Source of the DNA: an uncultured Pseudanabaenaceae cyanobacterium
GTDB lineage: Bacteria; Cyanobacteriota; Cyanobacteriia; PCC-9006; JAAUQQ01
Assembly: GCA_938021205.1 (NCBI GenBank)
Contig: CALIGI010000001.1
Location: 2,636-66,635 of the forward strand
DNA length: 64,000 nt
Direction of reading: 5' to 3'
Shown: positions 1 to 64,000 of the stretch, one piece after another
Position numbering within the stretch: the first letter of the stretch is position 1
How the letters are laid out: each line of letters opens with the position of its first letter
The notes under the pieces: generated by a model
What the model was told of the DNA's origin: nothing
Database searches by the model: none
What the model saw: only the letters and a program-made list of their open reading frames with translations
Translations under genes and position numbers: made by a program

Positions 1-5
1 GCTTT

Positions 6-908
6 TTGCCTCTGCTATACAATCGGCGGCATATGGGCGTGACCATGTTTTTGTTGGGGCTAGTCCATGTAATTGGCTTTAACCTAGCGAAAATTCCGCT
101 GTTAGATAAGATTCCCTCAATCAACAAGTTTCCGCTCAAAACGACGGGTGCCTTGACTTGGTATCACGACTTTGGCAACTTAGACCCCATCGTGAGCTTG
201 TTTGCAGGCAATACCCATTACGAATCTTTTATTCGTTTTCCCTTTGAGTCACTCGGGGTAATCGGGTTAGCCATTCTCTTTCTCATGGCGATTACCAGCC
301 ATGATTTTTGGTTGGCAAACCTGACGGCTCCCATCTGGAAAGGGTTGCACATGCTGGTGTATGTGGCCTATGCCGCCTTGGTAGGCCATGTGGTGTTGGG
401 GGCGATTCAAACCAATCGCCATCCAATTCTGACAATAATGGTGGGCTTAGGTCTGGTCTGGATTACAGCCATTCATTTGATCGCAGCATTAAGGGAACGT
501 AAGGGCGATCGCCCCGTTGCAAATGCTACGCCCGCCGTGGATAACTACGTCGAGATTGGCAGCATCAGCGAGATTCCTGACAACCGAGCCAAGATTGTTG
601 CGGTTGCGGGAGAGAGAGTTGCAGTCTTTAAATATGACGGTAAGGTCTCAGCAATTTCCAATGTTTGCCAACACCAAAATGGTCCCTTGGGTGAAGGCAA
701 AGTGATTGATGGTTGCATCACTTGTCCTTGGCATGGCTATCAATATTTGCCAGAGACTGGCGGGTCGCCACCGCCCTTTGCCGAGTCTGTGCCTACGTTT
801 AACGTGCGGCTTGAAGGCGATCGCATTTTCATCAGCACCATCCCCAATCCTCCTGGAACGCAAACACCCGCTGCTCCCATCCATCCTGGCATGGAGGGTA
901 GAGCATGA
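6..908 (+). CDS. Ferric-reductase-like transmembrane (heme b type) domain fused to a C-terminal Rieske [2Fe-2S] domain; the 5' end is probably cut by the window edge
   Basis: The ORF is open to the window start. It has several hydrophobic helices with conserved His (LGLVHVIGF, HMLVYVAYAALVGHVVLG). The Rieske ligand motif is CQHQNGPLGEG-x7-CPWHGYQY. Confidence 0.75.
   Translation: MPLLYNRRHMGVTMFLLGLVHVIGFNLAKIPLLDKIPSINKFPLKTTGALTWYHDFGNLDPIVSLFAGNTHYESFIRFPFESLGVIGLAILFLMAITSHDFWLANLTAPIWKGLHMLVYVAYAALVGHVVLGAIQTNRHPILTIMVGLGLVWITAIHLIAALRERKGDRPVANATPAVDNYVEIGSISEIPDNRAKIVAVAGERVAVFKYDGKVSAISNVCQHQNGPLGEGKVIDGCITCPWHGYQYLPETGGSPPPFAESVPTFNVRLEGDRIFISTIPNPPGTQTPAAPIHPGMEGRA
505..512. repeat. 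HIP1 octamer palindrome GCGATCGC (one example copy; the motif recurs dozens of times across the window)
   Basis: Exact GCGATCGC at 505-512. Many more copies occur, e.g. inside 10337-12619, 28025-31483 and 49097-51145. HIP1 over-representation is a known cyanobacterial signature. Confidence 0.9.
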
Positions 909-1696
909 ACCCTGATCCCATGAATAAACGTGATTCTCAAGCATCCAATCCCACTGAAGATGAATTCTTCAGTGGCTACAGTCGCCTACCAAAAGGTATT
1001 AAGCGCTTTCTGTTTCGGTTCATTCCGCTACTGTTTGTCGGAGTGGCATTATTTGGCTTCTTTGTTCCCCGCCTCCATGATCAATTCAATGCGGGCAAAT
1101 TTGGCGGAGGTGAATTACAGGGATTTCTAGTGGGTGAGCCAGTCCCCCACTTACTAGTTCCTCGTAAAGGAAAGGTGGAATCTGGTTCCAAATTTTCCCG
1201 CTACTTACTATCAGCTAACAATAAGGCAGGCGTTTCGGCCAAGGTGACAGACCATGTGGGCAAGTGGGTCAAGATCAAGGGACTGATGGTCCACCGCAAC
1301 AACCTCACCTTAATGACAACTGGCAAGGCTGAGCCCGTTGCAGCACCTGCCAATGCTCCGATCGCGCCAGAACCAGGTATTGAACTGGGTGAGTTCTCCC
1401 TCAAAGGGGAAATCCTCGATGGTAAATGCTATCCCGGTGTGATGAAACCTGGCCAGGGTAAAACCCATCGAGCTTGCGCCATTCGCTGCATTAGTGGTGG
1501 TGTTCCAGCAGTCTTCCTCTCCCACAACGATCAAGGCGATCCGCTCTACTTCCTCTTGGCAGATAGTGCTGGCAAAGCCGTGAATAAACAGGTCTTGGAA
1601 ATGGTGGCTGATCCCCTTGAAATTACTGGGCAGGTGACTCAGTATGGCGATTTCTTTTTGCTAAAGGCTGACCCCTCAAGCTACAAGCTCAGTTAA
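905..1696 (+). CDS. Hypothetical single-pass membrane protein with a Cys-containing C-terminal domain, translationally coupled to the upstream Rieske gene
   Basis: Its ATG at 905 overlaps the TGA of the previous ORF (ATGA). It has one hydrophobic helix (FLFRFIPLLFVGVALFGFFV) and the motif GKCYPGVMKPGQGKTHRACAIRCISGG. Confidence 0.6.
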   Translation: MNPDPMNKRDSQASNPTEDEFFSGYSRLPKGIKRFLFRFIPLLFVGVALFGFFVPRLHDQFNAGKFGGGELQGFLVGEPVPHLLVPRKGKVESGSKFSRYLLSANNKAGVSAKVTDHVGKWVKIKGLMVHRNNLTLMTTGKAEPVAAPANAPIAPEPGIELGEFSLKGEILDGKCYPGVMKPGQGKTHRACAIRCISGGVPAVFLSHNDQGDPLYFLLADSAGKAVNKQVLEMVADPLEITGQVTQYGDFFLLKADPSSYKLS

Positions 1697-1754
1697 CCTG
1701 CTGACTTCGATGCAGAAAAACATCCCTCACCCCAGTTCATCTGAAGAACTTACT

Positions 1755-1812
1755 TCGTTTTGCGTTCGGTCCCCCTTCTCTCTTAGGAGAAGGGGCTAGG
1801 GGATGAGGTTCG
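1755..1812. repeat. MITE-like palindromic repeat family A, right-half copy
   Basis: cgttttgcgttcggtcccccttctctcttaggagaaggggctaggggatgaggttcg matches the right halves of the copies at 9747-9850 and 47127-47235. It contains the hairpin ccccttctc-tctta-ggagaagggg. Confidence 0.75.
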
Positions 1813-1999
1813 TTTTTAGTCAAGTGATTCCCAAGGCTTTATTCCTGGTGACAAAGTCTGATTACTTGGGATAGGTGCTTGCTATGGCATCTATCCCTAA
1901 ATGCTTCTTGCACAGTCTTCAAGCTCTCACTAAGGTTGGTGGCGAGCATGGAAATGCGATCAAAACCCGACTTATTTTGGAAGGAGAATCTCCATAGTT

Positions 2000-2707
2000 A
2001 TGCCTGGGATTTTATTGGCGATTGGCTTAGCTTTAATCCATGGGTTTGCCTCTCAAATTCCCATTGAGGCTTTCGTTCCTAAAAAACGCTGGCTATCTTT
2101 TGCTGGTGGGGTTTCCCTAGGCTATGTCTTCTTAGAGATTTTCCCGGAACTGAGCCATGCCCAAGAAGAGCTACTTCACTCAGAGGCTCCTTTTCTAGGC
2201 TATCTAGAAAATCACATTTATATCCTGGCTTTACTGGGATTAGTAATGTTCTATATTCTGGACAAAATTGCCCTGGGTACTAGAGCTAATCAGAATAAGA
2301 ATGGTTCACTCTTCTTCTGGATTCATATCTTTTCGTTTGCATTATTCAATAGCATTTTGGGATATTTACTTCAGGATTTAGCTCGACATAGCTTGCTCTC
2401 TTGCATTCTTTTATTCGTAGCACTGGCTCTGCATTTGTTCATTGTGGATGAGAGTTTGCGTGAACATCATCGAGTTCCCTATGACAAAATCGGTCGTTGG
2501 ATCTTAGCTGCCGCAGTTATTTTAGGCATGGTGTTAGGTCAGGGAATGCATTTACAAGAGGCTACCCTCTCAATTGTCTGGTCTTTCTTGGCAGGGAGCA
2601 TTATCCTAAATGTCTTGAAGCGGGAATTGCCATCGGAGCAGGACACCTGTGTTGCTTCTTTTCTAGGTGGCACCCTATTGTTCTCTGTATTGCTGAATTT
2701 ACGATAG
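2000..2707 (+). CDS. Polytopic membrane protein of unknown function (a remote ZIP-like metal-transporter resemblance is only a guess)
   Basis: 235 aa with about 7 hydrophobic segments. His/acidic motifs are LEIFPELSH and HLFIVDESLREHH. Confidence 0.55.
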   Translation: MPGILLAIGLALIHGFASQIPIEAFVPKKRWLSFAGGVSLGYVFLEIFPELSHAQEELLHSEAPFLGYLENHIYILALLGLVMFYILDKIALGTRANQNKNGSLFFWIHIFSFALFNSILGYLLQDLARHSLLSCILLFVALALHLFIVDESLREHHRVPYDKIGRWILAAAVILGMVLGQGMHLQEATLSIVWSFLAGSIILNVLKRELPSEQDTCVASFLGGTLLFSVLLNLR

Positions 2708-2828
2708 GAACTATGTCATGAATGTAGTCAAAATTTCAGACTGGAATGAGTTGGGAGATCGCCCCCCGCAGCAGGGAGTTTTGCTACTTTCTGTGTTACT
2801 AAACTTACAATAAAGGATTGATTTAATC

Positions 2829-3587
2829 ATGTCTGAACAACTGAAGAAAATTACTGAGCATCAATGCCAGAATGCACCTAAAAATTACAGCGATTTAAAA
2901 GCTCTCTTTTTAAATTGCACATTAAATCGAACCCCTGTGCTTTCCCACACTCGCGGTGTGATTGATATCGCAAAGACTATTTTTGAAGCCAACGGCGTTC
3001 AAACAAAAGTGATTCGCCCGGTTGATTATGACATCCCTGCAGGTTTGGGGGTAGATATGTCTCAAACCGCCGAATGGGATAAGGATGACTGGCCACAACT
3101 TCAAAAAGAAGTCGATGACACTGATATTTTGGTGCTTTGTACTTCGGTTTGGTTGGGTGAAAAAAGTTCTGTCTGTAACAGAGTTCTAGAACGAATGTAT
3201 GGATACACCCACTTACTCAATGATAAGGGTCAGTACCGTGACTACGGCAAAGTTGGGGCGACATTAATCACTGGAAATGAAGATGGGATCAAACATTGTG
3301 CGATGAACATCCTGTTTTCTCTATCGCACATTGGCTACACCATCCCCCCCCAAGTCGATGCGGGCTGGTTAGGTGAGGTTGGTCCTGGTCCTTCTTACTC
3401 AGACCCTGGCTCAGGAGGGCCTGGCAATGATTTCACCAATCGAAATACAACATTCTTGGCTTGGAATTGCATGCACATGGCTCGCATGTTGAAGGATAAC
3501 GGTGGTATCCCTGGCCATGGCAACCAGCCTAATGCTTGGCAGGCAGGCTGCAAGACGGATTTCAAAAATCCCGAGCATAAAATCTAA
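2829..3587 (+). CDS. Flavodoxin-fold NAD(P)H-dependent FMN reductase family protein
   Basis: The N-terminal LFLNCTLNRTP-type flavodoxin-like start and DILVLCTSVWLGEKSSVCNRVLERM are typical of the NADPH-dependent FMN reductase / multimeric flavodoxin family. The next gene follows 25 nt downstream. Confidence 0.65.
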   Translation: MSEQLKKITEHQCQNAPKNYSDLKALFLNCTLNRTPVLSHTRGVIDIAKTIFEANGVQTKVIRPVDYDIPAGLGVDMSQTAEWDKDDWPQLQKEVDDTDILVLCTSVWLGEKSSVCNRVLERMYGYTHLLNDKGQYRDYGKVGATLITGNEDGIKHCAMNILFSLSHIGYTIPPQVDAGWLGEVGPGPSYSDPGSGGPGNDFTNRNTTFLAWNCMHMARMLKDNGGIPGHGNQPNAWQAGCKTDFKNPEHKI

Positions 3588-3612
3588 CGGTTTCATTTCA
3601 GGAATCCCAACA

Positions 3613-5577
3613 ATGTCTCAAGTAACCCATGGAGAAAAAATGCAGTGGTTCTGTGTCGCCGAGCTAGACGAACTCCCCGAAGGTCGTGTTAAAACCGTCG
3701 TTGCAGGGCATAAGAGCATTGCCCTGACCCACTACAACGATCAATACGGTGCCCTGGATAATCGCTGCCCTCACCAGGGCGGTCCCCTGGGCGAAGGCTC
3801 CATTGAAAACGGACTGCTGCGTTGCCCCTGGCATGGCTGGGACTATTGCCCCCTGACGGGGCAGCCGCCGGGAAACTTAGCTGTGGATGATTCCCTCGAA
3901 ACCTTCCCAGTAGAAGTCCGAGAAGACGGTATTTATGTTGGTCTGACAACTGAAGCCCCACACATTCGTACCGTCACTGATGTCATGGCAGAGACCATGG
4001 TTAATTGGGGCGTCACCCATGTGTTTGGCATGGTGGGTCATTCCAATTTGGGTCTCGCCGATGCCCTGCGACGGCAGGAGCTACAAGGCAATCTCACCTT
4101 CATCGGCATTCGCCATGAGGGAGCTGGAGCCTTTGCGGCCTCGGCCTATGCCAAGCTGACCGGCAAGCCTGCTGCCTGTTTGACCATTGCCGGGCCAGGC
4201 GCAACGAACCTGCTAACCGGGATGTGGGATGCCAAGGTGGATCGGGCTCCGGTATTGGCTCTAACTGGCCAGGTCAGTTCCCAAGTCTTGGGCACAGGCA
4301 ACTTCCAGGAATGCGATCTGTCTGCTGCCTTCAGCGGTGTAGCCGCCTGGAGCGGCACGGTCCTTAGCCAGAGTAAACATGCAGAGCTGATGAGCCTAGC
4401 AGTGAAGCATGCCCTGCTAGAACGCAACGTTTCCCACCTAATCTTCCCCGACGAAATCCAGACCCAGCCAGCGGGGGATGCCAAGGCCGGTAGCCCCGAA
4501 GGTCGCATCACGCCCCTGCAAATTGCACCGCCACCGGATGCCCTAGCAACTGCTGTAGAAAACCTGCAAAAGGCCAAGCGTCCCGTCATCATCGTGGGGC
4601 ACGGCGCTCGGTTCCACATGAAAGCCATTACGGCCTTGGCGGAACAGCTGAATGCGCCAGTGCTCACAACCTTTAAAGCCAAGGGACAAATCTCCGATCG
4701 CCATCCCCTAGGCTGCGGTGTCCTCGGTCGCAGTGGCACCCCCATTGCCAGCTGGTTTATGAACGAATCGGATCTACTGGTGGTCCTCGGAGCCTCCTTT
4801 TCCAACCACACCGGCATTTACCCCGGCAAGCCGATCATTCAGGTTGATTTTGATCCCTTGGCCCTGGGCAAGTTCCATCCCGTTACCGTACCCGTTTGGG
4901 GTGAGCTCAGCATCGTGGTCGAGCAATTCAAATCAGCCGTGGCAGGCAGCAATCAAGCCACGGATCAGCGGGCTGAGATTGGCGATCGCTGGAAGATCTG
5001 GCGCGAAGAAAAGCTCCGCCGCGAAGCCGACGACCGGGGCAATGGCGTCAACTCCGCCAGCATTTTCGCCGCCATGACCCGTAAGGTTCCCGCCAATGCC
5101 GTCATCTCAGTGGACGTGGGCAACAACACCTATTCCTTCGGGCGCTACTTTGAGTGCGAAGCCCAGTCAGTGCTGATGTCAGGCTACCTCGGCTCGATTG
5201 GCTTTGGCTTTGCCGGAGCTTTAGGAGCTTGGGCCGCAGCGGGGCACGAACGTCCAATTGTTTCGCTGTCCGGCGACGGTGGCTTTGGCCAATACATGGG
5301 CGACTTCAACACAGCAGTGAAGTACGAGATGAACATCACCCATATTTTGGTGAACAACAGTCAGTTGGGCAAAATCAGTAAGGAGCAGCGGGCCGGGGAG
5401 TGGGATGTTTGGCAAACATCGTTGCACAATCCCAATTTTGCCGAGTACGCCAAGATTTGTGGCGGCTTTGGCATACAGGTGACGGATCAGGCTGAACTGG
5501 ATGATGCGATCGCGGCTGCCTTGGCTTATGAGGGACCGGCGATCGTCGAAATCATTGCTGATGCTGAGCTGATTTAA
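3613..5577 (+). CDS. Fusion protein: N-terminal small Rieske [2Fe-2S] domain plus a thiamine-pyrophosphate enzyme (pyruvate oxidase / acetolactate synthase superfamily)
   Basis: Rieske motif CPHQGGPLGEG-x8-CPWHGWDY. TPP N-domain: VTHVFGMVGHSNLGLADAL, IRHEGAGAFAASAYAKLTGKPAACLTIAGPGATNLLTG. TPP-binding motif: GDGGFGQYMGDFNTAVKYEMNITHILVNNSQLG. I chose the ATG at 3613 because the track ORF start at 3502 overlaps the upstream gene. Confidence 0.8.
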   Translation: MSQVTHGEKMQWFCVAELDELPEGRVKTVVAGHKSIALTHYNDQYGALDNRCPHQGGPLGEGSIENGLLRCPWHGWDYCPLTGQPPGNLAVDDSLETFPVEVREDGIYVGLTTEAPHIRTVTDVMAETMVNWGVTHVFGMVGHSNLGLADALRRQELQGNLTFIGIRHEGAGAFAASAYAKLTGKPAACLTIAGPGATNLLTGMWDAKVDRAPVLALTGQVSSQVLGTGNFQECDLSAAFSGVAAWSGTVLSQSKHAELMSLAVKHALLERNVSHLIFPDEIQTQPAGDAKAGSPEGRITPLQIAPPPDALATAVENLQKAKRPVIIVGHGARFHMKAITALAEQLNAPVLTTFKAKGQISDRHPLGCGVLGRSGTPIASWFMNESDLLVVLGASFSNHTGIYPGKPIIQVDFDPLALGKFHPVTVPVWGELSIVVEQFKSAVAGSNQATDQRAEIGDRWKIWREEKLRREADDRGNGVNSASIFAAMTRKVPANAVISVDVGNNTYSFGRYFECEAQSVLMSGYLGSIGFGFAGALGAWAAAGHERPIVSLSGDGGFGQYMGDFNTAVKYEMNITHILVNNSQLGKISKEQRAGEWDVWQTSLHNPNFAEYAKICGGFGIQVTDQAELDDAIAAALAYEGPAIVEIIADAELI

Positions 5578-5800
5578 GGATGTGCACAGCATTGGCAATG
5601 GGCTCAATCCTTGCAGTTATTCTCAATCCTAAATCGTGGACTCCCACACACCCTGCAAGCGCATGCCTGTGTACCTCCTACAGTCAACTCTTGTGATAAA
5701 GCTGCTTTGACTCGAACTGAGACATGTATGAGCCGGTGGCGACGTTTCATGGCTGGTCAAGGTTTCAAATTTAATGCTTGGCCAAATTCTCAAACAGCCT

Positions 5801-6769
5801 CTAAGGACCATTCTCTAGGATGTCTTGGAGTATTTCGCGAATACTGCGAGGCTGCCAACCTAGCTCTTGCTGAGCTTTAGCGGCATTCACACGCACGCAA
5901 CGATCATAAATATAATGAACTCGCTCTCGGCTCAGCAATGGATTAATCGAGAGCGCACGTCCAATGGGATCTAGGAGATTTCCCAGAAGTCGTACCAAGA
6001 ATTTAGGGGGCTCTTGGGGGACAGACACTTTGGTTTTCTCACCCAACATTTTAAACATTTCGGTGGTGGAGAGCTCCCCAGCAGAAATGATGTAATGCTC
6101 TCCAGAGGGGCCTTGCTCAGCAGCTAGGAGCATGGCACTAACCAGGTCATCTACATGAACAATACCGGTGATGCGATCGCCCCCCGGCCAAAATTTAAGC
6201 TTCCCATTGAGGAACAACCGAATGACAGGCCCAAAATGAGGATCACCTGGCCCGAAAATCCCCACGGGCATCACGCTCACCGTCGGTTGCCCCTGGGCCG
6301 CTGCTGCATCCACCAGTTGCTGGGCCTCGTATTTCGTGCGATCGTAGGCGGAGGAAAAATCGCGCTGGGTTCGCACGAAAGTCTCATCCACAGCGATTCC
6401 AGCAGTATCGCCATAAATCCCAATGGTGCTGCAATAGACCAACTTGGGCATGGGAGACATCTGGGCCGCAGTTTCCAGCACAGCCTTGGTGCCTTCCACA
6501 TTAACCTGGGTCATTCGCTCCGCATCAACCAGACCTAGATCAACATAGGCGGCTGTGTGAAACACCACGGCCACATCTGCCATGGCTTGCTTTAAAGCAG
6601 TGTGATCGGTGATGTCACCATAGACAAATTGGGCGCTCGTTTGGGAGAGGCGATCGCGGTTAGGGCTGGACTGTCGAACCAGCGCAATAACCTGATCACC
6701 TCGGGCTTCCAAGGCCTTGACTAAATGAGACCCGGTGAAGCCACTGGCCCCTGTTACTAGCACTTTCAT
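5801..6769 (-). CDS. NAD-dependent epimerase/dehydratase family SDR (possible 3-keto reductase)
   Basis: Rossmann motif MKVLVTGASGFTGSHLV and catalytic YxxxK (YDRTKY). Its start overlaps the upstream stop (ATGA at 6766-6769). Confidence 0.85.
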   Translation of the reverse strand: MKVLVTGASGFTGSHLVKALEARGDQVIALVRQSSPNRDRLSQTSAQFVYGDITDHTALKQAMADVAVVFHTAAYVDLGLVDAERMTQVNVEGTKAVLETAAQMSPMPKLVYCSTIGIYGDTAGIAVDETFVRTQRDFSSAYDRTKYEAQQLVDAAAAQGQPTVSVMPVGIFGPGDPHFGPVIRLFLNGKLKFWPGGDRITGIVHVDDLVSAMLLAAEQGPSGEHYIISAGELSTTEMFKMLGEKTKVSVPQEPPKFLVRLLGNLLDPIGRALSINPLLSRERVHYIYDRCVRVNAAKAQQELGWQPRSIREILQDILENGP

Positions 6770-7902
6770 AGAGCTTTTTCGTAAATGCGGTAGGTTTTAT
6801 AAATCTCAGCGCCACCGGATTCAATCAGTTTTCGCGATGCCATGTTGTCTTCAAAAACCCAAGAGAGTTCGGCTCGCTTGTAGCGTTTTCCGTTCATCAG
6901 TCCCCCTTTCATGCCTAAATAAATCACGGCGATGGGGACCATCTTGCGGCGATATTCTGGCAGAGAGCAAATCGCTACAACCCGGGCTTGATCAATTCTT
7001 CGCTTGTACCAGAGAAATTTCAGCAGGCCCAAACCCTTGAGCTTTCCGTTCTTCATCGATCGCTTCAAGGGCAAATTGGCATCCGGTAGACCCATAAACA
7101 GGCCCACCATCCTACCTTGGTCTTCAGCAATGATAAAAATATCGGGATCGACGATGGCTTTGAGCTCCTGGGCCTCAGCTAAAAACTCCGCTTCGGTGCG
7201 GGGAGTCGAACTCCAGTTATCCGAAAAGGCTGTTGTGAATAGCTGATACAGATCGCGACAATCCTGTTCAAATCCTTCGCCTTTAACCCGTAGAGAGCGA
7301 AAGGTGACCCCAGACTTTTGGGCAATGTGGTAGCCTCGCTCGAACTTGCCATAGGACTCTTCATCCAGGAGCCAGTTGTAAGCGTAACTATCTTTAGCTT
7401 TGTGCAGACCCACCTGTTCCATTAAATCGCCATAGTAAGGCGGGTTATAGGGCATCATCACCCTGGGAGGTGAGTCAAAACCATCAATGAGAAAAAAGCA
7501 GCCGTTGTGGGTCGAGAGATTGATGGGGCCACGGATCTGGGTCATGCCTCGATCGCGTAACCAATCACCAGCAGCCTCAATTAATGCTGACGCAACTGCT
7601 GGGTTCGCTACAGACTCAAAAAAACCAAAGAGTCCAATTTTCTGGTTTTCTCGTTCTATCAGTCGCCTATTAATTGCTGCAACAATGCGACCAACGGTTT
7701 GGTCACCCTCTAGCGCAATAAATTGCTGTAACTGCCCGTATTCGAAGAAGGGATTTTCGGCTGCAAAATTTTTGGCCACGCTGCTGGTGAAGGGAGGAAC
7801 CCAATGGGGGTCATCTTTGTAGATGAAGGCAGGCAGCTCTAGGAAAGCCTGCTGGTCAGACCTTGTCGTGACAGCCTTAATTTGAACGGGAGTCTGCACC
7901 AT
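6766..7902 (-). CDS. GNAT-like (acyl-CoA N-acyltransferase fold) protein of uncertain substrate
   Basis: 378 aa. The N-terminal region (RSDQQAFLELPAFIYKDDPHWVPP ... MMPYNPPYY) recalls a family usually annotated as N-acetyltransferase. It is co-operonic with the AOS and SDR genes. The fold assignment is from memory of the family and is not verified. Confidence 0.55.
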   Translation of the reverse strand: MVQTPVQIKAVTTRSDQQAFLELPAFIYKDDPHWVPPFTSSVAKNFAAENPFFEYGQLQQFIALEGDQTVGRIVAAINRRLIERENQKIGLFGFFESVANPAVASALIEAAGDWLRDRGMTQIRGPINLSTHNGCFFLIDGFDSPPRVMMPYNPPYYGDLMEQVGLHKAKDSYAYNWLLDEESYGKFERGYHIAQKSGVTFRSLRVKGEGFEQDCRDLYQLFTTAFSDNWSSTPRTEAEFLAEAQELKAIVDPDIFIIAEDQGRMVGLFMGLPDANLPLKRSMKNGKLKGLGLLKFLWYKRRIDQARVVAICSLPEYRRKMVPIAVIYLGMKGGLMNGKRYKRAELSWVFEDNMASRKLIESGGAEIYKTYRIYEKAL

Positions 7903-8002
7903 GACTTATGGGGAAGAAGAGAAGGGATAGGGACATGCCATGTCATGCCCCTAGGGGGATATCAAGATAGCAGAATGACAGGCCTAATCAACGCCCCGCG
8001 AC

Positions 8003-9289
8003 CTAAGCCATCACTTTCACAGCAGGGCTAAAGAGCTTTTCCCGGACTGCGACCATGCCACTGACCAACTGCTCAATTTCTGCCTCGGTATGGAGGGCAT
8101 TGGCAGTAATGCGGAGGCGAGGTTTGGCAACAAACCAAATGGGAGACACCCACAGCTTGTATTCTTCCATCAGAGCCCGAGCAAAGCTCTTGGGATCTAG
8201 CTCCGGTGGCAAGATGACGGGAATCACATTGGTTTCGCCGATGGCCTCAAAGTCAGCCTTGGCTAACTGCGATCGCAGATAGCGCGTATTGTGCTGGAGC
8301 TTAGCTACCTGCTCGGGATATTGACGCACTTGGCGAATGCTCTCTAGGGCAGAGGCCGTGACGGGCGGTGGCAAAGAAATCGTGCCAATCGAGGTAGGAC
8401 AGATATCGAGCAGGTCGATGAGCTCACGGTTGGGGGCGCTAATGGCCGCCCCAGCGGACCCGGCAAACTTAGAGAAGGTGGTCATAATAATGGGCACTAG
8501 GCCCCGATCTACCACAGACTGAGGCGTAATATTAAAGTGCTCATAGATACCGCCACCCTTGGCTCCAATTGCACCACTGGCATGGGCTTCATCCATGACA
8601 ACGAGGCTGCCGGGATACCTCTCCATAATATCGAGCATCTCAGGTAGAGGCACAATGTCTCCATCCATGGAGAACACGGCATCTGAGATGACGATGATGC
8701 GATCGCCCGGTTTGGCATGACGCTCTAGTTTCTGAGCCAAGTTGGCCATGTCGCAGTGGCGATAGGCCTTGACCCGTACCTTGGGGCTGTGGCTAAACAT
8801 CTTGCCCGAGCGGTTGGTGGCATTAGTCACAGCCGAAATAATACAGCCATGATTCAGCACATCCGTGAGAATCAGGGTCTCTCGTTCATGGCAAAAGCCA
8901 GGAATAGGCATGGCCAGATGGCAGAAACCATCAACCAAAGCCTGCAACGCCATCCAAGCATTCATGAAGAGATGGGTGTGAGGCAGGTGTTTAAAAGCGG
9001 AGATCTCCTGCTCTAGTTGACGATGGAGATCAATACGACCACTGAGAACGGAACAAGAACTGTTGGAGGTTCCATATTGCTCAATCGAGGCGATCGCAGC
9101 TTGCTTAACCGCTGGATGTTGTGCCAAGCCCAAAACATCATTCGTACAAAATGTAAGTACATTATGATACTGACCCGTGGATGCCTCCTCAATTTCAAAT
9201 TGATTGCCATGCTTTTGATGGCAGATAAATTTGTCGGGATACAAGCCACTTGCATGCCATTGGCGCATGTAATCGTTAATGACGTCCAA
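8003..9289 (-). CDS. PLP-dependent alpha-oxoamine synthase family enzyme (BioF/Kbl/Spt/CqsA/CapB-like)
   Basis: Family motifs are NDVLGL, LNHGCIISA, SMDGD, DEAHASG and the PLP-lysine motif TFSKFAGSAG. The glycine-rich loop is atypical (GTSNSSCSVLSGR). The protein is 428 aa. Confidence 0.85.
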   Translation of the reverse strand: MDVINDYMRQWHASGLYPDKFICHQKHGNQFEIEEASTGQYHNVLTFCTNDVLGLAQHPAVKQAAIASIEQYGTSNSSCSVLSGRIDLHRQLEQEISAFKHLPHTHLFMNAWMALQALVDGFCHLAMPIPGFCHERETLILTDVLNHGCIISAVTNATNRSGKMFSHSPKVRVKAYRHCDMANLAQKLERHAKPGDRIIVISDAVFSMDGDIVPLPEMLDIMERYPGSLVVMDEAHASGAIGAKGGGIYEHFNITPQSVVDRGLVPIIMTTFSKFAGSAGAAISAPNRELIDLLDICPTSIGTISLPPPVTASALESIRQVRQYPEQVAKLQHNTRYLRSQLAKADFEAIGETNVIPVILPPELDPKSFARALMEEYKLWVSPIWFVAKPRLRITANALHTEAEIEQLVSGMVAVREKLFSPAVKVMA

Positions 9290-9746
9290 AATATTCTCCT
9301 TTCACGTATCTCGGGTAATCCTGACTCGACGGCTCAATTCTTAAATCTTACTTAACAGATGAACGCGCAGAACTAAGGTACCAGCTTGGTGCTATCAAAG
9401 CCCTATTGTGAGCAATGTCCATATTGCCTTATCCGCAGCGCACATTGGTTTTGCATCATTCAAGATTTAAAATGCAAAGCGGTGGTAAGGCTGAGAGAGA
9501 CGATTAGGAATGCCTTTCCCAAATCTCATTCGACTAACGCCCAATTCTAGAGCATTGCTGGGGGTGGGGGATAGCTTACCAAACGTTTCTGAAGCCTAGG
9601 AAAAGAAAAGCAGCTAAGGGACCTCTAAGGATTTAATCATCCTCTTTCAACCGATGAACCTTGCACTGCTGAGCCATATCTGATGAGTTCGCCAGAGCGA
9701 AGCTGCCCTCACCTTGGTTAGCCTGAATCAGGCCAACCAGCCTCTA

Positions 9747-9850
9747 GCCCCTAGCCCCTCTCCCTGGGGAGAGGGGAATATGAAAGGCTCTGAAACAGAC
9801 TGCTGGCTTCGGTTCCCCTTCTCTCTTGGGAGAAAGGGTTAGGGGATTCT
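9747..9850. repeat. MITE-like palindromic repeat family A, full copy
   Basis: ctagcccctagcccctctccctggggagagggg ... ggttccccttctctcttgggagaaagggttagggg. It has two internal hairpins and long-range inverted termini. It is about 85-90 percent identical to 47127-47235. Confidence 0.8.
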
Positions 9851-10056
9851 CCATCGAGAATGGAGTTGGGGTAAGCCTTATATTCATCGGTGACGTAGAA
9901 AAAGCACTTCCACGCACCGACAATTTCCCATAAAAGCTCGAAGGTCTGGGCACTATGATCTCCCACGACCCAAGCTAAGAGGCCAGGCTGGAACCTCGAC
10001 GAATTACCGTCCGCAATCGAGAAAAATGTGATTTTTTTTGCTTCGACTCTTCTCAT
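9851..10056 (-). pseudogene. IS1-like transposase fragment, truncated by the adjacent MITE
   Basis: LLAWVVGDHSAQTFELLWEIVGAWKCFFYVTDEYKAYPNSI resembles the central part of cyanobacterial IS1-family transposases. The N- and C-terminal parts are missing and the reading frame runs into MITE sequence. Confidence 0.45.
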
Positions 10057-10152
10057 TTTTACGGATATAGTGTGACTTGCATTCTGGGCAATTCATCGCT
10101 TTTTAACTCCTAAGTCATCCCTCAATGATGCAACGCCTTCTATTTCCTTAGT

Positions 10153-10370
10153 ATGAATTCATCAGCGAAGCGTGGGTCATCAGCGAAAGCTTATTCTCTT
10201 GATCTGCAACAGAAACTAGTCGAAGCGTATTCGCAAGATGGCATCTCCCTACGGAAGCTTGCTCAACAACTTGGAGTTGCGGCGCACTTCGTTCAAAAGC
10301 TACTGAAGCAAGCTCGCAAGACGGGTAGCCTCACTCCTAAGCTCCGAACTTCCCCAACGCCGACCAAGCT
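10153..10370 (+). pseudogene. IS630/Tc1-family transposase N-terminal HTH fragment
   Basis: [51 protein letters not shown] matches the typical IS630 N-terminus. There is no DDE domain, and the ORF tail runs antisense into the 3' end of the ATPase gene. Confidence 0.5.
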
Positions 10371-12619
10371 CGAAACTTTCGTAACCTTAGGGCATTGGTC
10401 ACCACTGACACCGAGCTAAAAGCCATTGCTCCTCCAGCAATCATGGGATTGAGCAATAGGCCAAACGCAGGGTAGAGAATTCCCGCTGCGACAGGAATTC
10501 CAATGATGTTGTAGATAAAAGCAAAAAAGAGGTTCTGGCGAATATTAGCGATCGTGGCCTTGCTGAGCTGGATGGCAGTGACGACGCCTTGGAGGTCGCC
10601 GGATATGAGAGTGATGTCGCTGGCAGCGATCGCCACATCGATCCCCGTCCCAATTGCTATACCCACATCAGCTTGAGCCAATGCTGGTGCATCGTTAATG
10701 TCATCTCCTACCATGGCAACCCGCTGACCCTGATCTTGCAGACGCTTAACCTGGGCCGCTTTTTCTGCGGGACGAACTTCGGCTAGGACGCGCTCAATGC
10801 CAACAGCCTTGGCGATCGCAGCAGCAGTCTGAGGGTTATCCCCCGTCAGCATCACCACCTCCAGCCCCATGTGCTGCAACTGTTGTACAGCCTGAACCGA
10901 GGAAGGCTTCAGGGTATCGGAAATACCGACTAAACCCTGTACATCGCCATTCACCGCAATCCAAGCCGTGGTCTTCACCTCAGATTCCCATTGCATGCGC
11001 TGTTGCTGCAGCATCTGAGTCTCGATGCCCAGACTCTGCATCCAGCGCTCCGTGCCAATTTGCACGAGTGAGGCCTGGCCTTGAACTATGACATGGCCTT
11101 CCACAGCTCGACCGGTGACCGCCTCAAAAGCGGTCACGCTGGGTAGCGCTTGGTGATTCACACCTTGGGCTTCGGCGTACTGCATAACAGCTTCGGCAAG
11201 GGGATGCTCAGAATTGTGTTCCACCGCAGCGACGAGGATGAGCAGATGGGTGCTAGCTCCTTCGAGGGTGAAGTAGTTCGTGACGGTTGGCCTGCCTTGG
11301 GTGAGAGCTACAGTTTTATCTACAACAATAGTTTGCAGCTTGTGGGCTTTTTCTAAACTGTCTGCCCCCTTAATCAAAATACCGTTCTCAGCTCCCTTGC
11401 CCGTGCCCACCATGATCGAGGTGGGAGTTGCCAAACCCAGGACACACGGACAGGCAATGATCAGCACGCCAACGGTGGTGAGTAAGGCCAGACTCATGTT
11501 GCCCGTAGCGTTGAACCAAATGACGAAGGTGAGCATAGCGATCGCCATTACCACCGGCACAAACCAACCCGTCACCTGGTCCGCCAGCTTCTGAATGGGG
11601 GCTGTGGAGCCCTGTGCATCTTGCACCAGCTGGACAATTTGGGCCAGCATTGTGTCTTTACCCACGCGGGAGGCTCTGAATTTGAACCGCCCCGTTTTAT
11701 TGATCGTCGCCCCAATCACCTCATCTCCCACCGTTTTTTTGACCGGTAGAGATTCCCCCGTAATCATCGACTCTTCCACGGTGGAACGACCCTCTACCAC
11801 CTCGCCATCCACGGGCACCTTTTCCCCCGGACGCACAATCACGACGTCACCCACTATCACCTGCTCCAGCGGCAGATCGATCTCCTGGCCATTCCGCACA
11901 ACCCTAGCGATCCTAGCCTGGAGCCCTATCAACTTGCGAATTGCATCGGAGGTTTGCCCCTTAGCACGCTCCTCAAAGTAACGACCTAGCAACAGCAGGG
12001 CAATAATAACCACCGCTGCTTCGTAATAAACATCCGGGGCGAGTCCCTGGGTGCGGAGCAGACCGGGGAAAACGGTCACAACCACTGAATAGAGATAGGC
12101 CGCTCCCGTCCCCAAAGCAATTAGCGTATTCATATTGGCAGCGCGGTGGCGCAAGGCCTTCCAAGCTCCCCCATAAAACGACTGACCACACCAAAACAAA
12201 ACGGGGGTTGCTAATACAAGTTGAAGCCAGGAATTGTGTAAGAACATTGGCCAGCCGGGGATGTCAATGCCCAGCATCATCGGCAATGTACCTAGCACTA
12301 GCAATATACCAACAGCACCGCTGATCATGACTTTTTTGAGCAGAGCTTGCTGGGTCAGGCGGCGATCGCGCTGTTCCTGGGCATCTACAGCCCCGCTATC
12401 CAGCTCGTTCAGCGGTTGGGCTTGGTAACCTGCATCCACAACCGCTTGCTGGATGGCTTCTACATTGGTGGCGCGATCGTTATATTCCACACTGGCCTGG
12501 GCTGCCGCAAAATTAACCTGGGCCAGGGTGACCCCCGGTACCTGCTGAATTGCAGACTGGACACCATTGGCACAAGAGGCACAGCTCATGCCCTTGAGTT
12601 TTAAGGTTGCTAAGGCCAT
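10337..12619 (-). CDS. Cu(I)-type P1B heavy-metal-translocating P-type ATPase with non-canonical phosphorylation and hinge motifs
   Basis: HMA domain GMSCASC, TGES, and the CPC in TM6. YN ([11 protein letters not shown]) and MxxSS ([10 protein letters not shown]) indicate the Cu(I) P1B-1 class. SEHPLA and MLTGDN are present. DKTGT reads DKTVALT, and GDGINDAP reads GDDINDAP. Confidence 0.9.
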
Positions 12620-12680
12620 TGAGGCAACTCCCCGGCTGGAACGCTCTGGGTTGGCGATCGAGACTCTGTGATTAATACGA

Positions 12681-12712
12681 GAATTAACTCTCCAGTGAAC
12701 TAGAGAGTCAAG
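12681..12712 (-). promoter_or_regulatory. MerR-type metal-responsive promoter candidate for the ATPase gene
   Basis: The minus strand reads cTTGACT-CTCTAGTTCACTGGAGAGT-TAATTC, i.e. a -35 TTGACT, a 19-nt spacer and a -10-like hexamer. A 22-bp dyad ACTCTCTAGTTCACTGGAGAGT spans the spacer, as in the ZntR/PbrR/CueR operators. It lies about 62 nt upstream of the ATG at 12619. Confidence 0.5.
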
Positions 12713-12847
12713 CCAACCTGAGAGGAGCTTTAAAATTTGTGATATCTGAATTTAAGCTTGCTTATTCAAAATAGATACATAAATCTACAATTAAGCGAGT
12801 TTTAAATGAGAATGTACAGATCATCCGGAGGCTTCTCAAGTGAACAG

Positions 12848-12884
12848 CCTTGCACGATTCACTGGAAGCGTGAATCGTGCAAGG
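12848..12884. other. Perfect 15-bp inverted repeat (hairpin or operator) in a divergent intergenic region
   Basis: ccttgcacgattcac-tggaagc-gtgaatcgtgcaagg. No T tract follows on either strand. Confidence 0.7.
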
Positions 12885-13060
12885 GCAGTGAAGTAGCGGG
12901 TTTCAGCCCATAGTTTCGTCAATTCTCTCTTAAGAGAATAATGCCGAGTCCAGCATCACGAGAGTCTTAAACTTCTCCATTTAATAATTATTTACATCAA
13001 TCTACTTACAAAATATACCACTCATAGATAGATCAGTTTACAATCACATCGGTTTCGAAT

Positions 13061-13262
13061 TTCAAGGACTGCATTTCTTGTTAATCAGAATTTCTCGGCA
13101 TACAAGAAAAATCTGCCTCCCAACATTGGTAGATCTCTAAATGTCTGAGATGACAATTGCATTGATTTTGAGCTTCAAGGACTGTATTTCTTGTCAATCA
13201 TAATTTCTTGGATAAAAGAAAAATCTGCCTCCCAACATTGGTAGATCTCTAAATATCTGAGA
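13061..13262 (+). repeat. Tandem direct duplication (two ~90-bp units, 113-bp period) upstream of the RTX/PAP2 gene
   Basis: Unit 1 (13061-13150) and unit 2 (13174-13262) both read ttcaaggactg[c/t]atttcttgt.aatca.aatttct.gg.a.a.aagaaaaatctgcctcccaacattggtagatctctaaat.tctgaga at about 90 percent identity. A short aatcacat(c)ggttt motif also recurs at 13042 and 13274. Confidence 0.85.
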
Positions 13263-13309
13263 AAAATGTGTTGAAATCACATGGTTTTTCTAAGAGTTAG
13301 GACAGATTA

Positions 13310-15883
13310 ATGAGTAGGGCACTTGATTTGAGCTTGCTTTCACAAATTGGTGATGCAGATACTCGTATCCTCATCGGTAGTTCTGGTGATGATACCCTCG
13401 AGGGTAATTCTCGGGATAATTATATCTCTGGGAAAAGGGGAGATGACTTGCTTCTAGGAGATCTAGGAGACGACATTCTCAGTGGCGGCAGAGGTCATGA
13501 CACCCTTAGAGGCGGAGAAGGTGATGATTTTCTAAAGGGAGGTAGAGGTGATGACTTGCTTGAAGGCGGAGAAGACGATGACATTCTCAAAGGAGGTAGA
13601 GGTGATGACCTTCTCCGGGGGGGGCAAGGCAATGACCTCCTTCAGGGGGGCAGAGGCTACGATATTTTAGATGGAGGAGAGGGCATCAATGTCTATCGTG
13701 GGGGAAGGGGAGCCGACACTTTCGTGATTGGTGCTGACAATAGCTTCAATACCATTCAAGACTTCAAGCTGAATCAGGAAGACAGCTTAGCTTTGAATGG
13801 TGACTTGTCCGTAGATGACCTTTCATTTGTTGATTTTGATGGCGGGACAATCATTGAGGCTCAGACAGGAGGAGAGATTGCATTCCTCTCCAATGTCTCG
13901 GCTGACACCGTCCGTGACAATGTAGATACCATTTTCACCACTGTTGCAGCAGAAACACTATCCGTAACATTCGGTGACATTACCCTCCCAGAAACCATCG
14001 ATTTTGGTGCCGCTGGTTCTGTCACCCTTGAGGTGACCAACAGGCTGGGGCAAGCTTTTTCCGGCCCAGTCAACCTTGAGTTGTTCATCTCCACAGATGA
14101 CGATCGCGACTCTATCAGTGATGAACGCAATGATGGTCTACTTCGTCAACTCGCGGTGGATGTCAACCTAGCAGCTGGAGAAACGACCACAATTGAGGTT
14201 GACTACGAGAATATTTCCTCTGCGGTTGCTCCTGGCTCCTACTATCTCCTGGCCGGAGTTGAAGGGGGGCAACTCGCCAGTGAATTAGTGTCAGCAGAAA
14301 ATTCGAATTCGGTCTTAGCTTGGCATGCCACTGCACTCAACTCCGTTCAGGAATTTGGCGAAGATGATCCCAATGGGATTGGGATTCAACCAACAACAGG
14401 CTCCAGGGCACTGGGTATTGTCCAAACTGCGGTTTTCAATGCCGCGAATGCTTTTGATGGTGGCTACGAATCCTATCTCGGCTTTGACCCAGGTACACCG
14501 ACTGAGGGGGCTTCTGTCGATGCGGCAGTTGCAGGGGCAGCTATCACTGCGCTAGCAAGTGTCTTCCCAGCAAATGAGGCCTTTGCCAATCGACTAGTCA
14601 CCCAACTAGAACAGAGCTTGGACCTGAATCGAAATCAGGTCGAGAGTTTGTTCGCTGCTAGTGGCCTCGAAAGCATCCTCGGAGAAATCACGCCAGGAGA
14701 AGTGGTGCCATTTTTTGCATCACCCTTTCTGGGCAGCGCTCCTGATGTTCCGGTCGATGCTACAGCTGATGTCTCTGCTTCAATCTTGGATGGTTTCTTA
14801 CTAGGCATCAATGCAGCCAGCCAAATCATCGATGCTCGCGCTGATGATGGCTATGTTGATTTCTTCCAAGGACCAGATGATCCCGGTAGCTATGACCAGG
14901 CTGGAGTTTTCGAGGACTACACTTGGACACCTGAAATTCCACTCAGCCCGACAACTGGGGAACCGATCTTTGGTGACACTCCCTATGCTCGTAGCCCTGG
15001 CTGGGGAACGATCAGAACCTTCTCTGGCAATAGCGTTGAGAACTTCCTCAATGATGCTGGGATTGACCAGAACGGTGACGGAAACAACTTAGACGGCCGT
15101 CCCTTTGCCAATGCGATTGACCCGGTGGTCGGCAGCTTCCAGAGAAATCTATATGCCACTGAAATCGAGCAAGTGCGAACACTGGGAGGCCTGGAAAGCA
15201 CTGATCTAACCAATATCACTCGTTCTCAAGACCAGACGGATGTTGCTATTTTCTGGTCCTTTGACCGCCAAGATACCTTCCGCCCCTATGGTCATCTGCA
15301 CCAAATTGCTCAAGAAGCCGCATTCCGTCAGGGTGCTGATTTAATTGAGAGTGCTCGGATTTTAGGGCTAACTGGTATTGCATTAGCGGATGCAGGTATC
15401 ACAGCCTGGAATCAAAAGTACGCTGAGGCACAGCCACGTCCAGAGGATGTTATTTCTGGTGACAGTCAAGGCGTGGCGATCGCAGAAATTGATGGCCTGG
15501 ATCAGACCATTGCCGATCCAGACTGGCAACCCTTGCTGCTGGATCCTCCATTCCCTGATTATCTCTCAGGCCACTCCACGTTTGGTGGTGCATTTGGTGG
15601 CGTCTTAGATACGCTCTTCCCGGATGCGACCAATATTCAAGTGGTGTCCCAAGACATCATTCCAGGTAACGGTATTTTCGAAACCTCCAATGATGAGCTG
15701 TTCAATATCGACGACTTCAACCCCGTTCGCATTTTTGAGAGCTATGCCGAGATTGGAGCAGAAGATGCTGTCAGCCGCCTGTTTGCGGGTGTCCATGTCC
15801 TAGAATCTACCCAAGATTCTGTGATTGTCGGTTCTGACATTGGTCGGTTTGTAGCTAGCAATTTGCTGGCACCCGTTGTTTAG
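13310..15883 (+). CDS. Large multidomain protein: N-terminal RTX (hemolysin-type Ca-binding) repeats, a CARDB-like middle region, and a C-terminal PAP2 / vanadium-haloperoxidase-superfamily domain
   Basis: More than 8 nonapeptide repeats (GGRGDDLLEGGEDDDILKGGRGDDLLRGGQGNDLLQGGRGYDILDGGEG). PAP2/VHPO motifs are KYAEAQPRP, YLSGHSTFGGA and SRLFAGVHVLES. GSRALGIVQTAVFNAANAF is a helix typical of the VHPO-like N-domain. Confidence 0.8.
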   Translation: MSRALDLSLLSQIGDADTRILIGSSGDDTLEGNSRDNYISGKRGDDLLLGDLGDDILSGGRGHDTLRGGEGDDFLKGGRGDDLLEGGEDDDILKGGRGDDLLRGGQGNDLLQGGRGYDILDGGEGINVYRGGRGADTFVIGADNSFNTIQDFKLNQEDSLALNGDLSVDDLSFVDFDGGTIIEAQTGGEIAFLSNVSADTVRDNVDTIFTTVAAETLSVTFGDITLPETIDFGAAGSVTLEVTNRLGQAFSGPVNLELFISTDDDRDSISDERNDGLLRQLAVDVNLAAGETTTIEVDYENISSAVAPGSYYLLAGVEGGQLASELVSAENSNSVLAWHATALNSVQEFGEDDPNGIGIQPTTGSRALGIVQTAVFNAANAFDGGYESYLGFDPGTPTEGASVDAAVAGAAITALASVFPANEAFANRLVTQLEQSLDLNRNQVESLFAASGLESILGEITPGEVVPFFASPFLGSAPDVPVDATADVSASILDGFLLGINAASQIIDARADDGYVDFFQGPDDPGSYDQAGVFEDYTWTPEIPLSPTTGEPIFGDTPYARSPGWGTIRTFSGNSVENFLNDAGIDQNGDGNNLDGRPFANAIDPVVGSFQRNLYATEIEQVRTLGGLESTDLTNITRSQDQTDVAIFWSFDRQDTFRPYGHLHQIAQEAAFRQGADLIESARILGLTGIALADAGITAWNQKYAEAQPRPEDVISGDSQGVAIAEIDGLDQTIADPDWQPLLLDPPFPDYLSGHSTFGGAFGGVLDTLFPDATNIQVVSQDIIPGNGIFETSNDELFNIDDFNPVRIFESYAEIGAEDAVSRLFAGVHVLESTQDSVIVGSDIGRFVASNLLAPVV

Positions 15884-15900
15884 GAGCAAGGCTTAAGTTA

Positions 15901-16000
15901 GACCTTCCCCCTTTGCCTTCGGCAAGCTCAGGCACTGCAAGGGGGATTTGAGGGGGATCAGCGATTTGGCTTGCCTCGGCTCGATCCCCCCAGCCCCTTT
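15901..16000. repeat. MITE-like repeat family B
   Basis: gaccttccccctttgccttcggcaagctcaggcactgcaagggggatttgagggggatc is about 85 percent identical to the reverse complement of 54846-54897. It is followed by the complementary gatcccccc. Confidence 0.75.
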
Positions 16001-16380
16001 GAAAAGAGCAGGGTTAATGACTGGAAAAAGTAGCTTTTCCCAGTCATTAACCCTACATCTTCCGAGGAGATAAAGCGCTGATTAACTGATTAACTAACAC
16101 ATCTTAGGGGTGTTGAAGCCTAAAAAAGGGATTAAGAATAGATTTCATCAAGCCTCTGCAATCCGTGGGTACTTGACCCAGCTGGAAATCTCCAGTAACC
16201 CAGATTGGTGCGTGTAATCCTTGGCTTTAAGGATTATAGCGGTTTGACTCTGGGATTCGAATTCTCCTGGGAGTGAAACACCCAGTGTTTCGAAAGACGC
16301 CGGGTGTTTTGCTTAGGGAATTCCCAGAATTAAAACATCCAACCTCAGTTTAATAGCGCTTGGACTAACTCTCCGAACCA

Positions 16381-16504
16381 CCTGGGGATAAATCCCCAGG
16401 CTAAGAGCGAAAGCCCACTAAAGTGGGCTGAAATCCAAGATTTTAGGGCTGTTCAGTCCGTTTTAACGGACTTGAGCTTTGAGCTGTGAACTTTAGCTCA
16501 CAGC
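16381..16504. repeat. Array of four different short REP-like hairpins
   Basis: cctgggga-taaa-tccccagg; agcccac-taaa-gtgggct; agtccgtt-tt-aacggact; gctgtga-actttagc-tcacagc. Confidence 0.65.
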
Positions 16505-16597
16505 AGCCAGACGAAGCCAAACTGGCAAGGGTTGAATACAGATCTGTCCATAGAGCTGTTTTACTTAGGATGCTTTATTCCTAGGAAGTCCCTTATC

Positions 16598-17701
16598 CTA
16601 AAGCTTGAGAGTTGCAGTATTGTCGATCGCCCCCTGGTGAATACCAAAACGCTTGAAATAGCCCTGCAACTCTTGTGGAAATTGCTCAAAGTTAAATTCA
16701 CTATCCCCTTGGGCGATGTCTGCCCAGAAGTAACGCAGGTGGGGAGTCAACTTAGCAATTTGGTCTTCTGACAGGTTAAAGGATGAAACAGATAGAAGAT
16801 TGGCCATGAAAGGTGCGGAGCGATCGCCCATCCAGTCCCGCGACTGCTGCTGCAACTCCGGCCAATCAGGTGCACTGCCAATGCGGAAGCTTTCAAAAGA
16901 TAGCGTTGTCTCCACTGCTGATTGTTTGTAATGCAACAGCCGATAAGGGTGGGGATAGCTCACCAGCGAGCCCGTTGTAATTTCAGTCAACCCAGCTTCT
17001 TGGTTTACATCTTGGACATGGAGATGACCCGTAAAGACAAGCTGCACATTGTGTTTTCTAAGAATGGCCTTCAGTCGCTCCGTGTTGCGCAGCAGGTAGC
17101 GCCGCCCCATGGGATGGGTCGCCTGCTCGGGCAAATGCTCTAAGACATTGTGGTGAATCATCAGCCAGGTGGCTTCAAATTCATCCTGTCCCCGACTCAG
17201 CTCCGCCTCTAGCCAATCCAGTTGGGCCTTGTTCAAGCGACCGATCAACTTTCCCTCATCATCGAACTGATTGGAATTAAGCCCAATCAACCGCAGCCTC
17301 GGCACCGGACTGACGCTATACCAAATCTGCGTTGGGTCTGCCTGTCCGCCTGCGCCGTAGCCAAACGACTTATAGAGCTGGGCAAACTCGTGGCTGCCAA
17401 TGCGATCTTCGTCGCCCTCCGGAACTACGACATCATGATTACCTGGAATGACGTAGCAAGGAAAGGGCAGTTGCTTGAGCCTTGCGGAGAGCCACTCGTG
17501 ATTCTCCCGCTCGCCGTGCTGGGTGAGGTCGCCGGGCAGCAGCAGAAAGTCAATGTCAAGCTGGCTGACGTGGCCCAGAACTTGCTCTAGGGCGGGGATG
17601 CTGACTTCGACGAGGTGGAAGCGACTGGGGTGATCCCAAATGGTATGGGGTAGGCCGATGTGGAGGTCGCTGGCGATCGCAAAGCGAATATCTAAGCTCA
17701 T
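16598..17701 (-). CDS. Calcineurin-like metallophosphoesterase
   Basis: Motifs are SDLHIG, PGDLTQHGE, IPGNHD, MIHHN and TGHLH. Confidence 0.8.
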   Translation of the reverse strand: MSLDIRFAIASDLHIGLPHTIWDHPSRFHLVEVSIPALEQVLGHVSQLDIDFLLLPGDLTQHGERENHEWLSARLKQLPFPCYVIPGNHDVVVPEGDEDRIGSHEFAQLYKSFGYGAGGQADPTQIWYSVSPVPRLRLIGLNSNQFDDEGKLIGRLNKAQLDWLEAELSRGQDEFEATWLMIHHNVLEHLPEQATHPMGRRYLLRNTERLKAILRKHNVQLVFTGHLHVQDVNQEAGLTEITTGSLVSYPHPYRLLHYKQSAVETTLSFESFRIGSAPDWPELQQQSRDWMGDRSAPFMANLLSVSSFNLSEDQIAKLTPHLRYFWADIAQGDSEFNFEQFPQELQGYFKRFGIHQGAIDNTATLKL

Positions 17702-17907
17702 GGAATCCGTTCCAATAGGACAAGCGGCGACTCAGCACAGGCACCAGTTCCCTATTGTAATCAGCAGGCAAAATTTGCCCCATTTTCTGTTGTCAGAGCT
17801 AAGCTCTGACAACCTTCTGCCTACATCTCCTGCCGCCCGTATTTAAGAAATAGCCTGAAAAAAGAGTCAAACAAATTCTGAGGCAAGCCAACAAGAATCA
17901 CAAGACA

Positions 17908-18519
17908 TTATGAATTCTGACAAATTTCCTTAGCTTCACGAGCAGCTCGCGAAGGACTGTTATAAGCTCTATTAAAAGTATCTACTGATTGAGCAAGGCA
18001 AGAAGAATCTCCTCCATTATTACAGAACTCTTTACCCTCACGAGCAGCTCGTGAAGGGCTGTTGTAAGCTCCACTCAAAGTATCTACTGATTGAGCAAGA
18101 CAAGAGGAATCTCCTCCATTGTTACAAAACTCTTTACCCTCACGAGCAGCTCGTGAAGGGCTATTGTAAGCTCTACTCAAAGTATCTACTGACTGAGAAA
18201 GGCAAGCAGAATCCCCTCCATTGTTACAAAACTCTTTCCCTTCACGGGCAGCTCGTGAAGGGCTATTGTAAGCCGTGGTCAAAACTTGTATTGCGCTTTT
18301 AATGCACTTAGCCTTAGTTTCTTCGGGCTTTGAATCTGAGGGAAATCCATGTATTCTACATTCGTTAATTGCTCTATCTGTTGAGATTCCAGGAAATTCT
18401 AACTGCCAGGCTCGAACACATTTTTGAAGATTTTCTGCTGACACGGATAGCGCGGGCATAACCACACTCATAGAAATGAATGCAGTGGAAGCAAGCGTTC
18501 GGGCAAACAAGTGATGCAT
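17908..18519 (-). CDS. Secreted tandem-repeat protein (3.4 copies of a 34-aa unit, two Cys per unit), function unknown
   Basis: I chose the start at 18519 (MHHLFARTLASTAFISMSVVMPALSVSA signal-peptide-like, AGGAG 8 nt upstream). The repeat is AYNSPSRAAREGKEFCNNGGDS.CL.QSVDTLS. The gene is AT-rich and lacks HIP1. Confidence 0.65.
   Translation of the reverse strand: MHHLFARTLASTAFISMSVVMPALSVSAENLQKCVRAWQLEFPGISTDRAINECRIHGFPSDSKPEETKAKCIKSAIQVLTTAYNSPSRAAREGKEFCNNGGDSACLSQSVDTLSRAYNSPSRAAREGKEFCNNGGDSSCLAQSVDTLSGAYNSPSRAAREGKEFCNNGGDSSCLAQSVDTFNRAYNSPSRAAREAKEICQNS
17939..18290. repeat. Intragenic 102-bp tandem repeat (units start at 17939, 18041, 18143 and 18245)
   Basis: cgagcagctcgtgaagggct.ttgtaagc... 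recurs with an exact 102-bp period and only a few substitutions. Confidence 0.9.
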
Positions 18520-19042
18520 GTTAACTCCTAATAAAGAATAGAATAGTTCGCTACTACACAAACAGAGTGGAATAAGAAAGAAAGCCCCGAATAATAATCC
18601 CTAGCAGTTCTATACCTCCTAACCTCCAGAACATACAGATACAAAATCTTTCAATGCGAGTCAACACCTAGACATTAATTCAATCTGCAAACCCATCCAA
18701 GGTCATGACACCAAACTAGAGTCTGCATTATTCACCTGAATCAGGAATTTACAAAGAGAGCAAATCATCTATTTAGAAAAGAGTAACAAGCCTTAATTTC
18801 TTTCCTCGTTATAAAATGGGGTTCTAGGGTTTATGCTCCTTTGCTTAGCAATGATATTGTGCTCTCGTTTATAACGATTAAAATTCGGTATAACTTCCCA
18901 AAGAGAGTAATGTGGTGTGCAACTAAGAGCTTTCAAGAGAAGCCTTACCATTGAAATCTATAGCTACTCTACAACAGAGAGCTTTAGCATGGCAAGGTCA
19001 TATTTGATAAAGGTGGACAAGTAGGTAGGTACAATTAATTTG

Positions 19043-19085
19043 AGCCTAAAATCCTTCACTGCAAAGGTTTTAGGCTTTCTCGTTT
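19043..19085 (+). terminator. Orphan intrinsic-terminator-like hairpin inside an ORF-free AT-rich region
   Basis: agcctaaaatcctt-cactgc-aaggttttaggct (13-bp stem with 1 bulge) followed by ttctcgttt. Confidence 0.5.
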
Positions 19086-19606
19086 AACGCTTATTTGCAT
19101 CCACCCACTTAACTCTCCTAACGAGAGAGGCTCTTCGGGAACTACCATGTAAACCCGCTATATCTAGTAGTTTACTGCTCATAAGGGATCACACCTAAAT
19201 TATAGATATAGCGGCTACTACAGCAGCTTTTAGAGAACCATTAGAGAGTGATAGCAGCTGAAATTCTTGTCTTTAATAAAGTTGAGAGAAAGATCCTTTA
19301 CAATCTCTAGAATGCATACCATAAAACATTCAAAGAGTCTGTCTCTCCTTGCAAAAACAGTGTCCAGTAGTAGGACAAACACATGTAATTAGGCTTATGA
19401 TTCAATGATTTTCACCAATAGTTCCCTTTATAATAGGCCTCCCCTAAATACGCTCGCCTAGCCCAAGAATTCAGAGCAGAACTAAATCATGAGGCAGGAC
19501 TCCCAGAGTTGTTAGCCCAAAAACCTTCTCCATTGCGATCATCGCTATGTTCAAATAAAGCTGTACTGCCCTGAGCAGTCATATTCCCTCCAGCTCGCAT
19601 TGTCCA

Positions 19607-19936
19607 ATGGCTAAAGGTCAGCTACGCATTGAACCCAGCAAAATCATCTACCTACTCACCTACCGTAAAGTGGGTGACAAATCTAAAGCGATTGCCCAAG
19701 GCGGTTTCGCCATCACCAACCCCGAAGCCCTACGCGTCGGCATCGAGCGCTTGTTCTGGCAGGGTGAGCTGGTCCCCGATGGAGACGATGGCTATGGCCC
19801 CAAGTACAAAATCACCGGGACAATGCAAGGCACCCTAGGTGAGTCCCTAGACGACGTAACGCTAGCTTTATTGCATCGCCCAGAGGTCGGTATCTACGAT
19901 TTCATCACCTTATTTCTAAAGTCAGGGCGCAAATAA
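19607..19936 (+). CDS. DUF6883-like small protein
   Basis: The pattern KIIYLLTY...GDKSKA...GF...EALRVGIERL...G.KY.ITG...G.......V.L......Y.FITLF fits my memory of DUF6883 family members. It is contiguous with the next ORF (TAA then ATG). Confidence 0.5.
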   Translation: MAKGQLRIEPSKIIYLLTYRKVGDKSKAIAQGGFAITNPEALRVGIERLFWQGELVPDGDDGYGPKYKITGTMQGTLGESLDDVTLALLHRPEVGIYDFITLFLKSGRK

Positions 19937-20152
19937 ATGAACAGCTCCACAGTTCAACTCTTTCAACGAGTTCGCCTAGCGCGTGACCTAGAGCAGTCTT
20001 CTGGTCAACAGGGCTGGACCGGCACAATCATGGACTACCAAGCTGGGAGCGATTACGCCCAGGTCGAGATTGACCCCCGATTCGCACCACAAACGTTTCT
20101 GGGTGTTGCCTTGGCAGATTTGGAATTACTCTCGCTGGAGCCTTCGAAATAG
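19937..20152 (+). CDS. DUF4926-like small protein
   Basis: 71 aa. LFQRVRLARDL...GWTGTIMDY...YAQVEI resembles the DUF4926 family, which commonly follows DUF6883 genes in cyanobacteria. Confidence 0.5.
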   Translation: MNSSTVQLFQRVRLARDLEQSSGQQGWTGTIMDYQAGSDYAQVEIDPRFAPQTFLGVALADLELLSLEPSK

Positions 20153-20283
20153 AAACCCGATTTTTAGCCTCTGTCCCCACCAGCATGGCTATGACAGCTC
20201 AGTCAAAAATTTCTCAGGGCTAATCATCTCAGGGCTAATCGTGGGATGCTAAAGACCGAAATTCTAAACCAGGAGCCCTAGCC

Positions 20284-20919
20284 TTGGCCGTTGTCCGCCG
20301 CGTTCGCCAGCATGTCAACCCCTTCGCCATTAAATACCAGACCCCAGTCACCCCACCGGACTGGAGCCAAATTTTTGATGACCCGACCCGACCCCTCCAC
20401 CTCGACATCGGCTGCGCGCGCGGGCAGTTCCTCCATACTTTTGCTCCCATCGCCCCAGACTGGAACTTCCTCGGCATCGAAATTCGCCAGCCCCTCGTGG
20501 ACTCCGCACTCAAGCAACGGGATGCAGAAGGCACGCGCAACCTACATTTCATCTTCTGCAACATCAACAATTCCCTCTCCCCTCTGCTCAGCTCTTTTCC
20601 TGAGGGCATTCTCCAGCGCGTTAGCATCCAGTTCCCGGACCCCTGGTTTAAGAAGCGCCATCAGAAGCGACGGGTGACCCAGCCAGCCCTGGTACAGCAG
20701 CTAGCGGATGGCTTGCCCAGTGGCGGCATGGTTTTCTTGCAGTCCGATGTTTTGGAGGTGGAGCAGGATATGTGCGATCGCTTCACCGAGAACCCCAATT
20801 TCAAACGCCAAGGCGAAGACTGGCTACCCGAAAATCCCCTATCCGTCCCCACCGAACGGGAGCGAGTCACCCTCGAAAAGGGCCAACCGGTCTACCGCGC
20901 CCTTTACATTCGCCAGTAA
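20284..20919 (+). CDS. trmB: tRNA (guanine-N7)-methyltransferase
   Basis: VRQHVNPF, LDIGCARGQFL, GIEIR and FPDPWFKKRHQKRRV. The apparent start is TTG. Confidence 0.85.
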   Translation: MAVVRRVRQHVNPFAIKYQTPVTPPDWSQIFDDPTRPLHLDIGCARGQFLHTFAPIAPDWNFLGIEIRQPLVDSALKQRDAEGTRNLHFIFCNINNSLSPLLSSFPEGILQRVSIQFPDPWFKKRHQKRRVTQPALVQQLADGLPSGGMVFLQSDVLEVEQDMCDRFTENPNFKRQGEDWLPENPLSVPTERERVTLEKGQPVYRALYIRQ

Positions 20920-21022
20920 ACGCAACGATCTGAGTCGTCGCGAGAAATCGCGTCTCTCCCAAGCGATGGCATAATACCAGCGACCCATTCTTCGAGCGGG
21001 GTAACCTCACCTCAGCCCCTAT

Positions 21023-22435
21023 ATGGAATCTCTCTGGCAAAGCATCACCCTAGCCCGCCTCTCCATTACCCAATGGCAGCGGGGCAGCTGGCTACACCGC
21101 TTCACCGTTGGCCTACTCGAGCCCTGGCGCAATAGCAGCCTACTCAACCACTATGGCGAAGCCCTCGGCACCTTGCTGATCAGCATCGTCCTAGGCCTGG
21201 CTCCCTTTGTGGACAACACCCTCACCGCTGTGCTGTTAATTGCCTGCGGAGGCCTCTGGTTTCTACTGACGATTTCTGACAAACCGGGGCGGGGTCTCAC
21301 GCCCATTCACCTCGTGGTGGCGCTCTATTGGGGATGCATGTTGCTCACCACGGGCTTATCGCCGGTGAAAACAGCTGCCGCCACAGGCCTCGTGAAAGCC
21401 AGCCTCTATTTGGCGCTGTTCTTGCTGGCAGCGAGAGTCTTCCGAAATGGTCGTCTGCGCAACTGGGCTGTGATGGTCTATCTCTTTGTCACCCAAGTGG
21501 TGAGCGTCTACGGTATTCGCCAGCATTTCTTTGGGGCAGATGCCTTGGCAACCTGGGTAGACCCCAATTCTCCCCAGGCCCAAACCACTCGGGTTTATAG
21601 CTACTTGGGGAACCCCAACCTACTGGGTGCTTATCTCATGCCCGGCATTGCCCTCAGCATTGCAGCCTTCTTTATTTGGAAAGGTTTAGGACCCAAAGCT
21701 TTAGCAGTGCTAATGTTCCTAACCAATTCGGCCTGCTTGGTGCTTACTTACAGTCGCGGTGCCTGGATTGGCATGTTGTTGACTCTGGCGACCTTTGCAT
21801 TGCTGCTGCTGGCTTGGTTGAGTGTGAAATTTACACCCTTCTGGCGACGCTGGGCCTTGCCTGCGGTCCTTGGGGCCGGTACAGCCTTTGTCATTGTTGC
21901 CGTCGTGGCGCTGGAGCCTCTACGCACGCGAGTCGCCAGCATGTTTGTGGGGCGTGAAGATAGCAGTAATAACTTCCGCCTCAATGTCTGGTCAGCTGTG
22001 GGAGACATGATCAAAGACCGCCCCTTCTTCGGCATTGGTCCAGGGAATAAGGCATTCAACTCCATTTATCCGCTATATCAACGGCCTCGCTATACAGCGC
22101 TGAGCGCCTATTCCATTTTTCTGGAAACAATTGTTGAGCTCGGATTTGTTGGGTTTGTCGCTTTCATTTGGATGCTGACAGTGATCTTTAACCAGGGCTG
22201 GCGCTCCTTGAAGCTCCTGCGAGACAAAGGCAATCTGCAAGCCTTTTGGTTGATGGGAGCGATCGCCACTCTCCCCGGAGAACTGGGCCAAGGCCTCTTC
22301 GACACCGTCTGGTACCGCCCCGAAATCCAAACCCTCTGGTGGCTCTGCGTTGGCCTCATCGCCAGTTTCTATAGCCCTATCCAGCAGAGTTTCGTGGACA
22401 AAGCGCATGAAAAGGCGCTTTCAACCGCGCGCTAG
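21023..22435 (+). CDS. ictB: IctB-family protein (O-antigen-ligase-like polytopic membrane protein)
   Basis: The N-terminus (WQSITLARLSITQWQRGSWLHRF...WRNSSLL) resembles Synechococcus IctB. It has more than 10 TM segments and an O-antigen ligase-like core (LTYSRGAWIG). Confidence 0.75.
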   Translation: MESLWQSITLARLSITQWQRGSWLHRFTVGLLEPWRNSSLLNHYGEALGTLLISIVLGLAPFVDNTLTAVLLIACGGLWFLLTISDKPGRGLTPIHLVVALYWGCMLLTTGLSPVKTAAATGLVKASLYLALFLLAARVFRNGRLRNWAVMVYLFVTQVVSVYGIRQHFFGADALATWVDPNSPQAQTTRVYSYLGNPNLLGAYLMPGIALSIAAFFIWKGLGPKALAVLMFLTNSACLVLTYSRGAWIGMLLTLATFALLLLAWLSVKFTPFWRRWALPAVLGAGTAFVIVAVVALEPLRTRVASMFVGREDSSNNFRLNVWSAVGDMIKDRPFFGIGPGNKAFNSIYPLYQRPRYTALSAYSIFLETIVELGFVGFVAFIWMLTVIFNQGWRSLKLLRDKGNLQAFWLMGAIATLPGELGQGLFDTVWYRPEIQTLWWLCVGLIASFYSPIQQSFVDKAHEKALSTAR

Positions 22436-22684
22436 CAGGGGATTGTTCTGGCCTACCGAATCGGCCCCTCGGTGAGTCGAGCCAACGATTAGGCAATGTC
22501 GAGGCTGAGACAATCTCCGGGTGACTATCTCAGCATTTCTATAATCAGGAACCTGGCCCTGGCCCCTGGCGTCTTTAAAGGGGATTCCCCCTGTCCCACT
22601 TGGCAAAATTCTCTATTAAGCTGATAATCGCCAAGGCGTTCCGGGAACGCTATATACCTGAAGGTTAAACCTGTCGGCAAATCT

Positions 22685-22975
22685 ATGGCCCTGTCCTCTA
22701 TCAAATTATCTCCTCGGAAAATGGCTCAGCGATCGCTGATGCGCAACAAGGACTTGGACTTCTTGATCCTGACGGGTTGCTCCTGCTTAATTACCTTGCT
22801 ACATCACCCCACCCTGAATCATCTCCAGGGCAATAGCGGCAGCAGCAATGCCAAAACGCCGACACCCACTGGCAACCACCACAGCAGCTCTAGCCCCTCT
22901 CAAAATAGCCTAGGCAGCTACAGCGCAGTGACCCCCAAGCGCCAGAGCTTCACGATTGAAGATGAGGAAGTTTAG
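22685..22975 (+). CDS. Hypothetical low-complexity protein
   Basis: ORF of 96 aa followed by a strong terminator at 23005-23041. There are no recognisable motifs. Confidence 0.3.
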   Translation: MALSSIKLSPRKMAQRSLMRNKDLDFLILTGCSCLITLLHHPTLNHLQGNSGSSNAKTPTPTGNHHSSSSPSQNSLGSYSAVTPKRQSFTIEDEEV

Positions 22976-23004
22976 AACACCAAGCTCTCCATTCCATAAA
23001 TATT

Positions 23005-23041
23005 AAAAGCCCCGTGACTAGACTTTAGTCACGGGGCTTTT
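23005..23041. terminator. Bidirectional intrinsic terminator between convergent genes
   Basis: AAAA-gccccgtgacta-gactt-tagtcacggggc-TTTT. Confidence 0.85.
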
Positions 23042-23099
23042 AATTCTCTATTGAGCTAAGACTGAGGCAGAGCTGCCTCCAATCCTAGCCCAAGCGGAC

Positions 23100-23738
23100 T
23101 TACATCAGAGAAGGCTTATGGCGAATCATGTCCATGAATTCGCGACGCTTCATCTCATCTTCGGCGAAGACACCACGCATGGCGCTGCTAGCCGTCCAAG
23201 AACCAGGCTTCTGCACACCACGCATGGACATGCACATGTGAGTTGCTTCTACGACTACAGCGACACCCTTGGGGTTGAGCGCTTCTTGTAAGCCGTCAGC
23301 GATCTGGCTGGTGAGGCGCTCCTGCACCTGCAAGCGACGGGCAAACATTTCACAAATACGAGCCATCTTAGACAAGCCGATGACTTTACCATCGGGAATG
23401 TAAGCGATGTGGGCTTTGCCGATGATGGGCAAGATGTGGTGCTCACAGGAGCTAAACAGATCAATGTCGCGGACCAAGACCATCTCGTTGGAGTCTTCGT
23501 GGAAGATGGCATTATTGACCACTTCCTCGAGGTTCTTGGTGTAGCCCGATGTCATGAACTGTAAAGCTTTGACCATACGCTTAGGCGTGTCGATTAAGCC
23601 CTCGCGATCTGGATCTTCCCCTAGGCCAATTAGCAAAGTGCGCACGGCTTGTCTCATCTCCTCTTCAGAGACTTTGGACTTTGCTGCAGCCTTAATGGAT
23701 TGGGCTTTAAGTGCGTCAGGAGAAATCGATAGTGTCAT
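23100..23738 (-). CDS. folE: GTP cyclohydrolase I
   Basis: [39 protein letters not shown] and QVQERLT. Confidence 0.92.
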
Positions 23739-24168
23739 TGGTGTTTGTGGTATTTCCGTAGGCTAAGCGTCATGTAGTAACCCAACATGGAGCTTCCCTT
23801 CTAACTAAACCCCATCGACAAGTGAGGGTGGCTTAATGCTGAGCAAACCCATGATGCATCCTGAGATATCTCTTGGGTAAGCCCAGTGGCCTAGGAAAGG
23901 AAGGTTGGTCAGGATTCAGCGGGTCAGGGGCATTGAGCACCCCAGCCATGTATCTCTGAAACTGACTTTCGTAAACAGAAGGAGTCTCGACTCCTTTTCC
24001 CATCGCAGTTTTGCGATGAAAACTTGGTTGCTAGGAGATCAGCTCACCAGCATTTCCCAGGGGCGATCGCATCGACATCTGGGACCTAACTCAAGCGGTG
24101 AAAGGTTTGCTTGGCCAGGCTATAAAACTTGTTTGACTGGGGATTGAGGCAACCAGACCTGGCTTGGG

Positions 24169-24612
24169 CTATACCGCCGCAGCCTCATGGAGGATTAAGG
24201 CTTTCTGCTTCATCATCTGAAAGATGTTGTAGAAGCCGTTAGCGCGGGATGGAGTCAGGCTCACATTCAATCCCGTTTCCTGAATGAAGTCAGGATTAAC
24301 ATCCATAATCTCCTGACTGGGGAGCCCATTAAGCCCCTGAATCAGTAAGGCAACCAGTCCCTTAACAAGCTGAGAATCAGAATCACCCTTGTAAAAGACT
24401 TTGCCATCGTCTAGAGTCGCGGAAATAAAAACCTGGGACACACATCCCTGAACTTTATTATCGGTAACCTTTGAGGCTTCTGGCATAGGTTCGAGTTTCT
24501 GAGCCAGCCAAATCAAAAGCTCATATCGACGCTTGGGGTCGGACTGCCGTTTTAATTTTTGGACCAGCTTATCGAGAGCCGGTGGACGAGATGCATTATT
24601 GTTAGACATCAC
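24169..24612 (-). CDS. sufE: SufE-family cysteine desulfuration protein
   Basis: 147 aa. DPKRRYELLIWLAQKL and the active-site context NKVQGCVSQVFI. Confidence 0.85.
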   Translation of the reverse strand: MMSNNNASRPPALDKLVQKLKRQSDPKRRYELLIWLAQKLEPMPEASKVTDNKVQGCVSQVFISATLDDGKVFYKGDSDSQLVKGLVALLIQGLNGLPSQEIMDVNPDFIQETGLNVSLTPSRANGFYNIFQMMKQKALILHEAAAV

Positions 24613-25208
24613 AAGAATTGCGTGATGAGAAATGGGAGCAGCAAAATATTTTGTGTCCCACCGTCAAGATAAAGGCTGCTAATCTACCCGGCAAGTTCGG
24701 TAAACTCCCTTGCATTTTAGATTCACAGTCTATGAAAGCTGCTAACAAAATTAAGATTATTAGACTCGCACCTGCTCATCGTAACATTTCTAAACCTAAA
24801 GTGGGGTAAGAAGCAGTGAGGAGGCGTTATGAAGACGATTGAAAGACTCACTTGCCCCAGGAGCTTGCGAGAAACCGGAGTGTACTGAAAGTGAATGATT
24901 TTCTCTAATCGTAGAGATATCTCAGGCCTAAGACAGCGCAAGCGGTGTGACAGGGTGTTAACCATTGCACCATCTTCCTGAGTAGGTAGTCTGTGGGAAG
25001 GGCAGACCCACGAAATCGGCTGTATGTCTTGCTATAGCTAGAGTTAGCCGGGTTGAAAGGGCGGCTTTGGAGCCTCTGCAGAGCTACTTATTAATGAGAA
25101 ACTCTTGTATCGTTTTTTCACATGTTTACAAACTGCTTCAGCACTCAATGAATCGGGAAAACTATAGCTAGGATTTCAAAGGAAATTGGCTTAACTCTGT
25201 AGGCACAC

Positions 25209-25346
25209 ATGACAGATCTCAATCGCGGCATTATGAAATTTGACGGGGCCGATAGCCCCGCTGCCATTGTTCTTTCGGCGGTCATCATCCTCGGTGGCAT
25301 TAGCTTGTTGGTCCTGTGGGCCATGCACAGAGCCTATGGAGGTTAG
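25209..25346 (+). CDS. Possible 45-aa single-TM small protein (below the ORF-track cutoff)
   Basis: ATG at 25209. It translates to MTDLNRGIMKFDGADSPAAIVLSAVIILGGISLLVLWAMHRAYGG. There is no clear SD. The two longer track ORFs here look non-coding. Confidence 0.25.
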   Translation: MTDLNRGIMKFDGADSPAAIVLSAVIILGGISLLVLWAMHRAYGG

Positions 25347-25650
25347 GTCCTTATCTCCTTCCAGGAGGCCATTGCTGCTGGAATGGGAGTCTCCCATAAA
25401 CGATGCTGTGCTGCTGCATCTTGGCTCTAAAAAGAAAAACACATCCCGAATCTAGGTTAATAGCCTAGATTGAACGACCAATTTGAAGTCTGCTCGAAGA
25501 AGTGTGTGGCGATGTTCACGCATGGGTCACAGTCTTTCTCGTTGAGTCAGTTCCTCAGGATAAAGTTTGGGGCTAGCTGTAGTTGAAAACATGAAAAGAC
25601 ACCGGGAGCCTGAAAGACCCGGTGTCTTTGCATTACAGTCATTCGGTCTT

Positions 25651-27300
25651 CTAGTTGGCCGCTGCTTCCAGCTCATCCTCCGACTTCAGCGAAACAAAGA
25701 ACTCCACCTCCGAAGTCTCAGCCTTCTCCCAGCGAGAGGCCATACCAACGCCTTCCACCATGCGCAATAGGTCCAACACCTGGGGATCAAGCTGTTGACT
25801 CAGGGGGGAATTTAGGGCCAGGGCCAACGCTTGCTCCACATTCACAAAGCCATAGCCCATAGCGTTCTTAGGCAAGTCTGCCATGATGCTCTGGAAGATA
25901 GGATTGCTGGGTAGGGATTCGACAGGGGCTTCGCTCATGTTAGCCACGAGGGTATCGCCTGTGGCGAGGAAGATGGAGTCCTCATCTAGCCAACCACGAC
26001 CGACGATCGCTTCTTCGCTACCAATGGGAGCCTGCCAAGCCGTAACCGCTTGCTTGCCGACGCTCTTCTCGCCCACCTTAAGCTGGTTGCCTGCGGCGAG
26101 TTTATCCAGCTTGGCAAACAATGCTTCGGTAGTGGGGCGATCGCCACTGTCCATAACAAACACAGCCCCCATGCCCACCTGACCCACCAAGCCTTCCTGA
26201 ACGGGAACGATGCCAAAGGCAAATTCGCCCGTCATCCAACCAAAGACTTCCTTGTCCAGATCCACATCAATTTGCTGAGAGGCATTACGCATCAAGTCAA
26301 ACACCATGGTGCTTTCCGGCAGGGCTTCGGATTGCTCCAGCATTTTGTCCCAGGACTGACTGATACCTTGACCGTTGAAAAAGGCAACGGTATTGGCAGG
26401 GAAGCGATTGACCGCCTCCCCTTGACCCGCTTGATAATCAGTGGGGCGAAGAGAGGGATCCAGTTCACTGGTGGCTTTCAAGCGCAGACCCGCTTCTTCC
26501 ACGGTGAGACCCGCGACAATGCTGTCGATTTTGCCCACTTGCTCCAAGGCTTCGGGAGACAAGGGGGACGCATCGGGAGACAACGCCATGATGTTGGTGA
26601 GCAGATCCCCATAGTCAGGGATGTAAAGGCGCAAGACAGAATCATCGCCGCCTTTGAGGGCCTGGGCCGCTCGGGGTAGATCTGCGAGAGAATCATCACC
26701 TTTGCTGGTTTCAATTGCCATTTCCACGGGTCGGCGAGTGGGCGCAATCACCAGACGTTGATTGAGAATGGCACTGTAGAACTTGCCCCCTTCGGGTGGG
26801 GTAATTTCAGACAGGGTAACGCCCTGGTGCTCGCTGGTTTCAATCTTGACTTCACCACCATCCTTGGCTTTGGTGAGGAGCTGCAATGCCTTGATGGGAT
26901 TATTGGTGCTAATCACCGCGAGCATTTCCGGAGCATCAGCGGATTCCACGCTGGTGGGGGGCAAAAGAGCCACCACGACATCCTCTAACAGGGGCAAGAT
27001 ATCATCGTCTAAGGACAGACCCGTGTCATCTAGAAAGGATTTTTTGAAGTCTTGTAGGGCTCCATCAGCCTGGGCCTGGGTTGCGGCACTGCCAAAATTG
27101 CCCAGGTTTTTCCAAGCCTCAGCATTGTTCGTCAGGGCCACAGCGGCCATAGCATCATCGGGAATAATCTCAGCGCTGCCATAGAGTCCTTCACCGCCGC
27201 CACCACCGGGCAGACCATTGAAGTAAACATAGGCTCCGGCCCCCCCTGCGATCGCAGCGGTTGCTCCCAAGGCGATCGCGCTCTTACGAATAAGACTCAT
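25651..27300 (-). CDS. DUF3352-like conserved cyanobacterial protein with an N-terminal membrane anchor
   Basis: The MSLIRKSAIALGATAAIAGGAGAYVYF anchor and the size and composition are typical of DUF3352 proteins (assignment from memory). Confidence 0.6.
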   Translation of the reverse strand: MSLIRKSAIALGATAAIAGGAGAYVYFNGLPGGGGGEGLYGSAEIIPDDAMAAVALTNNAEAWKNLGNFGSAATQAQADGALQDFKKSFLDDTGLSLDDDILPLLEDVVVALLPPTSVESADAPEMLAVISTNNPIKALQLLTKAKDGGEVKIETSEHQGVTLSEITPPEGGKFYSAILNQRLVIAPTRRPVEMAIETSKGDDSLADLPRAAQALKGGDDSVLRLYIPDYGDLLTNIMALSPDASPLSPEALEQVGKIDSIVAGLTVEEAGLRLKATSELDPSLRPTDYQAGQGEAVNRFPANTVAFFNGQGISQSWDKMLEQSEALPESTMVFDLMRNASQQIDVDLDKEVFGWMTGEFAFGIVPVQEGLVGQVGMGAVFVMDSGDRPTTEALFAKLDKLAAGNQLKVGEKSVGKQAVTAWQAPIGSEEAIVGRGWLDEDSIFLATGDTLVANMSEAPVESLPSNPIFQSIMADLPKNAMGYGFVNVEQALALALNSPLSQQLDPQVLDLLRMVEGVGMASRWEKAETSEVEFFVSLKSEDELEAAAN

Positions 27301-27499
27301 GGATTAGCTGTGAATAGGATTAACTGTGGGTTTCGAAACTTGTGGTATTGCCGGTTCGTCACAGCCTGAACAATAGCTGCGGGAACATCCCTAAAATAAA
27401 CAACCGCTTTGAGCGCAAGAATTCCCGAAAGTCCAGTAAATGTGACGAAGCGGAGCAGCCATAAGTTAACTCCAAGTCCATCGCGATCTTTCCATTGAC

Positions 27500-27946
27500 C
27501 TACGCAACCATTACCAACTGTCCTAGCTGCTGCAAGTCCAAGAGGAAAACACTGCTAGTCGCATCCGCTTCGCCCACCATAATCATTTGCTGGGCTAAAC
27601 CGTTCAGGTCTTTTTGGTAAGCCGAGGGCACATTATGGACCGTAGCCAAAGGGAGGTCCATCATCACCGGCGGGGTTTGAGTGGCGATCGCCAGGCGCTT
27701 ACCCACCCCAGTCACCACAAAAAAATGAGGCTTTACAACAACAGCCGTAGGCGTCAGCAATCGCCCCAGATCCAAAACCTCCAAAGGCTGATGTTCGAAA
27801 TACAGCAGATCCTTAATCTTGGGATCTTCCTGGAGCATCGCTCGGTGCACGATGCGATCGACGCTGTTCAGCGGTAGGGCAAAGCGAAAACCAGCGGCAT
27901 CAAAAACCACAGCTTTGCAGGTGGAGTTGGCATCAATTTGAGTCAT
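27500..27946 (-). CDS. CheW-like domain protein (second CheW of the locus)
   Basis: 148 aa. VVFDAAGFRFALPLNSVDRIV ... PLEVLDLGRLL is a CheW-like pattern. It lies directly downstream of the CheA-like gene. Confidence 0.65.
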   Translation of the reverse strand: MTQIDANSTCKAVVFDAAGFRFALPLNSVDRIVHRAMLQEDPKIKDLLYFEHQPLEVLDLGRLLTPTAVVVKPHFFVVTGVGKRLAIATQTPPVMMDLPLATVHNVPSAYQKDLNGLAQQMIMVGEADATSSVFLLDLQQLGQLVMVA

Positions 27947-28024
27947 GATCGGTGGGAAGGAGTATTGAGGATCGGTAATGGATTTGCCTAAGGAATGCCA
28001 TTGGGCCAGGTTAAATCTTCGTTT

Positions 28025-31000
28025 TTAAGCCCCCGTCACAGCCATTTTCTGCTTCAGTAATTGAGTGGCCGTATTGAGCAACTCATAGTCCGTGTAGGGC
28101 TTGCTGAGAAATTCTTCTGCGCCCAGCTCCAGCGCAAGCTGGCGGTATTTGCCACCACTGCGGGACGTGAGAATCGCGATGGGAACGCCCGCGATGCCTT
28201 CGATGCTGCGGCTCTGGCTCAAGAACTCAAAGCCGTTCATGCGGGGCATTTCTAGGTCGCAGAAGATCAAGTCCACATCGGCATTCTTTTGCAAGCTAAC
28301 CATGGCATCGAGGCCATCTTCTGCTTGGATGACTTCGTAGCCAACACCTCGGAGGGTACGTTCCAGGGTGCGGCGCTGGGTGAGGGAGTCATCAATAATG
28401 AGAATGCGGGGAGCACGATCCTCTGTCGGTTGAACCTGATCTGTTGTCTCGCGACGCCGGAGAGTGACGCTGCTGGCTTGGCTACCCGTTTCGCAAACTT
28501 GCTCCAGCAACAAGCTGGGTTCAATGGCCAAAGCCAAGTGAGCATCACCCAGAACCGTACAGCCCTGGATATAAGCTGGCGGCGCGATAGTAGCCCCCAT
28601 AGCGCGGATAGATAACTCCTGCTCGCCCAAGACCTGATCGACTTGGATGCCTCGCAGGCCATCACTACAGGAAACCAACAGCACGGGCTGCATCACCACA
28701 GCATCACCATCATTGCTCGCTGTGGGGGGATGGGCGTAGTCCACTAGCTCCGAGAGGTTGAGCACCGGAATAATGGAATCTTCATCGCCCTGACGCAGGG
28801 TCAAAACCTGTCGGCCATCGCTGAGGATGCGCAGTTGCTCGCCGCGAGGCAGGAGCACCTGCTCGATCGCATCGGCGGCGATGGCATAGGTGGTGCCTTT
28901 GCTGCGACAGATCAACTGCTTGGTGATGGTGACGGCGAGGGGGAACTGGAGGATAAAGCTGGTCCCTTTTCCAGGCTCAGAGCGAATCGAGAGGTTGCCA
29001 TCTAGAGCTTCGATTTGGGAGCGCACCACGTCCAAGCCCACGCCCCGACCGGAAAGGTCGCTGACGGCGGCGGCGGTGGAGAAGCCGGAGTGGAACATTA
29101 ACTCCAACAGTTGCCCTTCGGTAACATCTTCCACTTCTGTGGCGCTGAGCAATTCCTGGGCGATCGCTTTCTCAGCAATACGTTCTAAATTGACACCCTT
29201 ACCATCATCGCGAATCTCGATCACCGTGCGATTGCCCTGCTGATAAGCCGAAAGCTCAACCCGCCCCTTAGGGGACTTGCCTGCAGCTTGGCGTTCTTCT
29301 GGGGTCTCAATACCATGATCGAAGGCATTGCGAACCAGATGCAATAGGGAGTCGTAGAGGGAGTCTAGGGTGACCTTATCGATCAGGACATGCTTGCCAA
29401 AAAGACCCAACTCCACCTGCTTACCGTAGGTCGTACTCAGTTGCTGTAGCACCCGAGGGAAGCGCTGGAACAGTTCTCCCACGGGCTTGAGGCGAACAGA
29501 AGCCAGGTCGTCACGGAGTTGACGAAACAACCGCTGGCGACCATCACAAATCTGTTGATTCTGCTTGGTTTGCTGCTCCAGAGCTTCAATCACGATCTCC
29601 AGCTGGACGGACTCATTCAGCGCTTTTTGAGTGACGATGTGGAGATCGCTGTAGCGGTCCATTTCTAAAGCATCGAACTGCTCACTCAGGGCCACTTGGG
29701 GCGGCAAGTGAGGAATCGCAGGGGCGGGCTTGGCATTCGATTTTTGGGGATAGCGCGCAATGCTAGCCAGGGCATCGGCATCACGCTGGGCCTTGGAGAA
29801 ACCCCACTCGTCTGTGCCACCTTGCTGGACCGCTGTTTGCAGGTCGCTGAGGGTCCGGCGGTGGGTCCGCAACTGGGCAAGCAGCTCCAGAATGCCTTGG
29901 CGCAGTTGATCATCTTGTTCAGAAGACTGAATTTGATTGGTGAGCAGTTCACCCACGAGGTGATCTAGGCGTAGCACCTGGTCTAGGCCTACGCGCATGG
30001 TCACCTTAGATTCTCGCCCCCGGCTGAGCTTAGTAGAGCTTGAGGCAATCAGGGTGGCTGCTTTGGAACTGCGACGGGCTTGGGGCGTTGCCGGTGTACT
30101 GGCGGCGGGTGACTTTGCGGCGGACTGCGCCTGGGACATGGCAATAGCAGCAGCGGTACCAGCGAGACTGGGCTCCGGTGCCATAGGTTCCTCAACCTTG
30201 TCAGCCGCTGTTTGCGTTAGAGCAACTTCCGGGGTGGCTTCTGCTTCTTCACGGGACGTAACGGTGTCTGCAATAGTCGTTGATTCAACCTCGCCAAACA
30301 GATCATCTAGGTTGGCTAGGGGAGCATCAATGGTCTCTGGAATACCTAGCGCTTCGGGACTTTCCCCCATACCCATAGGACTGGGAGCCATGGCGGTTGC
30401 CCCCGTAGCAGATAAATCTGGCACAGTGACATCTTGCTCTTCATCATCGAGATCGCCAAATAGCGACTCCAATTGACCGTCTAGCATGTCGGGGATGTCA
30501 GCAGAATCATCACCAGCAGTTAAGCCTGCCGCGACCGGTTCCTGAGGTGTAATCGCCGGTATGACTTCACCAATGCCACCAAAGAGGCCTTCCAATCCGC
30601 CAATGTCAAGATTGTCGGGCAGGTTGCTAGGAATATCCGTTGCTGCAACACCAGCATCGGTGATGTTGTTGGCAGCCATGCCGACTCCACTATTGCTAGC
30701 TTCGGAGACTAAGGCTATCAATGTCTCGGAAGGCTGACCACCCTGCTCGCGATCGCCCTCCAGAACTAATTGCTGCCCAGCCCGCAGGTCCTCATAGGAC
30801 TGTTGTAACAGCGCCAAATGACCCGGCTGACTGGCTAGGCCATCCAGGGTAATCTGGGCAATGCTACCAAAGCCCGGCAGTTGCAAAGATTCTGCTAGGC
30901 CCAAAAAGACTTCACAGGTCGTTTGTAGCGTTGTGGCAATCTCGTCGGGGTTAGCACCATCTGCCAAGGCCGTTTGCAGCGTATTGAGACGCTGCTCCAC

Positions 31001-31483
31001 ACCCACCTCAAACATGGACTTAACCACGTCAAAGCCCAGCTCTTCCGCTGTGGGAATAGGGGTTTCGCGATCGAACAAATCGCCCAGTTTGTCCTGCAAC
31101 CGAGAAATGATCGCCGCTGCCCGATTAAAGATGTCCGATTCATCGACGGAGCTGCCGTTGATTTCGGCCATCAGGGGCGTCCGTAGGCAGTCATAGCCCT
31201 CAAACAGTAGGGCCTCTACCTCATCATCAATTTCAATATCGGGGTTATAGAGGGCACGGAAGACATCCTCCAGGACATGGGCCACATGCTTCACCGTTTC
31301 CAGACCCACCGTTGCCGCTGCACCTTTGAGGGTGTGGGCATAGCGCATCAGGCTATGGACACGGGCAGAGGTGCGGTCTTCCCGCAAGCTCAGCAGATCC
31401 TGCTCAATATTTTGCAGCAGGTCTGTCGCCTCATTGACGAAATAGGGAAAAGCTTCTTCGCGGAAAGAGGAGTCGGTGGACAT
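28025..31483 (-). CDS. Hybrid CheA-like histidine kinase (Hpt - long acidic linker - HATPase - CheW - REC), PixL/PilL-like
   Basis: Hpt: MRYAHTLKGAAATVGL. HATPase: HLVRNAFDHGIE, IRDDGKGV, GRGVGLDVV. REC: ILIIDDSLTQRR...DLIFCDLEMPRMNGFEFL. Confidence 0.9.
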   Translation of the reverse strand: MSTDSSFREEAFPYFVNEATDLLQNIEQDLLSLREDRTSARVHSLMRYAHTLKGAAATVGLETVKHVAHVLEDVFRALYNPDIEIDDEVEALLFEGYDCLRTPLMAEINGSSVDESDIFNRAAAIISRLQDKLGDLFDRETPIPTAEELGFDVVKSMFEVGVEQRLNTLQTALADGANPDEIATTLQTTCEVFLGLAESLQLPGFGSIAQITLDGLASQPGHLALLQQSYEDLRAGQQLVLEGDREQGGQPSETLIALVSEASNSGVGMAANNITDAGVAATDIPSNLPDNLDIGGLEGLFGGIGEVIPAITPQEPVAAGLTAGDDSADIPDMLDGQLESLFGDLDDEEQDVTVPDLSATGATAMAPSPMGMGESPEALGIPETIDAPLANLDDLFGEVESTTIADTVTSREEAEATPEVALTQTAADKVEEPMAPEPSLAGTAAAIAMSQAQSAAKSPAASTPATPQARRSSKAATLIASSSTKLSRGRESKVTMRVGLDQVLRLDHLVGELLTNQIQSSEQDDQLRQGILELLAQLRTHRRTLSDLQTAVQQGGTDEWGFSKAQRDADALASIARYPQKSNAKPAPAIPHLPPQVALSEQFDALEMDRYSDLHIVTQKALNESVQLEIVIEALEQQTKQNQQICDGRQRLFRQLRDDLASVRLKPVGELFQRFPRVLQQLSTTYGKQVELGLFGKHVLIDKVTLDSLYDSLLHLVRNAFDHGIETPEERQAAGKSPKGRVELSAYQQGNRTVIEIRDDGKGVNLERIAEKAIAQELLSATEVEDVTEGQLLELMFHSGFSTAAAVSDLSGRGVGLDVVRSQIEALDGNLSIRSEPGKGTSFILQFPLAVTITKQLICRSKGTTYAIAADAIEQVLLPRGEQLRILSDGRQVLTLRQGDEDSIIPVLNLSELVDYAHPPTASNDGDAVVMQPVLLVSCSDGLRGIQVDQVLGEQELSIRAMGATIAPPAYIQGCTVLGDAHLALAIEPSLLLEQVCETGSQASSVTLRRRETTDQVQPTEDRAPRILIIDDSLTQRRTLERTLRGVGYEVIQAEDGLDAMVSLQKNADVDLIFCDLEMPRMNGFEFLSQSRSIEGIAGVPIAILTSRSGGKYRQLALELGAEEFLSKPYTDYELLNTATQLLKQKMAVTGA

Positions 31484-31538
31484 GGCGGCAGGAAAGGAGA
31501 GGGCGGGAAGAGTCGGGGCTTGGAAGAGAGAGTCTTAA

Positions 31539-31669
31539 CGTAGGTTGGGTTGAGGCTTCCGAAACCCAACAGGTTCAGGTAGTAGCTTTGTCTCGTTAGG
31601 GTTGAAGCATGAAACCCAACAAGCTTGAGCTTGGGCCTGTTGGGTTTCATGCTTCAACCCAACCTACGA
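31539..31669. repeat. MITE-like repeat family C forming a 23-bp stem hairpin inside the chemotaxis operon
   Basis: cgtaggttgggttgaggcttccgaaacccaaca (31539-31571). gggttgaagcatgaaacccaaca (31599-31621) pairs perfectly with tgttgggtttcatgcttcaaccc (31639-31661). Confidence 0.8.
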
Positions 31670-31690
31670 GTTACCGATCGCGGGGTTTGG

Positions 31691-34600
31691 TTAGACCTTG
31701 AACTTGCCAACAGTGGCCTGGAGATCTTCTGCCGTCGCCAGCAGTTCCTTGAAGGAGTCGGAGATGTCTAAGGATTCCTTCGAGGTCTCGGAGGCTAGCT
31801 CGGTCACACCGTTCATGGTTTTGGCGACGGACTTGAACTGCTTGGACTGGCTGTTGGCAGAGAGGGTGATGCCCTCGACGAAGCTACTGATTTGAGCGGT
31901 GGCTTCGACGATTTCCGTCAGGCTCTCGCGGGTCTCATTCACCAGGTTGGTCCCGCTGACGACTTGGTCAATACCGGTATCCATGGCCTGGGTTACCGCG
32001 CTGGTTTCAGCTTGGATTTCCTGGACCAGCTTTTCGATTTCCGTGGTCGCTTCCGCAGACTGGCGAGCCAGGGAGCGGACTTCGTCGGCAACCACTGCGA
32101 AGCCTCGACCATATTCACCGGCGCGGGTGGCTTCGATGGCGGCGTTGAGAGCCAGAAGCTGGGTTTGAGTGGTAAAGTCACCAATCAGGCTGACCACGCG
32201 GGAAATCTTTTGGGAAGATTCGCTCAGGCGCTTAATCTTCTTACTGGTCTCGGACACGGTGGAACGAATGGCCATGATGCCGTCCACAGTGCGGTTCATG
32301 GCGTTGTCGCCACGTTTGACCACTTGGTTAGCCTGCTGAACCGCAGCTTCAACACCTTGGGCGGTGGTAACCACTTCTTCGGTGGCATCCTGCATACTCT
32401 GAATTTCGTTCAGGGCTTGCTCAACCACATGAACTTCCTTTTGGGCCTTCGTGGAGAGTTGAGCGATCGCCTCACCACTGGTCTGAGACGTGGAGCTCAC
32501 TTGAGTGGCCGCTTCCTTCACCTGGACCACGATGCTGCGCAGGGCATGGATGGTGTTGTTGTAAGCATCAGCAACAGTGCCCACCTCGTCTTCGGTGACG
32601 GGAGCACGGACGGTGAGGTCACCCCGCAGGGCAGGCGCTACAGCTCGTAGGAGTTCTACAACTTCGCGCTGGAATTCCTCTTTGGCTGCTTTCTCGCGGG
32701 CAACCACAGCACCCAGCTCGTTGGATTTCTTTTGAATCTCTGTGACGAACTCGGCTTGTTGTAGGGCAACGCCACACTGGGTCGAAATTTGCGCAATCAG
32801 TTTACGGTCTTCTTCTTGCCAAGCCCGAGTCTCGCCATGGTAGACGGCCAACATTCCCCATAACTTGTCCCCCACAAAGATTCCAGTCATCAGGTAAGCA
32901 CGGGCACCAATGCCATCCATGGCTTCCATGAAGTCGCCCGGTAGATCATGGGCCTCAATGTCATCGAGGAAGAAGCCGCTGGAGGTGTAATCCCGGCCTT
33001 CTTTGATGCTAATTTCCGCAATTTTCACATCACGACTGTCTTGAGGCATCCCTTCGGGGCGCAGGCTGGTGAGGCTATGGCAGTTACCCATGTCGGCACT
33101 AAAGCCCTTGCCCAGGATGGAGTTGAGGCGAGAGCCCACGGACTCGGCAATGAAAGTACCGCTCCAGTCCTGGTTAAATTTGTAGATAACAGCGCGATCG
33201 CAGTTCATGAAGCGACGAATTTCCTTCGTCGTCACCTTGAAGACCTGATCGGTATCAAAGCTTCCGCGAATGCGATCAATGATGCTGCTGGCGAGTTGTT
33301 CACGCTTGGCTGCTTCAAAGAGTTGATTCGTCTGATCTTTGACTTGCTGAACCGTGCGGGACATTTGTAATGCGGTGTTGAGCGGGGTCGCCAAGTTGAC
33401 CATTAAGCTCGCTTCACCCATGGTCCATGCACGAGGACCGCTGTTTTGATAAGCGCAAAGAATGCCCCAGAACTTACCATCTTGGAAAATGGGGGCATGG
33501 ATATAGGCCCGGCATTGGAACTTCTCAAGGGTCTCAATATAGCAATCTGAGAAGCCCATGGCATAGACATCATCAACCTTGCGGTAGGGTACGCCATGGT
33601 TGAATTGACCGCCATTGGTGGCCCGGAACAGCGCATTGTCCTTTTCAAAGGTGATGACTTGCTCATCGTCGGGATAGAGGTTCACGAAGGAGCAGTTGTC
33701 CGGCAGGATATAGCTGCAAAATGCCTGATCCCGCTCCTGTTCCTTAAGGATAGAAACCCAGCCTTTACCGACAGCTTCGGCAACGACCTTGCCACTCCAG
33801 TCTTCGTTGCATTGGTAAATCACGGCGCGATCGCAATTGAGTGCCTTGCGAATCGCTGAGGTTGCGGTGCGGAAAATGCCTTCAACACCTTCTGCTCGCT
33901 GAATTTGCTCAATCACCTTGACCAGAGCTGCCCCATGGTCAACTTGCTGCTGAAACGCAAATTCAAACTCTAGTGCTTGCAGCTTGAGGCGGATTTCGGT
34001 GACGACTTGATAGAGTAAGTCAATTTCAAAGTCGCGCCATTGGCGCTCCTGCTTACACTGATGAACAACGAGGAACCCCCAGGGCTTTTCGTTAAGCACC
34101 ACAGGCAAAGCCAGGCTTGCCTTAACCTGATACTGGTCCATGAGCTGGTGCTGATAAGGCGAGAACTCCAGCTCCTGATCGCGGCTAAAGGCAGAAACTT
34201 GATTTTTCTGATAGTCCTCTAGATTGCCACTACCCAAGAAAACAAGAGGCAAGTGTTGGCCCAGAGCTGGCGTCCAACCCTGAACGACAGCCTCTGCTTC
34301 TACTAAACCTTGCTCAGGAGAAGTGCAGCGGTAAAAGATAACGCGGTCTGCTTGAAGGGCTTCTAAGGTTTTCAAGACCGCAGCTTTCATGACCGCTTCG
34401 CGATCGGTGGCGCTGCGAATTTCTACAGCAACGGTTTGAACCTGAGCACGAAGCTGTTTCAGCCCTTCTTGGTTCAGCGCGTCGGTGCGTACATGCTGCT
34501 GCACAGCAGTTATCACGGCTTCTTCAATTTGCTGACGGTTGGGGATGTGGTCTGTACTTTGGCGTTGACCATCAACCTGGGTAGGCATGAGGGAATAGGG

Positions 34601-34933
34601 AACCGTAATAAATTTGCTGTTGTCGCCGGCCATTGCTGGATATCCTTGTTGATTCTGACCTTGACTGTTTTGAGTGGCAGACTGGGGTGAATAGGTGCGA
34701 TCGCCGCCGTTTTGACGCAGGTTCTGAACGTAATTCCCCGTCGGATCCGCCTCAACTGAAGCAGCACTGGACGGAGTCTTGCTGGCCGGTAGTTGGGGGC
34801 GGTTGGGATTGGTGGCTTGGGGCAGTTCACCTTCGTCATAGACAAAAACCTCTTGGAGGCGATCGTCGATTTTCTGGGAGTCGCCCACGTTAGAAGTGGA
34901 CTCAGACTGGGGACGGCGTTGGAAAATTTTCAT
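31691..34933 (-). CDS. Soluble methyl-accepting chemotaxis protein with three GAF domains, PixJ/TaxD-like
   Basis: Three GAF cores (DRVIFYRC..., CDRAVIYQC..., CDRAVIYKF...). The C-terminal MA domain contains [38 protein letters not shown]. No TM segment is present. Confidence 0.9.
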
Positions 34934-34961
34934 GACAATGGACTTCGCAGGAAGCTAGGCG

Positions 34962-35603
34962 TTATGAGCGTTGTAGTTGGAGATGTTCAATTAGGGCGCT
35001 GGCACTAAAAACAGGGCTACAGGAACGCGTCAGATAGCCTGCGAGGAAAGGCAGCAGTTGGGAGGAGAACAAATCAGCAGATGGCGGTTGAATTTGTTGA
35101 GTGGCATGGGTTTCAATGTCCATCACCTTAGGAACAACCAGGCCGAGTGACTCACCTGCGGCTTGGATCGTAATTATGTTCAGGGATTGCTGGGCGCGAT
35201 TGAGGGCCTGCCAAGGCTGGGCCGCAGAGCTGGTGGGCGCTGTTTCTAAACCTAGGAGCAGTGCCAGATCCACCATCCAGAGAATGGAGCCTCGACAATT
35301 GGAAACCCCCAGAATGGAACGAGGCATTCCGGGAACCCGCAGCAGCCCAAGTTTCGGGACCTGCAAAACCTCCTGAATGCTGCTGATCGGCAGTAGCGCG
35401 CTCTCATTACCTTGGAGGTAAAAGCGCAGCAGGCGCTGTTCTTCAACAGCGGCTGCAACTGGATTAGTGTTGCTCCCTTGGCTATCACTGTTGCCTTGAT
35501 TCAGCCAAGTTTGCAGTCCAGCGGTGGCCTCAGCGTTCAGCTCAGTGGGGCTATCCTTCAGGGCAATAGAGTTCTCTGGGGCCAAATTAGAGGAGGTCGT
35601 CAT
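34962..35603 (-). CDS. CheW-like coupling protein (PixI/PilI-like)
   Basis: CheW pattern LLRFYLQGNESALLPISSIQEVLQV...ILGVSNCRGSILWMVDL. I chose the start at 35603 (MTTSS...), 5 nt after the upstream stop. Confidence 0.8.
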   Translation of the reverse strand: MTTSSNLAPENSIALKDSPTELNAEATAGLQTWLNQGNSDSQGSNTNPVAAAVEEQRLLRFYLQGNESALLPISSIQEVLQVPKLGLLRVPGMPRSILGVSNCRGSILWMVDLALLLGLETAPTSSAAQPWQALNRAQQSLNIITIQAAGESLGLVVPKVMDIETHATQQIQPPSADLFSSQLLPFLAGYLTRSCSPVFSASALIEHLQLQRS

Positions 35604-35607
35604 AGCA

Positions 35608-35973
35608 TTAGGCCTTAACAAGCTTGCGAACGATCGTTTCAAACTCTTGGGGGTCCACTGGTTTGGCACAGTAGGCATCGGCCCCGAGCATGTCACCCCA
35701 TAGCTTGTCGGTCTCAGTATTTTTCGTGGAGCAAATCATCACGGGAATACTGTCTGTGGTCGGGTCGCTCTTCAGCTCACGGCAGAGCTCGAATCCACTC
35801 TGGCCCGGGAGAATCACATCCAGAACAATTAAGTCCGGTGTGCCCTTGCTGAGATGCTCCTTGGCTTCTTCGCAGCTATTAGCCCAAAGCACTTGGAGGC
35901 CCAAGCCCTTGAGGTAGCGTGTGATGACTTCGACTTCAGTCAGGCTATCTTCAACGAGTAATGCGGTGCTCAT
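35608..35973 (-). CDS. CheY-like single-domain response regulator (PixH/PilH-like)
   Basis: MSTALLVEDSLTEVEV...DLIVLDVILPGQSGFELC...CAKP. I chose the start at 35973; the track ORF extension overlaps the upstream gene. Confidence 0.85.
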   Translation of the reverse strand: MSTALLVEDSLTEVEVITRYLKGLGLQVLWANSCEEAKEHLSKGTPDLIVLDVILPGQSGFELCRELKSDPTTDSIPVMICSTKNTETDKLWGDMLGADAYCAKPVDPQEFETIVRKLVKA

Positions 35974-36034
35974 GATCAAAATTGAGAAACGATTGAAAAA
36001 GCAAGTTGTGAGTAGATGAGCGGGCTTTAAGCCT

Positions 36035-37258
36035 CTAGACCGCGTTGGGAACGCGATCCGGAACGTAGTGCCGGATCGTTGCCAAGACTTTGGCAACATC
36101 TAGGGGCTTAGAGATGAAGTCTGTGGAGCCCGAAGCCTTGGAGCGAATCCGGTCAATGATGCCGTCGTTACCAGTGAGAATCACCACAGGAACATCTTTG
36201 AAGCTGGATATCCGACGGATTTGGGAGCACACTTCGTAGCCACTAGCGACGGGCATGACCAAATCCAGGAAGATGAAATCAGGCTTGCGCTCCAGCAGGA
36301 CGGGGAGGGCCTGAAGTGAGTCTTGAACACCGACGTATTGATAGCCTGCGCTAGTGAGAATTTTTTCCAGCATTTCGCAGACCTTGGGATTGTCGTCGAT
36401 GCACATGACCAATGGCGCACCATTGCCACCAGGGGGAGCAGTCCTCGGATCTGGGGGAGCTGCAATTCCTTGGTCAGCCTGGGAGGCGATCGCCCTCTGA
36501 CGACCGGGCCGTTCTATATCGGCGAGGGTTTCCAGCCCAATTAACTCCCACTGGGCATAGGCTAGAAGCGTCTGAGTCAACATTTTGAGGTCTTGGCGCA
36601 TCACCACGGCCAGTTCTCGCAGGGTCGATTTCCCATTGAGTAGATTCGTCAGGGTTTGATAAGTCTGGGGGGAGGTGCGCTGCTGGAGAGCAGCAGCATT
36701 GCGCACCACAGGAGCCGAATCGGGGGAGCTATCGCTGAGACCCGCTACCTGCCAAGCCTGCCAGTTCTCCTGGGCTTGATTTAACAAAGCGAGACCATTT
36801 GGAATGCTAAGGAGCTCGCTAGTGGAATCAGCTCCCAGAGAGTTGCTAAACTGACAGCCCCCCTGGGAGCCCTGAATCATGTCGAACATCGATTCCAGGA
36901 TGGTTTGCTCCATCAGAGCAATGGCTTGCTCCTGGGAAATCTTTTGTTGATTAAGGCCTGCGATCAGGACTTGGTATTCCCAATCGTCCTCACGGGTTCC
37001 CGCTGGAGGAGTGACCCCCTCTAGCTGGAGACCTAGCTGTTGGGTTAAACGATTCCAGCGACGCCAACGATGTTGACCCCCAGTCACCCAAAATAAGCGA
37101 CCCAGCTTAAATCTCAGGCAACCTATAGGGGTTCCATTGATGCTGCTCACGGTGATAGTGCCACTAGCAGGCGTTCTCAAGACCTCTTGTAAACGGCCTA
37201 GTAATTGCTCTACCGAGAGCGCTTCTGAAACTTCGTAGGTGCCCGCAATGATACTCAT
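36035..37258 (-). CDS. PatA-type response regulator (N-terminal PATAN domain plus C-terminal REC), PixG/PilG-like
   Basis: The N-terminal GTITVSSINGTPIGCLRFKLGRLFWVTGGQHRWRRWNRL is PATAN-like. REC: LVMCIDDNPKV...DFIFLDLVMPVASGYEVC...SKP. Confidence 0.85.
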   Translation of the reverse strand: MSIIAGTYEVSEALSVEQLLGRLQEVLRTPASGTITVSSINGTPIGCLRFKLGRLFWVTGGQHRWRRWNRLTQQLGLQLEGVTPPAGTREDDWEYQVLIAGLNQQKISQEQAIALMEQTILESMFDMIQGSQGGCQFSNSLGADSTSELLSIPNGLALLNQAQENWQAWQVAGLSDSSPDSAPVVRNAAALQQRTSPQTYQTLTNLLNGKSTLRELAVVMRQDLKMLTQTLLAYAQWELIGLETLADIERPGRQRAIASQADQGIAAPPDPRTAPPGGNGAPLVMCIDDNPKVCEMLEKILTSAGYQYVGVQDSLQALPVLLERKPDFIFLDLVMPVASGYEVCSQIRRISSFKDVPVVILTGNDGIIDRIRSKASGSTDFISKPLDVAKVLATIRHYVPDRVPNAV

Positions 37259-37811
37259 AGGCCTAAAAGTTAGACGATTGTTTCAAGTCCCTTCATTCAG
37301 TGGCAAGCCAATCTGAAATTCATGGGAATCGAGGTGCTTATAGCTGTATAGTGCCCAGCTACAACTCAAGTGCCACAAAGTTTTGGTATTTGGAGATGAT
37401 TATTTTATCGAGTTGTTTTCGCTTGGTTGAATGATAGTTTTACTCAAAGCTATGAGATCTATTTTTTTGAAAAATCGAATTTTATGTTCGGAGATTGAAG
37501 TTAAAAGAAGAGGGTTTAGATGTGGTAAATCATGATTTTGAGCAATTCCCAAAGCCTTCCTCTAGCACCTAAGTACTGTTACGGGATTTTCTAATTCAGT
37601 GAGGGCTATATCTCAGGGAGGTCCCTTAGAGATAGTTTGATTGATATCGACTCAAAAAGGCAAGATGGCTCTGATACAGAAGCTTTAGAGGATCCATTTC
37701 GATCTCTAGAGCAGAAAAATTGAGGAGGACTTTTGATGGCTAATATTCTTGATACTTAAGGTAAATACTAGGCTTCATTGTGGATTCGATGGGGTAGAGC
37801 TCATAGAAAAT

Positions 37812-37851
37812 AGAGAGGAGTAGATTTTGAATTCAAAATCTACTCCTCTCT
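37812..37851. terminator. Perfect 40-nt palindrome (17-bp stem around GAATTC); likely terminator/insulator between the permease gene and the chemotaxis operon
   Basis: agagaggagtagatttt-gaattc-aaaatctactcctctct, flanked by aaaat on the left and tcagttttt on the right. Confidence 0.6.
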
Positions 37852-38135
37852 TCAGTTTTTGTTAGCTCCAATTGATTTTGATTAAATTTTATTATTCTTC
37901 CGGATATAGAAAGAACATCATGATCTCAATTTTTGATTCATCAATCTAGCTGAACTGTGGATTGATGCATGGGCAGAGTTCCTGAGTTATCTCAGTGGAT
38001 AATCGCAGAACTGAATTCAGTAGTTATCAGCAAGCTGATTACGACCAAACTCACGTCTAGAAATAGCATCAATCGAACTTTTTGAGTTTTAGTTCTACTG
38101 TTTATGGATGGGCATAGTCGTCACAGAGAATTTGC

Positions 38136-39266
38136 CTAATCTGCTTGTCCTAATTGAATCCGTGGATCTATCACGGAAAGCAGTAAATCTGCCAGTAGAT
38201 TCCCGATGACGAGCATGACGGCTCCCATCATAAGACTCGCCATAACCAAATAAAGATCTTGGGCGAAAACAGCTTTAAGGATAAGGCGACCCAGTCCAGG
38301 CCAGTTAAAAAAGTACTCTGCGATAAAGGCTCCGCTGAGCAGGCTGGCAAATTCGAAACCCAAGAGCGTAATCAAAGGATTAATAGCGTTGCGTAGGGCA
38401 TGGCGATAGATAACACGATTTTCAGGTAAGCCCTTGGCACGGGCGGTTCGAACGTAGTCCTGGCGTAACACTTCAAGGAGTTCGCCTCGGGTGATGCGTT
38501 GAAGACCGGCGAAGCTGGCAACGCTCAGGGCGATGGTGGGCAGGATCATGTGCCAGGCTACATCTAGAATTTTGCCGAGCCAGGACATGTCGGCGTAGTC
38601 GATGCTGGTCATGTCGCCGACGGGGAGCCAAGGCGTGACCCGCTGGGCCAATATGAGCAGGAGCAGGGCGGTGATGAAGCTGGGGAAGCCCTGGCCCAGG
38701 TAGCTGAGACTGCGCAGGAGGCGATCGCGACCTTTATTTTGATTAACCGCTGCGGTGACGCCCATGGGAACGGCGATCGCCCAGGTCAGAACTAAAGAAG
38801 ATAAAGCTAGCAGCAGCGTTGCCCCCACCCGTTCAGTCAGCAATCCAGCGACGGGGCGCTTAAACACAAAGCTCTCGCCCAAATTGCCATGGAGTACTTG
38901 ACCGAGCCATTTGAAATAGCTGGGGATTACCCAAGCCAACCAGGGACCAATGCTACCCAGGAAAGAGCGCAGATTATCCAGGGATTCAATGGGCGATGCA
39001 GGCTCTCCAGCTAGGCCAAATTGTTGTTCGAGACGGTCAATCAGCTCTGGATCATTCTGGAGGTTCTCCCGCAGACTATCGACATAGTTACCGGGGGCTA
39101 GCTGAACGATGACATAGCTGAGCAGAGAGGCAATGATGAGCGTGAGCAATGCCTGGAGAAATCGCTTAACGAGAAAAGCGAGGGTTTGGCTGGGAATAAT
39201 GCCTGAGCCAACACCGTCTTTACCCGGACGGCCACGTTTAAGCTTGGATAAAAAGTTACCGTCCAT
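38136..39266 (-). CDS. ABC transporter permease, DppB/OppB type
   Basis: N-terminal FLVKRFLQALLTLIIASLLSYVIVQLAPGNYV plus the EAA-like loop (YVRTARAKGLPENRVIYRHALRNA). Confidence 0.8.
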   Translation of the reverse strand: MDGNFLSKLKRGRPGKDGVGSGIIPSQTLAFLVKRFLQALLTLIIASLLSYVIVQLAPGNYVDSLRENLQNDPELIDRLEQQFGLAGEPASPIESLDNLRSFLGSIGPWLAWVIPSYFKWLGQVLHGNLGESFVFKRPVAGLLTERVGATLLLALSSLVLTWAIAVPMGVTAAVNQNKGRDRLLRSLSYLGQGFPSFITALLLLILAQRVTPWLPVGDMTSIDYADMSWLGKILDVAWHMILPTIALSVASFAGLQRITRGELLEVLRQDYVRTARAKGLPENRVIYRHALRNAINPLITLLGFEFASLLSGAFIAEYFFNWPGLGRLILKAVFAQDLYLVMASLMMGAVMLVIGNLLADLLLSVIDPRIQLGQAD

Positions 39267-39435
39267 AGGGGCTGTTTCTACGGAGAATTAATGGGATATT
39301 AATCAAGGATGAAACAACGGAGGAGTTGTTTTCATCAACGTCTTAGCTGACGGCTTGGAGAATAGGCCTTGGAAATCGGCTTAGCAAATCCGCCTAGGCC
39401 AGACTAGCAGCGGCTTCCTTAGGAGCCACTGGGGT

Positions 39436-40221
39436 ATGATACAGCCGGTTTGGCGCTTGCAAAGGTTGTTGCAACGGGAGAAGGGACAAACTGTGAGTAG
39501 TTGGTATCGTTCTATTTCGCTTGGACTGAATTTGGGTGCTCGGCGTTTTTGGCATTGGGCCAGGGCTGACCGAGGCTTCCGAGCTCAGCTTGGCAGTGGA
39601 TTGTTCTGGCCTTTGCGTAGCGCCAATCGTTTCACAGCATTGGGACTTTTAGTCAGCCTGGGCATTATTGTGGCCGGTTTAGCGAGTTTTTCTCCGGTTG
39701 CTCAGGCTCAGTTGACGGGCTGGGGCGGGAGTAAAACTGCTGTGCAGATTTGGCGCAATGCTTCTTTCCCTGTGGAAGGTTTCCAGGCCTATACCTCGGC
39801 CTTTGGTTATCGGCGATCGGCTACGGGGGGGCGCAGCAGTGAATTTCACTATGGTTTAGATCTGGCTGCCCCCCAGGGAAGCTTTATTCGTAGTTGGTGG
39901 GGTGGCCAAGTTGTGGAGGTGACGGATGATACTCGCTGTGGCACCTCGATTGTGGTCCAGTCCGGGGAATGGGAGCATATCTATTGTCATATGCAGGGTA
40001 AGGTCGAGAAGATCAGCGGCCAGCGTTATTTAGTAGATCGCGGCGGTAGCATTCAAATTCGTGAGGGCCAGGCGATCCAGACTGGAGCCCGCATTGGCAG
40101 AGTGGGGATGACGGGACGGACGACGGGCCCCCATTTGCATTGGGGCTTGAAGCATCGAGGGAGCTGGGTTGATCCAGGTTTGGTCCTACGAGCGATGCAG
40201 TCGGCTAGACCTGTTTCCTAA
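39436..40221 (+). CDS. M23 family metallopeptidase
   Basis: HYGLDLAAPQGSFIRS and GRTTGPHLHWGLKHRGSWVDP (the HxxxD and HxH Zn motifs). Confidence 0.8.
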   Translation: MIQPVWRLQRLLQREKGQTVSSWYRSISLGLNLGARRFWHWARADRGFRAQLGSGLFWPLRSANRFTALGLLVSLGIIVAGLASFSPVAQAQLTGWGGSKTAVQIWRNASFPVEGFQAYTSAFGYRRSATGGRSSEFHYGLDLAAPQGSFIRSWWGGQVVEVTDDTRCGTSIVVQSGEWEHIYCHMQGKVEKISGQRYLVDRGGSIQIREGQAIQTGARIGRVGMTGRTTGPHLHWGLKHRGSWVDPGLVLRAMQSARPVS

Positions 40222-40319
40222 AGAATCATCTACATGTTGGTTTGAGTAGAGAGCAGGAGCAATCGGTTTTGTTTGAATGGCCGGGGTCGCGTTACGATTC
40301 CGGCCATTAATATAGGTGG

Positions 40320-40958
40320 ATGATTGTTGTGATTTGCCCAGGGATTCATCCGCCTGAATTGACGAAGGCATTTGGGGCGGCGCTGGAGGGAGCGATCGCA
40401 GTGCAAGCTTCTTTCGATATTTCAGCCCAAGCCGCAGCGGCTAGAGCATTACAGCTCTGGCTGTTGCCCTCCGAGATTGCGCCCTATGGTCCTGACTTAA
40501 TCCGGTCTTACGTCTTAGAGCGCTGGCAACAAGCCGAGCTTTCGTCAGGCTTTCCGACTGCCTGGATTGGTTTTAGTGCTGGGGTGGTCGGGGCTGTAGC
40601 TGCCGCGCGATGCTGGCAAAGGGATGGTGGAGAGGTTACAGGATTGATCGCGGTGGATGGTTGGGGGGTGCCCTTGGGCGATCGTTTCCCTCGGTTTCGT
40701 TTGGGCCACGATCGCTTCACGGCTCAAAGCTGTGAATGGCTGGGGGCAAGTGATGGCTATTTCTATTGCGACCCGGCGGTGGGACATCTGGAGTTGTGGC
40801 GATCGCCCCAACAGTCCTCGGGCCATTGGCAGCCCAATCTAAAGTCTCCCTTCGATCTAGATTTTGGACGATTGGGCAACTGCCAATCTATCGATGCTGC
40901 TCAATTACTGGCCCAGCTCTTGATTCTGCTGGCACAGACTCAAAAACTTCAGCCTTAA
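40320..40958 (+). CDS. Hypothetical protein, possibly alpha/beta-hydrolase fold
   Basis: Nucleophile-elbow-like GFSAGVVGA. No other motif is recognisable. Confidence 0.45.
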   Translation: MIVVICPGIHPPELTKAFGAALEGAIAVQASFDISAQAAAARALQLWLLPSEIAPYGPDLIRSYVLERWQQAELSSGFPTAWIGFSAGVVGAVAAARCWQRDGGEVTGLIAVDGWGVPLGDRFPRFRLGHDRFTAQSCEWLGASDGYFYCDPAVGHLELWRSPQQSSGHWQPNLKSPFDLDFGRLGNCQSIDAAQLLAQLLILLAQTQKLQP

Positions 40959-41115
40959 CTGCCCAATTTCAGCCAGTAGATGAGGTTTTATTCTCGAAAC
41001 CCCCTACGGCTAGATCTTTGGTGGCAGAATATTTTGTATCCCAGAACGTATTCCCAGACCATCTTAAATAATTTGGGAATCGCTTCTGTCTTCTTCCGTA
41101 CGAGAGCGAGCTGCC

Positions 41116-42882
41116 ATGAGGTCTACTGTTGCCCAGCCCACCACCGTTGCCAGTCAACGGGCGACCGGTGCTTTTGCTTTGATTGACAGTCTGCGACGCC
41201 ATGGGGTGAAGCATATCTTTGGTTATCCCGGTGGCGCAATTCTGCCAATCTACGATGAGCTCTACCTAGCCGAAGAGCGCGGAGAAATTGAACATTTCCT
41301 CGTCCGCCATGAGCAAGGTGCTTCCCATGCTGCCGATGCCTATTCCCGTGCCACGGGTAAGGTCGGGGTTTGCTTTGGAACCTCCGGCCCCGGTGCAACG
41401 AACTTAGTGACCGGTATTGCCACGGCCCAGATGGACTCGATCCCCATGGTGGTGATCACGGGTCAGGTGGGACGGGCTTCCATCGGGACTGATGCTTTTC
41501 AGGAAACGGATATTTTCGGCATTACCCTGCCGGTGGTGAAGCATTCCTATGTGGTGCGTGACCCCAGGGACATGGCTCGCATTGTGGCGGAGGCGTTTTA
41601 CATTGCTCGCACGGGTCGCCCTGCACCAGTCTTGATTGACGTACCCAAAGACGTCGGCCTAGAAGAGTTTGACTATGTGCCGGTGGACCCGGGTGCAGTG
41701 AATTTGGAGGGCTACAAGCCCACCGTTGAAGGAAGCGCTCGTCAGGTGGAAGCTGCCCTACAGTTGATTAAGTCCGCCAAGCAACCTCTGTTGTATGTGG
41801 GAGGCGGTGCCATTTCTTCTGGCGCTCACAGCGAAGTTAAAGCTGTGGCCGAGGCGTTCCAAATCCCCGTGACCACAACGCTGATGGGTAAGGGGGCCTT
41901 CGATGAGAAGCATCCTCTCGCGGTGGGCATGTTGGGCATGCATGGCACGGCCTATGCCAACTACGCCATTAGTGAATGTGACCTTTTGATTGCTGTGGGC
42001 GCGCGATTTGACGATCGCGTCACGGGCAAGCTGGATGAATTTGCTCGCTATGCCAAGGTCATCCACATCGACATTGACCCTGCGGAGGTGGGCAAAAACC
42101 GTCAGCCCGACGTTCCCATTGTGGGAGATGTGCGCCATGTGCTGAAGGAAATGCTGCGCCAAATGGGGGCGCTCAATGGTCAGATTGAGACCGAGGCAAC
42201 CCAGCCCTGGCGCGATCGTGTTGATGCTTGGAAAGCCAAGTATCCCCTGGTTGCTCCCAGCTACCCCGATTGCATTTCCCCCCAAGAGGTTGTTGTCGCC
42301 TTGGATAAGGCTGCACCCAATGCCTACTTCACCACCGATGTGGGTCAACATCAGATGTGGGCAGCTCAGTTTCTCAAGAATGGGCCTCGCCAATGGATTT
42401 CCAGTGCGGGCTTAGGCACCATGGGCTTTGGCATGCCAGCGGCGATCGGAGTACAAGTGGCCCTGCCTGACGAAACGGTCATTTGTATTGCCGGTGATGC
42501 CAGCATCTTGATGAACATCCAGGAGCTGGGCACCCTGGCCCAGTACAAGATCAAGGCCAAAACGGTGGTCTTGAACAATGGCTGGCAGGGCATGGTGCGC
42601 CAGTGGCAGCAAAACTTCTACGGCCAGCGTTATTCCTCTTCCAACATGGAGACGGGCATGCCTGACTTTGTGATGTTGGCCGAGGCCTTTGGGGTCAAGG
42701 GCATCTTGGTGAAGGAGCGTGGAGAGCTGGAAGGGGCGATCGCCGAGATGTTGGCCCATGATGGCCCCGTGTTCATGGATGTGCGGGTCAAGCAGGATGA
42801 AAACTGCTATCCCATGGTTAAACCAGGCTGCTCGACGGACCAAATGTTGGGTCTTCCAGATAGTGAAGATTCAGACAGTTAG
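41116..42882 (+). CDS. ilvB: Acetolactate synthase large subunit, biosynthetic type
   Basis: [53 protein letters not shown] and [35 protein letters not shown]. Confidence 0.92.
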
Positions 42883-42975
42883 CGAGGCTATAGATCGGCA
42901 TAATGCTGCGGAAGGTGTCTAGGTATTTCTTTCCCGTTACTTTTCTACTTTTGTTGATTTACCTTTAAACGGTAT

Positions 42976-43010
42976 AAAACGCCTGATCCCCATAGGGGTC
43001 AGGCGTTTTT
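42976..43010 (+). terminator. Intrinsic terminator of ilvB
   Basis: aaaacgcctgatcccc-ata-ggggtcaggcgttttt. Confidence 0.85.
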
Positions 43011-43876
43011 GCGTTGGGGATCATCACGAGAGCGTCGTAATTTGTAGATTTCACAGAGTTGAAGGTGATTTCAATATGAAGAAACTGCCGCTTTGAAGTG
43101 AGCTATTACGGCCAGAAGGTTAAGTAATTCATAGGGATTCCGCAATTCTTATAGCCAATGCATAACATAAGTGAAGTCAAGGCTGATCGACTGCCTAATG
43201 TTGTAGCGGCGACCTAACTTGCTTAGGGCGTTTGGTAACTCCATTACTACTTATCATCTTTAGATTTCATTCATTTGGAATTTCTTAGGCGATGAGGCTT
43301 ACGCTACAGATTAGGAAGGTCTTTCCCCCTTTATCACTGGGGTTGAACTGTAATAGAGCAATTCGTTCTCTGATTTTGATGATGACGAAAAGGTCTTTTC
43401 TCCCAAGGCTAATTTGCTTTGAGAGCTCAGTTTTACTCGGAGACTCTCTCTTGGTCTTTGTCAGGCACATGCTCTAACTTCTTAGAACTGGTGCTGCTCC
43501 CCTTTAGCCACTGTGACAGCTAGGCTTATGGCCCTCAACTGTCCCTAAGAAGGCTGAGCTGAGCCAATATCAATTGAAGATGCTTCACTCAATTTCCCCT
43601 TGAGTGTCTTGCTTGCGAACCCATTCGTTATCTCGCAAGGTTAGGAGCTTTTCTAAAGCAGCTCATCTCCGATTCTTCTCGTTACTGTCAGTTCATGTTG
43701 TCGTTATTGCAGTGTGGTTTTGGTTCTATTGCAACCTCCTCGTCCAGGACTGCTGCTCAATTCCGCTTTCGGCTCACTGACTGTTAAGTGATGGCATTAC
43801 AAGTATTCCTTAATCATTTGGAAATATTGGGTACTTGTCTTTGTGTGGGTGATTCTTTCTATTTAGGTATGATGCG

Positions 43877-44236
43877 ATGAGTTCCACAGATCAAAGAATT
43901 GAAGCTGTCGAAGCAAAGCTCGGCAGTATAGTTGAATCAATTAGTCAGCTAAATAACTCTGTTGGACAGGTTCTGGGGAACATAGATTCCCTGCGTAACT
44001 CTGGTTCAGCACAGAAGAATGTTCAGACAGTTCAGCATTCTCGTTCCTATGCCAAGGCCATGAGTCACAAGGACGTCTTGGATGATGGTGATGATTCTGT
44101 ACTGCCAAATAATGGCGAAGGGCAGTTAATTATGCCGCCTGAGATGCAGGTGCAACGCTTGACGGCTCAGTTGACGGCTGCCTATAGCCGCATTGCAGCG
44201 TTGGAAGAGCAGTTGCTGTCGCGACGGATGGGTTAG
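43877..44236 (+). CDS. Hypothetical coiled-coil protein
   Basis: 119 aa with heptad-like N- and C-terminal segments. The terminator at 44263-44318 follows it. Confidence 0.45.
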   Translation: MSSTDQRIEAVEAKLGSIVESISQLNNSVGQVLGNIDSLRNSGSAQKNVQTVQHSRSYAKAMSHKDVLDDGDDSVLPNNGEGQLIMPPEMQVQRLTAQLTAAYSRIAALEEQLLSRRMG

Positions 44237-44262
44237 TTTTAGGTCGCTCGCTCGCTATTCAG

Positions 44263-44318
44263 ATGCGATCGCCCTAGGTCTAGAAATGGCCTGGGGCGAT
44301 CGCATTTGGTTGTCTTTT
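44263..44318 (+). terminator. Intrinsic terminator built on two HIP1 copies
   Basis: atgcgatcgccc-(18 nt)-gggcgatcgcat followed by ttggttgtctttt. Confidence 0.7.
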
Positions 44319-44354
44319 AGGATTTTCACCTGGATGACGTGATTAGCGGGTTCG

Positions 44355-44588
44355 TCAATGGCGGGAGAGGTGATAGGCCGCTAGGTGAATTTGCTCTGAA
44401 CTCAGTTGGCTAGGAGTGCGCTGTAAGAAGGAAGGGAGCACTTTGGGATTGAGAATCCAGAGCGTTTCTTTTTGTTGGGCTGACAGCGGCTCCACAAACC
44501 AGCCGGGAAAGACGATGACGGGTTTGATGCCGTAGCTTTTGCGGCACGGGCCATAGCTGCTCATTCCTGACGGGATCAGCTTTAGCAT
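44355..44588 (-). pseudogene. Short ORF, possibly the C-terminal remnant of a NERD-like protein; it sits where phnE would be expected
   Basis: PVIVFPGWFVEP...LWILNPKVLPSFL is vaguely reminiscent of NERD-domain protein C-termini. It is only 77 aa and the call is weak. Confidence 0.2.
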
Positions 44589-44603
44589 TCCCGAGTGGTC
44601 AGT

Positions 44604-45446
44604 CTAAATTGAGTTGCTGTTGCCTATTTGATTGCTGTTACTTATTTGGTAAAGCGATTCGATCTGGTGGTCCTTTAGCTCTGCGGTGGGGCAATCGAAG
44701 CAGATTTGCCCTTGGCGGAGGCCAATGATGCGATCGCACCAGTCCCTCGCCATTTCCAAGTCATGCAAGCTAACGACCAAGGCTCTACCTTGACCAGCAT
44801 TGGGGCTAGCACAAAGTTGAGTCAGCAACGCCATCACTTCTCGGCTGCGCTCGGGATCGAGGCTGGCGATGGGTTCGTCGGCGAGGATGACTTGGGGATT
44901 TTGGGTGAGGACGCGGGCGATAGCGACGCGCTGCTGTTGTCCGCCGGAGAGTTGGTCGGTGCGCTCAAAGATTTTTTCGGGGATGCCAACTTGGGTGAGA
45001 ACTGCTTGGGCTGCTGCTATCTCTTGGGGGATGGCTAGGGAGAAGATGGCTTTGGGCAGAGACCAACGACCCAGGTTGCCTGCGTTGACATTGTGGATGA
45101 CGCGTAGGGAGTTGATCAGGTTGAATTGCTGGTAGATGGTGCCGATTTGGCGTTGGAGTTTACGGCGCTGGCGGTTGGAAATTTGGTTGAGGTCGCGGCC
45201 TAGGACATGAATGCTGCCCTGGTTGGGAGAAAGGCTACCGTTGAGCAGACGAAGCAATGTACTTTTACCTGCACCACTGGGGCCAACGAGGGCGAGGAGA
45301 TCGCCGGGATACACCTGCAAATTGATTCCACTCAGGGCAGCTCGCCCCTGGAATTGGTGGCTGACCTGCTGGATGGCAAGCAGTGGCTCTGGGCAGAGCC
45401 GATTAGACATTTGACCAACAGATAATTGCGATTCTGGCAGAGACAT
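44604..45446 (-). CDS. phnC: Phosphonate-type ABC transporter ATP-binding protein
   Basis: Walker [10 protein letters not shown], signature [15 protein letters not shown] and Walker B ILADEP. The PhnC-like [11 protein letters not shown] insert is present, and a PhnD-like gene lies nearby. Confidence 0.75.
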
Positions 45447-45721
45447 CGGGCAAGTTAGGGAAAATCTACCCGCAAGAGGCTGGTTTGCGACAGCCTGATC
45501 ATAGAGCTGATCTGCACTGGCGTTCTTTACTGCGCCTAGATAGGAAGAATCTTCGCCATTCTTGAGTCACGAGTTACATCAAATCCGGTTTGCAAGGCTA
45601 GGCATTGAAGGCTTAAACAGCGGCCCAAATAGTAGCAAAACTACCGTTGTTGAAGTCGCATCGCTTCAACGACCGAACTGCCGGGCCAGCGTTTCGTTTC
45701 GGTCAACTCAGTGGCATCAAG

Positions 45722-47092
45722 ATGAATATTTTTCCTTTGCCAGGCAAGTCCGCCTTGGCATCAGCTTTGTTGGCGATTGCCAGCTCCGTCGCCTTGGCAG
45801 CACCGAGCTCTGCCATGCCCGCAAATCCAGCGGTTGCAAATGCAAAAGCCTCCTCAACTCCCACGGCTTCTAAAGCAAACCCCATAGCCCGATTGCCAGC
45901 CGATGCCCAGGCCAAGGTCACTGCGGATTCACGAGGCTTTATTTATTGGTGCGATCGCCGCATCACGGCCCCGACGGAGATGCAAGTCACCCTAGACTTG
46001 ATGCTTCAAGCCGTGGAGACCCAGGACTGCCGCGAAGCCCATATGCTGCTGAGCCGTTCGACTCAGTTGATTATTCTGGGGAGAGGGTTGGCGACGCTGG
46101 AGCCGATTAGCTGGTATCCCCAGTTGCGGCGGCTGGTGATTCGGGAGAATACGATTACCGACTTGACGCCGCTGGAGAAGCTGAGTCAGCTGGAGATTTT
46201 GGATTTGTCGGGGGTGCCAGAAGTACCCTTTGGACTGTTGACCAGCGATCGCCGCACCCATGCCCACCGAGCTAAAGCCAATCTAGATAAAGCGACTGCG
46301 TCCAAGCCAGATTGGACTGGGATGGAACATGAACTTGAACAAACCAAGCAGCTCAGTATTAAGCCCAGCAAACATTTGGCAGAGGGAGCTGAGGTTAAAC
46401 AAGCAACTGGGATCGACGCCGAGGCAACCCGGCCTTTTGTCTGGGGCAATATCATCCAGCTTGCAAAAACGAATCAAATTAATGATCTCAAGCCCCTGTC
46501 GAAGCTGACGCGACTGCGGGAATTGCATTTGGGTGGCAACAGCATCACCAGCATTCGCCCCCTGCGTGACCTCAAGAATCTGGAAGTGCTGTCCATCCAC
46601 AGCAACCCGCTGAAGTATTTGGACAGCTTGGAGCAGATGCCTCAGTTGCGATCGCTGGACTTGAACTCGGTCCATTCCCAAAACCTCTGGCCTGTGACAA
46701 AACTGCGCAATCTGGAGCGCTTGAACCTCGCCAATAACGGCCTTGGCGATGTCCGGGTGGTGCAGCGGCTGAAGCGCTTGGAAATGCTGGATTTATCGAT
46801 GAATGAAATTGAGGACTTGAGCCCGCTGCGCCAGCTCCACAGTTTGCGCTGGTTGAGCTTGGACCACAACCAAATCCAGGATTTAGGCCCCATCGGTCAT
46901 GCCTTCACCCTGGAAGGGCTATATGTGCGGAATAACGAAATTCGCAGCTTGCAGCCGATTTCGGGCATGTCGCGGCTGCGGGAGCTAATGGCTTGGGACA
47001 ATCCCCTGGTGCGGCCTCAATGTCCAGTGCGTCGGGAGGATCAGAGCAGTTCATCGGTCTGTCAATTCACGGTGCCAGGCGGGATTTATTAA
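45722..47092 (+). CDS. Secreted leucine-rich-repeat protein
   Basis: I chose the start at 45722 (MNIFPLPGKSALASALLAIASSVALA signal-like). There are at least 10 LRR units of about 22 aa (L..L..L.L..N.I.DL.PL). Confidence 0.8.
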   Translation: MNIFPLPGKSALASALLAIASSVALAAPSSAMPANPAVANAKASSTPTASKANPIARLPADAQAKVTADSRGFIYWCDRRITAPTEMQVTLDLMLQAVETQDCREAHMLLSRSTQLIILGRGLATLEPISWYPQLRRLVIRENTITDLTPLEKLSQLEILDLSGVPEVPFGLLTSDRRTHAHRAKANLDKATASKPDWTGMEHELEQTKQLSIKPSKHLAEGAEVKQATGIDAEATRPFVWGNIIQLAKTNQINDLKPLSKLTRLRELHLGGNSITSIRPLRDLKNLEVLSIHSNPLKYLDSLEQMPQLRSLDLNSVHSQNLWPVTKLRNLERLNLANNGLGDVRVVQRLKRLEMLDLSMNEIEDLSPLRQLHSLRWLSLDHNQIQDLGPIGHAFTLEGLYVRNNEIRSLQPISGMSRLRELMAWDNPLVRPQCPVRREDQSSSSVCQFTVPGGIY

Positions 47093-47126
47093 TCCAATCT
47101 GAGTTCGACAACGCTGATGCTGCCCT

Positions 47127-47235
47127 CACCCCTAGCCCCTCTCCCTGGGGAGAGGGGAAAATAAGAGGCTGAAAAGCATGCTTTTGCGTTGGTTCCCCTT
47201 CTCCCTTAGGAGAAGGGGTTAGGGGATGAGGTCGG
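47127..47235. repeat. MITE-like palindromic repeat family A, full copy, between convergent 3' ends
   Basis: cacccctagcccctctccctggggagagggg...ggttccccttctcccttaggagaaggggttaggggatgaggtcgg. Confidence 0.8.
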
Positions 47236-47257
47236 TTTTGTCCTGTTGTCTCTTGCG

Positions 47258-48223
47258 CTATTTGATCTTGCCGACTGCCCGCCCTACCGTTTCAATGGCG
47301 TTGTAATTGGCATTTTCCGTTGCGATAAAGCTTTCCGCACCAAACAGATCCAAAATCTCAGCCTGATCCGCATCGCTTGCATCCAGTGCCAAGAATGCCT
47401 GTTGAACCTTTTCACTGAAGCCCTCGCCAAAGCGCTCATCCACACTGGGTTGCAAAATCCAGTGGTAGTTGTAGTAGGCGGGAGTTTGGAAAATCACCTG
47501 AACTTTGCTCTCGTCTACCTTGCCTTCTTCCAGGCGACTGCTCCAAACCTGCTCATTCATGGCACCGACCTCGTAGCTGCCCGCTTGGACCACTTCTAGG
47601 ATCGTGTCATGGGAGCCTGAAAAGCCGGGCTGCCCCTGAAGATCCTCCAAGGTGACGCCCGCTTGCTCCATGAAATGCTGGGGCATGAGGCGACCGGAAG
47701 TAGAGGACTCGCTGCCGAAGGTTAGGCGGCGGTCTTTGATCGCGGTGAGACCTTCCACGCTATCAAAGGGCTCAATACCACTGGATGTATTGGCAATAAA
47801 AACGCTGGTGAATTCGTCGTCGATATCTCGCTGGGCGATCGCCTCAGCCCCTTCCACTTGCAAACGCGCCTGTACCCCAGTCAATCCACCAAACCAAACT
47901 AGGTCCAGATCCCCCACCTTAAAGGCGCTGACCGCAGCGGGATAATTTGTCATCTGCTTGTACTGCACCTCCACATCTAGCTCCTCCGCGAGATAGCTCG
48001 TCAGCTTGTCATAGAGGCGGTTGAGTTTTTCGGGATCTTGGTCGGGAATAGCGCCAATGACCAAAACATTCTTGTCAGCGCGATCGCCAATATCGGTGGC
48101 CTGGTCACTGCTTATTGCTCCATTTTCCTCAACCGCTACATTGGGTGAGGAATTGCAGGCTGTCAGCGTCGTAGCACTAATGAGTAAAGCAGCCAGAGCT
48201 TGGCAGAATAGGCGATTGCGCAT
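47258..48223 (-). CDS. phnD: Phosphonate/phosphite-type ABC transporter substrate-binding lipoprotein
   Basis: Lipobox LTAC. LVIGAIPDQDPEKLNRLY, DLVWFGGLTGVQA and GSESSTSGRLMP are typical of the PhnD family. Confidence 0.75.
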   Translation of the reverse strand: MRNRLFCQALAALLISATTLTACNSSPNVAVEENGAISSDQATDIGDRADKNVLVIGAIPDQDPEKLNRLYDKLTSYLAEELDVEVQYKQMTNYPAAVSAFKVGDLDLVWFGGLTGVQARLQVEGAEAIAQRDIDDEFTSVFIANTSSGIEPFDSVEGLTAIKDRRLTFGSESSTSGRLMPQHFMEQAGVTLEDLQGQPGFSGSHDTILEVVQAGSYEVGAMNEQVWSSRLEEGKVDESKVQVIFQTPAYYNYHWILQPSVDERFGEGFSEKVQQAFLALDASDADQAEILDLFGAESFIATENANYNAIETVGRAVGKIK

Positions 48224-48438
48224 GGTTACGGGAGATTACGTGAACAGATTAGGGCTTCTAACCATAACGGCAGGGTAAGGCTCCCTTCATCCGCAGGTGT
48301 TGTCTTATTTACTACTTTGTTGATTCGTTTGGCTTAGAGTTGCGTTGACTGATATGGTTCTGGCCCCCTGGCGACGGGGTATGGCGATCGCCACAATGGT
48401 CAGCGCAATCGTTTAGCGCCAGAGATCCCCAAACCGCC

Positions 48439-48816
48439 ATGACTGAAGAAACCATTTGGGTCGTCACCAGCAACGGCCAGCCCCCAGCCCCTGGCCCTAA
48501 CCTGCCCGAAGGTACCCTCCGGACTGGCAAAGGCGCTCACTCCTCCCACCAACGCTTCGTTGAGCCCAAGCCCCACCCCATCAGCACGAAAAAACTGGAG
48601 CAACGCATGGGCCAGTTCATCAACGCCATGGGCCGGGTCTTTGACCAAGCTGAAGCTCAGGCTCAGAAGAAAGAAGGTCTGCGTTTGGAAGAGATTGAAT
48701 TGTGTGTGGAAATTGGTGCGGAAGGCGAAGTGCGGCTTATGGGCATGGGCGGCGCTAAAGCGGGCGGGCGGGGGGCGATTACCCTGACCTTTCGGCGGCC
48801 TGATAGTGATCGCTGA
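48439..48816 (+). CDS. Small protein with a Trypco2 / CU044_2847-like C-terminus
   Basis: The C-terminal LEEIELCVEIGAEGEVRLMGMGGAKAGGRGAITLTFRR matches the remembered pattern of trypsin-co-occurring domain 2 (...veFgv..saeag......a.a..a.itvtlk). Confidence 0.4.
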   Translation: MTEETIWVVTSNGQPPAPGPNLPEGTLRTGKGAHSSHQRFVEPKPHPISTKKLEQRMGQFINAMGRVFDQAEAQAQKKEGLRLEEIELCVEIGAEGEVRLMGMGGAKAGGRGAITLTFRRPDSDR

Positions 48817-49096
48817 ACAAATCGCTGTCCATCACGGTGTTGTTACAACTGCTTTACCAAAAGATCCAAAGCCTCACCTAGATTTACGGGCCAAAACGAT
48901 TTGCTTAAAAACCATGTCGAATAGGCTCTGGGCTGATCCCCGCTGCGTTAGGGTCCGAATAGGCACCGCAGCAGAGGCCCTCGCACCACTTCTGGTGGAT
49001 CTCTTGCATCAGACCTGGCCCAGTCCTGCTTGCTGCCCTGCCATCAACCCATATGGATGGTGAACGGCGATTGGGCCGCACCCCAAGGAGGCATGT

Positions 49097-51145
49097 ATGC
49101 AAAGTAAAGCTGCGTCTGGCATCCGGAATCTGGCGATCGTGGGTCCCTATTCCAGTGGTAAAACAACGCTCTTAGAAAGCATGTTGTTTGTGACCGAGGC
49201 CATTTCCCGCAAAGGTTCGATTCAGGATAGAAACACCGTTGGGGATGGCTGTACAGAGGCCCGCGATCGCCAAACCAGTGTTGAAATAAGCGCAGCTTTT
49301 ACCGACTTCGGTGAGCTGCGCTTTAATTTTGTCGATTGTCCCGGCTCAATTGAATTTGCCCAGGAAACCTGGAATGCCCTGATTGGGGTAGATGCGGCGA
49401 TCGTCGTTTGCGAGCCCGACATCGAACGGGTGCTCACCCTCTCGCCCCTATTTAAGTTTTTGGATGACTGGGAAATTCCCCATTTCGTCTTTATCAACAA
49501 GATGGATCGGGCCAACCAGAATCGCTTCATGGATGTGCTGCATACCTTGCAGTCAGTTTCCAGCCGCCCCCTCGTGCCCCATCAGTATCCCGTTCACCAG
49601 GGAGAAGACTTGGTCGGCTTTATTGACTTAGTGAACGAAAAGGCATTCCACTACGAAGACCACAGCCCAGCCACCCCCATGGTCCTGCCCGAGGCGCTGC
49701 GAGCAGAGGAGCTACTGGCACGGGAAGAAATGCTGGATGCTCTGTCTAGCTTTGATGATCAACTCTTAGAGACACTGATGGAGGAACGGGAGCCCAAGCC
49801 CGAAGATATTCAAAAAGATCTGAAATGGGAGCTGGGTTCAGCTCTAATTGTGCCGGTATTCTTTGGCCAGGCCGATCAAGATCTAGGGGTGCGTCCCTTA
49901 TTAGATGCGCTAGCCCTAGAGACACCCAGCCCAGCGGAAACAGCCGAGCGGCGTGGCCTGGGTCAATCTAAGGGTAAAGCTGATCAGCCCATAGCCCAGG
50001 TACTGAAGACGTTCTATGTGCCCCAAGCAGGCAAGCTTTCCCTCGTGCGCATTTGGCAAGGGGAATTGAGCGATGGCATAACCCTGAATGGCGATCGCTC
50101 CAGCGGTCTCTATCGCCTCATGGGTCAGCAGCACATGGGCGTGGTGCGGGCCCAGGCTGGCGACATCATTGCGGTAGCTCGGTTAGAGGGCGCTCAAACG
50201 GGCGATACACTGACCCTGGAAGGAGATGCGGCGCTGAGCTTGCCGGGAATCGAGCCCATGCATCCCGTATATGCCCTGGCGATCGCCCCAGAACATCGCG
50301 ATGACGAAGTGAAAATGAGCACCGCCCTCAAGCGCCTCCAAGAGGAAGATCCCTCGCTGCACTGGGAACAACATGGCGATACCCATGAAGTGATCCTCTG
50401 GGGTCAAGGAGAAATCCACCTCAAGGTGAACCTGGCTCGACTGACGAACAAGTACAAGTTGCCCATGGTCACCCACATTCCTCGGGTGCCCTACAAGGAG
50501 ACGATTCGTAAGCGCGGCGAAAACGTCCATGGTCGCTACAAGCACCAGACTGGAGGCCATGGTCAGTTCGGCGATGTCTTTATCGACATTCAGCCCTTAC
50601 CCCGAGGCAGTGGCTTTAACTTTGGCCAGCGCATTGTTGGGGGTGTAGTTCCCAAGCAGTACATTCCCGGCGTCGAAACCGGCGTGCGAGAGTATCTGGG
50701 CCATGGCCCCCTGGGTTTCCCGGTAGTGGATGTGGCGGTGACGTTGACCAATGGGTCTTACCATTCCGTCGATAGCTCAGAGCAAGCCTTTAAGCAGGCC
50801 GCTCGTATTGCCATGCAGCAGGGAATGCCGGGTTGTCAGCCCACATTGCTAGAGCCGATCCTGTCCGTCGTGATTTCGGTGCCCATGGAGTTTACGTCTG
50901 GAGTACTGCGCCTGTTAAGCAGTCGTCGTGGTCAAATCCTGGGCTATGACGGCAAGGAGAATTGGGGAGGCTGGGACGAGGTCACAGCTTATTTGCCCCA
51001 GGCGGAAATGCAAGACTTGATTGTGGAACTGCGATCGCTCACCCTGGGCGTTGGCTTCTTTGACTGGCAGCCCGACCATCTCCAGGAGGTCCCCGACAAA
51101 TTGGCTGAGCGACTGCTAGCCAAAATGGATCGGGCTCAGCGCTAG
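49097..51145 (+). CDS. Elongation factor G paralog (EF-G-like GTPase)
   Basis: G1 is GPYSSGKTT, G3 is DCPG and G4 is NKMD. Domains II-V are recognisable (GDTL, HPVYALAIAP, EDPSL, GQGEIHL, YKETI, GGHGQFG, SYHSVDSSEQAF). Confidence 0.85.
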   Translation: MQSKAASGIRNLAIVGPYSSGKTTLLESMLFVTEAISRKGSIQDRNTVGDGCTEARDRQTSVEISAAFTDFGELRFNFVDCPGSIEFAQETWNALIGVDAAIVVCEPDIERVLTLSPLFKFLDDWEIPHFVFINKMDRANQNRFMDVLHTLQSVSSRPLVPHQYPVHQGEDLVGFIDLVNEKAFHYEDHSPATPMVLPEALRAEELLAREEMLDALSSFDDQLLETLMEEREPKPEDIQKDLKWELGSALIVPVFFGQADQDLGVRPLLDALALETPSPAETAERRGLGQSKGKADQPIAQVLKTFYVPQAGKLSLVRIWQGELSDGITLNGDRSSGLYRLMGQQHMGVVRAQAGDIIAVARLEGAQTGDTLTLEGDAALSLPGIEPMHPVYALAIAPEHRDDEVKMSTALKRLQEEDPSLHWEQHGDTHEVILWGQGEIHLKVNLARLTNKYKLPMVTHIPRVPYKETIRKRGENVHGRYKHQTGGHGQFGDVFIDIQPLPRGSGFNFGQRIVGGVVPKQYIPGVETGVREYLGHGPLGFPVVDVAVTLTNGSYHSVDSSEQAFKQAARIAMQQGMPGCQPTLLEPILSVVISVPMEFTSGVLRLLSSRRGQILGYDGKENWGGWDEVTAYLPQAEMQDLIVELRSLTLGVGFFDWQPDHLQEVPDKLAERLLAKMDRAQR

Positions 51146-51171
51146 TTCTTGTTTGATGGCTTAATCGAAGC

Positions 51172-51205
51172 GAGCTCCCTGGGATAGAAATATTCCAGGG
51201 AGCTC
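51172..51205 (+). terminator. Hairpin downstream of the EF-G-like gene
   Basis: gagctccctgg-(12 nt)-ccagggagctc. The T tract after it is weak. Confidence 0.5.
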
Positions 51206-51533
51206 AATTGTTGCCATGCAGTTGCGTGAACCTGAAGCCTGAAGCCTGAGGGCGGGGCTGACATTGATGAGGTCAGCGACTATAAACAACGGGCAAAGTC
51301 TCGCAGCAAAAAAACAGGCCAAGCTCGGAACAATGGCTTAGAATGCACTTGCTTCCTGGGCCTAAGCTTTCGCGATTCAATTGCGATACTTGGGATGAAC
51401 CGGTGGGATGCCAAATTCCTCCATGCCTAGACAGCATTAGCATCATCTACCCGTCGCGATCCCAGCAAGATTCGCTGCCTCCAGCCAAAGAGGTTGCTAT
51501 TCGCTGAGTGGCGACGCCACTGAGGACAATCCT

Positions 51534-51953
51534 GTGCAGCAGAACAACTTCAAAAACACCAAAGAAGATGGTTTCACAGCGGGGTTAAAGTTCTGGCTGA
51601 TCTTCCTGGTTGTGCTGGTGCTCCTACGCTTTCCTTTGCCCTATGCCATTGTCTTTGGGGCTGTGGGCGGACTGGCGGGGGGTTTTGCCGTAGGTTGGTG
51701 GCAAGAGATGAGCCTGATGCCGGGAAAAAATGGTTATTCTGATGTCTTTGTGACGATGGATGCTCAACGCTTGTTGGAGCTGGATGAATCCGAGTCTGAG
51801 ACCTATGACCGGGCGGAGGGAGTACTCAAGCGTCGTTCCGAATATGTTTCGAACCGTCCCTATGACCGGGATGGTCGTCAGAAGGTCATGAAGAGCTGGT
51901 TGGCTTGGCGTCGCTCATCTCGCCCTCGCTATGAACGCGATCGTCGCCGATAA
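51534..51953 (+). CDS. Hypothetical membrane protein with an Arg-rich C-terminus
   Basis: GTG start. It has two hydrophobic helices (FWLIFLVVLVLL, AIVFGAVGGLAGGFAVGWW). Confidence 0.45.
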   Translation: MQQNNFKNTKEDGFTAGLKFWLIFLVVLVLLRFPLPYAIVFGAVGGLAGGFAVGWWQEMSLMPGKNGYSDVFVTMDAQRLLELDESESETYDRAEGVLKRRSEYVSNRPYDRDGRQKVMKSWLAWRRSSRPRYERDRRR

Positions 51954-52134
51954 GTTCAGATTTGGGACCTACACAATTGCACTTAAGCCATTTTCCCTAG
52001 ACTGAAGCAATTGATTTTTTAGAAAGTATTAAACTTTGCTTCTACTTTAACGATCTACCTGGAGACTTGATGATTGCCTCACGATTCTCCCAGTGATCTG
52101 CCTTAGGATTAAACACATGAGAAGCTGCTTGTGA

Positions 52135-52159
52135 GCCCGGGAGTCATTCCGGGTTTTTT
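52135..52159 (+). terminator. Short GC stem plus T6 terminator
   Basis: cccgg-gagtcatt-ccggg-tttttt. It is immediately followed by a 14-bp perfect hairpin, agggtgaattctct-cttc-agagaattcaccct (52163-52194). Confidence 0.6.
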
Positions 52160-52260
52160 CTTAGGGTGAATTCTCTCTTCAGAGAATTCACCCTATCCAT
52201 AGCCCCTATTTCGGCTTCATTGAAAACGCCATAGCGGATTGAGCCCAGTCGATTAAACGA

Positions 52261-53127
52261 TTAGTCAATCAGCGCCATGGCATGGTGCTGGATATGGTCC
52301 TCCATGAACGAGGCAATAAAGTAATAGCTATGGTCGTAGCCGGGCTGAAGGCGTAGAGTCAGTAGCTGCTGCGCTTCTTCACAAGCTGCCTCAAACAGCT
52401 CTGGCTTGAGCTGCTCCATGAGAAATGAATCGGCGTCACCCTGGTCAATGAGGATGTGGCCACCAAAGTGAGCCGATTTGACGAGTTCGCTGGCATCGTA
52501 GGTTTTCCAGGTTTCGCGATCGCTCCCCAAATAATGGGAAAACGCCTTCTCTCCCCAGGGACAGCGCATGGGAGCCACAATGGGAGCTAGGGCAGAAACG
52601 GAACGGTAGCGTTCTGGATTGCGCAGGGCACAGACCAAGGCCCCATGCCCCCCCATGGAATGGCCCATAATGCCTTGGCGACTGGTATCCGCCGGAAAAT
52701 AACCTTCAACGAGTTGAGGTAGCTCATCAGTCACGTAGCTGTACATACGGTAATGCTGAGCCCAGGGCGCTTCCGTCGCATCCACATAGAAGCCTGCGCC
52801 TTTCGCAAAATCCCAGCTGCGCTCATCATCGGGCACCTCTTCCCCTCGAGGGCTCGTATCCGGTGCCACCAGCATCAGCCCATGGTGGGAGGCATAGCGC
52901 TGGGCACCAGCCTTCGTGGTGAAGTTCTCAGCGCTGCAAGTCAGGCCAGAGAGGTAGTAGAGAACGGGCACTGAACCTTGCGCTGCCTGAGGGGGAATAA
53001 AGACCGAGAAAGTCATGTCACACTGGCAGGCTGTCGAAGCATGACGGTAAAACTGAACCTCTCCCCCAAAACAATGGGTTTTAGATAAAAGCTGGGGAGC
53101 AGGAGAAAGAATGGAGGCGTCTGCCAT
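52261..53127 (-). CDS. frmB: S-formylglutathione hydrolase (esterase D family)
   Basis: FGGEVQFYRHAS, LYYLSGLTCSAENF, GHSMGGHGAL and the DQGDADSFL...GYDHSYYFI motifs. I chose the start at 53127 (MADASIL...). Confidence 0.88.
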   Translation of the reverse strand: MADASILSPAPQLLSKTHCFGGEVQFYRHASTACQCDMTFSVFIPPQAAQGSVPVLYYLSGLTCSAENFTTKAGAQRYASHHGLMLVAPDTSPRGEEVPDDERSWDFAKGAGFYVDATEAPWAQHYRMYSYVTDELPQLVEGYFPADTSRQGIMGHSMGGHGALVCALRNPERYRSVSALAPIVAPMRCPWGEKAFSHYLGSDRETWKTYDASELVKSAHFGGHILIDQGDADSFLMEQLKPELFEAACEEAQQLLTLRLQPGYDHSYYFIASFMEDHIQHHAMALID

Positions 53128-53675
53128 GGTTCGGAATATTGAGTGAAAACGGAAAGTAACAAAACATTGCGAATGCAATTTTTCCTCTGGCAGAAGTGCT
53201 TGGGATAGCACTCTTAATCCATAGAGCCTTGCCTGCAATATCAACCAGTCAAATTGTGTAAATTAATACCTCGAATCTGACATACTTAGTCCTATCGGGA
53301 GTCCCCCTTCATCGGGAATAACCCATGGGAGTATTGAAAAACCCTGGTTCTTAATTATTCTTTTTGCATGTCATAGAAGCTCATGACAGGAATGCATGAT
53401 TTGTAAGTGCAACAAATACAACTAGGTTGCTATAAATGTTCGAGAAAATCATGTTTTATTTTATACTCAAAAATCCGAAAAACCGACTAGACATAGGTAT
53501 TATGGGATTCAAGAAGGCTTCAACAAAGTCTCTTTTAAGATATTGATGCGATGTAGGCCACAGGTTTTTCTATCGATAACTCTATGATGATTCTGCATCA
53601 TATTTCAGATTACTCTCGGCCAACTGTAGTTGCGAAGTTGCCTCGAAAGTTGTCCCACTTAAGCTCAGGTGAATT

Positions 53676-54710
53676 GTGAGAGACCCACGCATTGACCTCC
53701 TCAGATTTCTGGGGCTGTCTTTAATTATTTTTGCCCATGTTGATCCACCTAATCTACTCTTTCAACTGAGGAACTTTGATGTTCCTTTGATGGTAGTTGT
53801 GGCTGGTCTCTCCTTTTCTAAGGCGGGGAAGATTCAATCTTACCGGGGATACCTCTGGAAGCGAATAAAGCGTTTGCTACTTCCCATGTGGTTATTCCTT
53901 TGTGCTTACTTCTTGGTTCTCCATGCTGTGTGGCCCAGCCACGATTGGCTAGAGCTTAAGCATGTGCTTGGTAGTTATGCCCTATTAGGGATCATGGGAG
54001 TTCCCTATGTGTGGATTATCCGAGTGTTTTTGCTCGTGGCGGCGATCGCCCCAGGGATTGCTTGGTTAAATAGACGAATTCAGAGCAATCGCACTTATCT
54101 TTTATTGCTGGCTGGAGCTTACGGCCTTTATGAACTGCTACTCAGTGTGAGCCTTGATGCCAGTCAAGCCTCCGCTGGGGGGAAGCTTTTAGCCCTATTG
54201 ATTTATTACGCTATTGCCTATGGACTTATTTTTGCCCTAGGGGTTCGCCTACCTCAATTGAGCAAAGGGCAAACTCAGGCTGTCTTCTGGACCACTCTGG
54301 GCGTTTTTTTGGCTTTGGGACTAGGGGCCAGCGCTGGATCAACCTTGCCCAACTTGCAAGCATTTAAATATCCGCCCACGGCCTACTACTTGTTCTATGC
54401 AGTATCGATTTCTGCACTACTATGGCTAGCCATTGAACCCATCGTTGCTACTGTGCAGCGGAGCAAATTGGTGGAGGAGTTCATTCTCTTCTGTTCACGC
54501 AACAGCATGTGGCTATATCTCTGGCATATTCCCTTTGTAGAAGTATTTCGTGCCTTGGATTACGGCAATATAGGCGTAAAGTTTTTTGTGGCTTATAGCT
54601 GTGCTGCCTTCATCACCTGGGTACAGTCCAAGTTGATTCGCTTGTCACTGATACCAAATTTGAAGAGCGATTCTATTCGCCGCAACGTGAAGCTAATTTT
54701 GACAGGCTGA
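53676..54710 (+). CDS. Acyltransferase-3 family integral membrane protein (OafA/YrhL-like)
   Basis: RIDLLRFLGLSLIIFAHV start motif and about 10 TM segments. It has a GTG start and a lower GC content than its neighbours. Confidence 0.75.
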   Translation: MRDPRIDLLRFLGLSLIIFAHVDPPNLLFQLRNFDVPLMVVVAGLSFSKAGKIQSYRGYLWKRIKRLLLPMWLFLCAYFLVLHAVWPSHDWLELKHVLGSYALLGIMGVPYVWIIRVFLLVAAIAPGIAWLNRRIQSNRTYLLLLAGAYGLYELLLSVSLDASQASAGGKLLALLIYYAIAYGLIFALGVRLPQLSKGQTQAVFWTTLGVFLALGLGASAGSTLPNLQAFKYPPTAYYLFYAVSISALLWLAIEPIVATVQRSKLVEEFILFCSRNSMWLYLWHIPFVEVFRALDYGNIGVKFFVAYSCAAFITWVQSKLIRLSLIPNLKSDSIRRNVKLILTG

Positions 54711-54790
54711 AGCTGCTTTAAACTGAGTTCAAAAAGGCCAAACTAGCCTCACCTAATAAGTTCACTTGGTTTGGGACTTAGATTTATTGT

Positions 54791-54935
54791 TGTTCGGTTC
54801 TCCTTCTCCCTTAGGAACGAGGACTTATCAATCCTACGCTCTCCTCCTCAAATCCCCCTTGCAGTGCCTAAGCTTGCCAAAGGCAAAGCAGGCAAGTCTA
54901 ATTTAATTCTTGTTCCTTAGGAGATGAGGTCGGTG
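54791..54935. repeat. Degenerate family A MITE interrupted by a family B element (nested insertion)
   Basis: ggttctccttctcccttagga ... ttccttaggagatgaggtcgg flank 54846-54897, which is the reverse complement of the family B core at 15901-15960. CCTTAGGA occurs at both junctions (54809-54816 and 54915-54922). Confidence 0.7.
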
Positions 54936-54991
54936 TCTAAGCCGTCGAACTCATCAGGTTGCTTTACCCTCTTGGCATTTCCCCCCTGTAA

Positions 54992-56134
<1,143 letters not shown>

Positions 56135-56504
56135 CTAGAGCGAGAGAACGCAGCAAATTACGACCGCTGGGGAAAGTCGCTCTTGCCAGAATTAGATGAA
56201 CTTTCCCAAAATGCCAAGGGTTTACGCTCTCAGTGAGAGGGAACTCTTGGGATGAGGCTGGTTCACACTTGTCCTTTAGCCTGCCTGAGTTTGTATAAAC
56301 TCGGTCAAAATCTGAACAAAACGTCTAAAATCTAGTCGTTTATTATGGGCTATGGCAATCGAAGGGCGCAGGCCCAGAGTTGGATCTGTCTCATTCTTTT
56401 GAGGATAGACTAAACAGCTCTGGCGATTGCCCCATATCTATCCCTTGCCTCCAGCGAAATGCCATAGGCTTCGATTACATAAAAGTCCACACAAATTACT
56501 TGTT

Positions 56505-57032
56505 ATGCGTCAGCGCTTTTCTATCTCTCGCTTAGGTTCGGCTTTGGGTGGGGCGGTTGTCGTCCTTAGTATGGCTGGGATGTCGGCCATGGCCATTGAG
56601 GCCATCAGCTTTGAAAATCTCACGAACATCAGTGTTTGTGTCGGTCAATCGGTGGATTGTAACCGCCATTATATTGACCATGACAGCACTGGCTTGGGTC
56701 TCTATGACGAGATTCAGTACCAGGTGAGCAATAACTCTGAGCTTGCCAATGATGAGGTGGAGCTGGGTTTCCGCTCTATCTTGGATTGGGCCAAGGAAAT
56801 CCGTGTTATTAACGCTGATGGACTGCAGCTTGTAAAGATGGAAGCTGAAGATAAGGACAGCCGCCTACGCCGCACCACTCTCAAGGCAAGTGATTTGGAA
56901 GGTGCCAAGGTGATTTTTGTGAAGGGTCGCTTGTTTGGTGTTCGTCGGGTGATGTATGAAATGCCGTTGACCCAGGACACGCTGGAGAAGTTGAGTGGCC
57001 GTCGGGTTACCTTCACTTGGGTTCGTGACTAG
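56505..57032 (+). CDS. Hypothetical secreted protein
   Basis: I chose the start at 56505 (MRQRFSISRLGSALGGAVVVLSMAGMSAMA signal-like). No other motif is recognisable. Confidence 0.45.
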   Translation: MRQRFSISRLGSALGGAVVVLSMAGMSAMAIEAISFENLTNISVCVGQSVDCNRHYIDHDSTGLGLYDEIQYQVSNNSELANDEVELGFRSILDWAKEIRVINADGLQLVKMEAEDKDSRLRRTTLKASDLEGAKVIFVKGRLFGVRRVMYEMPLTQDTLEKLSGRRVTFTWVRD

Positions 57033-57187
57033 CAGAGACTCTGGTCTTGAGTCTTGATAGCCGTTGCCACATCATTTAGGACATTCATAGTCTGTCAAAG
57101 CTACAAATGGCAGGCGGTGGTGTGGACAGCAAGTGTCCTAGCAAGTGAGGCCGTTGCTATACTTGAGGCAGAATCTAGATCGCAGTT

Positions 57188-57233
57188 AAAACCAAAGCGG
57201 CATCTCAATATTCTGAGATGCCGCTTTGGTTTT
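57188..57233. terminator. Bidirectional intrinsic terminator between convergent genes
   Basis: aaaaccaaagcggcatctca-atattc-tgagatgccgctttggtttt. Confidence 0.85.
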
Positions 57234-57273
57234 GAGCTATAGGTTGTACTGAAGATCGAGTTTAACGATTGGC

Positions 57274-58266
57274 TTAGCTCAGGACTGGAATCATTGGAAT
57301 GGCATGGAGAACTGCTTGGGCTTCACACATCAAGCCATTGTTGATGCCCTGTAAGACTGGCAGGACATCAACCACCATAGCTGCACTCAAAAGCATCAAA
57401 TAAAAGATGGAGTAGGTAAACAGGGATTTGGCAACGGATTTCTCTTCGGGTTGTATCCAGAGGGCGATCGCTCGTCTTAGAAACTCAATCCCCAAAATCA
57501 GAGCCATCAATCCATAGAGCAAGCCGTTGCTTTGGCCAGGGAAACTCAGTACGAGGGTCACAGGGACTAGCAAGAAAGAGTAGAGCAGAATTTGGCGGGT
57601 TGTTTCGCCACTGCCTTCCACTACGGGAAGCATAGGAACGCCCACATTCTTGTAGTCATCACGAATCATCAGTGCCAAGGCCCAGAAGTGGGGTGGCGTC
57701 CAAAGGCAGATGATTAGGAACATCATCCAAGGGGCGAGGCTCAAATCTCCCGTAACAGCCGCCCAGCCCACAAGGGGAGGAATGGCTCCAGCCGCACCGC
57801 CAATAACGATGTTTTGAGTGGTGTGCCGCTTAAGCCAGTGGGTGTAGATCAAGACGTAGAAGACGATCCCCGCCATGGCTAGGCTCGCGGCCAGGAGATT
57901 GGCGACGGTGGCTAGGAGGGTGAAGGAAATGGCCGTAAGGGCGATCGCAAAAATCAGGGCATCCCTGGGCTGAATCCGCCCGGAAGGCAGAGGCCGCCAG
58001 CGCGTGCGCTCCATGATGTAGTCGATATCGCGGTCATAGAGGCAGTTAATGGTATTAGCCGCACCGGATGCCAAGGCTCCACCGACCAGGGTCGCGAGGA
58101 GTAATAGTCCATCAACCTGTCCCCGACCTGCCACGAGGGCACCTGCTGCGGTTGTGATGAGTAGCAGCAAAATGATGCGTGGCTTCGTGAGCTGGTAGTA
58201 GCTCTTGATCACCTCAAGACCGTTGGCGTGGAGGCGTGGGGCTGAGCTGTTGAAGGTTTCTTGCAT
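57274..58266 (-). CDS. ctaB: Protoheme IX farnesyltransferase (heme O synthase)
   Basis: [35 protein letters not shown] and the UbiA-family pattern. It lies adjacent to ctaA and ctaCDE. Confidence 0.9.
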
Positions 58267-58405
58267 TTCGAGGTCACACCTAATAAAACGAGGGCTGAAA
58301 AAACTTGGGGCAGGCGCGATTTTGATGGAAGCCTAGGGAGCAATTAGCCGTTGCCAAAAGGAGCAAACACGACTTGCTTGCGACTTCAGCTTCGGTAAGC
58401 TTCGG

Positions 58406-59407
58406 TTAAGCGATTCCTTGAGATGCGATCGCTTCAGTCACGCTGCTAGGAAATGGACTAGATTGAGGCAGGCCTTGAGCTTCGGACTGATCCCGCCAAG
58501 CGATAACGGTGAAGCTAATAAGCAACCCCAGTAGTGTGGCACCGACAAGTTGGTGACTCACCGTGAGGGGCTCAACCTGGAGGCGGAGTTTGAAAGCGGC
58601 GATGCCTAAACTGGCCTGGGCAACTAGGGCCAGTCCCGCTCCCATCGCTAAGCGTTTGAGGAGAGGCGAGACTGCTGGCTTACGCAGGGTAAGCGCGAGC
58701 AGTGTTAGGACGGCAATCGTGGCTGGCAAGACGCCCCACATGTGGCCATTCATGATTTTGCAGAGCTGTGAGCCCGCTAAGCATTGATGCAAAGCCCATT
58801 GGGAGGCGACTAGCCCACCGAGGATGCTTTGACCATAAACCAGCAGGGCCGCAGCTAAGCCAATCCAACGCAAGTATCCAGCCGAGCCCACTGCTTGGTA
58901 AGGCTTGAGGCTGATGGCGATGGTGAGCAAGACACTGAAGAACAGCAGAGCTGTGCCCAGGTGAGCGGTGACAATGTCAAAGCGCAGTAGCTCTGTCACG
59001 GTGAAGGCCCCTAAAACACCCTGGAAGACCACTAGGAAGAGGGCGGCGATCGCCGCCCATGGAGTCCAGTTCGGTAGCAAATGACGTTTCCACAGGCTCA
59101 AAGCAACCAAGCCAATGGTGCCAAAGCCCACCAAGGAAGCATCCAAACGGTGAAACCATTCAAGGAAAACCTGCAAATTCATCTGCTGGCTAGGCAGCAA
59201 CTGACCATAGCAAAGCGGCCAGTCGGGACAGGCTAGGCCAGCATTCATGACCCTTGTAGCACTGCCAATGGCCATTAAGACCAGCGTTGCAACCGCCAGT
59301 CGACCAGCCAGCCAATGCACTTGGGAAACGGCCTTATCTACTGGGAGTTCCCTCCCAGAGCAGTCAGTCCGTTGGTCAGACGAGATGGATAGTAGAGACT
59401 CAATCAT
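58406..59407 (-). CDS. ctaA: Heme A synthase (COX15/CtaA family)
   Basis: It has 8 TM segments, His-containing motifs (WFHRLDAS, VTAHLGTALL, VSHQLVGATLL) and a CPDWPLCYG motif. I chose the start at 59407 (MIESLL); the track start at 59509 is also possible. Confidence 0.85.
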   Translation of the reverse strand: MIESLLSISSDQRTDCSGRELPVDKAVSQVHWLAGRLAVATLVLMAIGSATRVMNAGLACPDWPLCYGQLLPSQQMNLQVFLEWFHRLDASLVGFGTIGLVALSLWKRHLLPNWTPWAAIAALFLVVFQGVLGAFTVTELLRFDIVTAHLGTALLFFSVLLTIAISLKPYQAVGSAGYLRWIGLAAALLVYGQSILGGLVASQWALHQCLAGSQLCKIMNGHMWGVLPATIAVLTLLALTLRKPAVSPLLKRLAMGAGLALVAQASLGIAAFKLRLQVEPLTVSHQLVGATLLGLLISFTVIAWRDQSEAQGLPQSSPFPSSVTEAIASQGIA

Positions 59408-60109
59408 TGAGGCGCTTGTCCTACTAGGGCGTTGAACTGAACCTTCACTCGAGAGATACCGCGTGGGGGCTGTGCAAGGAAACAATTTGCTCCATGGGAC
59501 AACAATCATTTCCCAATCTGGGCAATAATTATCACCCGATAGCCTCGTAAACCACGATGCTTTTGATTCATCTTTTTGAATTACAGCTCCCCATAACTGT
59601 AACGATTAGATTTTGTATATTTACAGGCTGTAGCTTTTTTTAGGGTTTTCTATAGATTCAAAACCCATAAAGACCATATTTTTTTTATTTCTCCCTCCTT
59701 TTATAAGGATTTTGTTCAGACTAGTTGTTTAAGATTTGAAATATTATCTGCAAGTTGTTAACAAAAACAGATGATCCCACCCAAAATTTTCTAACTAAGG
59801 CTCAATAGATACAGGTAAATCAGTTACCTAAGGGTCAGATTCTTGAGCATTCTTCCAATTCCAAACAAATCGTTAAGCATCGTGCATGTAAATGCCGCCA
59901 AGCTCAGGACTGCATTAGGCTGGAATCGGTTAGAAGTCTGTATCATTCCTCATTTTCTTTTAAGAATTGCTGCAAGGGCAGAGGTATATTTAGGCGAACT
60001 TAAGACATCAGCTCAAGTGACATTGCATTGAGTTGTGTTGCGCCCTGGCTCTTTGGCTTTGCCCAATAGGGTTTTCACGCTTTTCAACCCCTCATTTTCG
60101 GTCGCTCCT

Positions 60110-61150
60110 GTGGATATCCCCGTCACAATTCTCACCTTGCTCGCCGGTATTGCTATTACTTTGGTGAGCTTGTGGTTTGGTCTCAACAACAACTTATTAC
60201 CCTTCGCTGCAACGAGTACTGCGGCGGATGTGGATACGCTGTTTAATGTGATGCTGACCATTTCAATTGGCCTGTTTCTATTGGTGCAGGGCCTGATTGT
60301 TATCTCGGCAATTAAGTTTCGTCGCCAGCCTGGTGATGAGTCCGATGGTCCTCCCATCCATGGCAATATCCCGCTAGAAATCCTCTGGACTGCGATCCCT
60401 GCTGTGTTGGTGATGGGGATTTCGGTGTATAGCTTCCAGATTTACAACCAAATGGGGGGCCTTGATCCCATGAATCATGGGGGCCACAAAATGGAACCCC
60501 AGGCTCAAGTCGCCATGGCTAGTGATTCCTTTGAAGGGCCTATGTTGCTCGCTGATGGCACGGTGAATCCCGAATATAAGAAGTACGCTGCGGGTGTCGG
60601 TGCGGCTCCCGGGGCTGATGCCCCAGATGTAACAGTGAATGTGATGGGCCTTCAATACGCCTGGATTTTCAACTATCCCGAAGGCTTTGTTAGCGGTGAG
60701 CTACATGTCCCAGTGAATAAGGATGTGCAGCTCGATATGGTGGGTCAAGATGTACTCCATGCCTTCTGGGTGCCGGAGTTTCGCTTGAAGCAAGATGTGA
60801 TCCCCGGAAAGAACACTCAGTTGCGCTTTACGCCGACCGAAGCAGGAACTTACCCCATTGTTTGTGCTGAGCTGTGTGGGCCATATCACGGGGCCATGCG
60901 ATCCCAGGTGATTGTCCATGACGAAGCGGACTATGACACCTGGATGCAGACCCAGATTGCGGCGGCGAATGTTGAGGGTGAAGCGATCGCCATGACTCCT
61001 CCAAACCTCAGCAGCGCTCCCCTCGATCCCATCATCCAAGCCATGGACATGGACATCCGCGCCGAGGAGCTAGCTCAACTCCATCCCTCAGCTCATGGTC
61101 AGATGGACCACAGCCACATGCAGCATGATCCTGCCATGGTCATGAACTAA
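60110..61150 (+). CDS. ctaC: Cytochrome c oxidase subunit II with a His/Met-rich C-terminal tail
   Basis: CuA motif HAFWVPEF...CAELCGPYHGAM. The start is uncertain (GTG at 60110 or TTG at 60035). Confidence 0.88.
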   Translation: MDIPVTILTLLAGIAITLVSLWFGLNNNLLPFAATSTAADVDTLFNVMLTISIGLFLLVQGLIVISAIKFRRQPGDESDGPPIHGNIPLEILWTAIPAVLVMGISVYSFQIYNQMGGLDPMNHGGHKMEPQAQVAMASDSFEGPMLLADGTVNPEYKKYAAGVGAAPGADAPDVTVNVMGLQYAWIFNYPEGFVSGELHVPVNKDVQLDMVGQDVLHAFWVPEFRLKQDVIPGKNTQLRFTPTEAGTYPIVCAELCGPYHGAMRSQVIVHDEADYDTWMQTQIAAANVEGEAIAMTPPNLSSAPLDPIIQAMDMDIRAEELAQLHPSAHGQMDHSHMQHDPAMVMN

Positions 61151-61224
61151 CGGTTTGAACTCACACCCTTAAACTCAGACCTGTTCGAATTTCCCGTTAC
61201 TACCACGCTTTCTGCTAATCTCCC

Positions 61225-62907
61225 ATGACCTCAGCCATCACGGAAAATCCAGAGGCTACAAAGCCACCATCCGGACCGCAGCATAAAGGACATCACCCCT
61301 GGTGGATCTACTTCACCTTCTGTACGGACCACAAGGTCATCGGTATTCAGTATCTGGTGACGACGTTCATCTTTTATTTGATCGGTGGTGCTCTGGCGAC
61401 GGTGGTTCGTGCTGAGCTTGCAACCCCAGCTTCGGACTTAGTCAGTCGTGAGCTGTATAACCAACTGTTCACCGTCCATGCCACGGTGATGATCTTTCTT
61501 TGGATTGTGCCTGCGGGGACAGGAGCCTTTGCGAACTTTCTGCTGCCGCTTCAGGTGGGTGCCAGGGATATGGCTTTCCCTAAGCTGAATGCTGTTGCTT
61601 TCTGGATGGTGCCTCCGGCGGGGGTCTTGTTGATTGGCAGCTTCTTGATTGAAGCACCGGGCTCGGGCTGGACTTCTTATCCGCCTCTCAGCTTGGTAAA
61701 TAACCAGACTGGGGAGCTGATCTGGATCTTGAGCGTTTTGCTCCTGGGAACCTCGTCTATTCTAGGTGCGGTGAACTTCGGTACGACCATCATCAAGATG
61801 CGCATGCCGGGGTTGTCGTTTAACCAAATGCCCCTGTTCTGCTGGTCCATGTTGGCGGCTTCGGCGCTGGTGCTGATTTCCACGCCAGTTTTGGCTGGTG
61901 CTCTGATTCTGCTCAGCTTTGACCTGGTGGTGGGGACGAACTTCTTTAATCCTGCGGGTGGCGGCGAGCCGGTGGTGTACCAGCACATGTTCTGGTTCTA
62001 CTCCCACCCGGCGGTGTACATCATGATCTTGCCGGTGTTTGGCATGATTTCGGAAATTTTGCCGGTCCATGCGAGGAAACCGATTTTTGGTTACTTGGCG
62101 ATCGCCTATTCCTCTCTCACCATTAGCTTCCTGGGCCTAATTGTTTGGGCTCACCATATGTTCACCAGTGGCACCCCCTCCTGGCTGCGCATGTTCTTCA
62201 TGGTGGCGACGATGATTATCGCCGTTCCCACCGGGATCAAGGTGTTTAGTTGGGTCGCAACCCTGTGGGGCGGCAAGATTAGCCTCAACAGCGCCATGCT
62301 ATTTGCCATGGGCTTCCTGTCCATGTTTGTGATTGGTGGATTGAGCGGCGTCATGGTGGCTTCGGTTCCCTTCGACATCCACGTTCACGATACTTACTTC
62401 ATCGTGGCCCACCTGCACTACGTTCTCTTCGGCGGCTCAGTCTTTGGCCTCTATGCAGGCATCTATCACTGGTTCCCCAAGATGACGGGCCGGATGATGA
62501 ACGAAACCCTGGGGCGGATTCACTTTACTCTCACGCTGATTGGCTTCAATCTCTGCTTTATGCCCATGCACTGGCTGGGTTTGCAGGGCATGCCTCGCCG
62601 CGTGGCTGAGTATGACCCTCAGTTTGCAACGGTGAACTTGGTGTGTTCCATTGGTTCATTCTTGCTAGCAATTTCCACTTTGCCCTTCCTCTACAATGCA
62701 ATTCACGCCTGGATTGCTGGACCGAAGGCATCGGGTAATCCCTGGAATGCACTGGGCTTGGAATGGCAAACCACATCTCCTCCTCCCATTGAGAACTGGG
62801 AAGGCGATCCTCCTTTGGTGGAAGATTCCTACGCCTATGGCTCTAAGCCAGGCAAGAAGTCGGTAACTGCTTTGAAAGGTTCGGATCTTTGGAAGACGCC
62901 TGTTTAG
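61225..62907 (+). CDS. ctaD: Cytochrome c oxidase subunit I
   Basis: TDHKVIGIQYL, WFYSHPAVYIMILP, VWAHHMFTSG and HDTYFIVAHLHYVLFGG. Confidence 0.95.
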   Translation: MTSAITENPEATKPPSGPQHKGHHPWWIYFTFCTDHKVIGIQYLVTTFIFYLIGGALATVVRAELATPASDLVSRELYNQLFTVHATVMIFLWIVPAGTGAFANFLLPLQVGARDMAFPKLNAVAFWMVPPAGVLLIGSFLIEAPGSGWTSYPPLSLVNNQTGELIWILSVLLLGTSSILGAVNFGTTIIKMRMPGLSFNQMPLFCWSMLAASALVLISTPVLAGALILLSFDLVVGTNFFNPAGGGEPVVYQHMFWFYSHPAVYIMILPVFGMISEILPVHARKPIFGYLAIAYSSLTISFLGLIVWAHHMFTSGTPSWLRMFFMVATMIIAVPTGIKVFSWVATLWGGKISLNSAMLFAMGFLSMFVIGGLSGVMVASVPFDIHVHDTYFIVAHLHYVLFGGSVFGLYAGIYHWFPKMTGRMMNETLGRIHFTLTLIGFNLCFMPMHWLGLQGMPRRVAEYDPQFATVNLVCSIGSFLLAISTLPFLYNAIHAWIAGPKASGNPWNALGLEWQTTSPPPIENWEGDPPLVEDSYAYGSKPGKKSVTALKGSDLWKTPV

Positions 62908-63015
62908 GTTGTTGGATTTATGATGGGGGATGGCAAGCCGGACAGGTTGATGCCATGTCCCTACGAGGGTTTGATTTTCGACTGGTTTGTGCTCTGTTTT
63001 TTGAATTTTTGACCT

Positions 63016-63645
63016 ATGCAAGGCTCCACGGTTGATACTTCTGAATCCTCCAAGGTGATGGTGACTGCCGAGTCCCAGGCTCACGGTCATGATGACCATG
63101 AGGAGCATCCGGATTTTCGCATCTTTGGCATGATTCTGTTCTTGATTGCGGAAGGGATGATCTTCTTGGGTCTGTTTGCGGCCTATCTCACCTTTCGCTC
63201 AGTCAATGCGATTCCGGCAGACCAGATTCCGGAGCGAGAGCTACTATTGCCGGGGATCAACACCATTCTACTGGTGGCCAGTAGCTTCCTGATTCATCCC
63301 GCTGAGGATGCGATTAAGGAAAATGATGTTAAGGCAGTGCGCAAGTGGTTTGGTCTGGCGGCTGTGCTGGGGGTGATTTTCATCTTTGGCCAGGGCTATG
63401 AGTACAGCCAGTTGACTTTTGGTTTGCGCGATAGCTTGTTCGCTAGCACGTTCTATATCCTGACTGGTTTTCACGGGTTGCACGTGATGCTGGGCTTGGG
63501 GGCTATCTTTTCGGTGCTTTGGCGTTCCAGAAAGCCTGGCCATTACACAAGCGAGAGCCATTTTGGTATTGCAGCGGCTGAGTTGTACTGGCACTTCGTG
63601 GATGTGGTTTGGATCGTGCTGTTTTTGCTGCTGTATATATTGTAG
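63016..63645 (+). CDS. ctaE: Cytochrome c oxidase subunit III
   Basis: FYILTGFHGLHVMLG and AAELYWHFVDVVWIVLF. Confidence 0.92.
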   Translation: MQGSTVDTSESSKVMVTAESQAHGHDDHEEHPDFRIFGMILFLIAEGMIFLGLFAAYLTFRSVNAIPADQIPERELLLPGINTILLVASSFLIHPAEDAIKENDVKAVRKWFGLAAVLGVIFIFGQGYEYSQLTFGLRDSLFASTFYILTGFHGLHVMLGLGAIFSVLWRSRKPGHYTSESHFGIAAAELYWHFVDVVWIVLFLLLYIL

Positions 63646-63771
63646 AAAACTGTATTCGGGACAAGTTTGTTCTAGGCCCATGCAACGGTTGTTAGCGCTG
63701 CATGGGCCTTTTGATTATTCAGATTTAAGATGGACGTAGACCGCGTTGGTTTAGTCCTGAGGTAGATTGCT

Positions 63772-64000
63772 TTGGTTCAATCCGCTGTTACTCAAGTTGT
63801 TCGCACGTTGAACGATGTCCATGGGTTATTTGGGCTAAGTCGTTCTGATGATGCGCAGTTTTTTTCAGAGTGGCAGGAGACATTGCCCGCGCTGAATGAT
63901 TTAGAGCGAGCGAGTCTGGACCGGGTGCGGAAGCGGTTTCGCTATCACCGAGAAGCGGGGCAAGTTACGGAAGGGATGGTGAATGCGATCGTGGTGTCGC
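63772..64000 (+). CDS. Partial CDS (3' end beyond the window): conserved cyanobacterial hypothetical resembling proteins annotated as type I restriction enzyme R N-terminal-domain proteins
   Basis: The open frame runs from the TTG at 63772 to the window end. FFSEWQETLPALNDLERASLDRVRKRFRY matches a motif I remember from that family. Confidence 0.35.
   Translation, partial: MVQSAVTQVVRTLNDVHGLFGLSRSDDAQFFSEWQETLPALNDLERASLDRVRKRFRYHREAGQVTEGMVNAIVVS

Follow-up and report, generated by a model that had tools for sequence, protein, structure and literature searches.

A Rieske domain fused to a pyruvate-oxidase-like ThDP enzyme: a widespread bacterial and archaeal protein with a candidate built-in electron exit

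INTRODUCTION

Pyruvate-oxidase-family enzymes are the textbook example of ThDP and flavin coupled to an external acceptor, either O2 or a membrane quinone. What would such an enzyme do with an iron-sulfur domain of its own? The question is raised by a gene at positions 3613..5577 (plus strand) of a 64 000-nucleotide stretch of DNA from an uncultured Pseudanabaenaceae cyanobacterium (GCA_938021205.1, CALIGI010000001.1:2636-66635; hereafter, the window). An earlier reading of the sequence alone proposed that this gene encodes a Rieske module joined to a TPP enzyme of the pyruvate oxidase (POX)/acetolactate synthase (ALS) superfamily, and that the fusion could connect oxidative decarboxylation of a 2-oxo acid directly to an Fe-S acceptor. 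Here we ask whether the fusion is real, to which family its catalytic part belongs and where its electrons might go.

RESULTS

The fusion gene and its distribution

Positions 3613..5577 (stop codon included) translate without interruption into 654 aa. The longest ORF begins at an in-frame GTG at 3502; the ATG at 3613 has AGGAA located 8 nt on its 5' side, the alignment of fusion homologues begins only at residue ∼9–12, and an identical 654-aa protein with the same start call is already present in a database record. Pfam places a Rieske domain (PF00355, aa 11–85, E = 3.8e–17) ahead of TPP_enzyme_N (120–237), TPP_enzyme_M (312–438) and TPP_enzyme_C (501–647), the last three with E-values of 1e–31 to 1e–35. 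All four are well over their gathering scores, and the PYR, central and PP domains follow each other in this order. Translation and Pfam therefore agree on the single ORF with a Rieske module and three TPP-enzyme domains described in the sequence-only reading, and no stop or frameshift was found between the domains. A Pfam search of the fusion for POR/PFOR and [4Fe-4S] ferredoxin-like domains detected none. The Rieske and PYR domains are separated by a linker of just 7 residues (TEAPHIR, aa 113–119, 3949..3969, plus strand), in which E114 is invariant and H117 nearly so. In the AlphaFold model of the whole protein (pTM 0.83) this linker is predicted with high confidence, which suggests that the Rieske and ThDP parts are held in a fixed rather than a floppy arrangement.

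The survey of other genomes that had been recommended returned the full-length fusion in at least 595 species-representative genomes at 54–95% identity; redox neighbours recur at part of the loci compared (see below). Its carriers are Cyanobacteria, many other bacterial phyla and haloarchaeal megaplasmids, and they include complete genomes: Acaryochloris marina (NC_009925), PCC 7376 (CP003946), and haloarchaeal and Mycobacteroides plasmids. Cyanobacterial proteins are 62–64% identical to the haloarchaeal ones and 54% identical to the Mycobacteroides plasmid copy. Full-length occurrence on finished chromosomes and plasmids leads us to reject an assembly artefact or frameshift. Mean column conservation is 0.76 in the Rieske part versus 0.78 in the catalytic part, and across 77 homologues from many phyla both parts are, as judged from the alignment, under the same purifying selection. 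No solved structure in the PDB spans both the Rieske and the ThDP parts, and no paper on a Rieske–pyruvate-oxidase-type fusion was found in the full-text literature. Together with the NCBIfam result given below, this agrees with the initial remark that the architecture is not recognised from characterised enzymes. The fusion enzyme is real, widespread and unstudied.

A complete Rieske domain of the low-potential ferredoxin type

The Rieske [2Fe-2S] domain (aa 11–112, 3643..3948, plus strand; PF00355) is predicted as a beta-rich fold with high pLDDT (74–96) and has the features of the low-potential ferredoxin type, without the disulfide cysteines. Box I (C52-P-H54, 3766..3774, plus strand) and box II (C71-P-W-H74, 3823..3834, plus strand) read CPHQGG and CPWHG, respectively, and the second Cys is absent from both. 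The four ligands C52, H54, C71 and H74 are identical in 76/76 alignable homologues; their conservation, on which the original proposal depended, is thus complete, and a degenerate, ligand-less NirD-like Rieske domain is rejected on the same ground. The module proved to be whole, as had been claimed, but Rieske_2/NirD is not its best description: that model, with 28.3 bits, only just passes its cut-off of 27, and the classical/Rieske-ferredoxin type scores best. The closest PDB matches of aa 8–112 are CarAc, T4moC and BphF. An exhaustive search of representatives with the Rieske domain returned mostly gene fragments; the longer matches, sorted by Pfam, were mainly ThDP fusions with few other architectures, and they define the subtype. 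By its sequence, the fusion Rieske is a distinct subtype, CPHQGGPLGEG...CPWHG, common to this enzyme and to a membrane protein encoded nearby (the FRD-Rieske protein, see below), whose Rieske domain is 38–41% identical to it and is the closest paralogue within the cluster.

The ThDP part resembles pyruvate oxidase

The PYR domain (3970..4323, plus strand) carries Glu169 (4117–4119), the counterpart of the catalytic Glu touching N1' of ThDP (E50 in the E. coli enzyme), and an FQE motif at aa 231–233, whose FQ is invariant and whose E233 is found in 74/77 homologues. The PP domain (5113..5553, plus strand; the protein ends 7 residues further) contains the Mg-ThDP motif at aa 554–582 (5272..5358, plus strand). 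This motif was correctly recognised at the outset and its residues are conserved in the homologues, but its spacing is GDG-x24-NN and not x26. E169, G554-D555-G556-G557 and N582 are invariant across the 77 homologues, with minor variants of the motif in Haloferax (SDG; TD replacing NN), so the TPP-binding residues are invariant or nearly so.

Among NCBIfam models the best for the fusion is the pyruvate oxidase PRK08611 (404 bits versus a cut-off of 742). PRK09124 for PoxB scores 289 (versus 792), TIGR02720 277 (versus 638) and the biosynthetic ALS model TIGR00118 272 (versus 538); no equivalog cut-off in NCBIfam was passed. An oxalyl-CoA decarboxylase model is absent among the best 25 families listed, the lowest of which has 197 bits. 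The best PDB match by both sequence and fold is PoxB (3eya), with Lactobacillus plantarum POX also at the top in Foldseek, and the nearest unfused annotated relatives are pyruvate oxidases of Bacillus, Listeria and Lactobacillus at 33–37% identity (∼35% for Bacillus). On these comparisons the ThDP part is pyruvate-oxidase-like and not ALS-like. Some fusion homologues are named 'acetolactate synthase' in databases. The separate housekeeping ilvB noted at 41116-42882 is upheld, since it passes the cut-offs of PRK07418 (1108.8 bits versus 942) and TIGR00118 (852 versus 538). With ALS scores under the cut-offs and under those of POX, and with the real ilvB elsewhere in the window, an ALS paralogue is rejected, and the view that the fusion is not the housekeeping ALS stands.

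The central domain, Lys587 and the lost tail

The central domain (4546..4926, plus strand) corresponds to the nucleotide/FAD-binding domain of the relatives. Its G329-x-G331, GVLGRSGT (aa 369–376) and SFSNHTGI (aa 395–402) are invariant among the fusion homologues, and in related enzymes the last two wrap around the flavin. R373 aligns with R264 and E591 with E483 of L. plantarum POX, and both are conserved. A search with the central domain only gave 56.7 bits for the FAD enzyme AHAS I and ∼51 for L. plantarum POX, also an FAD enzyme, next to 48.7 for the ADP-binding oxalyl-CoA decarboxylase. FAD enzymes thus rank first, by a margin too narrow to tell FAD binding from ADP binding, and FAD is a putative ligand of this domain.

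Lys587 (5371..5373, plus strand) is found in 77/77 fused proteins. At this position the enzymes of E. coli, Listeria and L. plantarum have Phe, and the POX of Bacillus F19 has Met. The Phe, F465 in PoxB and F479 in L. plantarum POX, is situated between ThDP and FAD. An F479W variant of the L. plantarum enzyme is deposited as PDB 2ez4. Replacement of the Phe by an invariant Lys means that the internal electron path, if any, differs from that of the textbook enzymes. The unfused POX sequences in the alignment all have a C-terminal tail of 35–50 aa, and every fused protein ends at the PP domain; relative to unfused pyruvate oxidases, the alignment indicates that the fused clade has lost the PoxB-type tail.

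Redox genes around the fusion

The gene directly upstream (2829..3587, plus strand), ending 25 bp before the fusion gene, encodes a 252-aa WrbA-like protein of the flavodoxin family (Pfam FMN_red, 30.9 bits; closest PDB structure 5mji, E = 2.5e–38). The depositors of 5mji named it 'BRAMP domain protein', and no paper could be traced in the literature under this name and entry. Further upstream lie a 235-aa polytopic membrane protein (2000..2707, plus strand), whose ZIP-like match is weak and under the cut-off and which recurs in cyanobacterial clusters, and a 263-aa protein of no recognised family (905..1696, plus strand) that has a membrane anchor at its N-terminus and four invariant residues, C175, H188, C191 and C195. 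The first gene of the window (1..908, plus strand; cut by the window start, ∼77 aa missing) encodes a ferric-reductase-type (dihaem b) membrane domain with a C-terminal Rieske domain, which has 38% identity to the fusion Rieske. This FRD-Rieske arrangement is architecture 'M4' in a survey of the ferric-reductase-domain superfamily (PMC3591440), where the description is bioinformatic only. The start of the 263-aa gene overlaps the FRD-Rieske stop, and the two genes are always paired. A promoter and terminator scan of positions 1–6500 gave counts no higher than expected from shuffled sequence, so spacing and strand are the only grounds for an operon.

Among 74 non-redundant loci, 44 have at least one recurring redox protein within 10 kb of the fusion, and 30 have none of the recurrent partners within this distance. 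The most frequent is a Rieske-fused, glutamate-synthase-like (Rieske-GltS-like) protein with an invariant C-x5-C-x4-C 3Fe-4S motif (25/74). FRD-Rieske and its 263-aa partner occur in 14/74 loci, always together and with conserved His pairs 12 and 13 apart; the WrbA-like gene adjoins the fusion in 12/74, always on the same strand and separated from it by a median of 7 bp. As Fisher tests of this co-occurrence ignore kinship between loci, they serve as description only. Neither the DUF5996-like nor the 263-aa partner gave a usable match in PDB, Pfam or NCBIfam. In Poribacteria a threonine dehydratase and a class-III aminotransferase, enzymes that make or use 2-oxo acids, are located upstream of the fusion; an acetate-CoA ligase lies 2.4–7 kb from it in 4 loci of two phyla. 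These genes give a hint of substrate and product. Some loci are found amid metal and oxidative-stress genes (merA, arsenic resistance, P1B ATPase).

DISCUSSION

On balance, we lean towards seeing the fusion as a POX-family, ThDP- and probably FAD-dependent 2-oxoacid dehydrogenase whose electrons would leave through the built-in low-potential Rieske domain. Architecture, Rieske ligands, POX affinity and electron-transfer neighbours all agree with the sequence-only proposal; its core, the passage of hydroxyethyl-ThDP/flavin electrons to the Rieske cluster, is a hypothesis. A 2-oxo acid would be decarboxylated on ThDP by the conserved machinery; homology points to pyruvate or 2-oxobutyrate as the substrate, and a dicarboxylic 2-oxo acid may also be considered. 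The two electrons of the resulting enamine would then move to the flavin of the central domain, as expected from family membership, although the Phe relay is Lys here. From the flavin, single electrons might pass to the N-terminal Rieske domain, which is held by the short conserved linker and whose ligands are conserved, and from its cluster to a locally encoded partner. Candidates suggested by gene neighbourhood are, in the window, the WrbA-like FMN protein and the dihaem FRD-Rieske membrane protein together with its periplasmic partner and, in other genomes, the Rieske-fused glutamate-synthase-like FMN/[3Fe-4S] protein.

The direction of flow might be the opposite one. A WrbA-like NAD(P)H flavoprotein would then reduce the Rieske domain and, through it, the enzyme flavin, for a reductive or reduced-flavin-requiring ThDP reaction resembling the chains of Rieske oxygenases. 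The fusion Rieske is indeed most like ferredoxins that feed catalytic components, the gene that ends 25 bp before the fusion encodes a member of the NAD(P)H-dependent FMN reductase/WrbA family, and in the Rieske-GltS-like neighbour, too, Rieske domains are plausible as electron entry ports. We nevertheless hold reverse flow to be unlikely: the enzyme's nearest characterised relatives are without exception oxidative decarboxylases, the WrbA-like gene is present at only 12 of the loci, we know of no reductive reaction in this branch of the ThDP superfamily, and decarboxylation of a 2-oxo acid has a large driving force that favours electron output. Slightly less credible still is an enzyme with ADP or nothing in place of a redox-active flavin, where the ThDP enamine or radical would reduce the Rieske cluster with no carrier in between, much as ThDP passes its electrons to [4Fe-4S] in pyruvate:ferredoxin oxidoreductase (PFOR). 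The invariant Lys between ThDP and FAD speaks for it, as do the central domain, for which ADP-binding oxalyl-CoA decarboxylase is almost as good a match as the FAD enzymes are, and the second rank of 2-hydroxyacyl-CoA lyases in the fold search. Whole-protein scores, however, clearly favour FAD families (POX 404, PoxB 289 and ALS 272 bits), the best 25 families listed include none for oxalyl-CoA decarboxylase, and the flavin-wrapping blocks GVLGRSGT and SFSNHTGI are invariant.

The N-terminal domain is gained where the C-terminal tail, regulatory in PoxB (the titles of structures 3ey9/3eya refer to the basis of membrane binding and activation), is lost, and some loci lie near merA, arsenic resistance and P1B ATPase genes. 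In a regulatory role, the Rieske domain would sense redox state, O2, NO or iron and gate the active site instead of the autoinhibitory tail, conducting no electrons. We regard this as improbable, since the neighbours are themselves Rieske-bearing or flavin electron-transfer proteins, for which an electron chain is the simpler account, and since the Rieske subtype is common to the FRD-Rieske membrane protein at the identity given above. Least probable of all is a non-redox, ALS-like carboligase paralogue with an incidental extra domain, or an artefact of assembly or annotation. The match to ALS models (272 bits) and the database name 'acetolactate synthase' of some homologues would fit a carboligase, but the ALS scores are far under the cut-offs and lower than those of POX, and a genuine ilvB is found elsewhere in the window. 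Invariant Rieske ligands count against both versions, and the artefact is essentially refuted by an uninterrupted, highly conserved fusion in at least 595 species genomes, finished chromosomes and plasmids included.

If the preferred reading, electron exit through the built-in Rieske domain, is right, it would add a third mode of coupling to those of O2 and quinone, PFOR-like in function yet on an aerobic scaffold. A large clade spanning multiple phyla and Archaea has replaced the tail by a built-in Rieske domain and changed the residue between ThDP and flavin. The very strong conservation of the clade implies an important and specific function. Current annotation of its members reads 'thiamine pyrophosphate-binding protein', which hides such a function. 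Through its gene set, which combines three kinds of Rieske fusion, a dihaem FRD protein, and periplasmic and cytoplasmic partners, an uncharacterised pathway of electron transfer becomes accessible to study, and the enzyme might find use in oxygen-tolerant production of low-potential electrons from pyruvate.

More speculatively, and in our estimate rather doubtfully, the fusion may be the constant hub of a modular 'Rieske-wired' network: an oxygen-tolerant flavin/ThDP source of low-potential electrons from a 2-oxo acid, whose Rieske port would supply interchangeable sinks with matching ports. If so, the Rieske-GltS-like sink would allow 2-oxoacid-driven reductive amination without ferredoxin or NAD(P)H, the transmembrane dihaem FRD-Rieske protein would export electrons to a periplasmic Cys/His metalloprotein, and the WrbA-like flavoprotein would be a third outlet. 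A still bolder version would have a second carboxylate bound by the invariant Lys587, Lys590 and Arg373 and 2-oxoglutarate as the substrate, which would mean one-step oxidation of 2-oxoglutarate to succinate in organisms without 2-oxoglutarate dehydrogenase, such as cyanobacteria.

Among known systems, the closest in fold is E. coli PoxB (3EY9/3EYA), which has the same three-domain ThDP fold (sequence E = 4e–65; TM 0.86 on the target) and whose catalytic Glu, FQE, GDGG...NN and E469-equivalent are conserved in the fusion. Identity is only ∼27%, though, and the fusion lacks the C-terminal lipid-binding/autoinhibitory tail, has Lys for Phe465 and adds an N-terminal Rieske domain, so that its acceptor is presumably a protein-bound Fe-S cluster where that of PoxB is a membrane quinone. 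Firmicute POX from Bacillus, Listeria and Lactobacillus (L. plantarum 1POW/1POX) provides the best curated family, PRK08611, with a score far under 742; these enzymes have no Rieske domain, keep the tail and, where the fusion has Lys587, carry Phe (Met in Bacillus F19). The acceptor of Firmicute pyruvate oxidases is O2 or menaquinone. O2 serves L. plantarum POX; in PoxB, PQO and CidC a membrane quinone is reached via the C-terminal lipid-binding tail. Pyruvate:quinone oxidoreductase of Corynebacterium glutamicum (9EV3-9EV6) belongs to the same fold family, with a strong sequence and structure match, but is quinone-linked via its C-terminal region (truncated in 9EV6) and has no Fe-S domain.

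On the Rieske side, CarAc (1VCK), T4moC (1VM9) and BphF (1FQT) have the same fold and C-x-H...C-x-x-H ligands as the fusion Rieske and likewise lack the disulfide cysteines. Each of them is a separate protein that shuttles between a reductase and an oxygenase, while the Rieske domain of the fusion is covalently joined to a ThDP enzyme. The FRD-Rieske 'M4' architecture is that of the first gene of the window, a candidate partner and not a homologue of the ThDP enzyme. Like the reaction proposed here, that of PFOR/OFOR is a ThDP-dependent oxidative decarboxylation of a 2-oxo acid from which single electrons leave via iron-sulfur clusters. PFOR uses [4Fe-4S] clusters and CoA, has no flavin and is mostly oxygen-sensitive. 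Its architecture is not homologous to that of the fusion, so the analogy is functional only: where PFOR has [4Fe-4S] clusters, the fusion is predicted to carry a His/Cys-ligated [2Fe-2S] cluster on a POX scaffold.

Architecture and distribution of the fusion

The fusion gene, at 3613-5577(+), is a single ORF of 654 codons, whose product is identical to a 654-aa database record (P0001). An in-frame GTG at 3502 would give a longer ORF, but the ATG at 3613 has a Shine-Dalgarno-like AGGAA 8 nt 5' of it, and alignments of homologues begin only at residue about 9-12. Pfam places a Rieske domain (PF00355, aa 11-85, E 3.8e-17; Rieske_2 and Rieske_4 match more weakly) ahead of TPP_enzyme_N (aa 120-237), TPP_enzyme_M (aa 312-438) and TPP_enzyme_C (aa 501-647), which bears out the sequence-only reading of a Rieske module and all three ThDP domains in one ORF. 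The Rieske ligand boxes are C52-P-H54 and C71-P-W-H74, and the Mg-ThDP motif at aa 554-582 is GDG-x24-NN, the x26 spacing of that reading being a miscount.

The fused family is real, widespread and strongly conserved. A protein search gave more than 120 clusters of ∼650 aa at 71-100% identity, all with Rieske plus three ThDP domains; the named members are cyanobacterial (Stenomitos, Acaryochloris, Leptolyngbya, Leptothoe, PCC 7376) and bear generic names only. The survey of other genomes proposed earlier turned up a relative in at least 595 genomes when one genome per GTDB species was scanned. The best 80 of these loci are nearly full-length, spanning query residues about 1-12 to 654 at 64-84% identity, and come from Cyanobacteria, Acidobacteriota, Gemmatimonadota, Poribacteria, Solirubrobacterales, Nitrospirota, Myxococcota, Alpha- and Gammaproteobacteria, Bacteroidota, Trueperaceae, Calditrichia and others. 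The fusion is also carried by megaplasmids of the haloarchaea Haloferax, Halorubrum, Halorarius and Salinirubellus (62-64% identity) and by a Mycobacteroides abscessus plasmid (54%).

The Cys/His ligands, whose conservation had been singled out for checking, are all four kept in 76/76 covering sequences of a 77-sequence alignment, in which column conservation averages 0.76 over the Rieske part and 0.78 over the ThDP part. An artefact, a pseudogene and a degenerate NirD-like domain are all excluded.

Affinity of the catalytic part to pyruvate oxidases

The ThDP part is closest to the pyruvate oxidase (POX) family. Pyruvate oxidase PRK08611 scores highest of the NCBIfam models (404 bits), followed by 'pyruvate dehydrogenase' PRK06457 (309), PoxB PRK09124 (289) and biosynthetic acetolactate synthase (ALS, 272), and no NCBIfam model, these included, reaches its cut-off. 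An ALS paralogue is excluded by this low ALS score against 404 for POX and by the presence of a genuine ALS at 41116-42882. The latter, previously named as a separate biosynthetic ilvB, does exceed the PRK07418 and TIGR00118 cut-offs, so the argument that the fusion gene is not the housekeeping ALS stands.

Among solved structures, E. coli PoxB (3eya/3ey9, E 4e-65) and L. plantarum pyruvate oxidase match best in sequence. The AlphaFold2 model (mean pLDDT 85.8, pTM 0.83) matches PoxB, 2-hydroxyacyl-CoA lyase/synthase, L. plantarum POX, AHAS and C. glutamicum PQO, and since aligned lengths are only about 534-570 columns, none of these structures takes in the Rieske part. Among annotated plasmids identity falls sharply, from 55-64% for fused proteins to 33-37% for the next relatives, annotated 'pyruvate oxidase' in Bacillus, Listeria and Lactobacillus. 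Conserved residues include the catalytic Glu E169 (E. coli E50), R373 at the position of L. plantarum POX R264, and E591 (L. plantarum POX E483, E. coli E469), as well as the FQE motif (aa 231-233) and GDGG...NN.

The Rieske domain and its linker

The solved structures nearest to the Rieske domain, CarAc, T4moC, BphF and TodB, are ferredoxins that shuttle electrons in oxygenase systems. High-potential Rieske proteins of bc1/b6f complexes carry extra box cysteines that form a disulfide. Neither ligand box of the fusion has extra cysteines, which, with family knowledge, suggests that the cluster is of low potential. Just 7 residues (TEAPHIR) link the domain to the ThDP part; E114 is invariant and H117 almost invariant, and residues 101-120 are modelled with pLDDT blocks of 96 and 86; such a short, partly invariant and confidently modelled linker argues for a Rieske domain docked in a fixed position rather than flexibly tethered. 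When the representative library was searched exhaustively with aa 1-118, 1067 proteins matched at E up to 1e-10. The longer top matches are mostly ThDP fusions, and they include one triple-Rieske protein, two Glu_synthase, two CDGSH and one Fer4_19 fusion. A 362-aa protein of the library, P0130, is made up of three Rieske domains in tandem that share the subtype of the enzyme's domain, and in other proteins this subtype is joined to CDGSH and Fer4_19 domains.

Genes around the fusion

Four genes precede the fusion gene in the window, all on the same strand. The most distal (1-908(+)), truncated at the window edge, codes for a ferric-reductase-type dihaem membrane domain with a C-terminal Rieske domain (FRD-Rieske), which is 38% identical to that of the enzyme and has in common with it the CxHQxGPLGEG...CPWHG signature. 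Its conserved His pairs, spaced by 12 and 13 residues, fit bis-haem ligation, and positive residues past the last helix suggest that its Rieske domain is cytoplasmic. The stop codon overlaps the start of the next gene (905-1696(+)), encoding a 263-aa protein without known family that is anchored at its N-terminus and in which C175, H188, C191 and C195 are invariant; the two proteins recall an MsrQ/MsrP-like pair of membrane and periplasmic redox proteins. Then come a 235-aa polytopic membrane protein (2000-2707(+)), whose ZIP-transporter match of 22.6 bits is under the cut-off, and a WrbA-like flavodoxin-family protein of 252 aa (2829-3587(+)), whose gene stops 25 bp short of the fusion gene. 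The WrbA-like protein is extraordinarily conserved, with 382 members in its 90%-identity cluster, those named being from several cyanobacterial genera (Acaryochloris, Nodosilinea, Spirulina, Pleurocapsa). The structure nearest to it, 5mji (E 2.5e-38), bears the label 'BRAMP domain protein', and we found no publication that uses this name.

In cyanobacterial loci the 235-aa protein is again encoded 5' of the Rieske genes, at times together with genes for a LysR regulator and a YHS-domain protein (as in homologous locus L003). Otherwise the window is ordinary cyanobacterial chromosome, with genes at 28025-34933(-), 21023-22435(+), 49097-51145(+) and 61225-62907(+) for a CheA-like hybrid kinase beside an MCP with a phytochrome/GAF-like region, IctB, an EF-G paralogue and cytochrome c oxidase subunit I.

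Redox neighbours of the fusion gene are recurrent. ORFs of 85 loci were clustered and searched with profile HMMs, and counts were made within 10 kb on 74 non-redundant loci, 44 of which have at least one recurrent partner. The commonest, a Rieske-GltS-like protein (a Rieske domain fused to a Glu_synthase/FMN domain, ∼540 aa; 25/74 loci, median gap 132 bp, same strand in 23/25), usually lies directly upstream (L003 6290-7903, L008 8204-9925, L066 7081-8697, in local coordinates), and its invariant C-x5-C-x4-C resembles the [3Fe-4S] site of glutamate synthase. A DUF5996-like protein of ∼290 aa is encoded right beside the fusion gene at 21/74 loci (at a median gap of 13 bp, and in 20/21 on the same strand; e.g. 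L008 12064-12990); its DUF5996 match is sub-threshold only, and no PDB or curated-family match was found. Both are absent from the 64-kb window. FRD-Rieske and the 263-aa protein occur at 14 loci each, paired in 14/14. WrbA-like and Rieske-GltS-like proteins co-occur at 0/74 loci (Fisher p = 0.006, uncorrected for relatedness), and nearly the entire partner set is found in loci like L008 (Leptolyngbya) and L066 (a flavobacterium).

Haloarchaeal and mycobacterial copies sit among redox- and metal-stress genes, the M. abscessus copy close to a flavodoxin-family gene. merA and arsenic-resistance genes lie near haloarchaeal copies, and the window has a heavy-metal P1B-type ATPase with an HMA domain at 10337-12619(-), ∼5 kb downstream of the fusion gene. 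From these the fusion may be linked to metal or redox stress.

Proposed electron flow and its alternatives

The best-supported reading, which we hold at slightly better than even, is that of a POX-family 2-oxoacid dehydrogenase passing electrons via its own low-potential Rieske cluster to a locally encoded partner. Electrons would leave the ThDP-bound enamine of a 2-oxo acid, pass probably to FAD and on to the cluster, and from there reach the WrbA-like flavoprotein, FRD-Rieske with its periplasmic partner, or the Rieske-GltS-like reductase. The cofactor content of the enzyme is predicted, and we infer both the direction of flow and the identity of the physiological acceptor.

Flow in reverse, from the WrbA-like reductase, is unlikely; that protein is encoded at 12/74 loci, at a median gap of 7 bp. 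A little less probable again is direct transfer from ThDP to the cluster with no redox-active flavin. Central-domain blocks that match flavin-wrapping segments of relatives (G329-x-G331, GVLGRSGT, SFSNHTGI) are invariant, and FAD enzymes top a search with this domain only (AHAS I 56.7 bits, L. plantarum POX ∼51), but an ADP-binding oxalyl-CoA decarboxylase scores almost as high, at 48.7. We give little credence to the Rieske domain as a sensor standing in for the lost regulatory tail.

Homology suggests pyruvate or 2-oxobutyrate as substrate, as do two gene contexts. In Poribacteria (L023 7294-9658; also L024, L029, L054) the genes directly 5' of the fusion gene, in the same orientation, encode a threonine dehydratase that exceeds its cut-off and a class-III aminotransferase, which hints at deamination-derived 2-oxo acids there, and an acetate-CoA ligase is found 2.4-7 kb from the fusion in four loci of cyanobacteria and alphaproteobacteria. 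Invariant Lys/Arg residues and neighbours handling Glu/2-oxoglutarate suggest instead a dicarboxylic 2-oxo acid.

Comparison with known pyruvate oxidases

The architecture had not been recognised from characterised enzymes, and our searches agree: database entries for fused proteins exist under generic names, and we found no curated NCBIfam family, solved structure or paper describing a Rieske-fused ThDP enzyme. What makes the fusion notable is how widely it occurs, how well it is conserved and that it lies within an uncharacterised multi-Rieske gene set.

We aligned the window, Haloferax and M. abscessus fusions with E. coli PoxB, three Firmicute POX and the window IlvB. Every unfused POX has a C-terminal extension of 35-50 residues with a common LP...QAKG(F/Y) motif, whereas every fused protein ends directly after the PP domain (TPP_enzyme_C). 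In PoxB this extension serves membrane binding and activation, according to the PDB titles of 3ey9 and 3eya. Five residues past the second Asn of the NN motif, PoxB (F465), L. plantarum POX (F479; 2ez4 is its F479W variant) and the Listeria and plasmid L. plantarum POX have Phe, but 77/77 fused proteins have Lys (K587), with K590 and Q592 also invariant. N-terminal Rieske domain, absent tail and Lys for Phe occur jointly in all fused proteins compared. In tail, Phe and cut-off scores the fusion protein departs from what defines PoxB/POX, yet it is clearly a member of their superfamily and is likely to work in a similar way.

What the first reader, a model, noticed from the sequence alone, without database searches (positions are those of the whole stretch)
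5801..9289. AOS (Spt/CapB-like) - GNAT-like - SDR operon: candidate sphingoid/ceramide-type or related N-acyl amino-lipid pathway in a cyanobacterium
Seen in sequence: three co-directional genes sit on the minus strand. The last two are translationally coupled (ATGA overlap at 6766-6769). The first encodes an alpha-oxoamine synthase with all PLP-family motifs (NDVLGL, SMDGD, DEAH, TFSKFAGSAG). It also has an atypical Gly-loop (GTSNSSCSVLSGR) and, at 428 aa, is longer than a typical BioF. Next comes a 378-aa GNAT-like protein. The third is an NAD epimerase/dehydratase-type SDR (GASGFTGS, YDRTK). Established knowledge: Caulobacter makes ceramide with exactly this trio of enzyme classes, namely Spt, the acyl-CoA N-acyltransferase-fold bCerS, and the epimerase/dehydratase-type reductase CerR. 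Bacteroidetes capnine/sulfonolipid synthesis uses an AOS (CapB) plus an SDR (CapC). CqsA-type autoinducer synthases are also AOS enzymes. Inference: the operon probably condenses an amino acid with an acyl thioester, N-acylates the product and reduces the 3-keto group. To my knowledge cyanobacteria are not recognised sphingolipid producers, so this would be a new lipid or signal class for the phylum.
Basis: partly seen in the sequence, partly recalled or inferred. Interest (0 to 1): 0.74.

Follow-up and report, generated by a model that had tools for sequence, protein, structure and literature searches.

The report
Cyanobacterial ceramide-like lipid gene trio
Three co-transcribed cyanobacterial genes pair an unusual amino-acid/fatty-acid condensing enzyme with a clear relative of the bacterial ceramide synthase and a reductase, so this phylum, not known to make sphingolipids, probably makes a ceramide-like lipid by a partly independent route.

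Summary
Three minus-strand genes encode an alpha-oxoamine synthase (AOS, 8003-9289), a 378-aa protein (6766-7902) and an extended SDR (5801-6769). The last two overlap by ATGA.

It has a tandem-GNAT fold and is a full-length homolog of E. coli BL21 YghO (31% identity, E 1e-62) and of the Sphingomonas protein at the same place in the spt cluster. The literature names YghO as the ortholog of Caulobacter ceramide synthase CC_1154.

The AOS is not an Spt. It forms a long-branch, cyanobacteria-only clade of 421-431 aa that fails every curated AOS model. It is 24-33% identical to Spt, Kbl and BioF. It coexists with a canonical BioF on one 5.3-Mb contig. The SDR is only a distant relative of CerR.

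The trio recurs in many cyanobacteria, often inside a larger lipid-type cluster. That cluster holds an SdmA-like Rieske oxygenase, an OlsH-like GH3, OlsC-like and fatty-acid hydroxylases, and a DevCA-like exporter. In other bacteria the same acyltransferase is fused to Spt-like AOS domains.

Best reading: condensation, N-acylation and 3-keto reduction give a ceramide-like lipid. The amino-acid substrate is unknown and no product has been shown.

The parts
8003..9289 (-). Alpha-oxoamine synthase (PLP-dependent, 428 aa, TTG start), member of a cyanobacteria-specific long-branch AOS clade of 421-431 aa
   Evidence: PF00155, E 4e-37. Below the cutoff of every NCBIfam AOS model: bioF 234/426, Kbl 204/460, Spt CFB 176/640. 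Catalytic Asn, His, Asp..His, TFSK Lys and C-terminal Arg are conserved. There are three clade-specific insertions of 11, 12 and 7 aa. Orthologs are 68-81% identical across cyanobacteria.
7903..8002 (-). 100-nt intergenic spacer between the AOS and the acyltransferase gene
   Evidence: Coordinates and sequence. No terminator-like site was found here.
6766..7902 (-). Tandem-GNAT N-acyltransferase of the YghO / bCerS (bacterial ceramide synthase) family, 378 aa
   Evidence: AF2 model with pLDDT 72. Foldseek top hits are tandem-GNAT proteins: 2wpw, 3tt2, 5kf1 and MshD 2c27. BLASTP gives 31% identity over 377 aa (E 1e-62) to E. coli BL21 YghO and 31% (E 2e-53) to the S. koreensis spt-cluster protein. 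A profile of cyanobacterial homologs hits the equivalent ORF in 61 Sphingomonas spt loci at E of about 1e-59 to 1e-65 among the hits listed.
6766..6769 (-). ATGA stop/start overlap coupling the acyltransferase and SDR genes
   Evidence: Sequence. The same overlap or adjacency occurs in most homologous loci.
5801..6769 (-). Extended SDR (NAD(P)-dependent epimerase/dehydratase / 3beta-HSD type, 322 aa), the presumed 3-ketoreductase
   Evidence: PF01370 E 9e-42 and PF01073 E 5e-33. The best NCBIfam neighbours are HpnA (190 bits), SdmB (135) and OleD (107), all below cutoff. These same three families (HpnA, OleD, SdmB) also head the list for the CerR-position SDR of S. koreensis. It is 28% identical over 220 aa (E 7e-17) to the E. 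coli BL21 CerR ortholog and 34% (E 2e-24) to the SDR of the L090 operon. There is no N-terminal extension before the Rossmann motif.
9290..9750 (-). Upstream non-coding region, the presumed promoter region of the operon
   Evidence: No ORF. Promoter-like matches are no more frequent than in shuffles. No Rfam family matched.
9751..10419 (.). Possible IS/transposase remnants marking the upstream boundary; relatives carry a Rieske/VanA_C oxygenase gene here
   Evidence: Short ORFs 9751-10056(-) and 10153-10419(+, weak HTH_58). In L087 (AOS 81% identical) a Rieske gene ends 13 nt before the AOS start. No Rieske remnant is detectable in the window.

Best explanation
The three genes form an operon for a ceramide-like lipid, that is, an N-acylated long-chain 2-amino-3-hydroxy compound.

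Step 1 (inferred from family chemistry): the PLP-dependent AOS condenses an alpha-amino acid with a fatty acyl thioester, with loss of CO2, to give a long-chain alpha-amino ketone. The acyl donor is probably acyl-ACP, since cyanobacteria activate fatty acids as acyl-ACP. This step must come first, because an AOS needs a free alpha-amine.

Step 2 (homology shown, activity inferred): the tandem-GNAT protein, a member of the YghO/bCerS family, transfers a second acyl chain to the amine.

Step 3 (inferred): the extended SDR reduces the 3-keto group with NAD(P)H.

The AOS is not an ortholog of serine palmitoyltransferase. It is a separate, fast-evolved cyanobacterial lineage whose nearest relatives, at 31-33% identity, are canonical cyanobacterial BioF proteins. 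So the pathway looks like a bCerS-based module that recruited a different condensing enzyme. The amino-acid substrate (serine, alanine or another) is open.

In many other cyanobacteria the trio is embedded in a larger cluster with hydroxylases or oxygenases, a GH3 amide ligase, an MFS transporter and a DevCA-type ABC exporter. This suggests a tailored lipid exported to the cell envelope. This window carries only the core trio.
For: - The middle gene belongs to the bCerS/YghO family. It aligns over its full length at 31% identity to E. coli BL21 YghO (E 1e-62) and to the S. koreensis spt-cluster protein (E 2e-53), which are 42% identical to each other.
- PMC9386255 lists yghO (ECD_02850) as the ortholog of Caulobacter CC_1154, and ECD_02852 as the ortholog of CC_1164 (CerR). 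The BL21 locus reads yghO / fatty acyl-AMP ligase / epimerase / ACP / spt / lptG / lptF.
- The Sphingomonas locus has the same parts in the Caulobacter order: SDR, ACP, spt, lptF, lptG, tandem GNAT.
- The fold is tandem GNAT.
- Gene fusions link the steps. P0305, P0322 and P0340 are AOS::tandem-GNAT fusions, and P0348 is a tandem-GNAT::fatty-acyl-AMP-ligase fusion.
- In L005 an SDR gene overlaps the AOS::GNAT fusion gene and is followed by a PAP2 gene. L090 has an AOS-GNAT-glycosyltransferase-SDR operon.
- The trio is conserved in gene order in seven further cyanobacterial loci, among them Mastigocladopsis repens, Trichocoleus desertorum, a Synechococcus PCC 73xx strain and Gloeothece verrucosa. 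Among 45 metagenomic loci, 33 carry the SDR ortholog, 23 the AOS ortholog and 19 both.
- AOS catalytic residues are intact.
- The AOS is not BioF. It scores 234 bits against a 426 cutoff, whereas the canonical BioF P0522 scores 467 and lies on the same 5.30-Mb contig as a trio.
- Accessory genes in relatives have lipid enzymes as best hits: OlsH, OlsC/LpxO, SdmA, DevA/DevC and PlaA, plus Pfam FA_hydroxylase and Mpo1-like.
Against: - No product has been shown.
- The AOS is only 24-28% identical to bona fide Spt and falls outside the clade (97% NJ bootstrap) that unites Spt with the AOS partners of bCerS homologs in other bacteria.
- The SDR is only weakly similar to CerR orthologs (E 7e-17 to 3e-9).
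- The tandem-GNAT family is very large (8319 representatives at E <= 1e-3), and I know of experimental data for only a very few members, so function may differ between branches.
- 8 of 45 homolog loci have neither the AOS nor the SDR within 6 kb, and about half lack the AOS.
- No dedicated ACP or acyl-ACP synthetase lies in the window.
- Ceramides are rarely reported in cyanobacterial lipidomes. Nostoc punctiforme has none, although by that paper's account it also has only the BioF-type AOS (PMC8895605).
Confidence: 0.65

Rival explanations
1. The module makes a small diffusible or specialised metabolite rather than a membrane lipid: an N-acyl alpha-amino ketone or alcohol with a short or unusual acyl or amino-acid part, made by the same three chemical steps.
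For: - The AOS is an orphan long branch with three insertions and altered motifs, consistent with a changed substrate.
- Distribution among cyanobacteria is patchy and gene arrangements vary. Companions are typical of natural-product clusters: Rieske oxygenase, amidohydrolase, GH3 ligase, MFS efflux, cupin/JmjC.
- Other AOS enzymes, such as CqsA and SxtA, make signals or toxins (own knowledge).
Against: - The proteins are 65-80% identical across distant cyanobacterial orders, which is more like a conserved cell function than a variable secondary-metabolite cluster.
- Accessory genes match lipid-modifying enzymes and a DevCA-type glycolipid exporter.
- The CqsA model scores only 89 bits, and there is no sensor kinase partner in the window.
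Confidence: 0.15
2. The genes are neighbours but do not form one pathway. The GNAT-SDR pair, with the SdmA-like Rieske oxygenase found in relatives, modifies another lipid such as a hopanoid or another polycyclic or hydroxylated lipid, and the AOS serves a separate function.
For: - GNAT-SDR is the tightest pair and occurs without the AOS in about a third of loci.
- The SDR's best models are HpnA and SdmB, and the Rieske protein's best model is SdmA (239 bits, full length). This resembles the bacterial sterol C4-demethylase pair.
Against: - All of these scores are far below the model cutoffs.
- CerR-position SDRs of true sphingolipid clusters have the same HpnA/OleD/SdmB neighbours.
- AOS::GNAT fusions and AOS-GNAT-SDR operons in other bacteria tie the three activities together.
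- Where the AOS is present, the Rieske gene sits directly upstream of it in 18 of 23 loci.
Confidence: 0.1
3. The AOS is simply the organism's BioF (biotin synthesis) or Kbl (threonine breakdown, with the SDR acting as an SDR-type threonine dehydrogenase).
For: - The best NCBIfam model is bioF (234 bits), followed by Kbl (204).
- The nearest relatives by BLASTP are canonical cyanobacterial BioF proteins at 31-33% identity.
- SDR-type threonine dehydrogenases exist and pair with Kbl (own knowledge).
Against: - The scores are about half the curated cutoffs. A true Spt scores higher on the bioF model (315 bits) than this protein does.
- PGAP gives the orthologs only a generic name.
- A canonical BioF (467 bits, above cutoff) lies on the same contig as a trio.
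- No threonine-dehydrogenase model appears among the 25 best SDR matches shown (69 families matched in all).
- The operon includes a bCerS-family acyltransferase, which has no role in either pathway.
Confidence: 0.04
4. It is a capnine/sulfonolipid-type pathway: cysteate plus fatty acyl thioester (CapB-like AOS), reduction (CapC-like SDR), then N-acylation.
For: - The enzyme classes are the same.
- One relative (L088) has a PALP-family gene nearby that could in principle make cysteate.
Against: - The cysteate-C-fatty-acyltransferase structure 28eh ranks below Kbl, Spt and ALAS in the PDB search (109 bits).
- The PALP gene matched in only 1 of the 39 metagenomic loci of at least 12 kb, weakly (37 bits), and is absent from the window.
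- I know of no reported sulfonolipids of this type in cyanobacteria (own knowledge).
Confidence: 0.03

Closest known systems
Proteobacterial ceramide module Spt - bCerS (CC_1154 / CCNA_01212 / E. coli BL21 YghO) - CerR (CC_1164 / ECD_02852)
   Same: The three enzyme classes are the same and are clustered. The N-acyltransferase is a true full-length homolog (31% identity, E 1e-62 to YghO). The SDR is of the same Pfam family, with the same nearest curated models as CerR-position SDRs.
   Different: The AOS is not an Spt: 24-28% identity, 113-176 bits on the three Spt models against cutoffs of 500-670, and outside the Spt clade. The SDR is at best a distant relative of CerR. No dedicated ACP (AcpR) or acyl-ACP synthetase (AasR), and no lptF2/lptG2, is nearby. 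Relatives instead carry a GH3 ligase and a DevCA-type exporter.
Spt-like AOS + bCerS homolog + SDR clusters of uncultured bacteria (loci L005 and L090, fusion proteins P0305, P0322 and P0340; compare the 'Spt-like clade B' of Ding et al. 2024, PMC11334938)
   Same: The acyltransferase is closer to these than to the proteobacterial one (37-39% identity). Their SDRs are also the closest non-cyanobacterial relatives of the window SDR (34%, E 2e-24). The gene order AOS-GNAT-(X)-SDR is shared.
   Different: Their AOS is clearly Spt-like (470-565 bits on SerpalmtaseCFB) and groups with Spt at 97% bootstrap, whereas the cyanobacterial AOS does not. They carry head-group genes (PAP2, glycosyltransferase) that are absent here.
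Canonical cyanobacterial BioF (for example P0522, P0404; Npun_R3567 of PMC8895605)
   Same: It is the nearest sequence relative of the window AOS (31-33% identity, 150-164 bits). Both are PLP fold-type I AOS enzymes with the same catalytic residues.
   Different: BioF is 380-400 aa and passes TIGR00858 (465-467 bits against 426). The window AOS is 428 aa, has three insertions and scores 234 bits. They form separate clades, each with 100% bootstrap, and coexist in one genome. The two have different genomic partners.
SdmA/SdmB (bacterial sterol C4-demethylation: Rieske oxygenase plus 3beta-HSD-type SDR)
   Same: The SDR's second-best curated model is SdmB (135 bits, full length). The Rieske protein that precedes the AOS in relatives has SdmA as best model (239 bits, full length).
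   Different: Both scores are far below the cutoffs of 600. The Rieske gene is absent from this window. Between the two genes sit an AOS and an N-acyltransferase, which have no part in sterol demethylation.
CapB/CapC (capnine, sulfonolipids) and CqsA/LqsA (alpha-hydroxyketone autoinducers)
   Same: AOS-plus-reductase logic.
   Different: Similarity is lower than to BioF, Kbl or Spt (28eh 109 bits; CqsA model 89 bits). There is no cysteate synthase or CqsS-type sensor in the window.

Membership tests
Bacterial ceramide synthesis module (Spt-bCerS-CerR) | N-acyltransferase of the bCerS / YghO (CC_1154) family | tested here: met
   31% identity over 377 aa (E 1e-62) to E. coli BL21 YghO, and 31% (E 2e-53) to the S. 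koreensis ortholog. The cyanobacterial profile hits both at about 201-208 bits. The orthology of YghO to CC_1154 is taken from PMC9386255. No direct comparison with the CCNA_01212 sequence was possible.
Bacterial ceramide synthesis module (Spt-bCerS-CerR) | Condensing enzyme is a serine palmitoyltransferase (Spt clade; passes a curated Spt model) | tested here: not met
   NCBIfam Spt models score 176, 151 and 113 bits against cutoffs of 640, 500 and 670. A true Spt scores 807. In the NJ tree the AOS lies outside the Spt plus Spt-like clade (97% bootstrap).
Bacterial ceramide synthesis module (Spt-bCerS-CerR) | CerR-type NAD(P)-dependent epimerase/dehydratase-family reductase | tested here: inconclusive
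   Same Pfam family and the same nearest NCBIfam models (HpnA, OleD, SdmB) as CerR-position SDRs. However, identity to the E. coli ortholog is only 28% over 220 aa (E 7e-17), and to the Sphingomonas one 27% (E 3e-9).
Bacterial ceramide synthesis module (Spt-bCerS-CerR) | Genomic clustering of the three genes | tested here: met
   Operon with an ATGA overlap. Conserved in seven other cyanobacterial loci and in 19 of 45 metagenomic loci as a full trio.
Bacterial ceramide synthesis module (Spt-bCerS-CerR) | Dedicated ACP (AcpR) and acyl-ACP synthetase (AasR) next to spt (the Rhodobacteria type) | tested here: not met
   tblastn with the E. coli BL21 ACP and fatty acyl-AMP ligase finds nothing in the 64-kb window.
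Bacterial ceramide synthesis module (Spt-bCerS-CerR) | Product is (dihydro)ceramide | not testable with these tools
   Needs lipidomics or enzyme assays.
Alpha-oxoamine synthase family (PLP fold-type I, class II aminotransferase-like) | PF00155 domain with the PLP lysine (T-F-S-K), stacking His, Asp-x-x-His, and the C-terminal Arg that binds the substrate carboxylate | tested here: met
   PF00155, E 4e-37. The alignment with SpSPT, E. coli BioF and Kbl shows all of these residues conserved.
BioF (8-amino-7-oxononanoate synthase, TIGR00858 equivalog) | Score at or above the curated cutoff; the only or main AOS of the genome | tested here: not met
   234 bits against a cutoff of 426. The canonical BioF P0522 (467 bits) lies 1.2 Mb from a trio on the same contig.
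Tandem-GNAT acyltransferases | Two consecutive GNAT folds in one chain | tested here: met
   AF2 secondary structure shows two beta-alpha GNAT-like halves. Foldseek E 2.6e-12 to 6e-11 to 2wpw, 3tt2, 5kf1 and 2c27, with TM-score about 0.52-0.58. The model is of moderate confidence (pLDDT 72).
Extended SDR | N-terminal TGxxGxxG nucleotide motif and catalytic YxxxK | tested here: met
   VTGASGFTGS at residues 5-14 and YDRTK in the sequence. PF01370, E 9e-42.

The most novel reading that the evidence does not exclude
Many cyanobacteria make a so far unrecognised class of sphingolipid-like envelope lipids by a pathway assembled independently of Spt. A BioF-derived, cyanobacteria-specific AOS, possibly using alanine or another non-serine amino acid, would yield 1-deoxy- or otherwise atypical long-chain bases. 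It feeds a bCerS-family N-acyltransferase and an SDR. The product is then hydroxylated by SdmA-like Rieske and OlsC/FA-hydroxylase-type enzymes and exported by a DevCA-type ABC system.
Probability: 0.3. Interest if true: 0.82.

Novelty: new variant of a known kind. Interest (0 to 1): 0.66.

Why it matters
Sphingolipid synthesis genes have not been described for cyanobacteria. The one dedicated study looked only at the BioF-type AOS of Nostoc punctiforme and concluded that no sphingolipids are made. Its tree used AOS sequences of 313-409 aa and therefore missed this 421-431-aa clade.

If the trio makes a ceramide-like lipid, several things follow. It would give candidate genes for the sporadically reported cyanobacterial ceramides. 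It would add a major photosynthetic phylum to the list of bacterial sphingolipid producers. It would also show that the bCerS acyltransferase can work with a condensing enzyme that is not an Spt, which would be a second case of independent assembly of ceramide synthesis.

It also matters for interpreting sphingolipid and 1-deoxysphingolipid signals in environmental lipidomics. Searches keyed on Spt similarity would overlook these organisms.

Tried and rejected
- Stankeviciute et al. 2022 (PMC8891067), the source of the reference bCerS and CerR sequences, is not held. The supplements of Ding et al. 2024 held here contain no sequences and no cyanobacterial entry. I therefore could not compare directly with CCNA_01212 or CCNA_01222, nor check whether cyanobacteria were among the phyla already listed. 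As a substitute I used E. coli BL21 YghO and ECD_02852, which PMC9386255 names as orthologs, and Sphingomonas loci found with the S. paucimobilis SPT sequence. That sequence was recalled from memory and verified as identical to PDB 2jg2.
- A sequence search of the 378-aa protein against PDB found nothing. Pfam and NCBIfam have no bCerS model: bona fide orthologs get zero families.
- My recalled R. capsulatus HemA sequence matched PDB 2bwn only imperfectly (679 bits), so I left it out of the trees.
- Promoter/terminator and Rfam scans of 5.4-10.5 kb gave nothing above chance.
- The accessory genes of the extended cluster (Rieske/VanA_C, GH3, FA_hydroxylase, Mpo1-like, Amidohydro_2, MFS, FtsX) are absent from this window.
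- tblastn of the AOS against 72,556 plasmids found no ortholog; all hits were under 35% identity.
- The trees are only neighbour-joining, with few references. They show separate clades but cannot place the long branch reliably. In the first tree, before cyanobacterial BioFs were added, the clade sat with E. coli BioF outside a Kbl/Spt group supported at 100%.
- The bait used to retrieve canonical cyanobacterial BioFs was a made-up consensus-like sequence. Only the real database proteins it retrieved were used.
- Considered and rejected: Kbl/Tdh, CqsA-type and capnine-type readings (see the rival explanations).

Full report
**1. The observation**

The window has three co-directional minus-strand ORFs at exactly the stated coordinates: 8003-9289 (428 aa, TTG start), 6766-7902 (378 aa) and 5801-6769 (322 aa). 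The last two overlap in ATGA at 6769-6766. A 100-nt spacer separates the first two.

The TTG start has a GGAG upstream, and the protein aligns with its orthologs from residue 1. Pfam gives Aminotran_1_2 for the first protein, a weak Acetyltransf_1 match in the C-terminal half of the second, and Epimerase/3Beta_HSD for the third.

**2. The middle gene is a bacterial-ceramide-synthase-family protein**

Sequence searches against PDB, Pfam and NCBIfam say almost nothing about it. An AlphaFold model (34-sequence alignment, pLDDT 72, pTM 0.69) has two GNAT-like halves. Its best Foldseek matches are tandem-GNAT proteins: 2wpw, 3tt2, 5kf1 and mycothiol synthase 2c27, at E of about 1e-11 to 1e-12.

The reference paper for bCerS/CerR is not held, so I obtained reference loci in two other ways.

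(a) I recalled the S. paucimobilis SPT sequence and verified it as identical to PDB 2jg2. I then used it to fetch 80 Sphingomonas spt loci.
- A profile of the cyanobacterial proteins hits a ~385-400-aa ORF in 61 of these loci, at E of about 1e-59 to 1e-65 among the hits listed; in the loci examined it lies about 6-7 kb downstream of spt.
- In S. koreensis the order is SDR, ACP, spt, (kinase), lptF, lptG, (one unassigned ORF), tandem GNAT. This matches the order described for the Caulobacter cluster: CC_1164 cerR, CC_1163 acpR, CC_1162 spt, CC_1156/55 lptF2/G2, CC_1154 cerS (PMC11324152).

(b) PMC9386255 lists E. coli BL21 yghO (ECD_02850) as the ortholog of CC_1154 and ECD_02852 as the ortholog of CC_1164.
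- The BL21 region reads yghO / fatty acyl-AMP ligase / epimerase / ACP / spt / lptG / lptF.
- The window protein is 31% identical to YghO over 377 residues (E 1e-62) and 31% to the S. koreensis protein (E 2e-53). YghO and the Sphingomonas protein are 42% identical to each other.

**3. The three activities are linked beyond cyanobacteria**

An exhaustive profile search finds a very large family: 8319 representatives at E <= 1e-3 and 1459 at E <= 1e-30. Among the best 150 are natural fusions:
- P0305 (780 aa), P0322 (777 aa) and P0340: AOS fused to tandem GNAT.
- P0348 (940 aa): tandem GNAT fused to a fatty-acyl-AMP-ligase-type AMP-binding domain.
- P0261 and P0324: PilZ fused to tandem GNAT.

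In L005 an SDR gene overlaps the AOS::GNAT fusion gene, which is followed by a PAP2 gene. In L090 the operon is AOS, GNAT, MGDG-synthase-type glycosyltransferase, SDR. The taxa of these contigs were not determined.

These architectures tie condensation, N-acylation, keto-reduction, fatty-acid activation and head-group addition to one pathway.

**4. The AOS is not an Spt and not the BioF**

It fails every curated NCBIfam AOS model: bioF 234 bits (cutoff 426), Kbl 204, ALAS 185, Spt CFB 176, Spt beta 151, Spt alpha 113 and CqsA 89.

For calibration:
- A true Spt scores 807 on its own model and 315 on the bioF model.
- The AOS partners of bCerS homologs in L090 and P0305 score 565 and 470 on the Spt-CFB model.

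Pairwise comparison shows the same pattern. The cyanobacterial AOS proteins are 68-81% identical to each other. They are only 24-33% identical (87-157 bits) to Spt, Kbl, E. coli BioF and the Spt-like partners. Those other proteins share 29-39% (about 150-285 bits) among themselves, and 35-39% (about 200-285 bits) apart from the E. coli BioF-Spt pairs.

The alignment shows that the catalytic Asn, His, Asp-x-x-His, TFSK lysine and C-terminal Arg are retained. It also shows three clade-specific insertions (11, 12 and 7 aa), a shortened C-terminal loop, and SG[F/Y] replaced by NAW.

A made-up consensus bait retrieved real canonical cyanobacterial BioFs of 380-417 aa, named 8-amino-7-oxononanoate synthase by NCBI. 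One of them, P0522, passes TIGR00858 at 467 bits. It lies at 2.03 Mb of the same 5,303,543-bp contig that carries a complete trio at 3.28 Mb, whose AOS scores 242 bits. The trio AOS is therefore a second AOS, not the genome's BioF.

Canonical cyanobacterial BioFs are nevertheless its nearest relatives (31-33% identity, 150-164 bits). In a rough NJ tree:
- The 425-428-aa clade has 100% bootstrap support.
- The canonical cyanobacterial BioF clade has 100%.
- An Spt plus Spt-like clade has 97%.
- The position of the long branch is not resolved.

PGAP gives the orthologs only a generic name.

Belton et al. 2022 (PMC8895605) found no sphingolipids in Nostoc punctiforme and no 3-ketosphinganine from its BioF-type AOS. 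They stated that this is the only AOS in that genome, and they used AOS sequences of 313-409 aa in their tree. Their negative result therefore does not bear on this clade.

**5. The SDR**

It is an extended SDR with TGxxGxxG and YxxxK motifs and no N-terminal extension. Its nearest curated models are HpnA (190 bits), SdmB (135) and OleD (107), all below cutoff. The CerR-position SDR of S. koreensis has the same three nearest models, and the L090 SDR has HpnA first with OleD and SdmB among its top four.

Direct similarity to the E. coli and Sphingomonas CerR orthologs is weak: 28% over 220 aa (E 7e-17) and 27% (E 3e-9). Similarity to the L090 SDR is 34% (E 2e-24). Membership of the CerR family is therefore inconclusive. 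The role as 3-ketoreductase rests on context: the ATGA coupling, and the fact that GNAT-SDR is the most conserved adjacency.

**6. Conservation and wider context in cyanobacteria**

Homologs of the acyltransferase (2576 hits; the best 120 are about 60-70% identical and those that carry a source name are cyanobacterial, except the query's own entry) and of the AOS (the best 120 are 70-81% identical) come from many genera. Among them are Leptolyngbya, Trichocoleus, Coleofasciculus, Mastigocladopsis, Calothrix, Lyngbya, Hormoscilla, Spirulina, Gloeothece, Richelia and Microcoleus.

The trio is intact in Mastigocladopsis repens, Trichocoleus desertorum, a Leptolyngbya-like genome, a Synechococcus PCC 73xx strain and contig_25 of ERZ26692383. 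In Gloeothece verrucosa it is split by three inserted genes.

Of 45 metagenomic loci of at least 9 kb centred on an acyltransferase homolog:
- 33 have the SDR ortholog.
- 23 have the AOS ortholog.
- 19 have both.
- 8 have neither within 6 kb.

The linkage is therefore strong but not obligatory.

A larger cluster recurs around the trio. A Rieske/VanA_C oxygenase lies directly upstream of the AOS in 18 of the 23 AOS-containing loci. Other recurring members are a GH3 protein, FA_hydroxylase, an Mpo1-like protein, Amidohydro_2, an MFS transporter and a divergent ABC/FtsX pair.

Their best curated models, all below cutoff, are lipid enzymes:
- SdmA 4beta-methylsterol monooxygenase for the Rieske protein (239 bits).
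- OlsH lyso-ornithine-lipid synthetase for the GH3 protein (100 bits; PMC12493201).
- OlsC/LpxO acyl hydroxylase for the Asp_Arg_Hydrox protein (260 bits).
- DevA and DevC for the ABC pair.
- PlaA lysophospholipase for the GDSL protein.

None of these accessory genes is in this window. Upstream of the AOS, where its closest relative has the Rieske gene, there are only short ORFs that look like IS remnants.

**7. Mechanism**

*Shown:* the gene order and coupling; the family membership of the acyltransferase; intact AOS and SDR catalytic motifs; coexistence with a canonical BioF; fusions and operons elsewhere.

*Inferred:* (i) decarboxylative Claisen condensation of an amino acid with a long-chain acyl thioester by the AOS; (ii) N-acylation by the bCerS-family enzyme, which must follow step (i) because an AOS needs a free amine; (iii) NAD(P)H-dependent reduction of the 3-keto group. 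Whether reduction precedes or follows acylation was not tested. The amino acid is unknown. Descent from a BioF-like ancestor makes alanine, which would give 1-deoxy bases, as thinkable as serine.

I put 0.65 on this three-step ceramide-like lipid pathway. Of that, roughly 0.35-0.4 is for a genuine serine-derived ceramide.

**8. Rivals**

- A small-molecule or specialised-metabolite product made by the same chemistry (0.15).
- Genes that are neighbours but not one pathway, with the SDR working with the SdmA-like oxygenase on another lipid (0.10).
- BioF or Kbl/Tdh housekeeping (0.04).
- A capnine-type sulfonolipid (0.03).

Evidence for and against each is listed in the structured fields.

**9. 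Comparison and novelty**

It works like the Spt-bCerS-CerR module, and one of its three proteins is a family member. The condensing enzyme fails the Spt membership test and the reductase test is inconclusive. I therefore file it as a new variant of a known kind, not as a member of the Caulobacter-type module.

In the held literature I found no description of a cyanobacterial bCerS homolog or of this AOS clade. I could not check the supplementary lists of the two survey papers.

Interest is moderate to high. Bacterial sphingolipid potential has already been predicted for about 40 phyla, so adding another phylum is incremental. Three things make it a directly testable lead on cyanobacterial envelope lipids: the non-Spt condensing enzyme, the breadth and conservation within cyanobacteria, and the lipid-tailoring and export cluster around the trio.

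Noticed in passing
window 9751-10419: Two short ORFs, 9751-10056(-) and 10153-10419(+, weak HTH_58), look like IS/transposase remnants. They occupy the position where the closest relative (L087) has a Rieske/VanA_C oxygenase gene ending 13 nt before the AOS start. No Rieske remnant is detectable, so the extended cluster may have been truncated here.
   Followed up: partly
window 3502-5577 (+) and 6-908 (+): Two unusual Rieske fusions lie just downstream of the operon. One is a Rieske [2Fe-2S] domain fused N-terminally to a complete TPP enzyme (N, M and C domains; 691 aa). The other is a ferric-reductase-like membrane domain fused to a Rieske domain (300 aa). They match the cluster's Rieske oxygenase only through the Rieske domain.
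   Followed up: partly
L002 272-14541; L174 1-12407; L089 8143-17954; L095, L116, L157, L159, L161: An extended gene cluster of about 10 genes recurs around the trio in other cyanobacteria: Amidohydro_2, Mpo1-like, FA_hydroxylase, GH3 (OlsH-like), MFS, Rieske (SdmA-like), AOS, GNAT, SDR and DevA/DevC-like ABC, plus in some cases an OlsC-like hydroxylase, a Cupin_8/JmjC protein or a GDSL lipase. Several of these families are linked to sphingolipid or aminolipid modification.
   Followed up: partly
P0305, P0322, P0340 (L005 10001-12343); P0348 (L006 10001-12823); P0261, P0324: Natural fusions of the bCerS-family tandem-GNAT domain exist with an Spt-like AOS domain, with a fatty-acyl-AMP-ligase domain and with a PilZ (c-di-GMP-binding) domain. 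The PilZ fusions hint at c-di-GMP control of this acyltransferase family in some bacteria.
   Followed up: partly
L090 8814-13249: A four-gene operon AOS (Spt-CFB-like, 565 bits) - tandem GNAT - MGDG-synthase-type glycosyltransferase - SDR, in an unidentified MAG. It looks like a compact glycosyl-ceramide operon.
   Followed up: no
L093 24282-32066 (E. coli BL21(DE3) NC_012971 2989282-2997066): E. coli BL21(DE3) carries a complete annotated sphingolipid-type cluster: yghO, fatty acyl-AMP ligase, epimerase, ACP, spt, lptG, lptF. RefSeq names the bCerS ortholog only 'protein YghO'. Neither Pfam nor NCBIfam has a model for this family.
   Followed up: yes
L166 1723-3159 (-): A different, weakly AOS-like ORF of about 479 aa (BioF 90 bits, window AOS 60 bits) lies convergent to a homolog of the acyltransferase on a short soil-metagenome contig. 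It may be yet another condensing-enzyme partner.
   Followed up: no
window 7588-7670 (-): A sub-threshold Rfam match to the c-di-GMP-II riboswitch (24 bits against a gathering score of 53.5, E 0.09) lies inside the acyltransferase coding sequence. It is almost certainly chance.
   Followed up: no
window 13310-15883 (+); 28025-37258 (-): Unrelated neighbours: an 857-aa RTX-repeat protein with a large unassigned C-terminal part, and a chemotaxis-like cluster (CheA-type hybrid kinase, GAF-containing MCP, response regulators).
   Followed up: no
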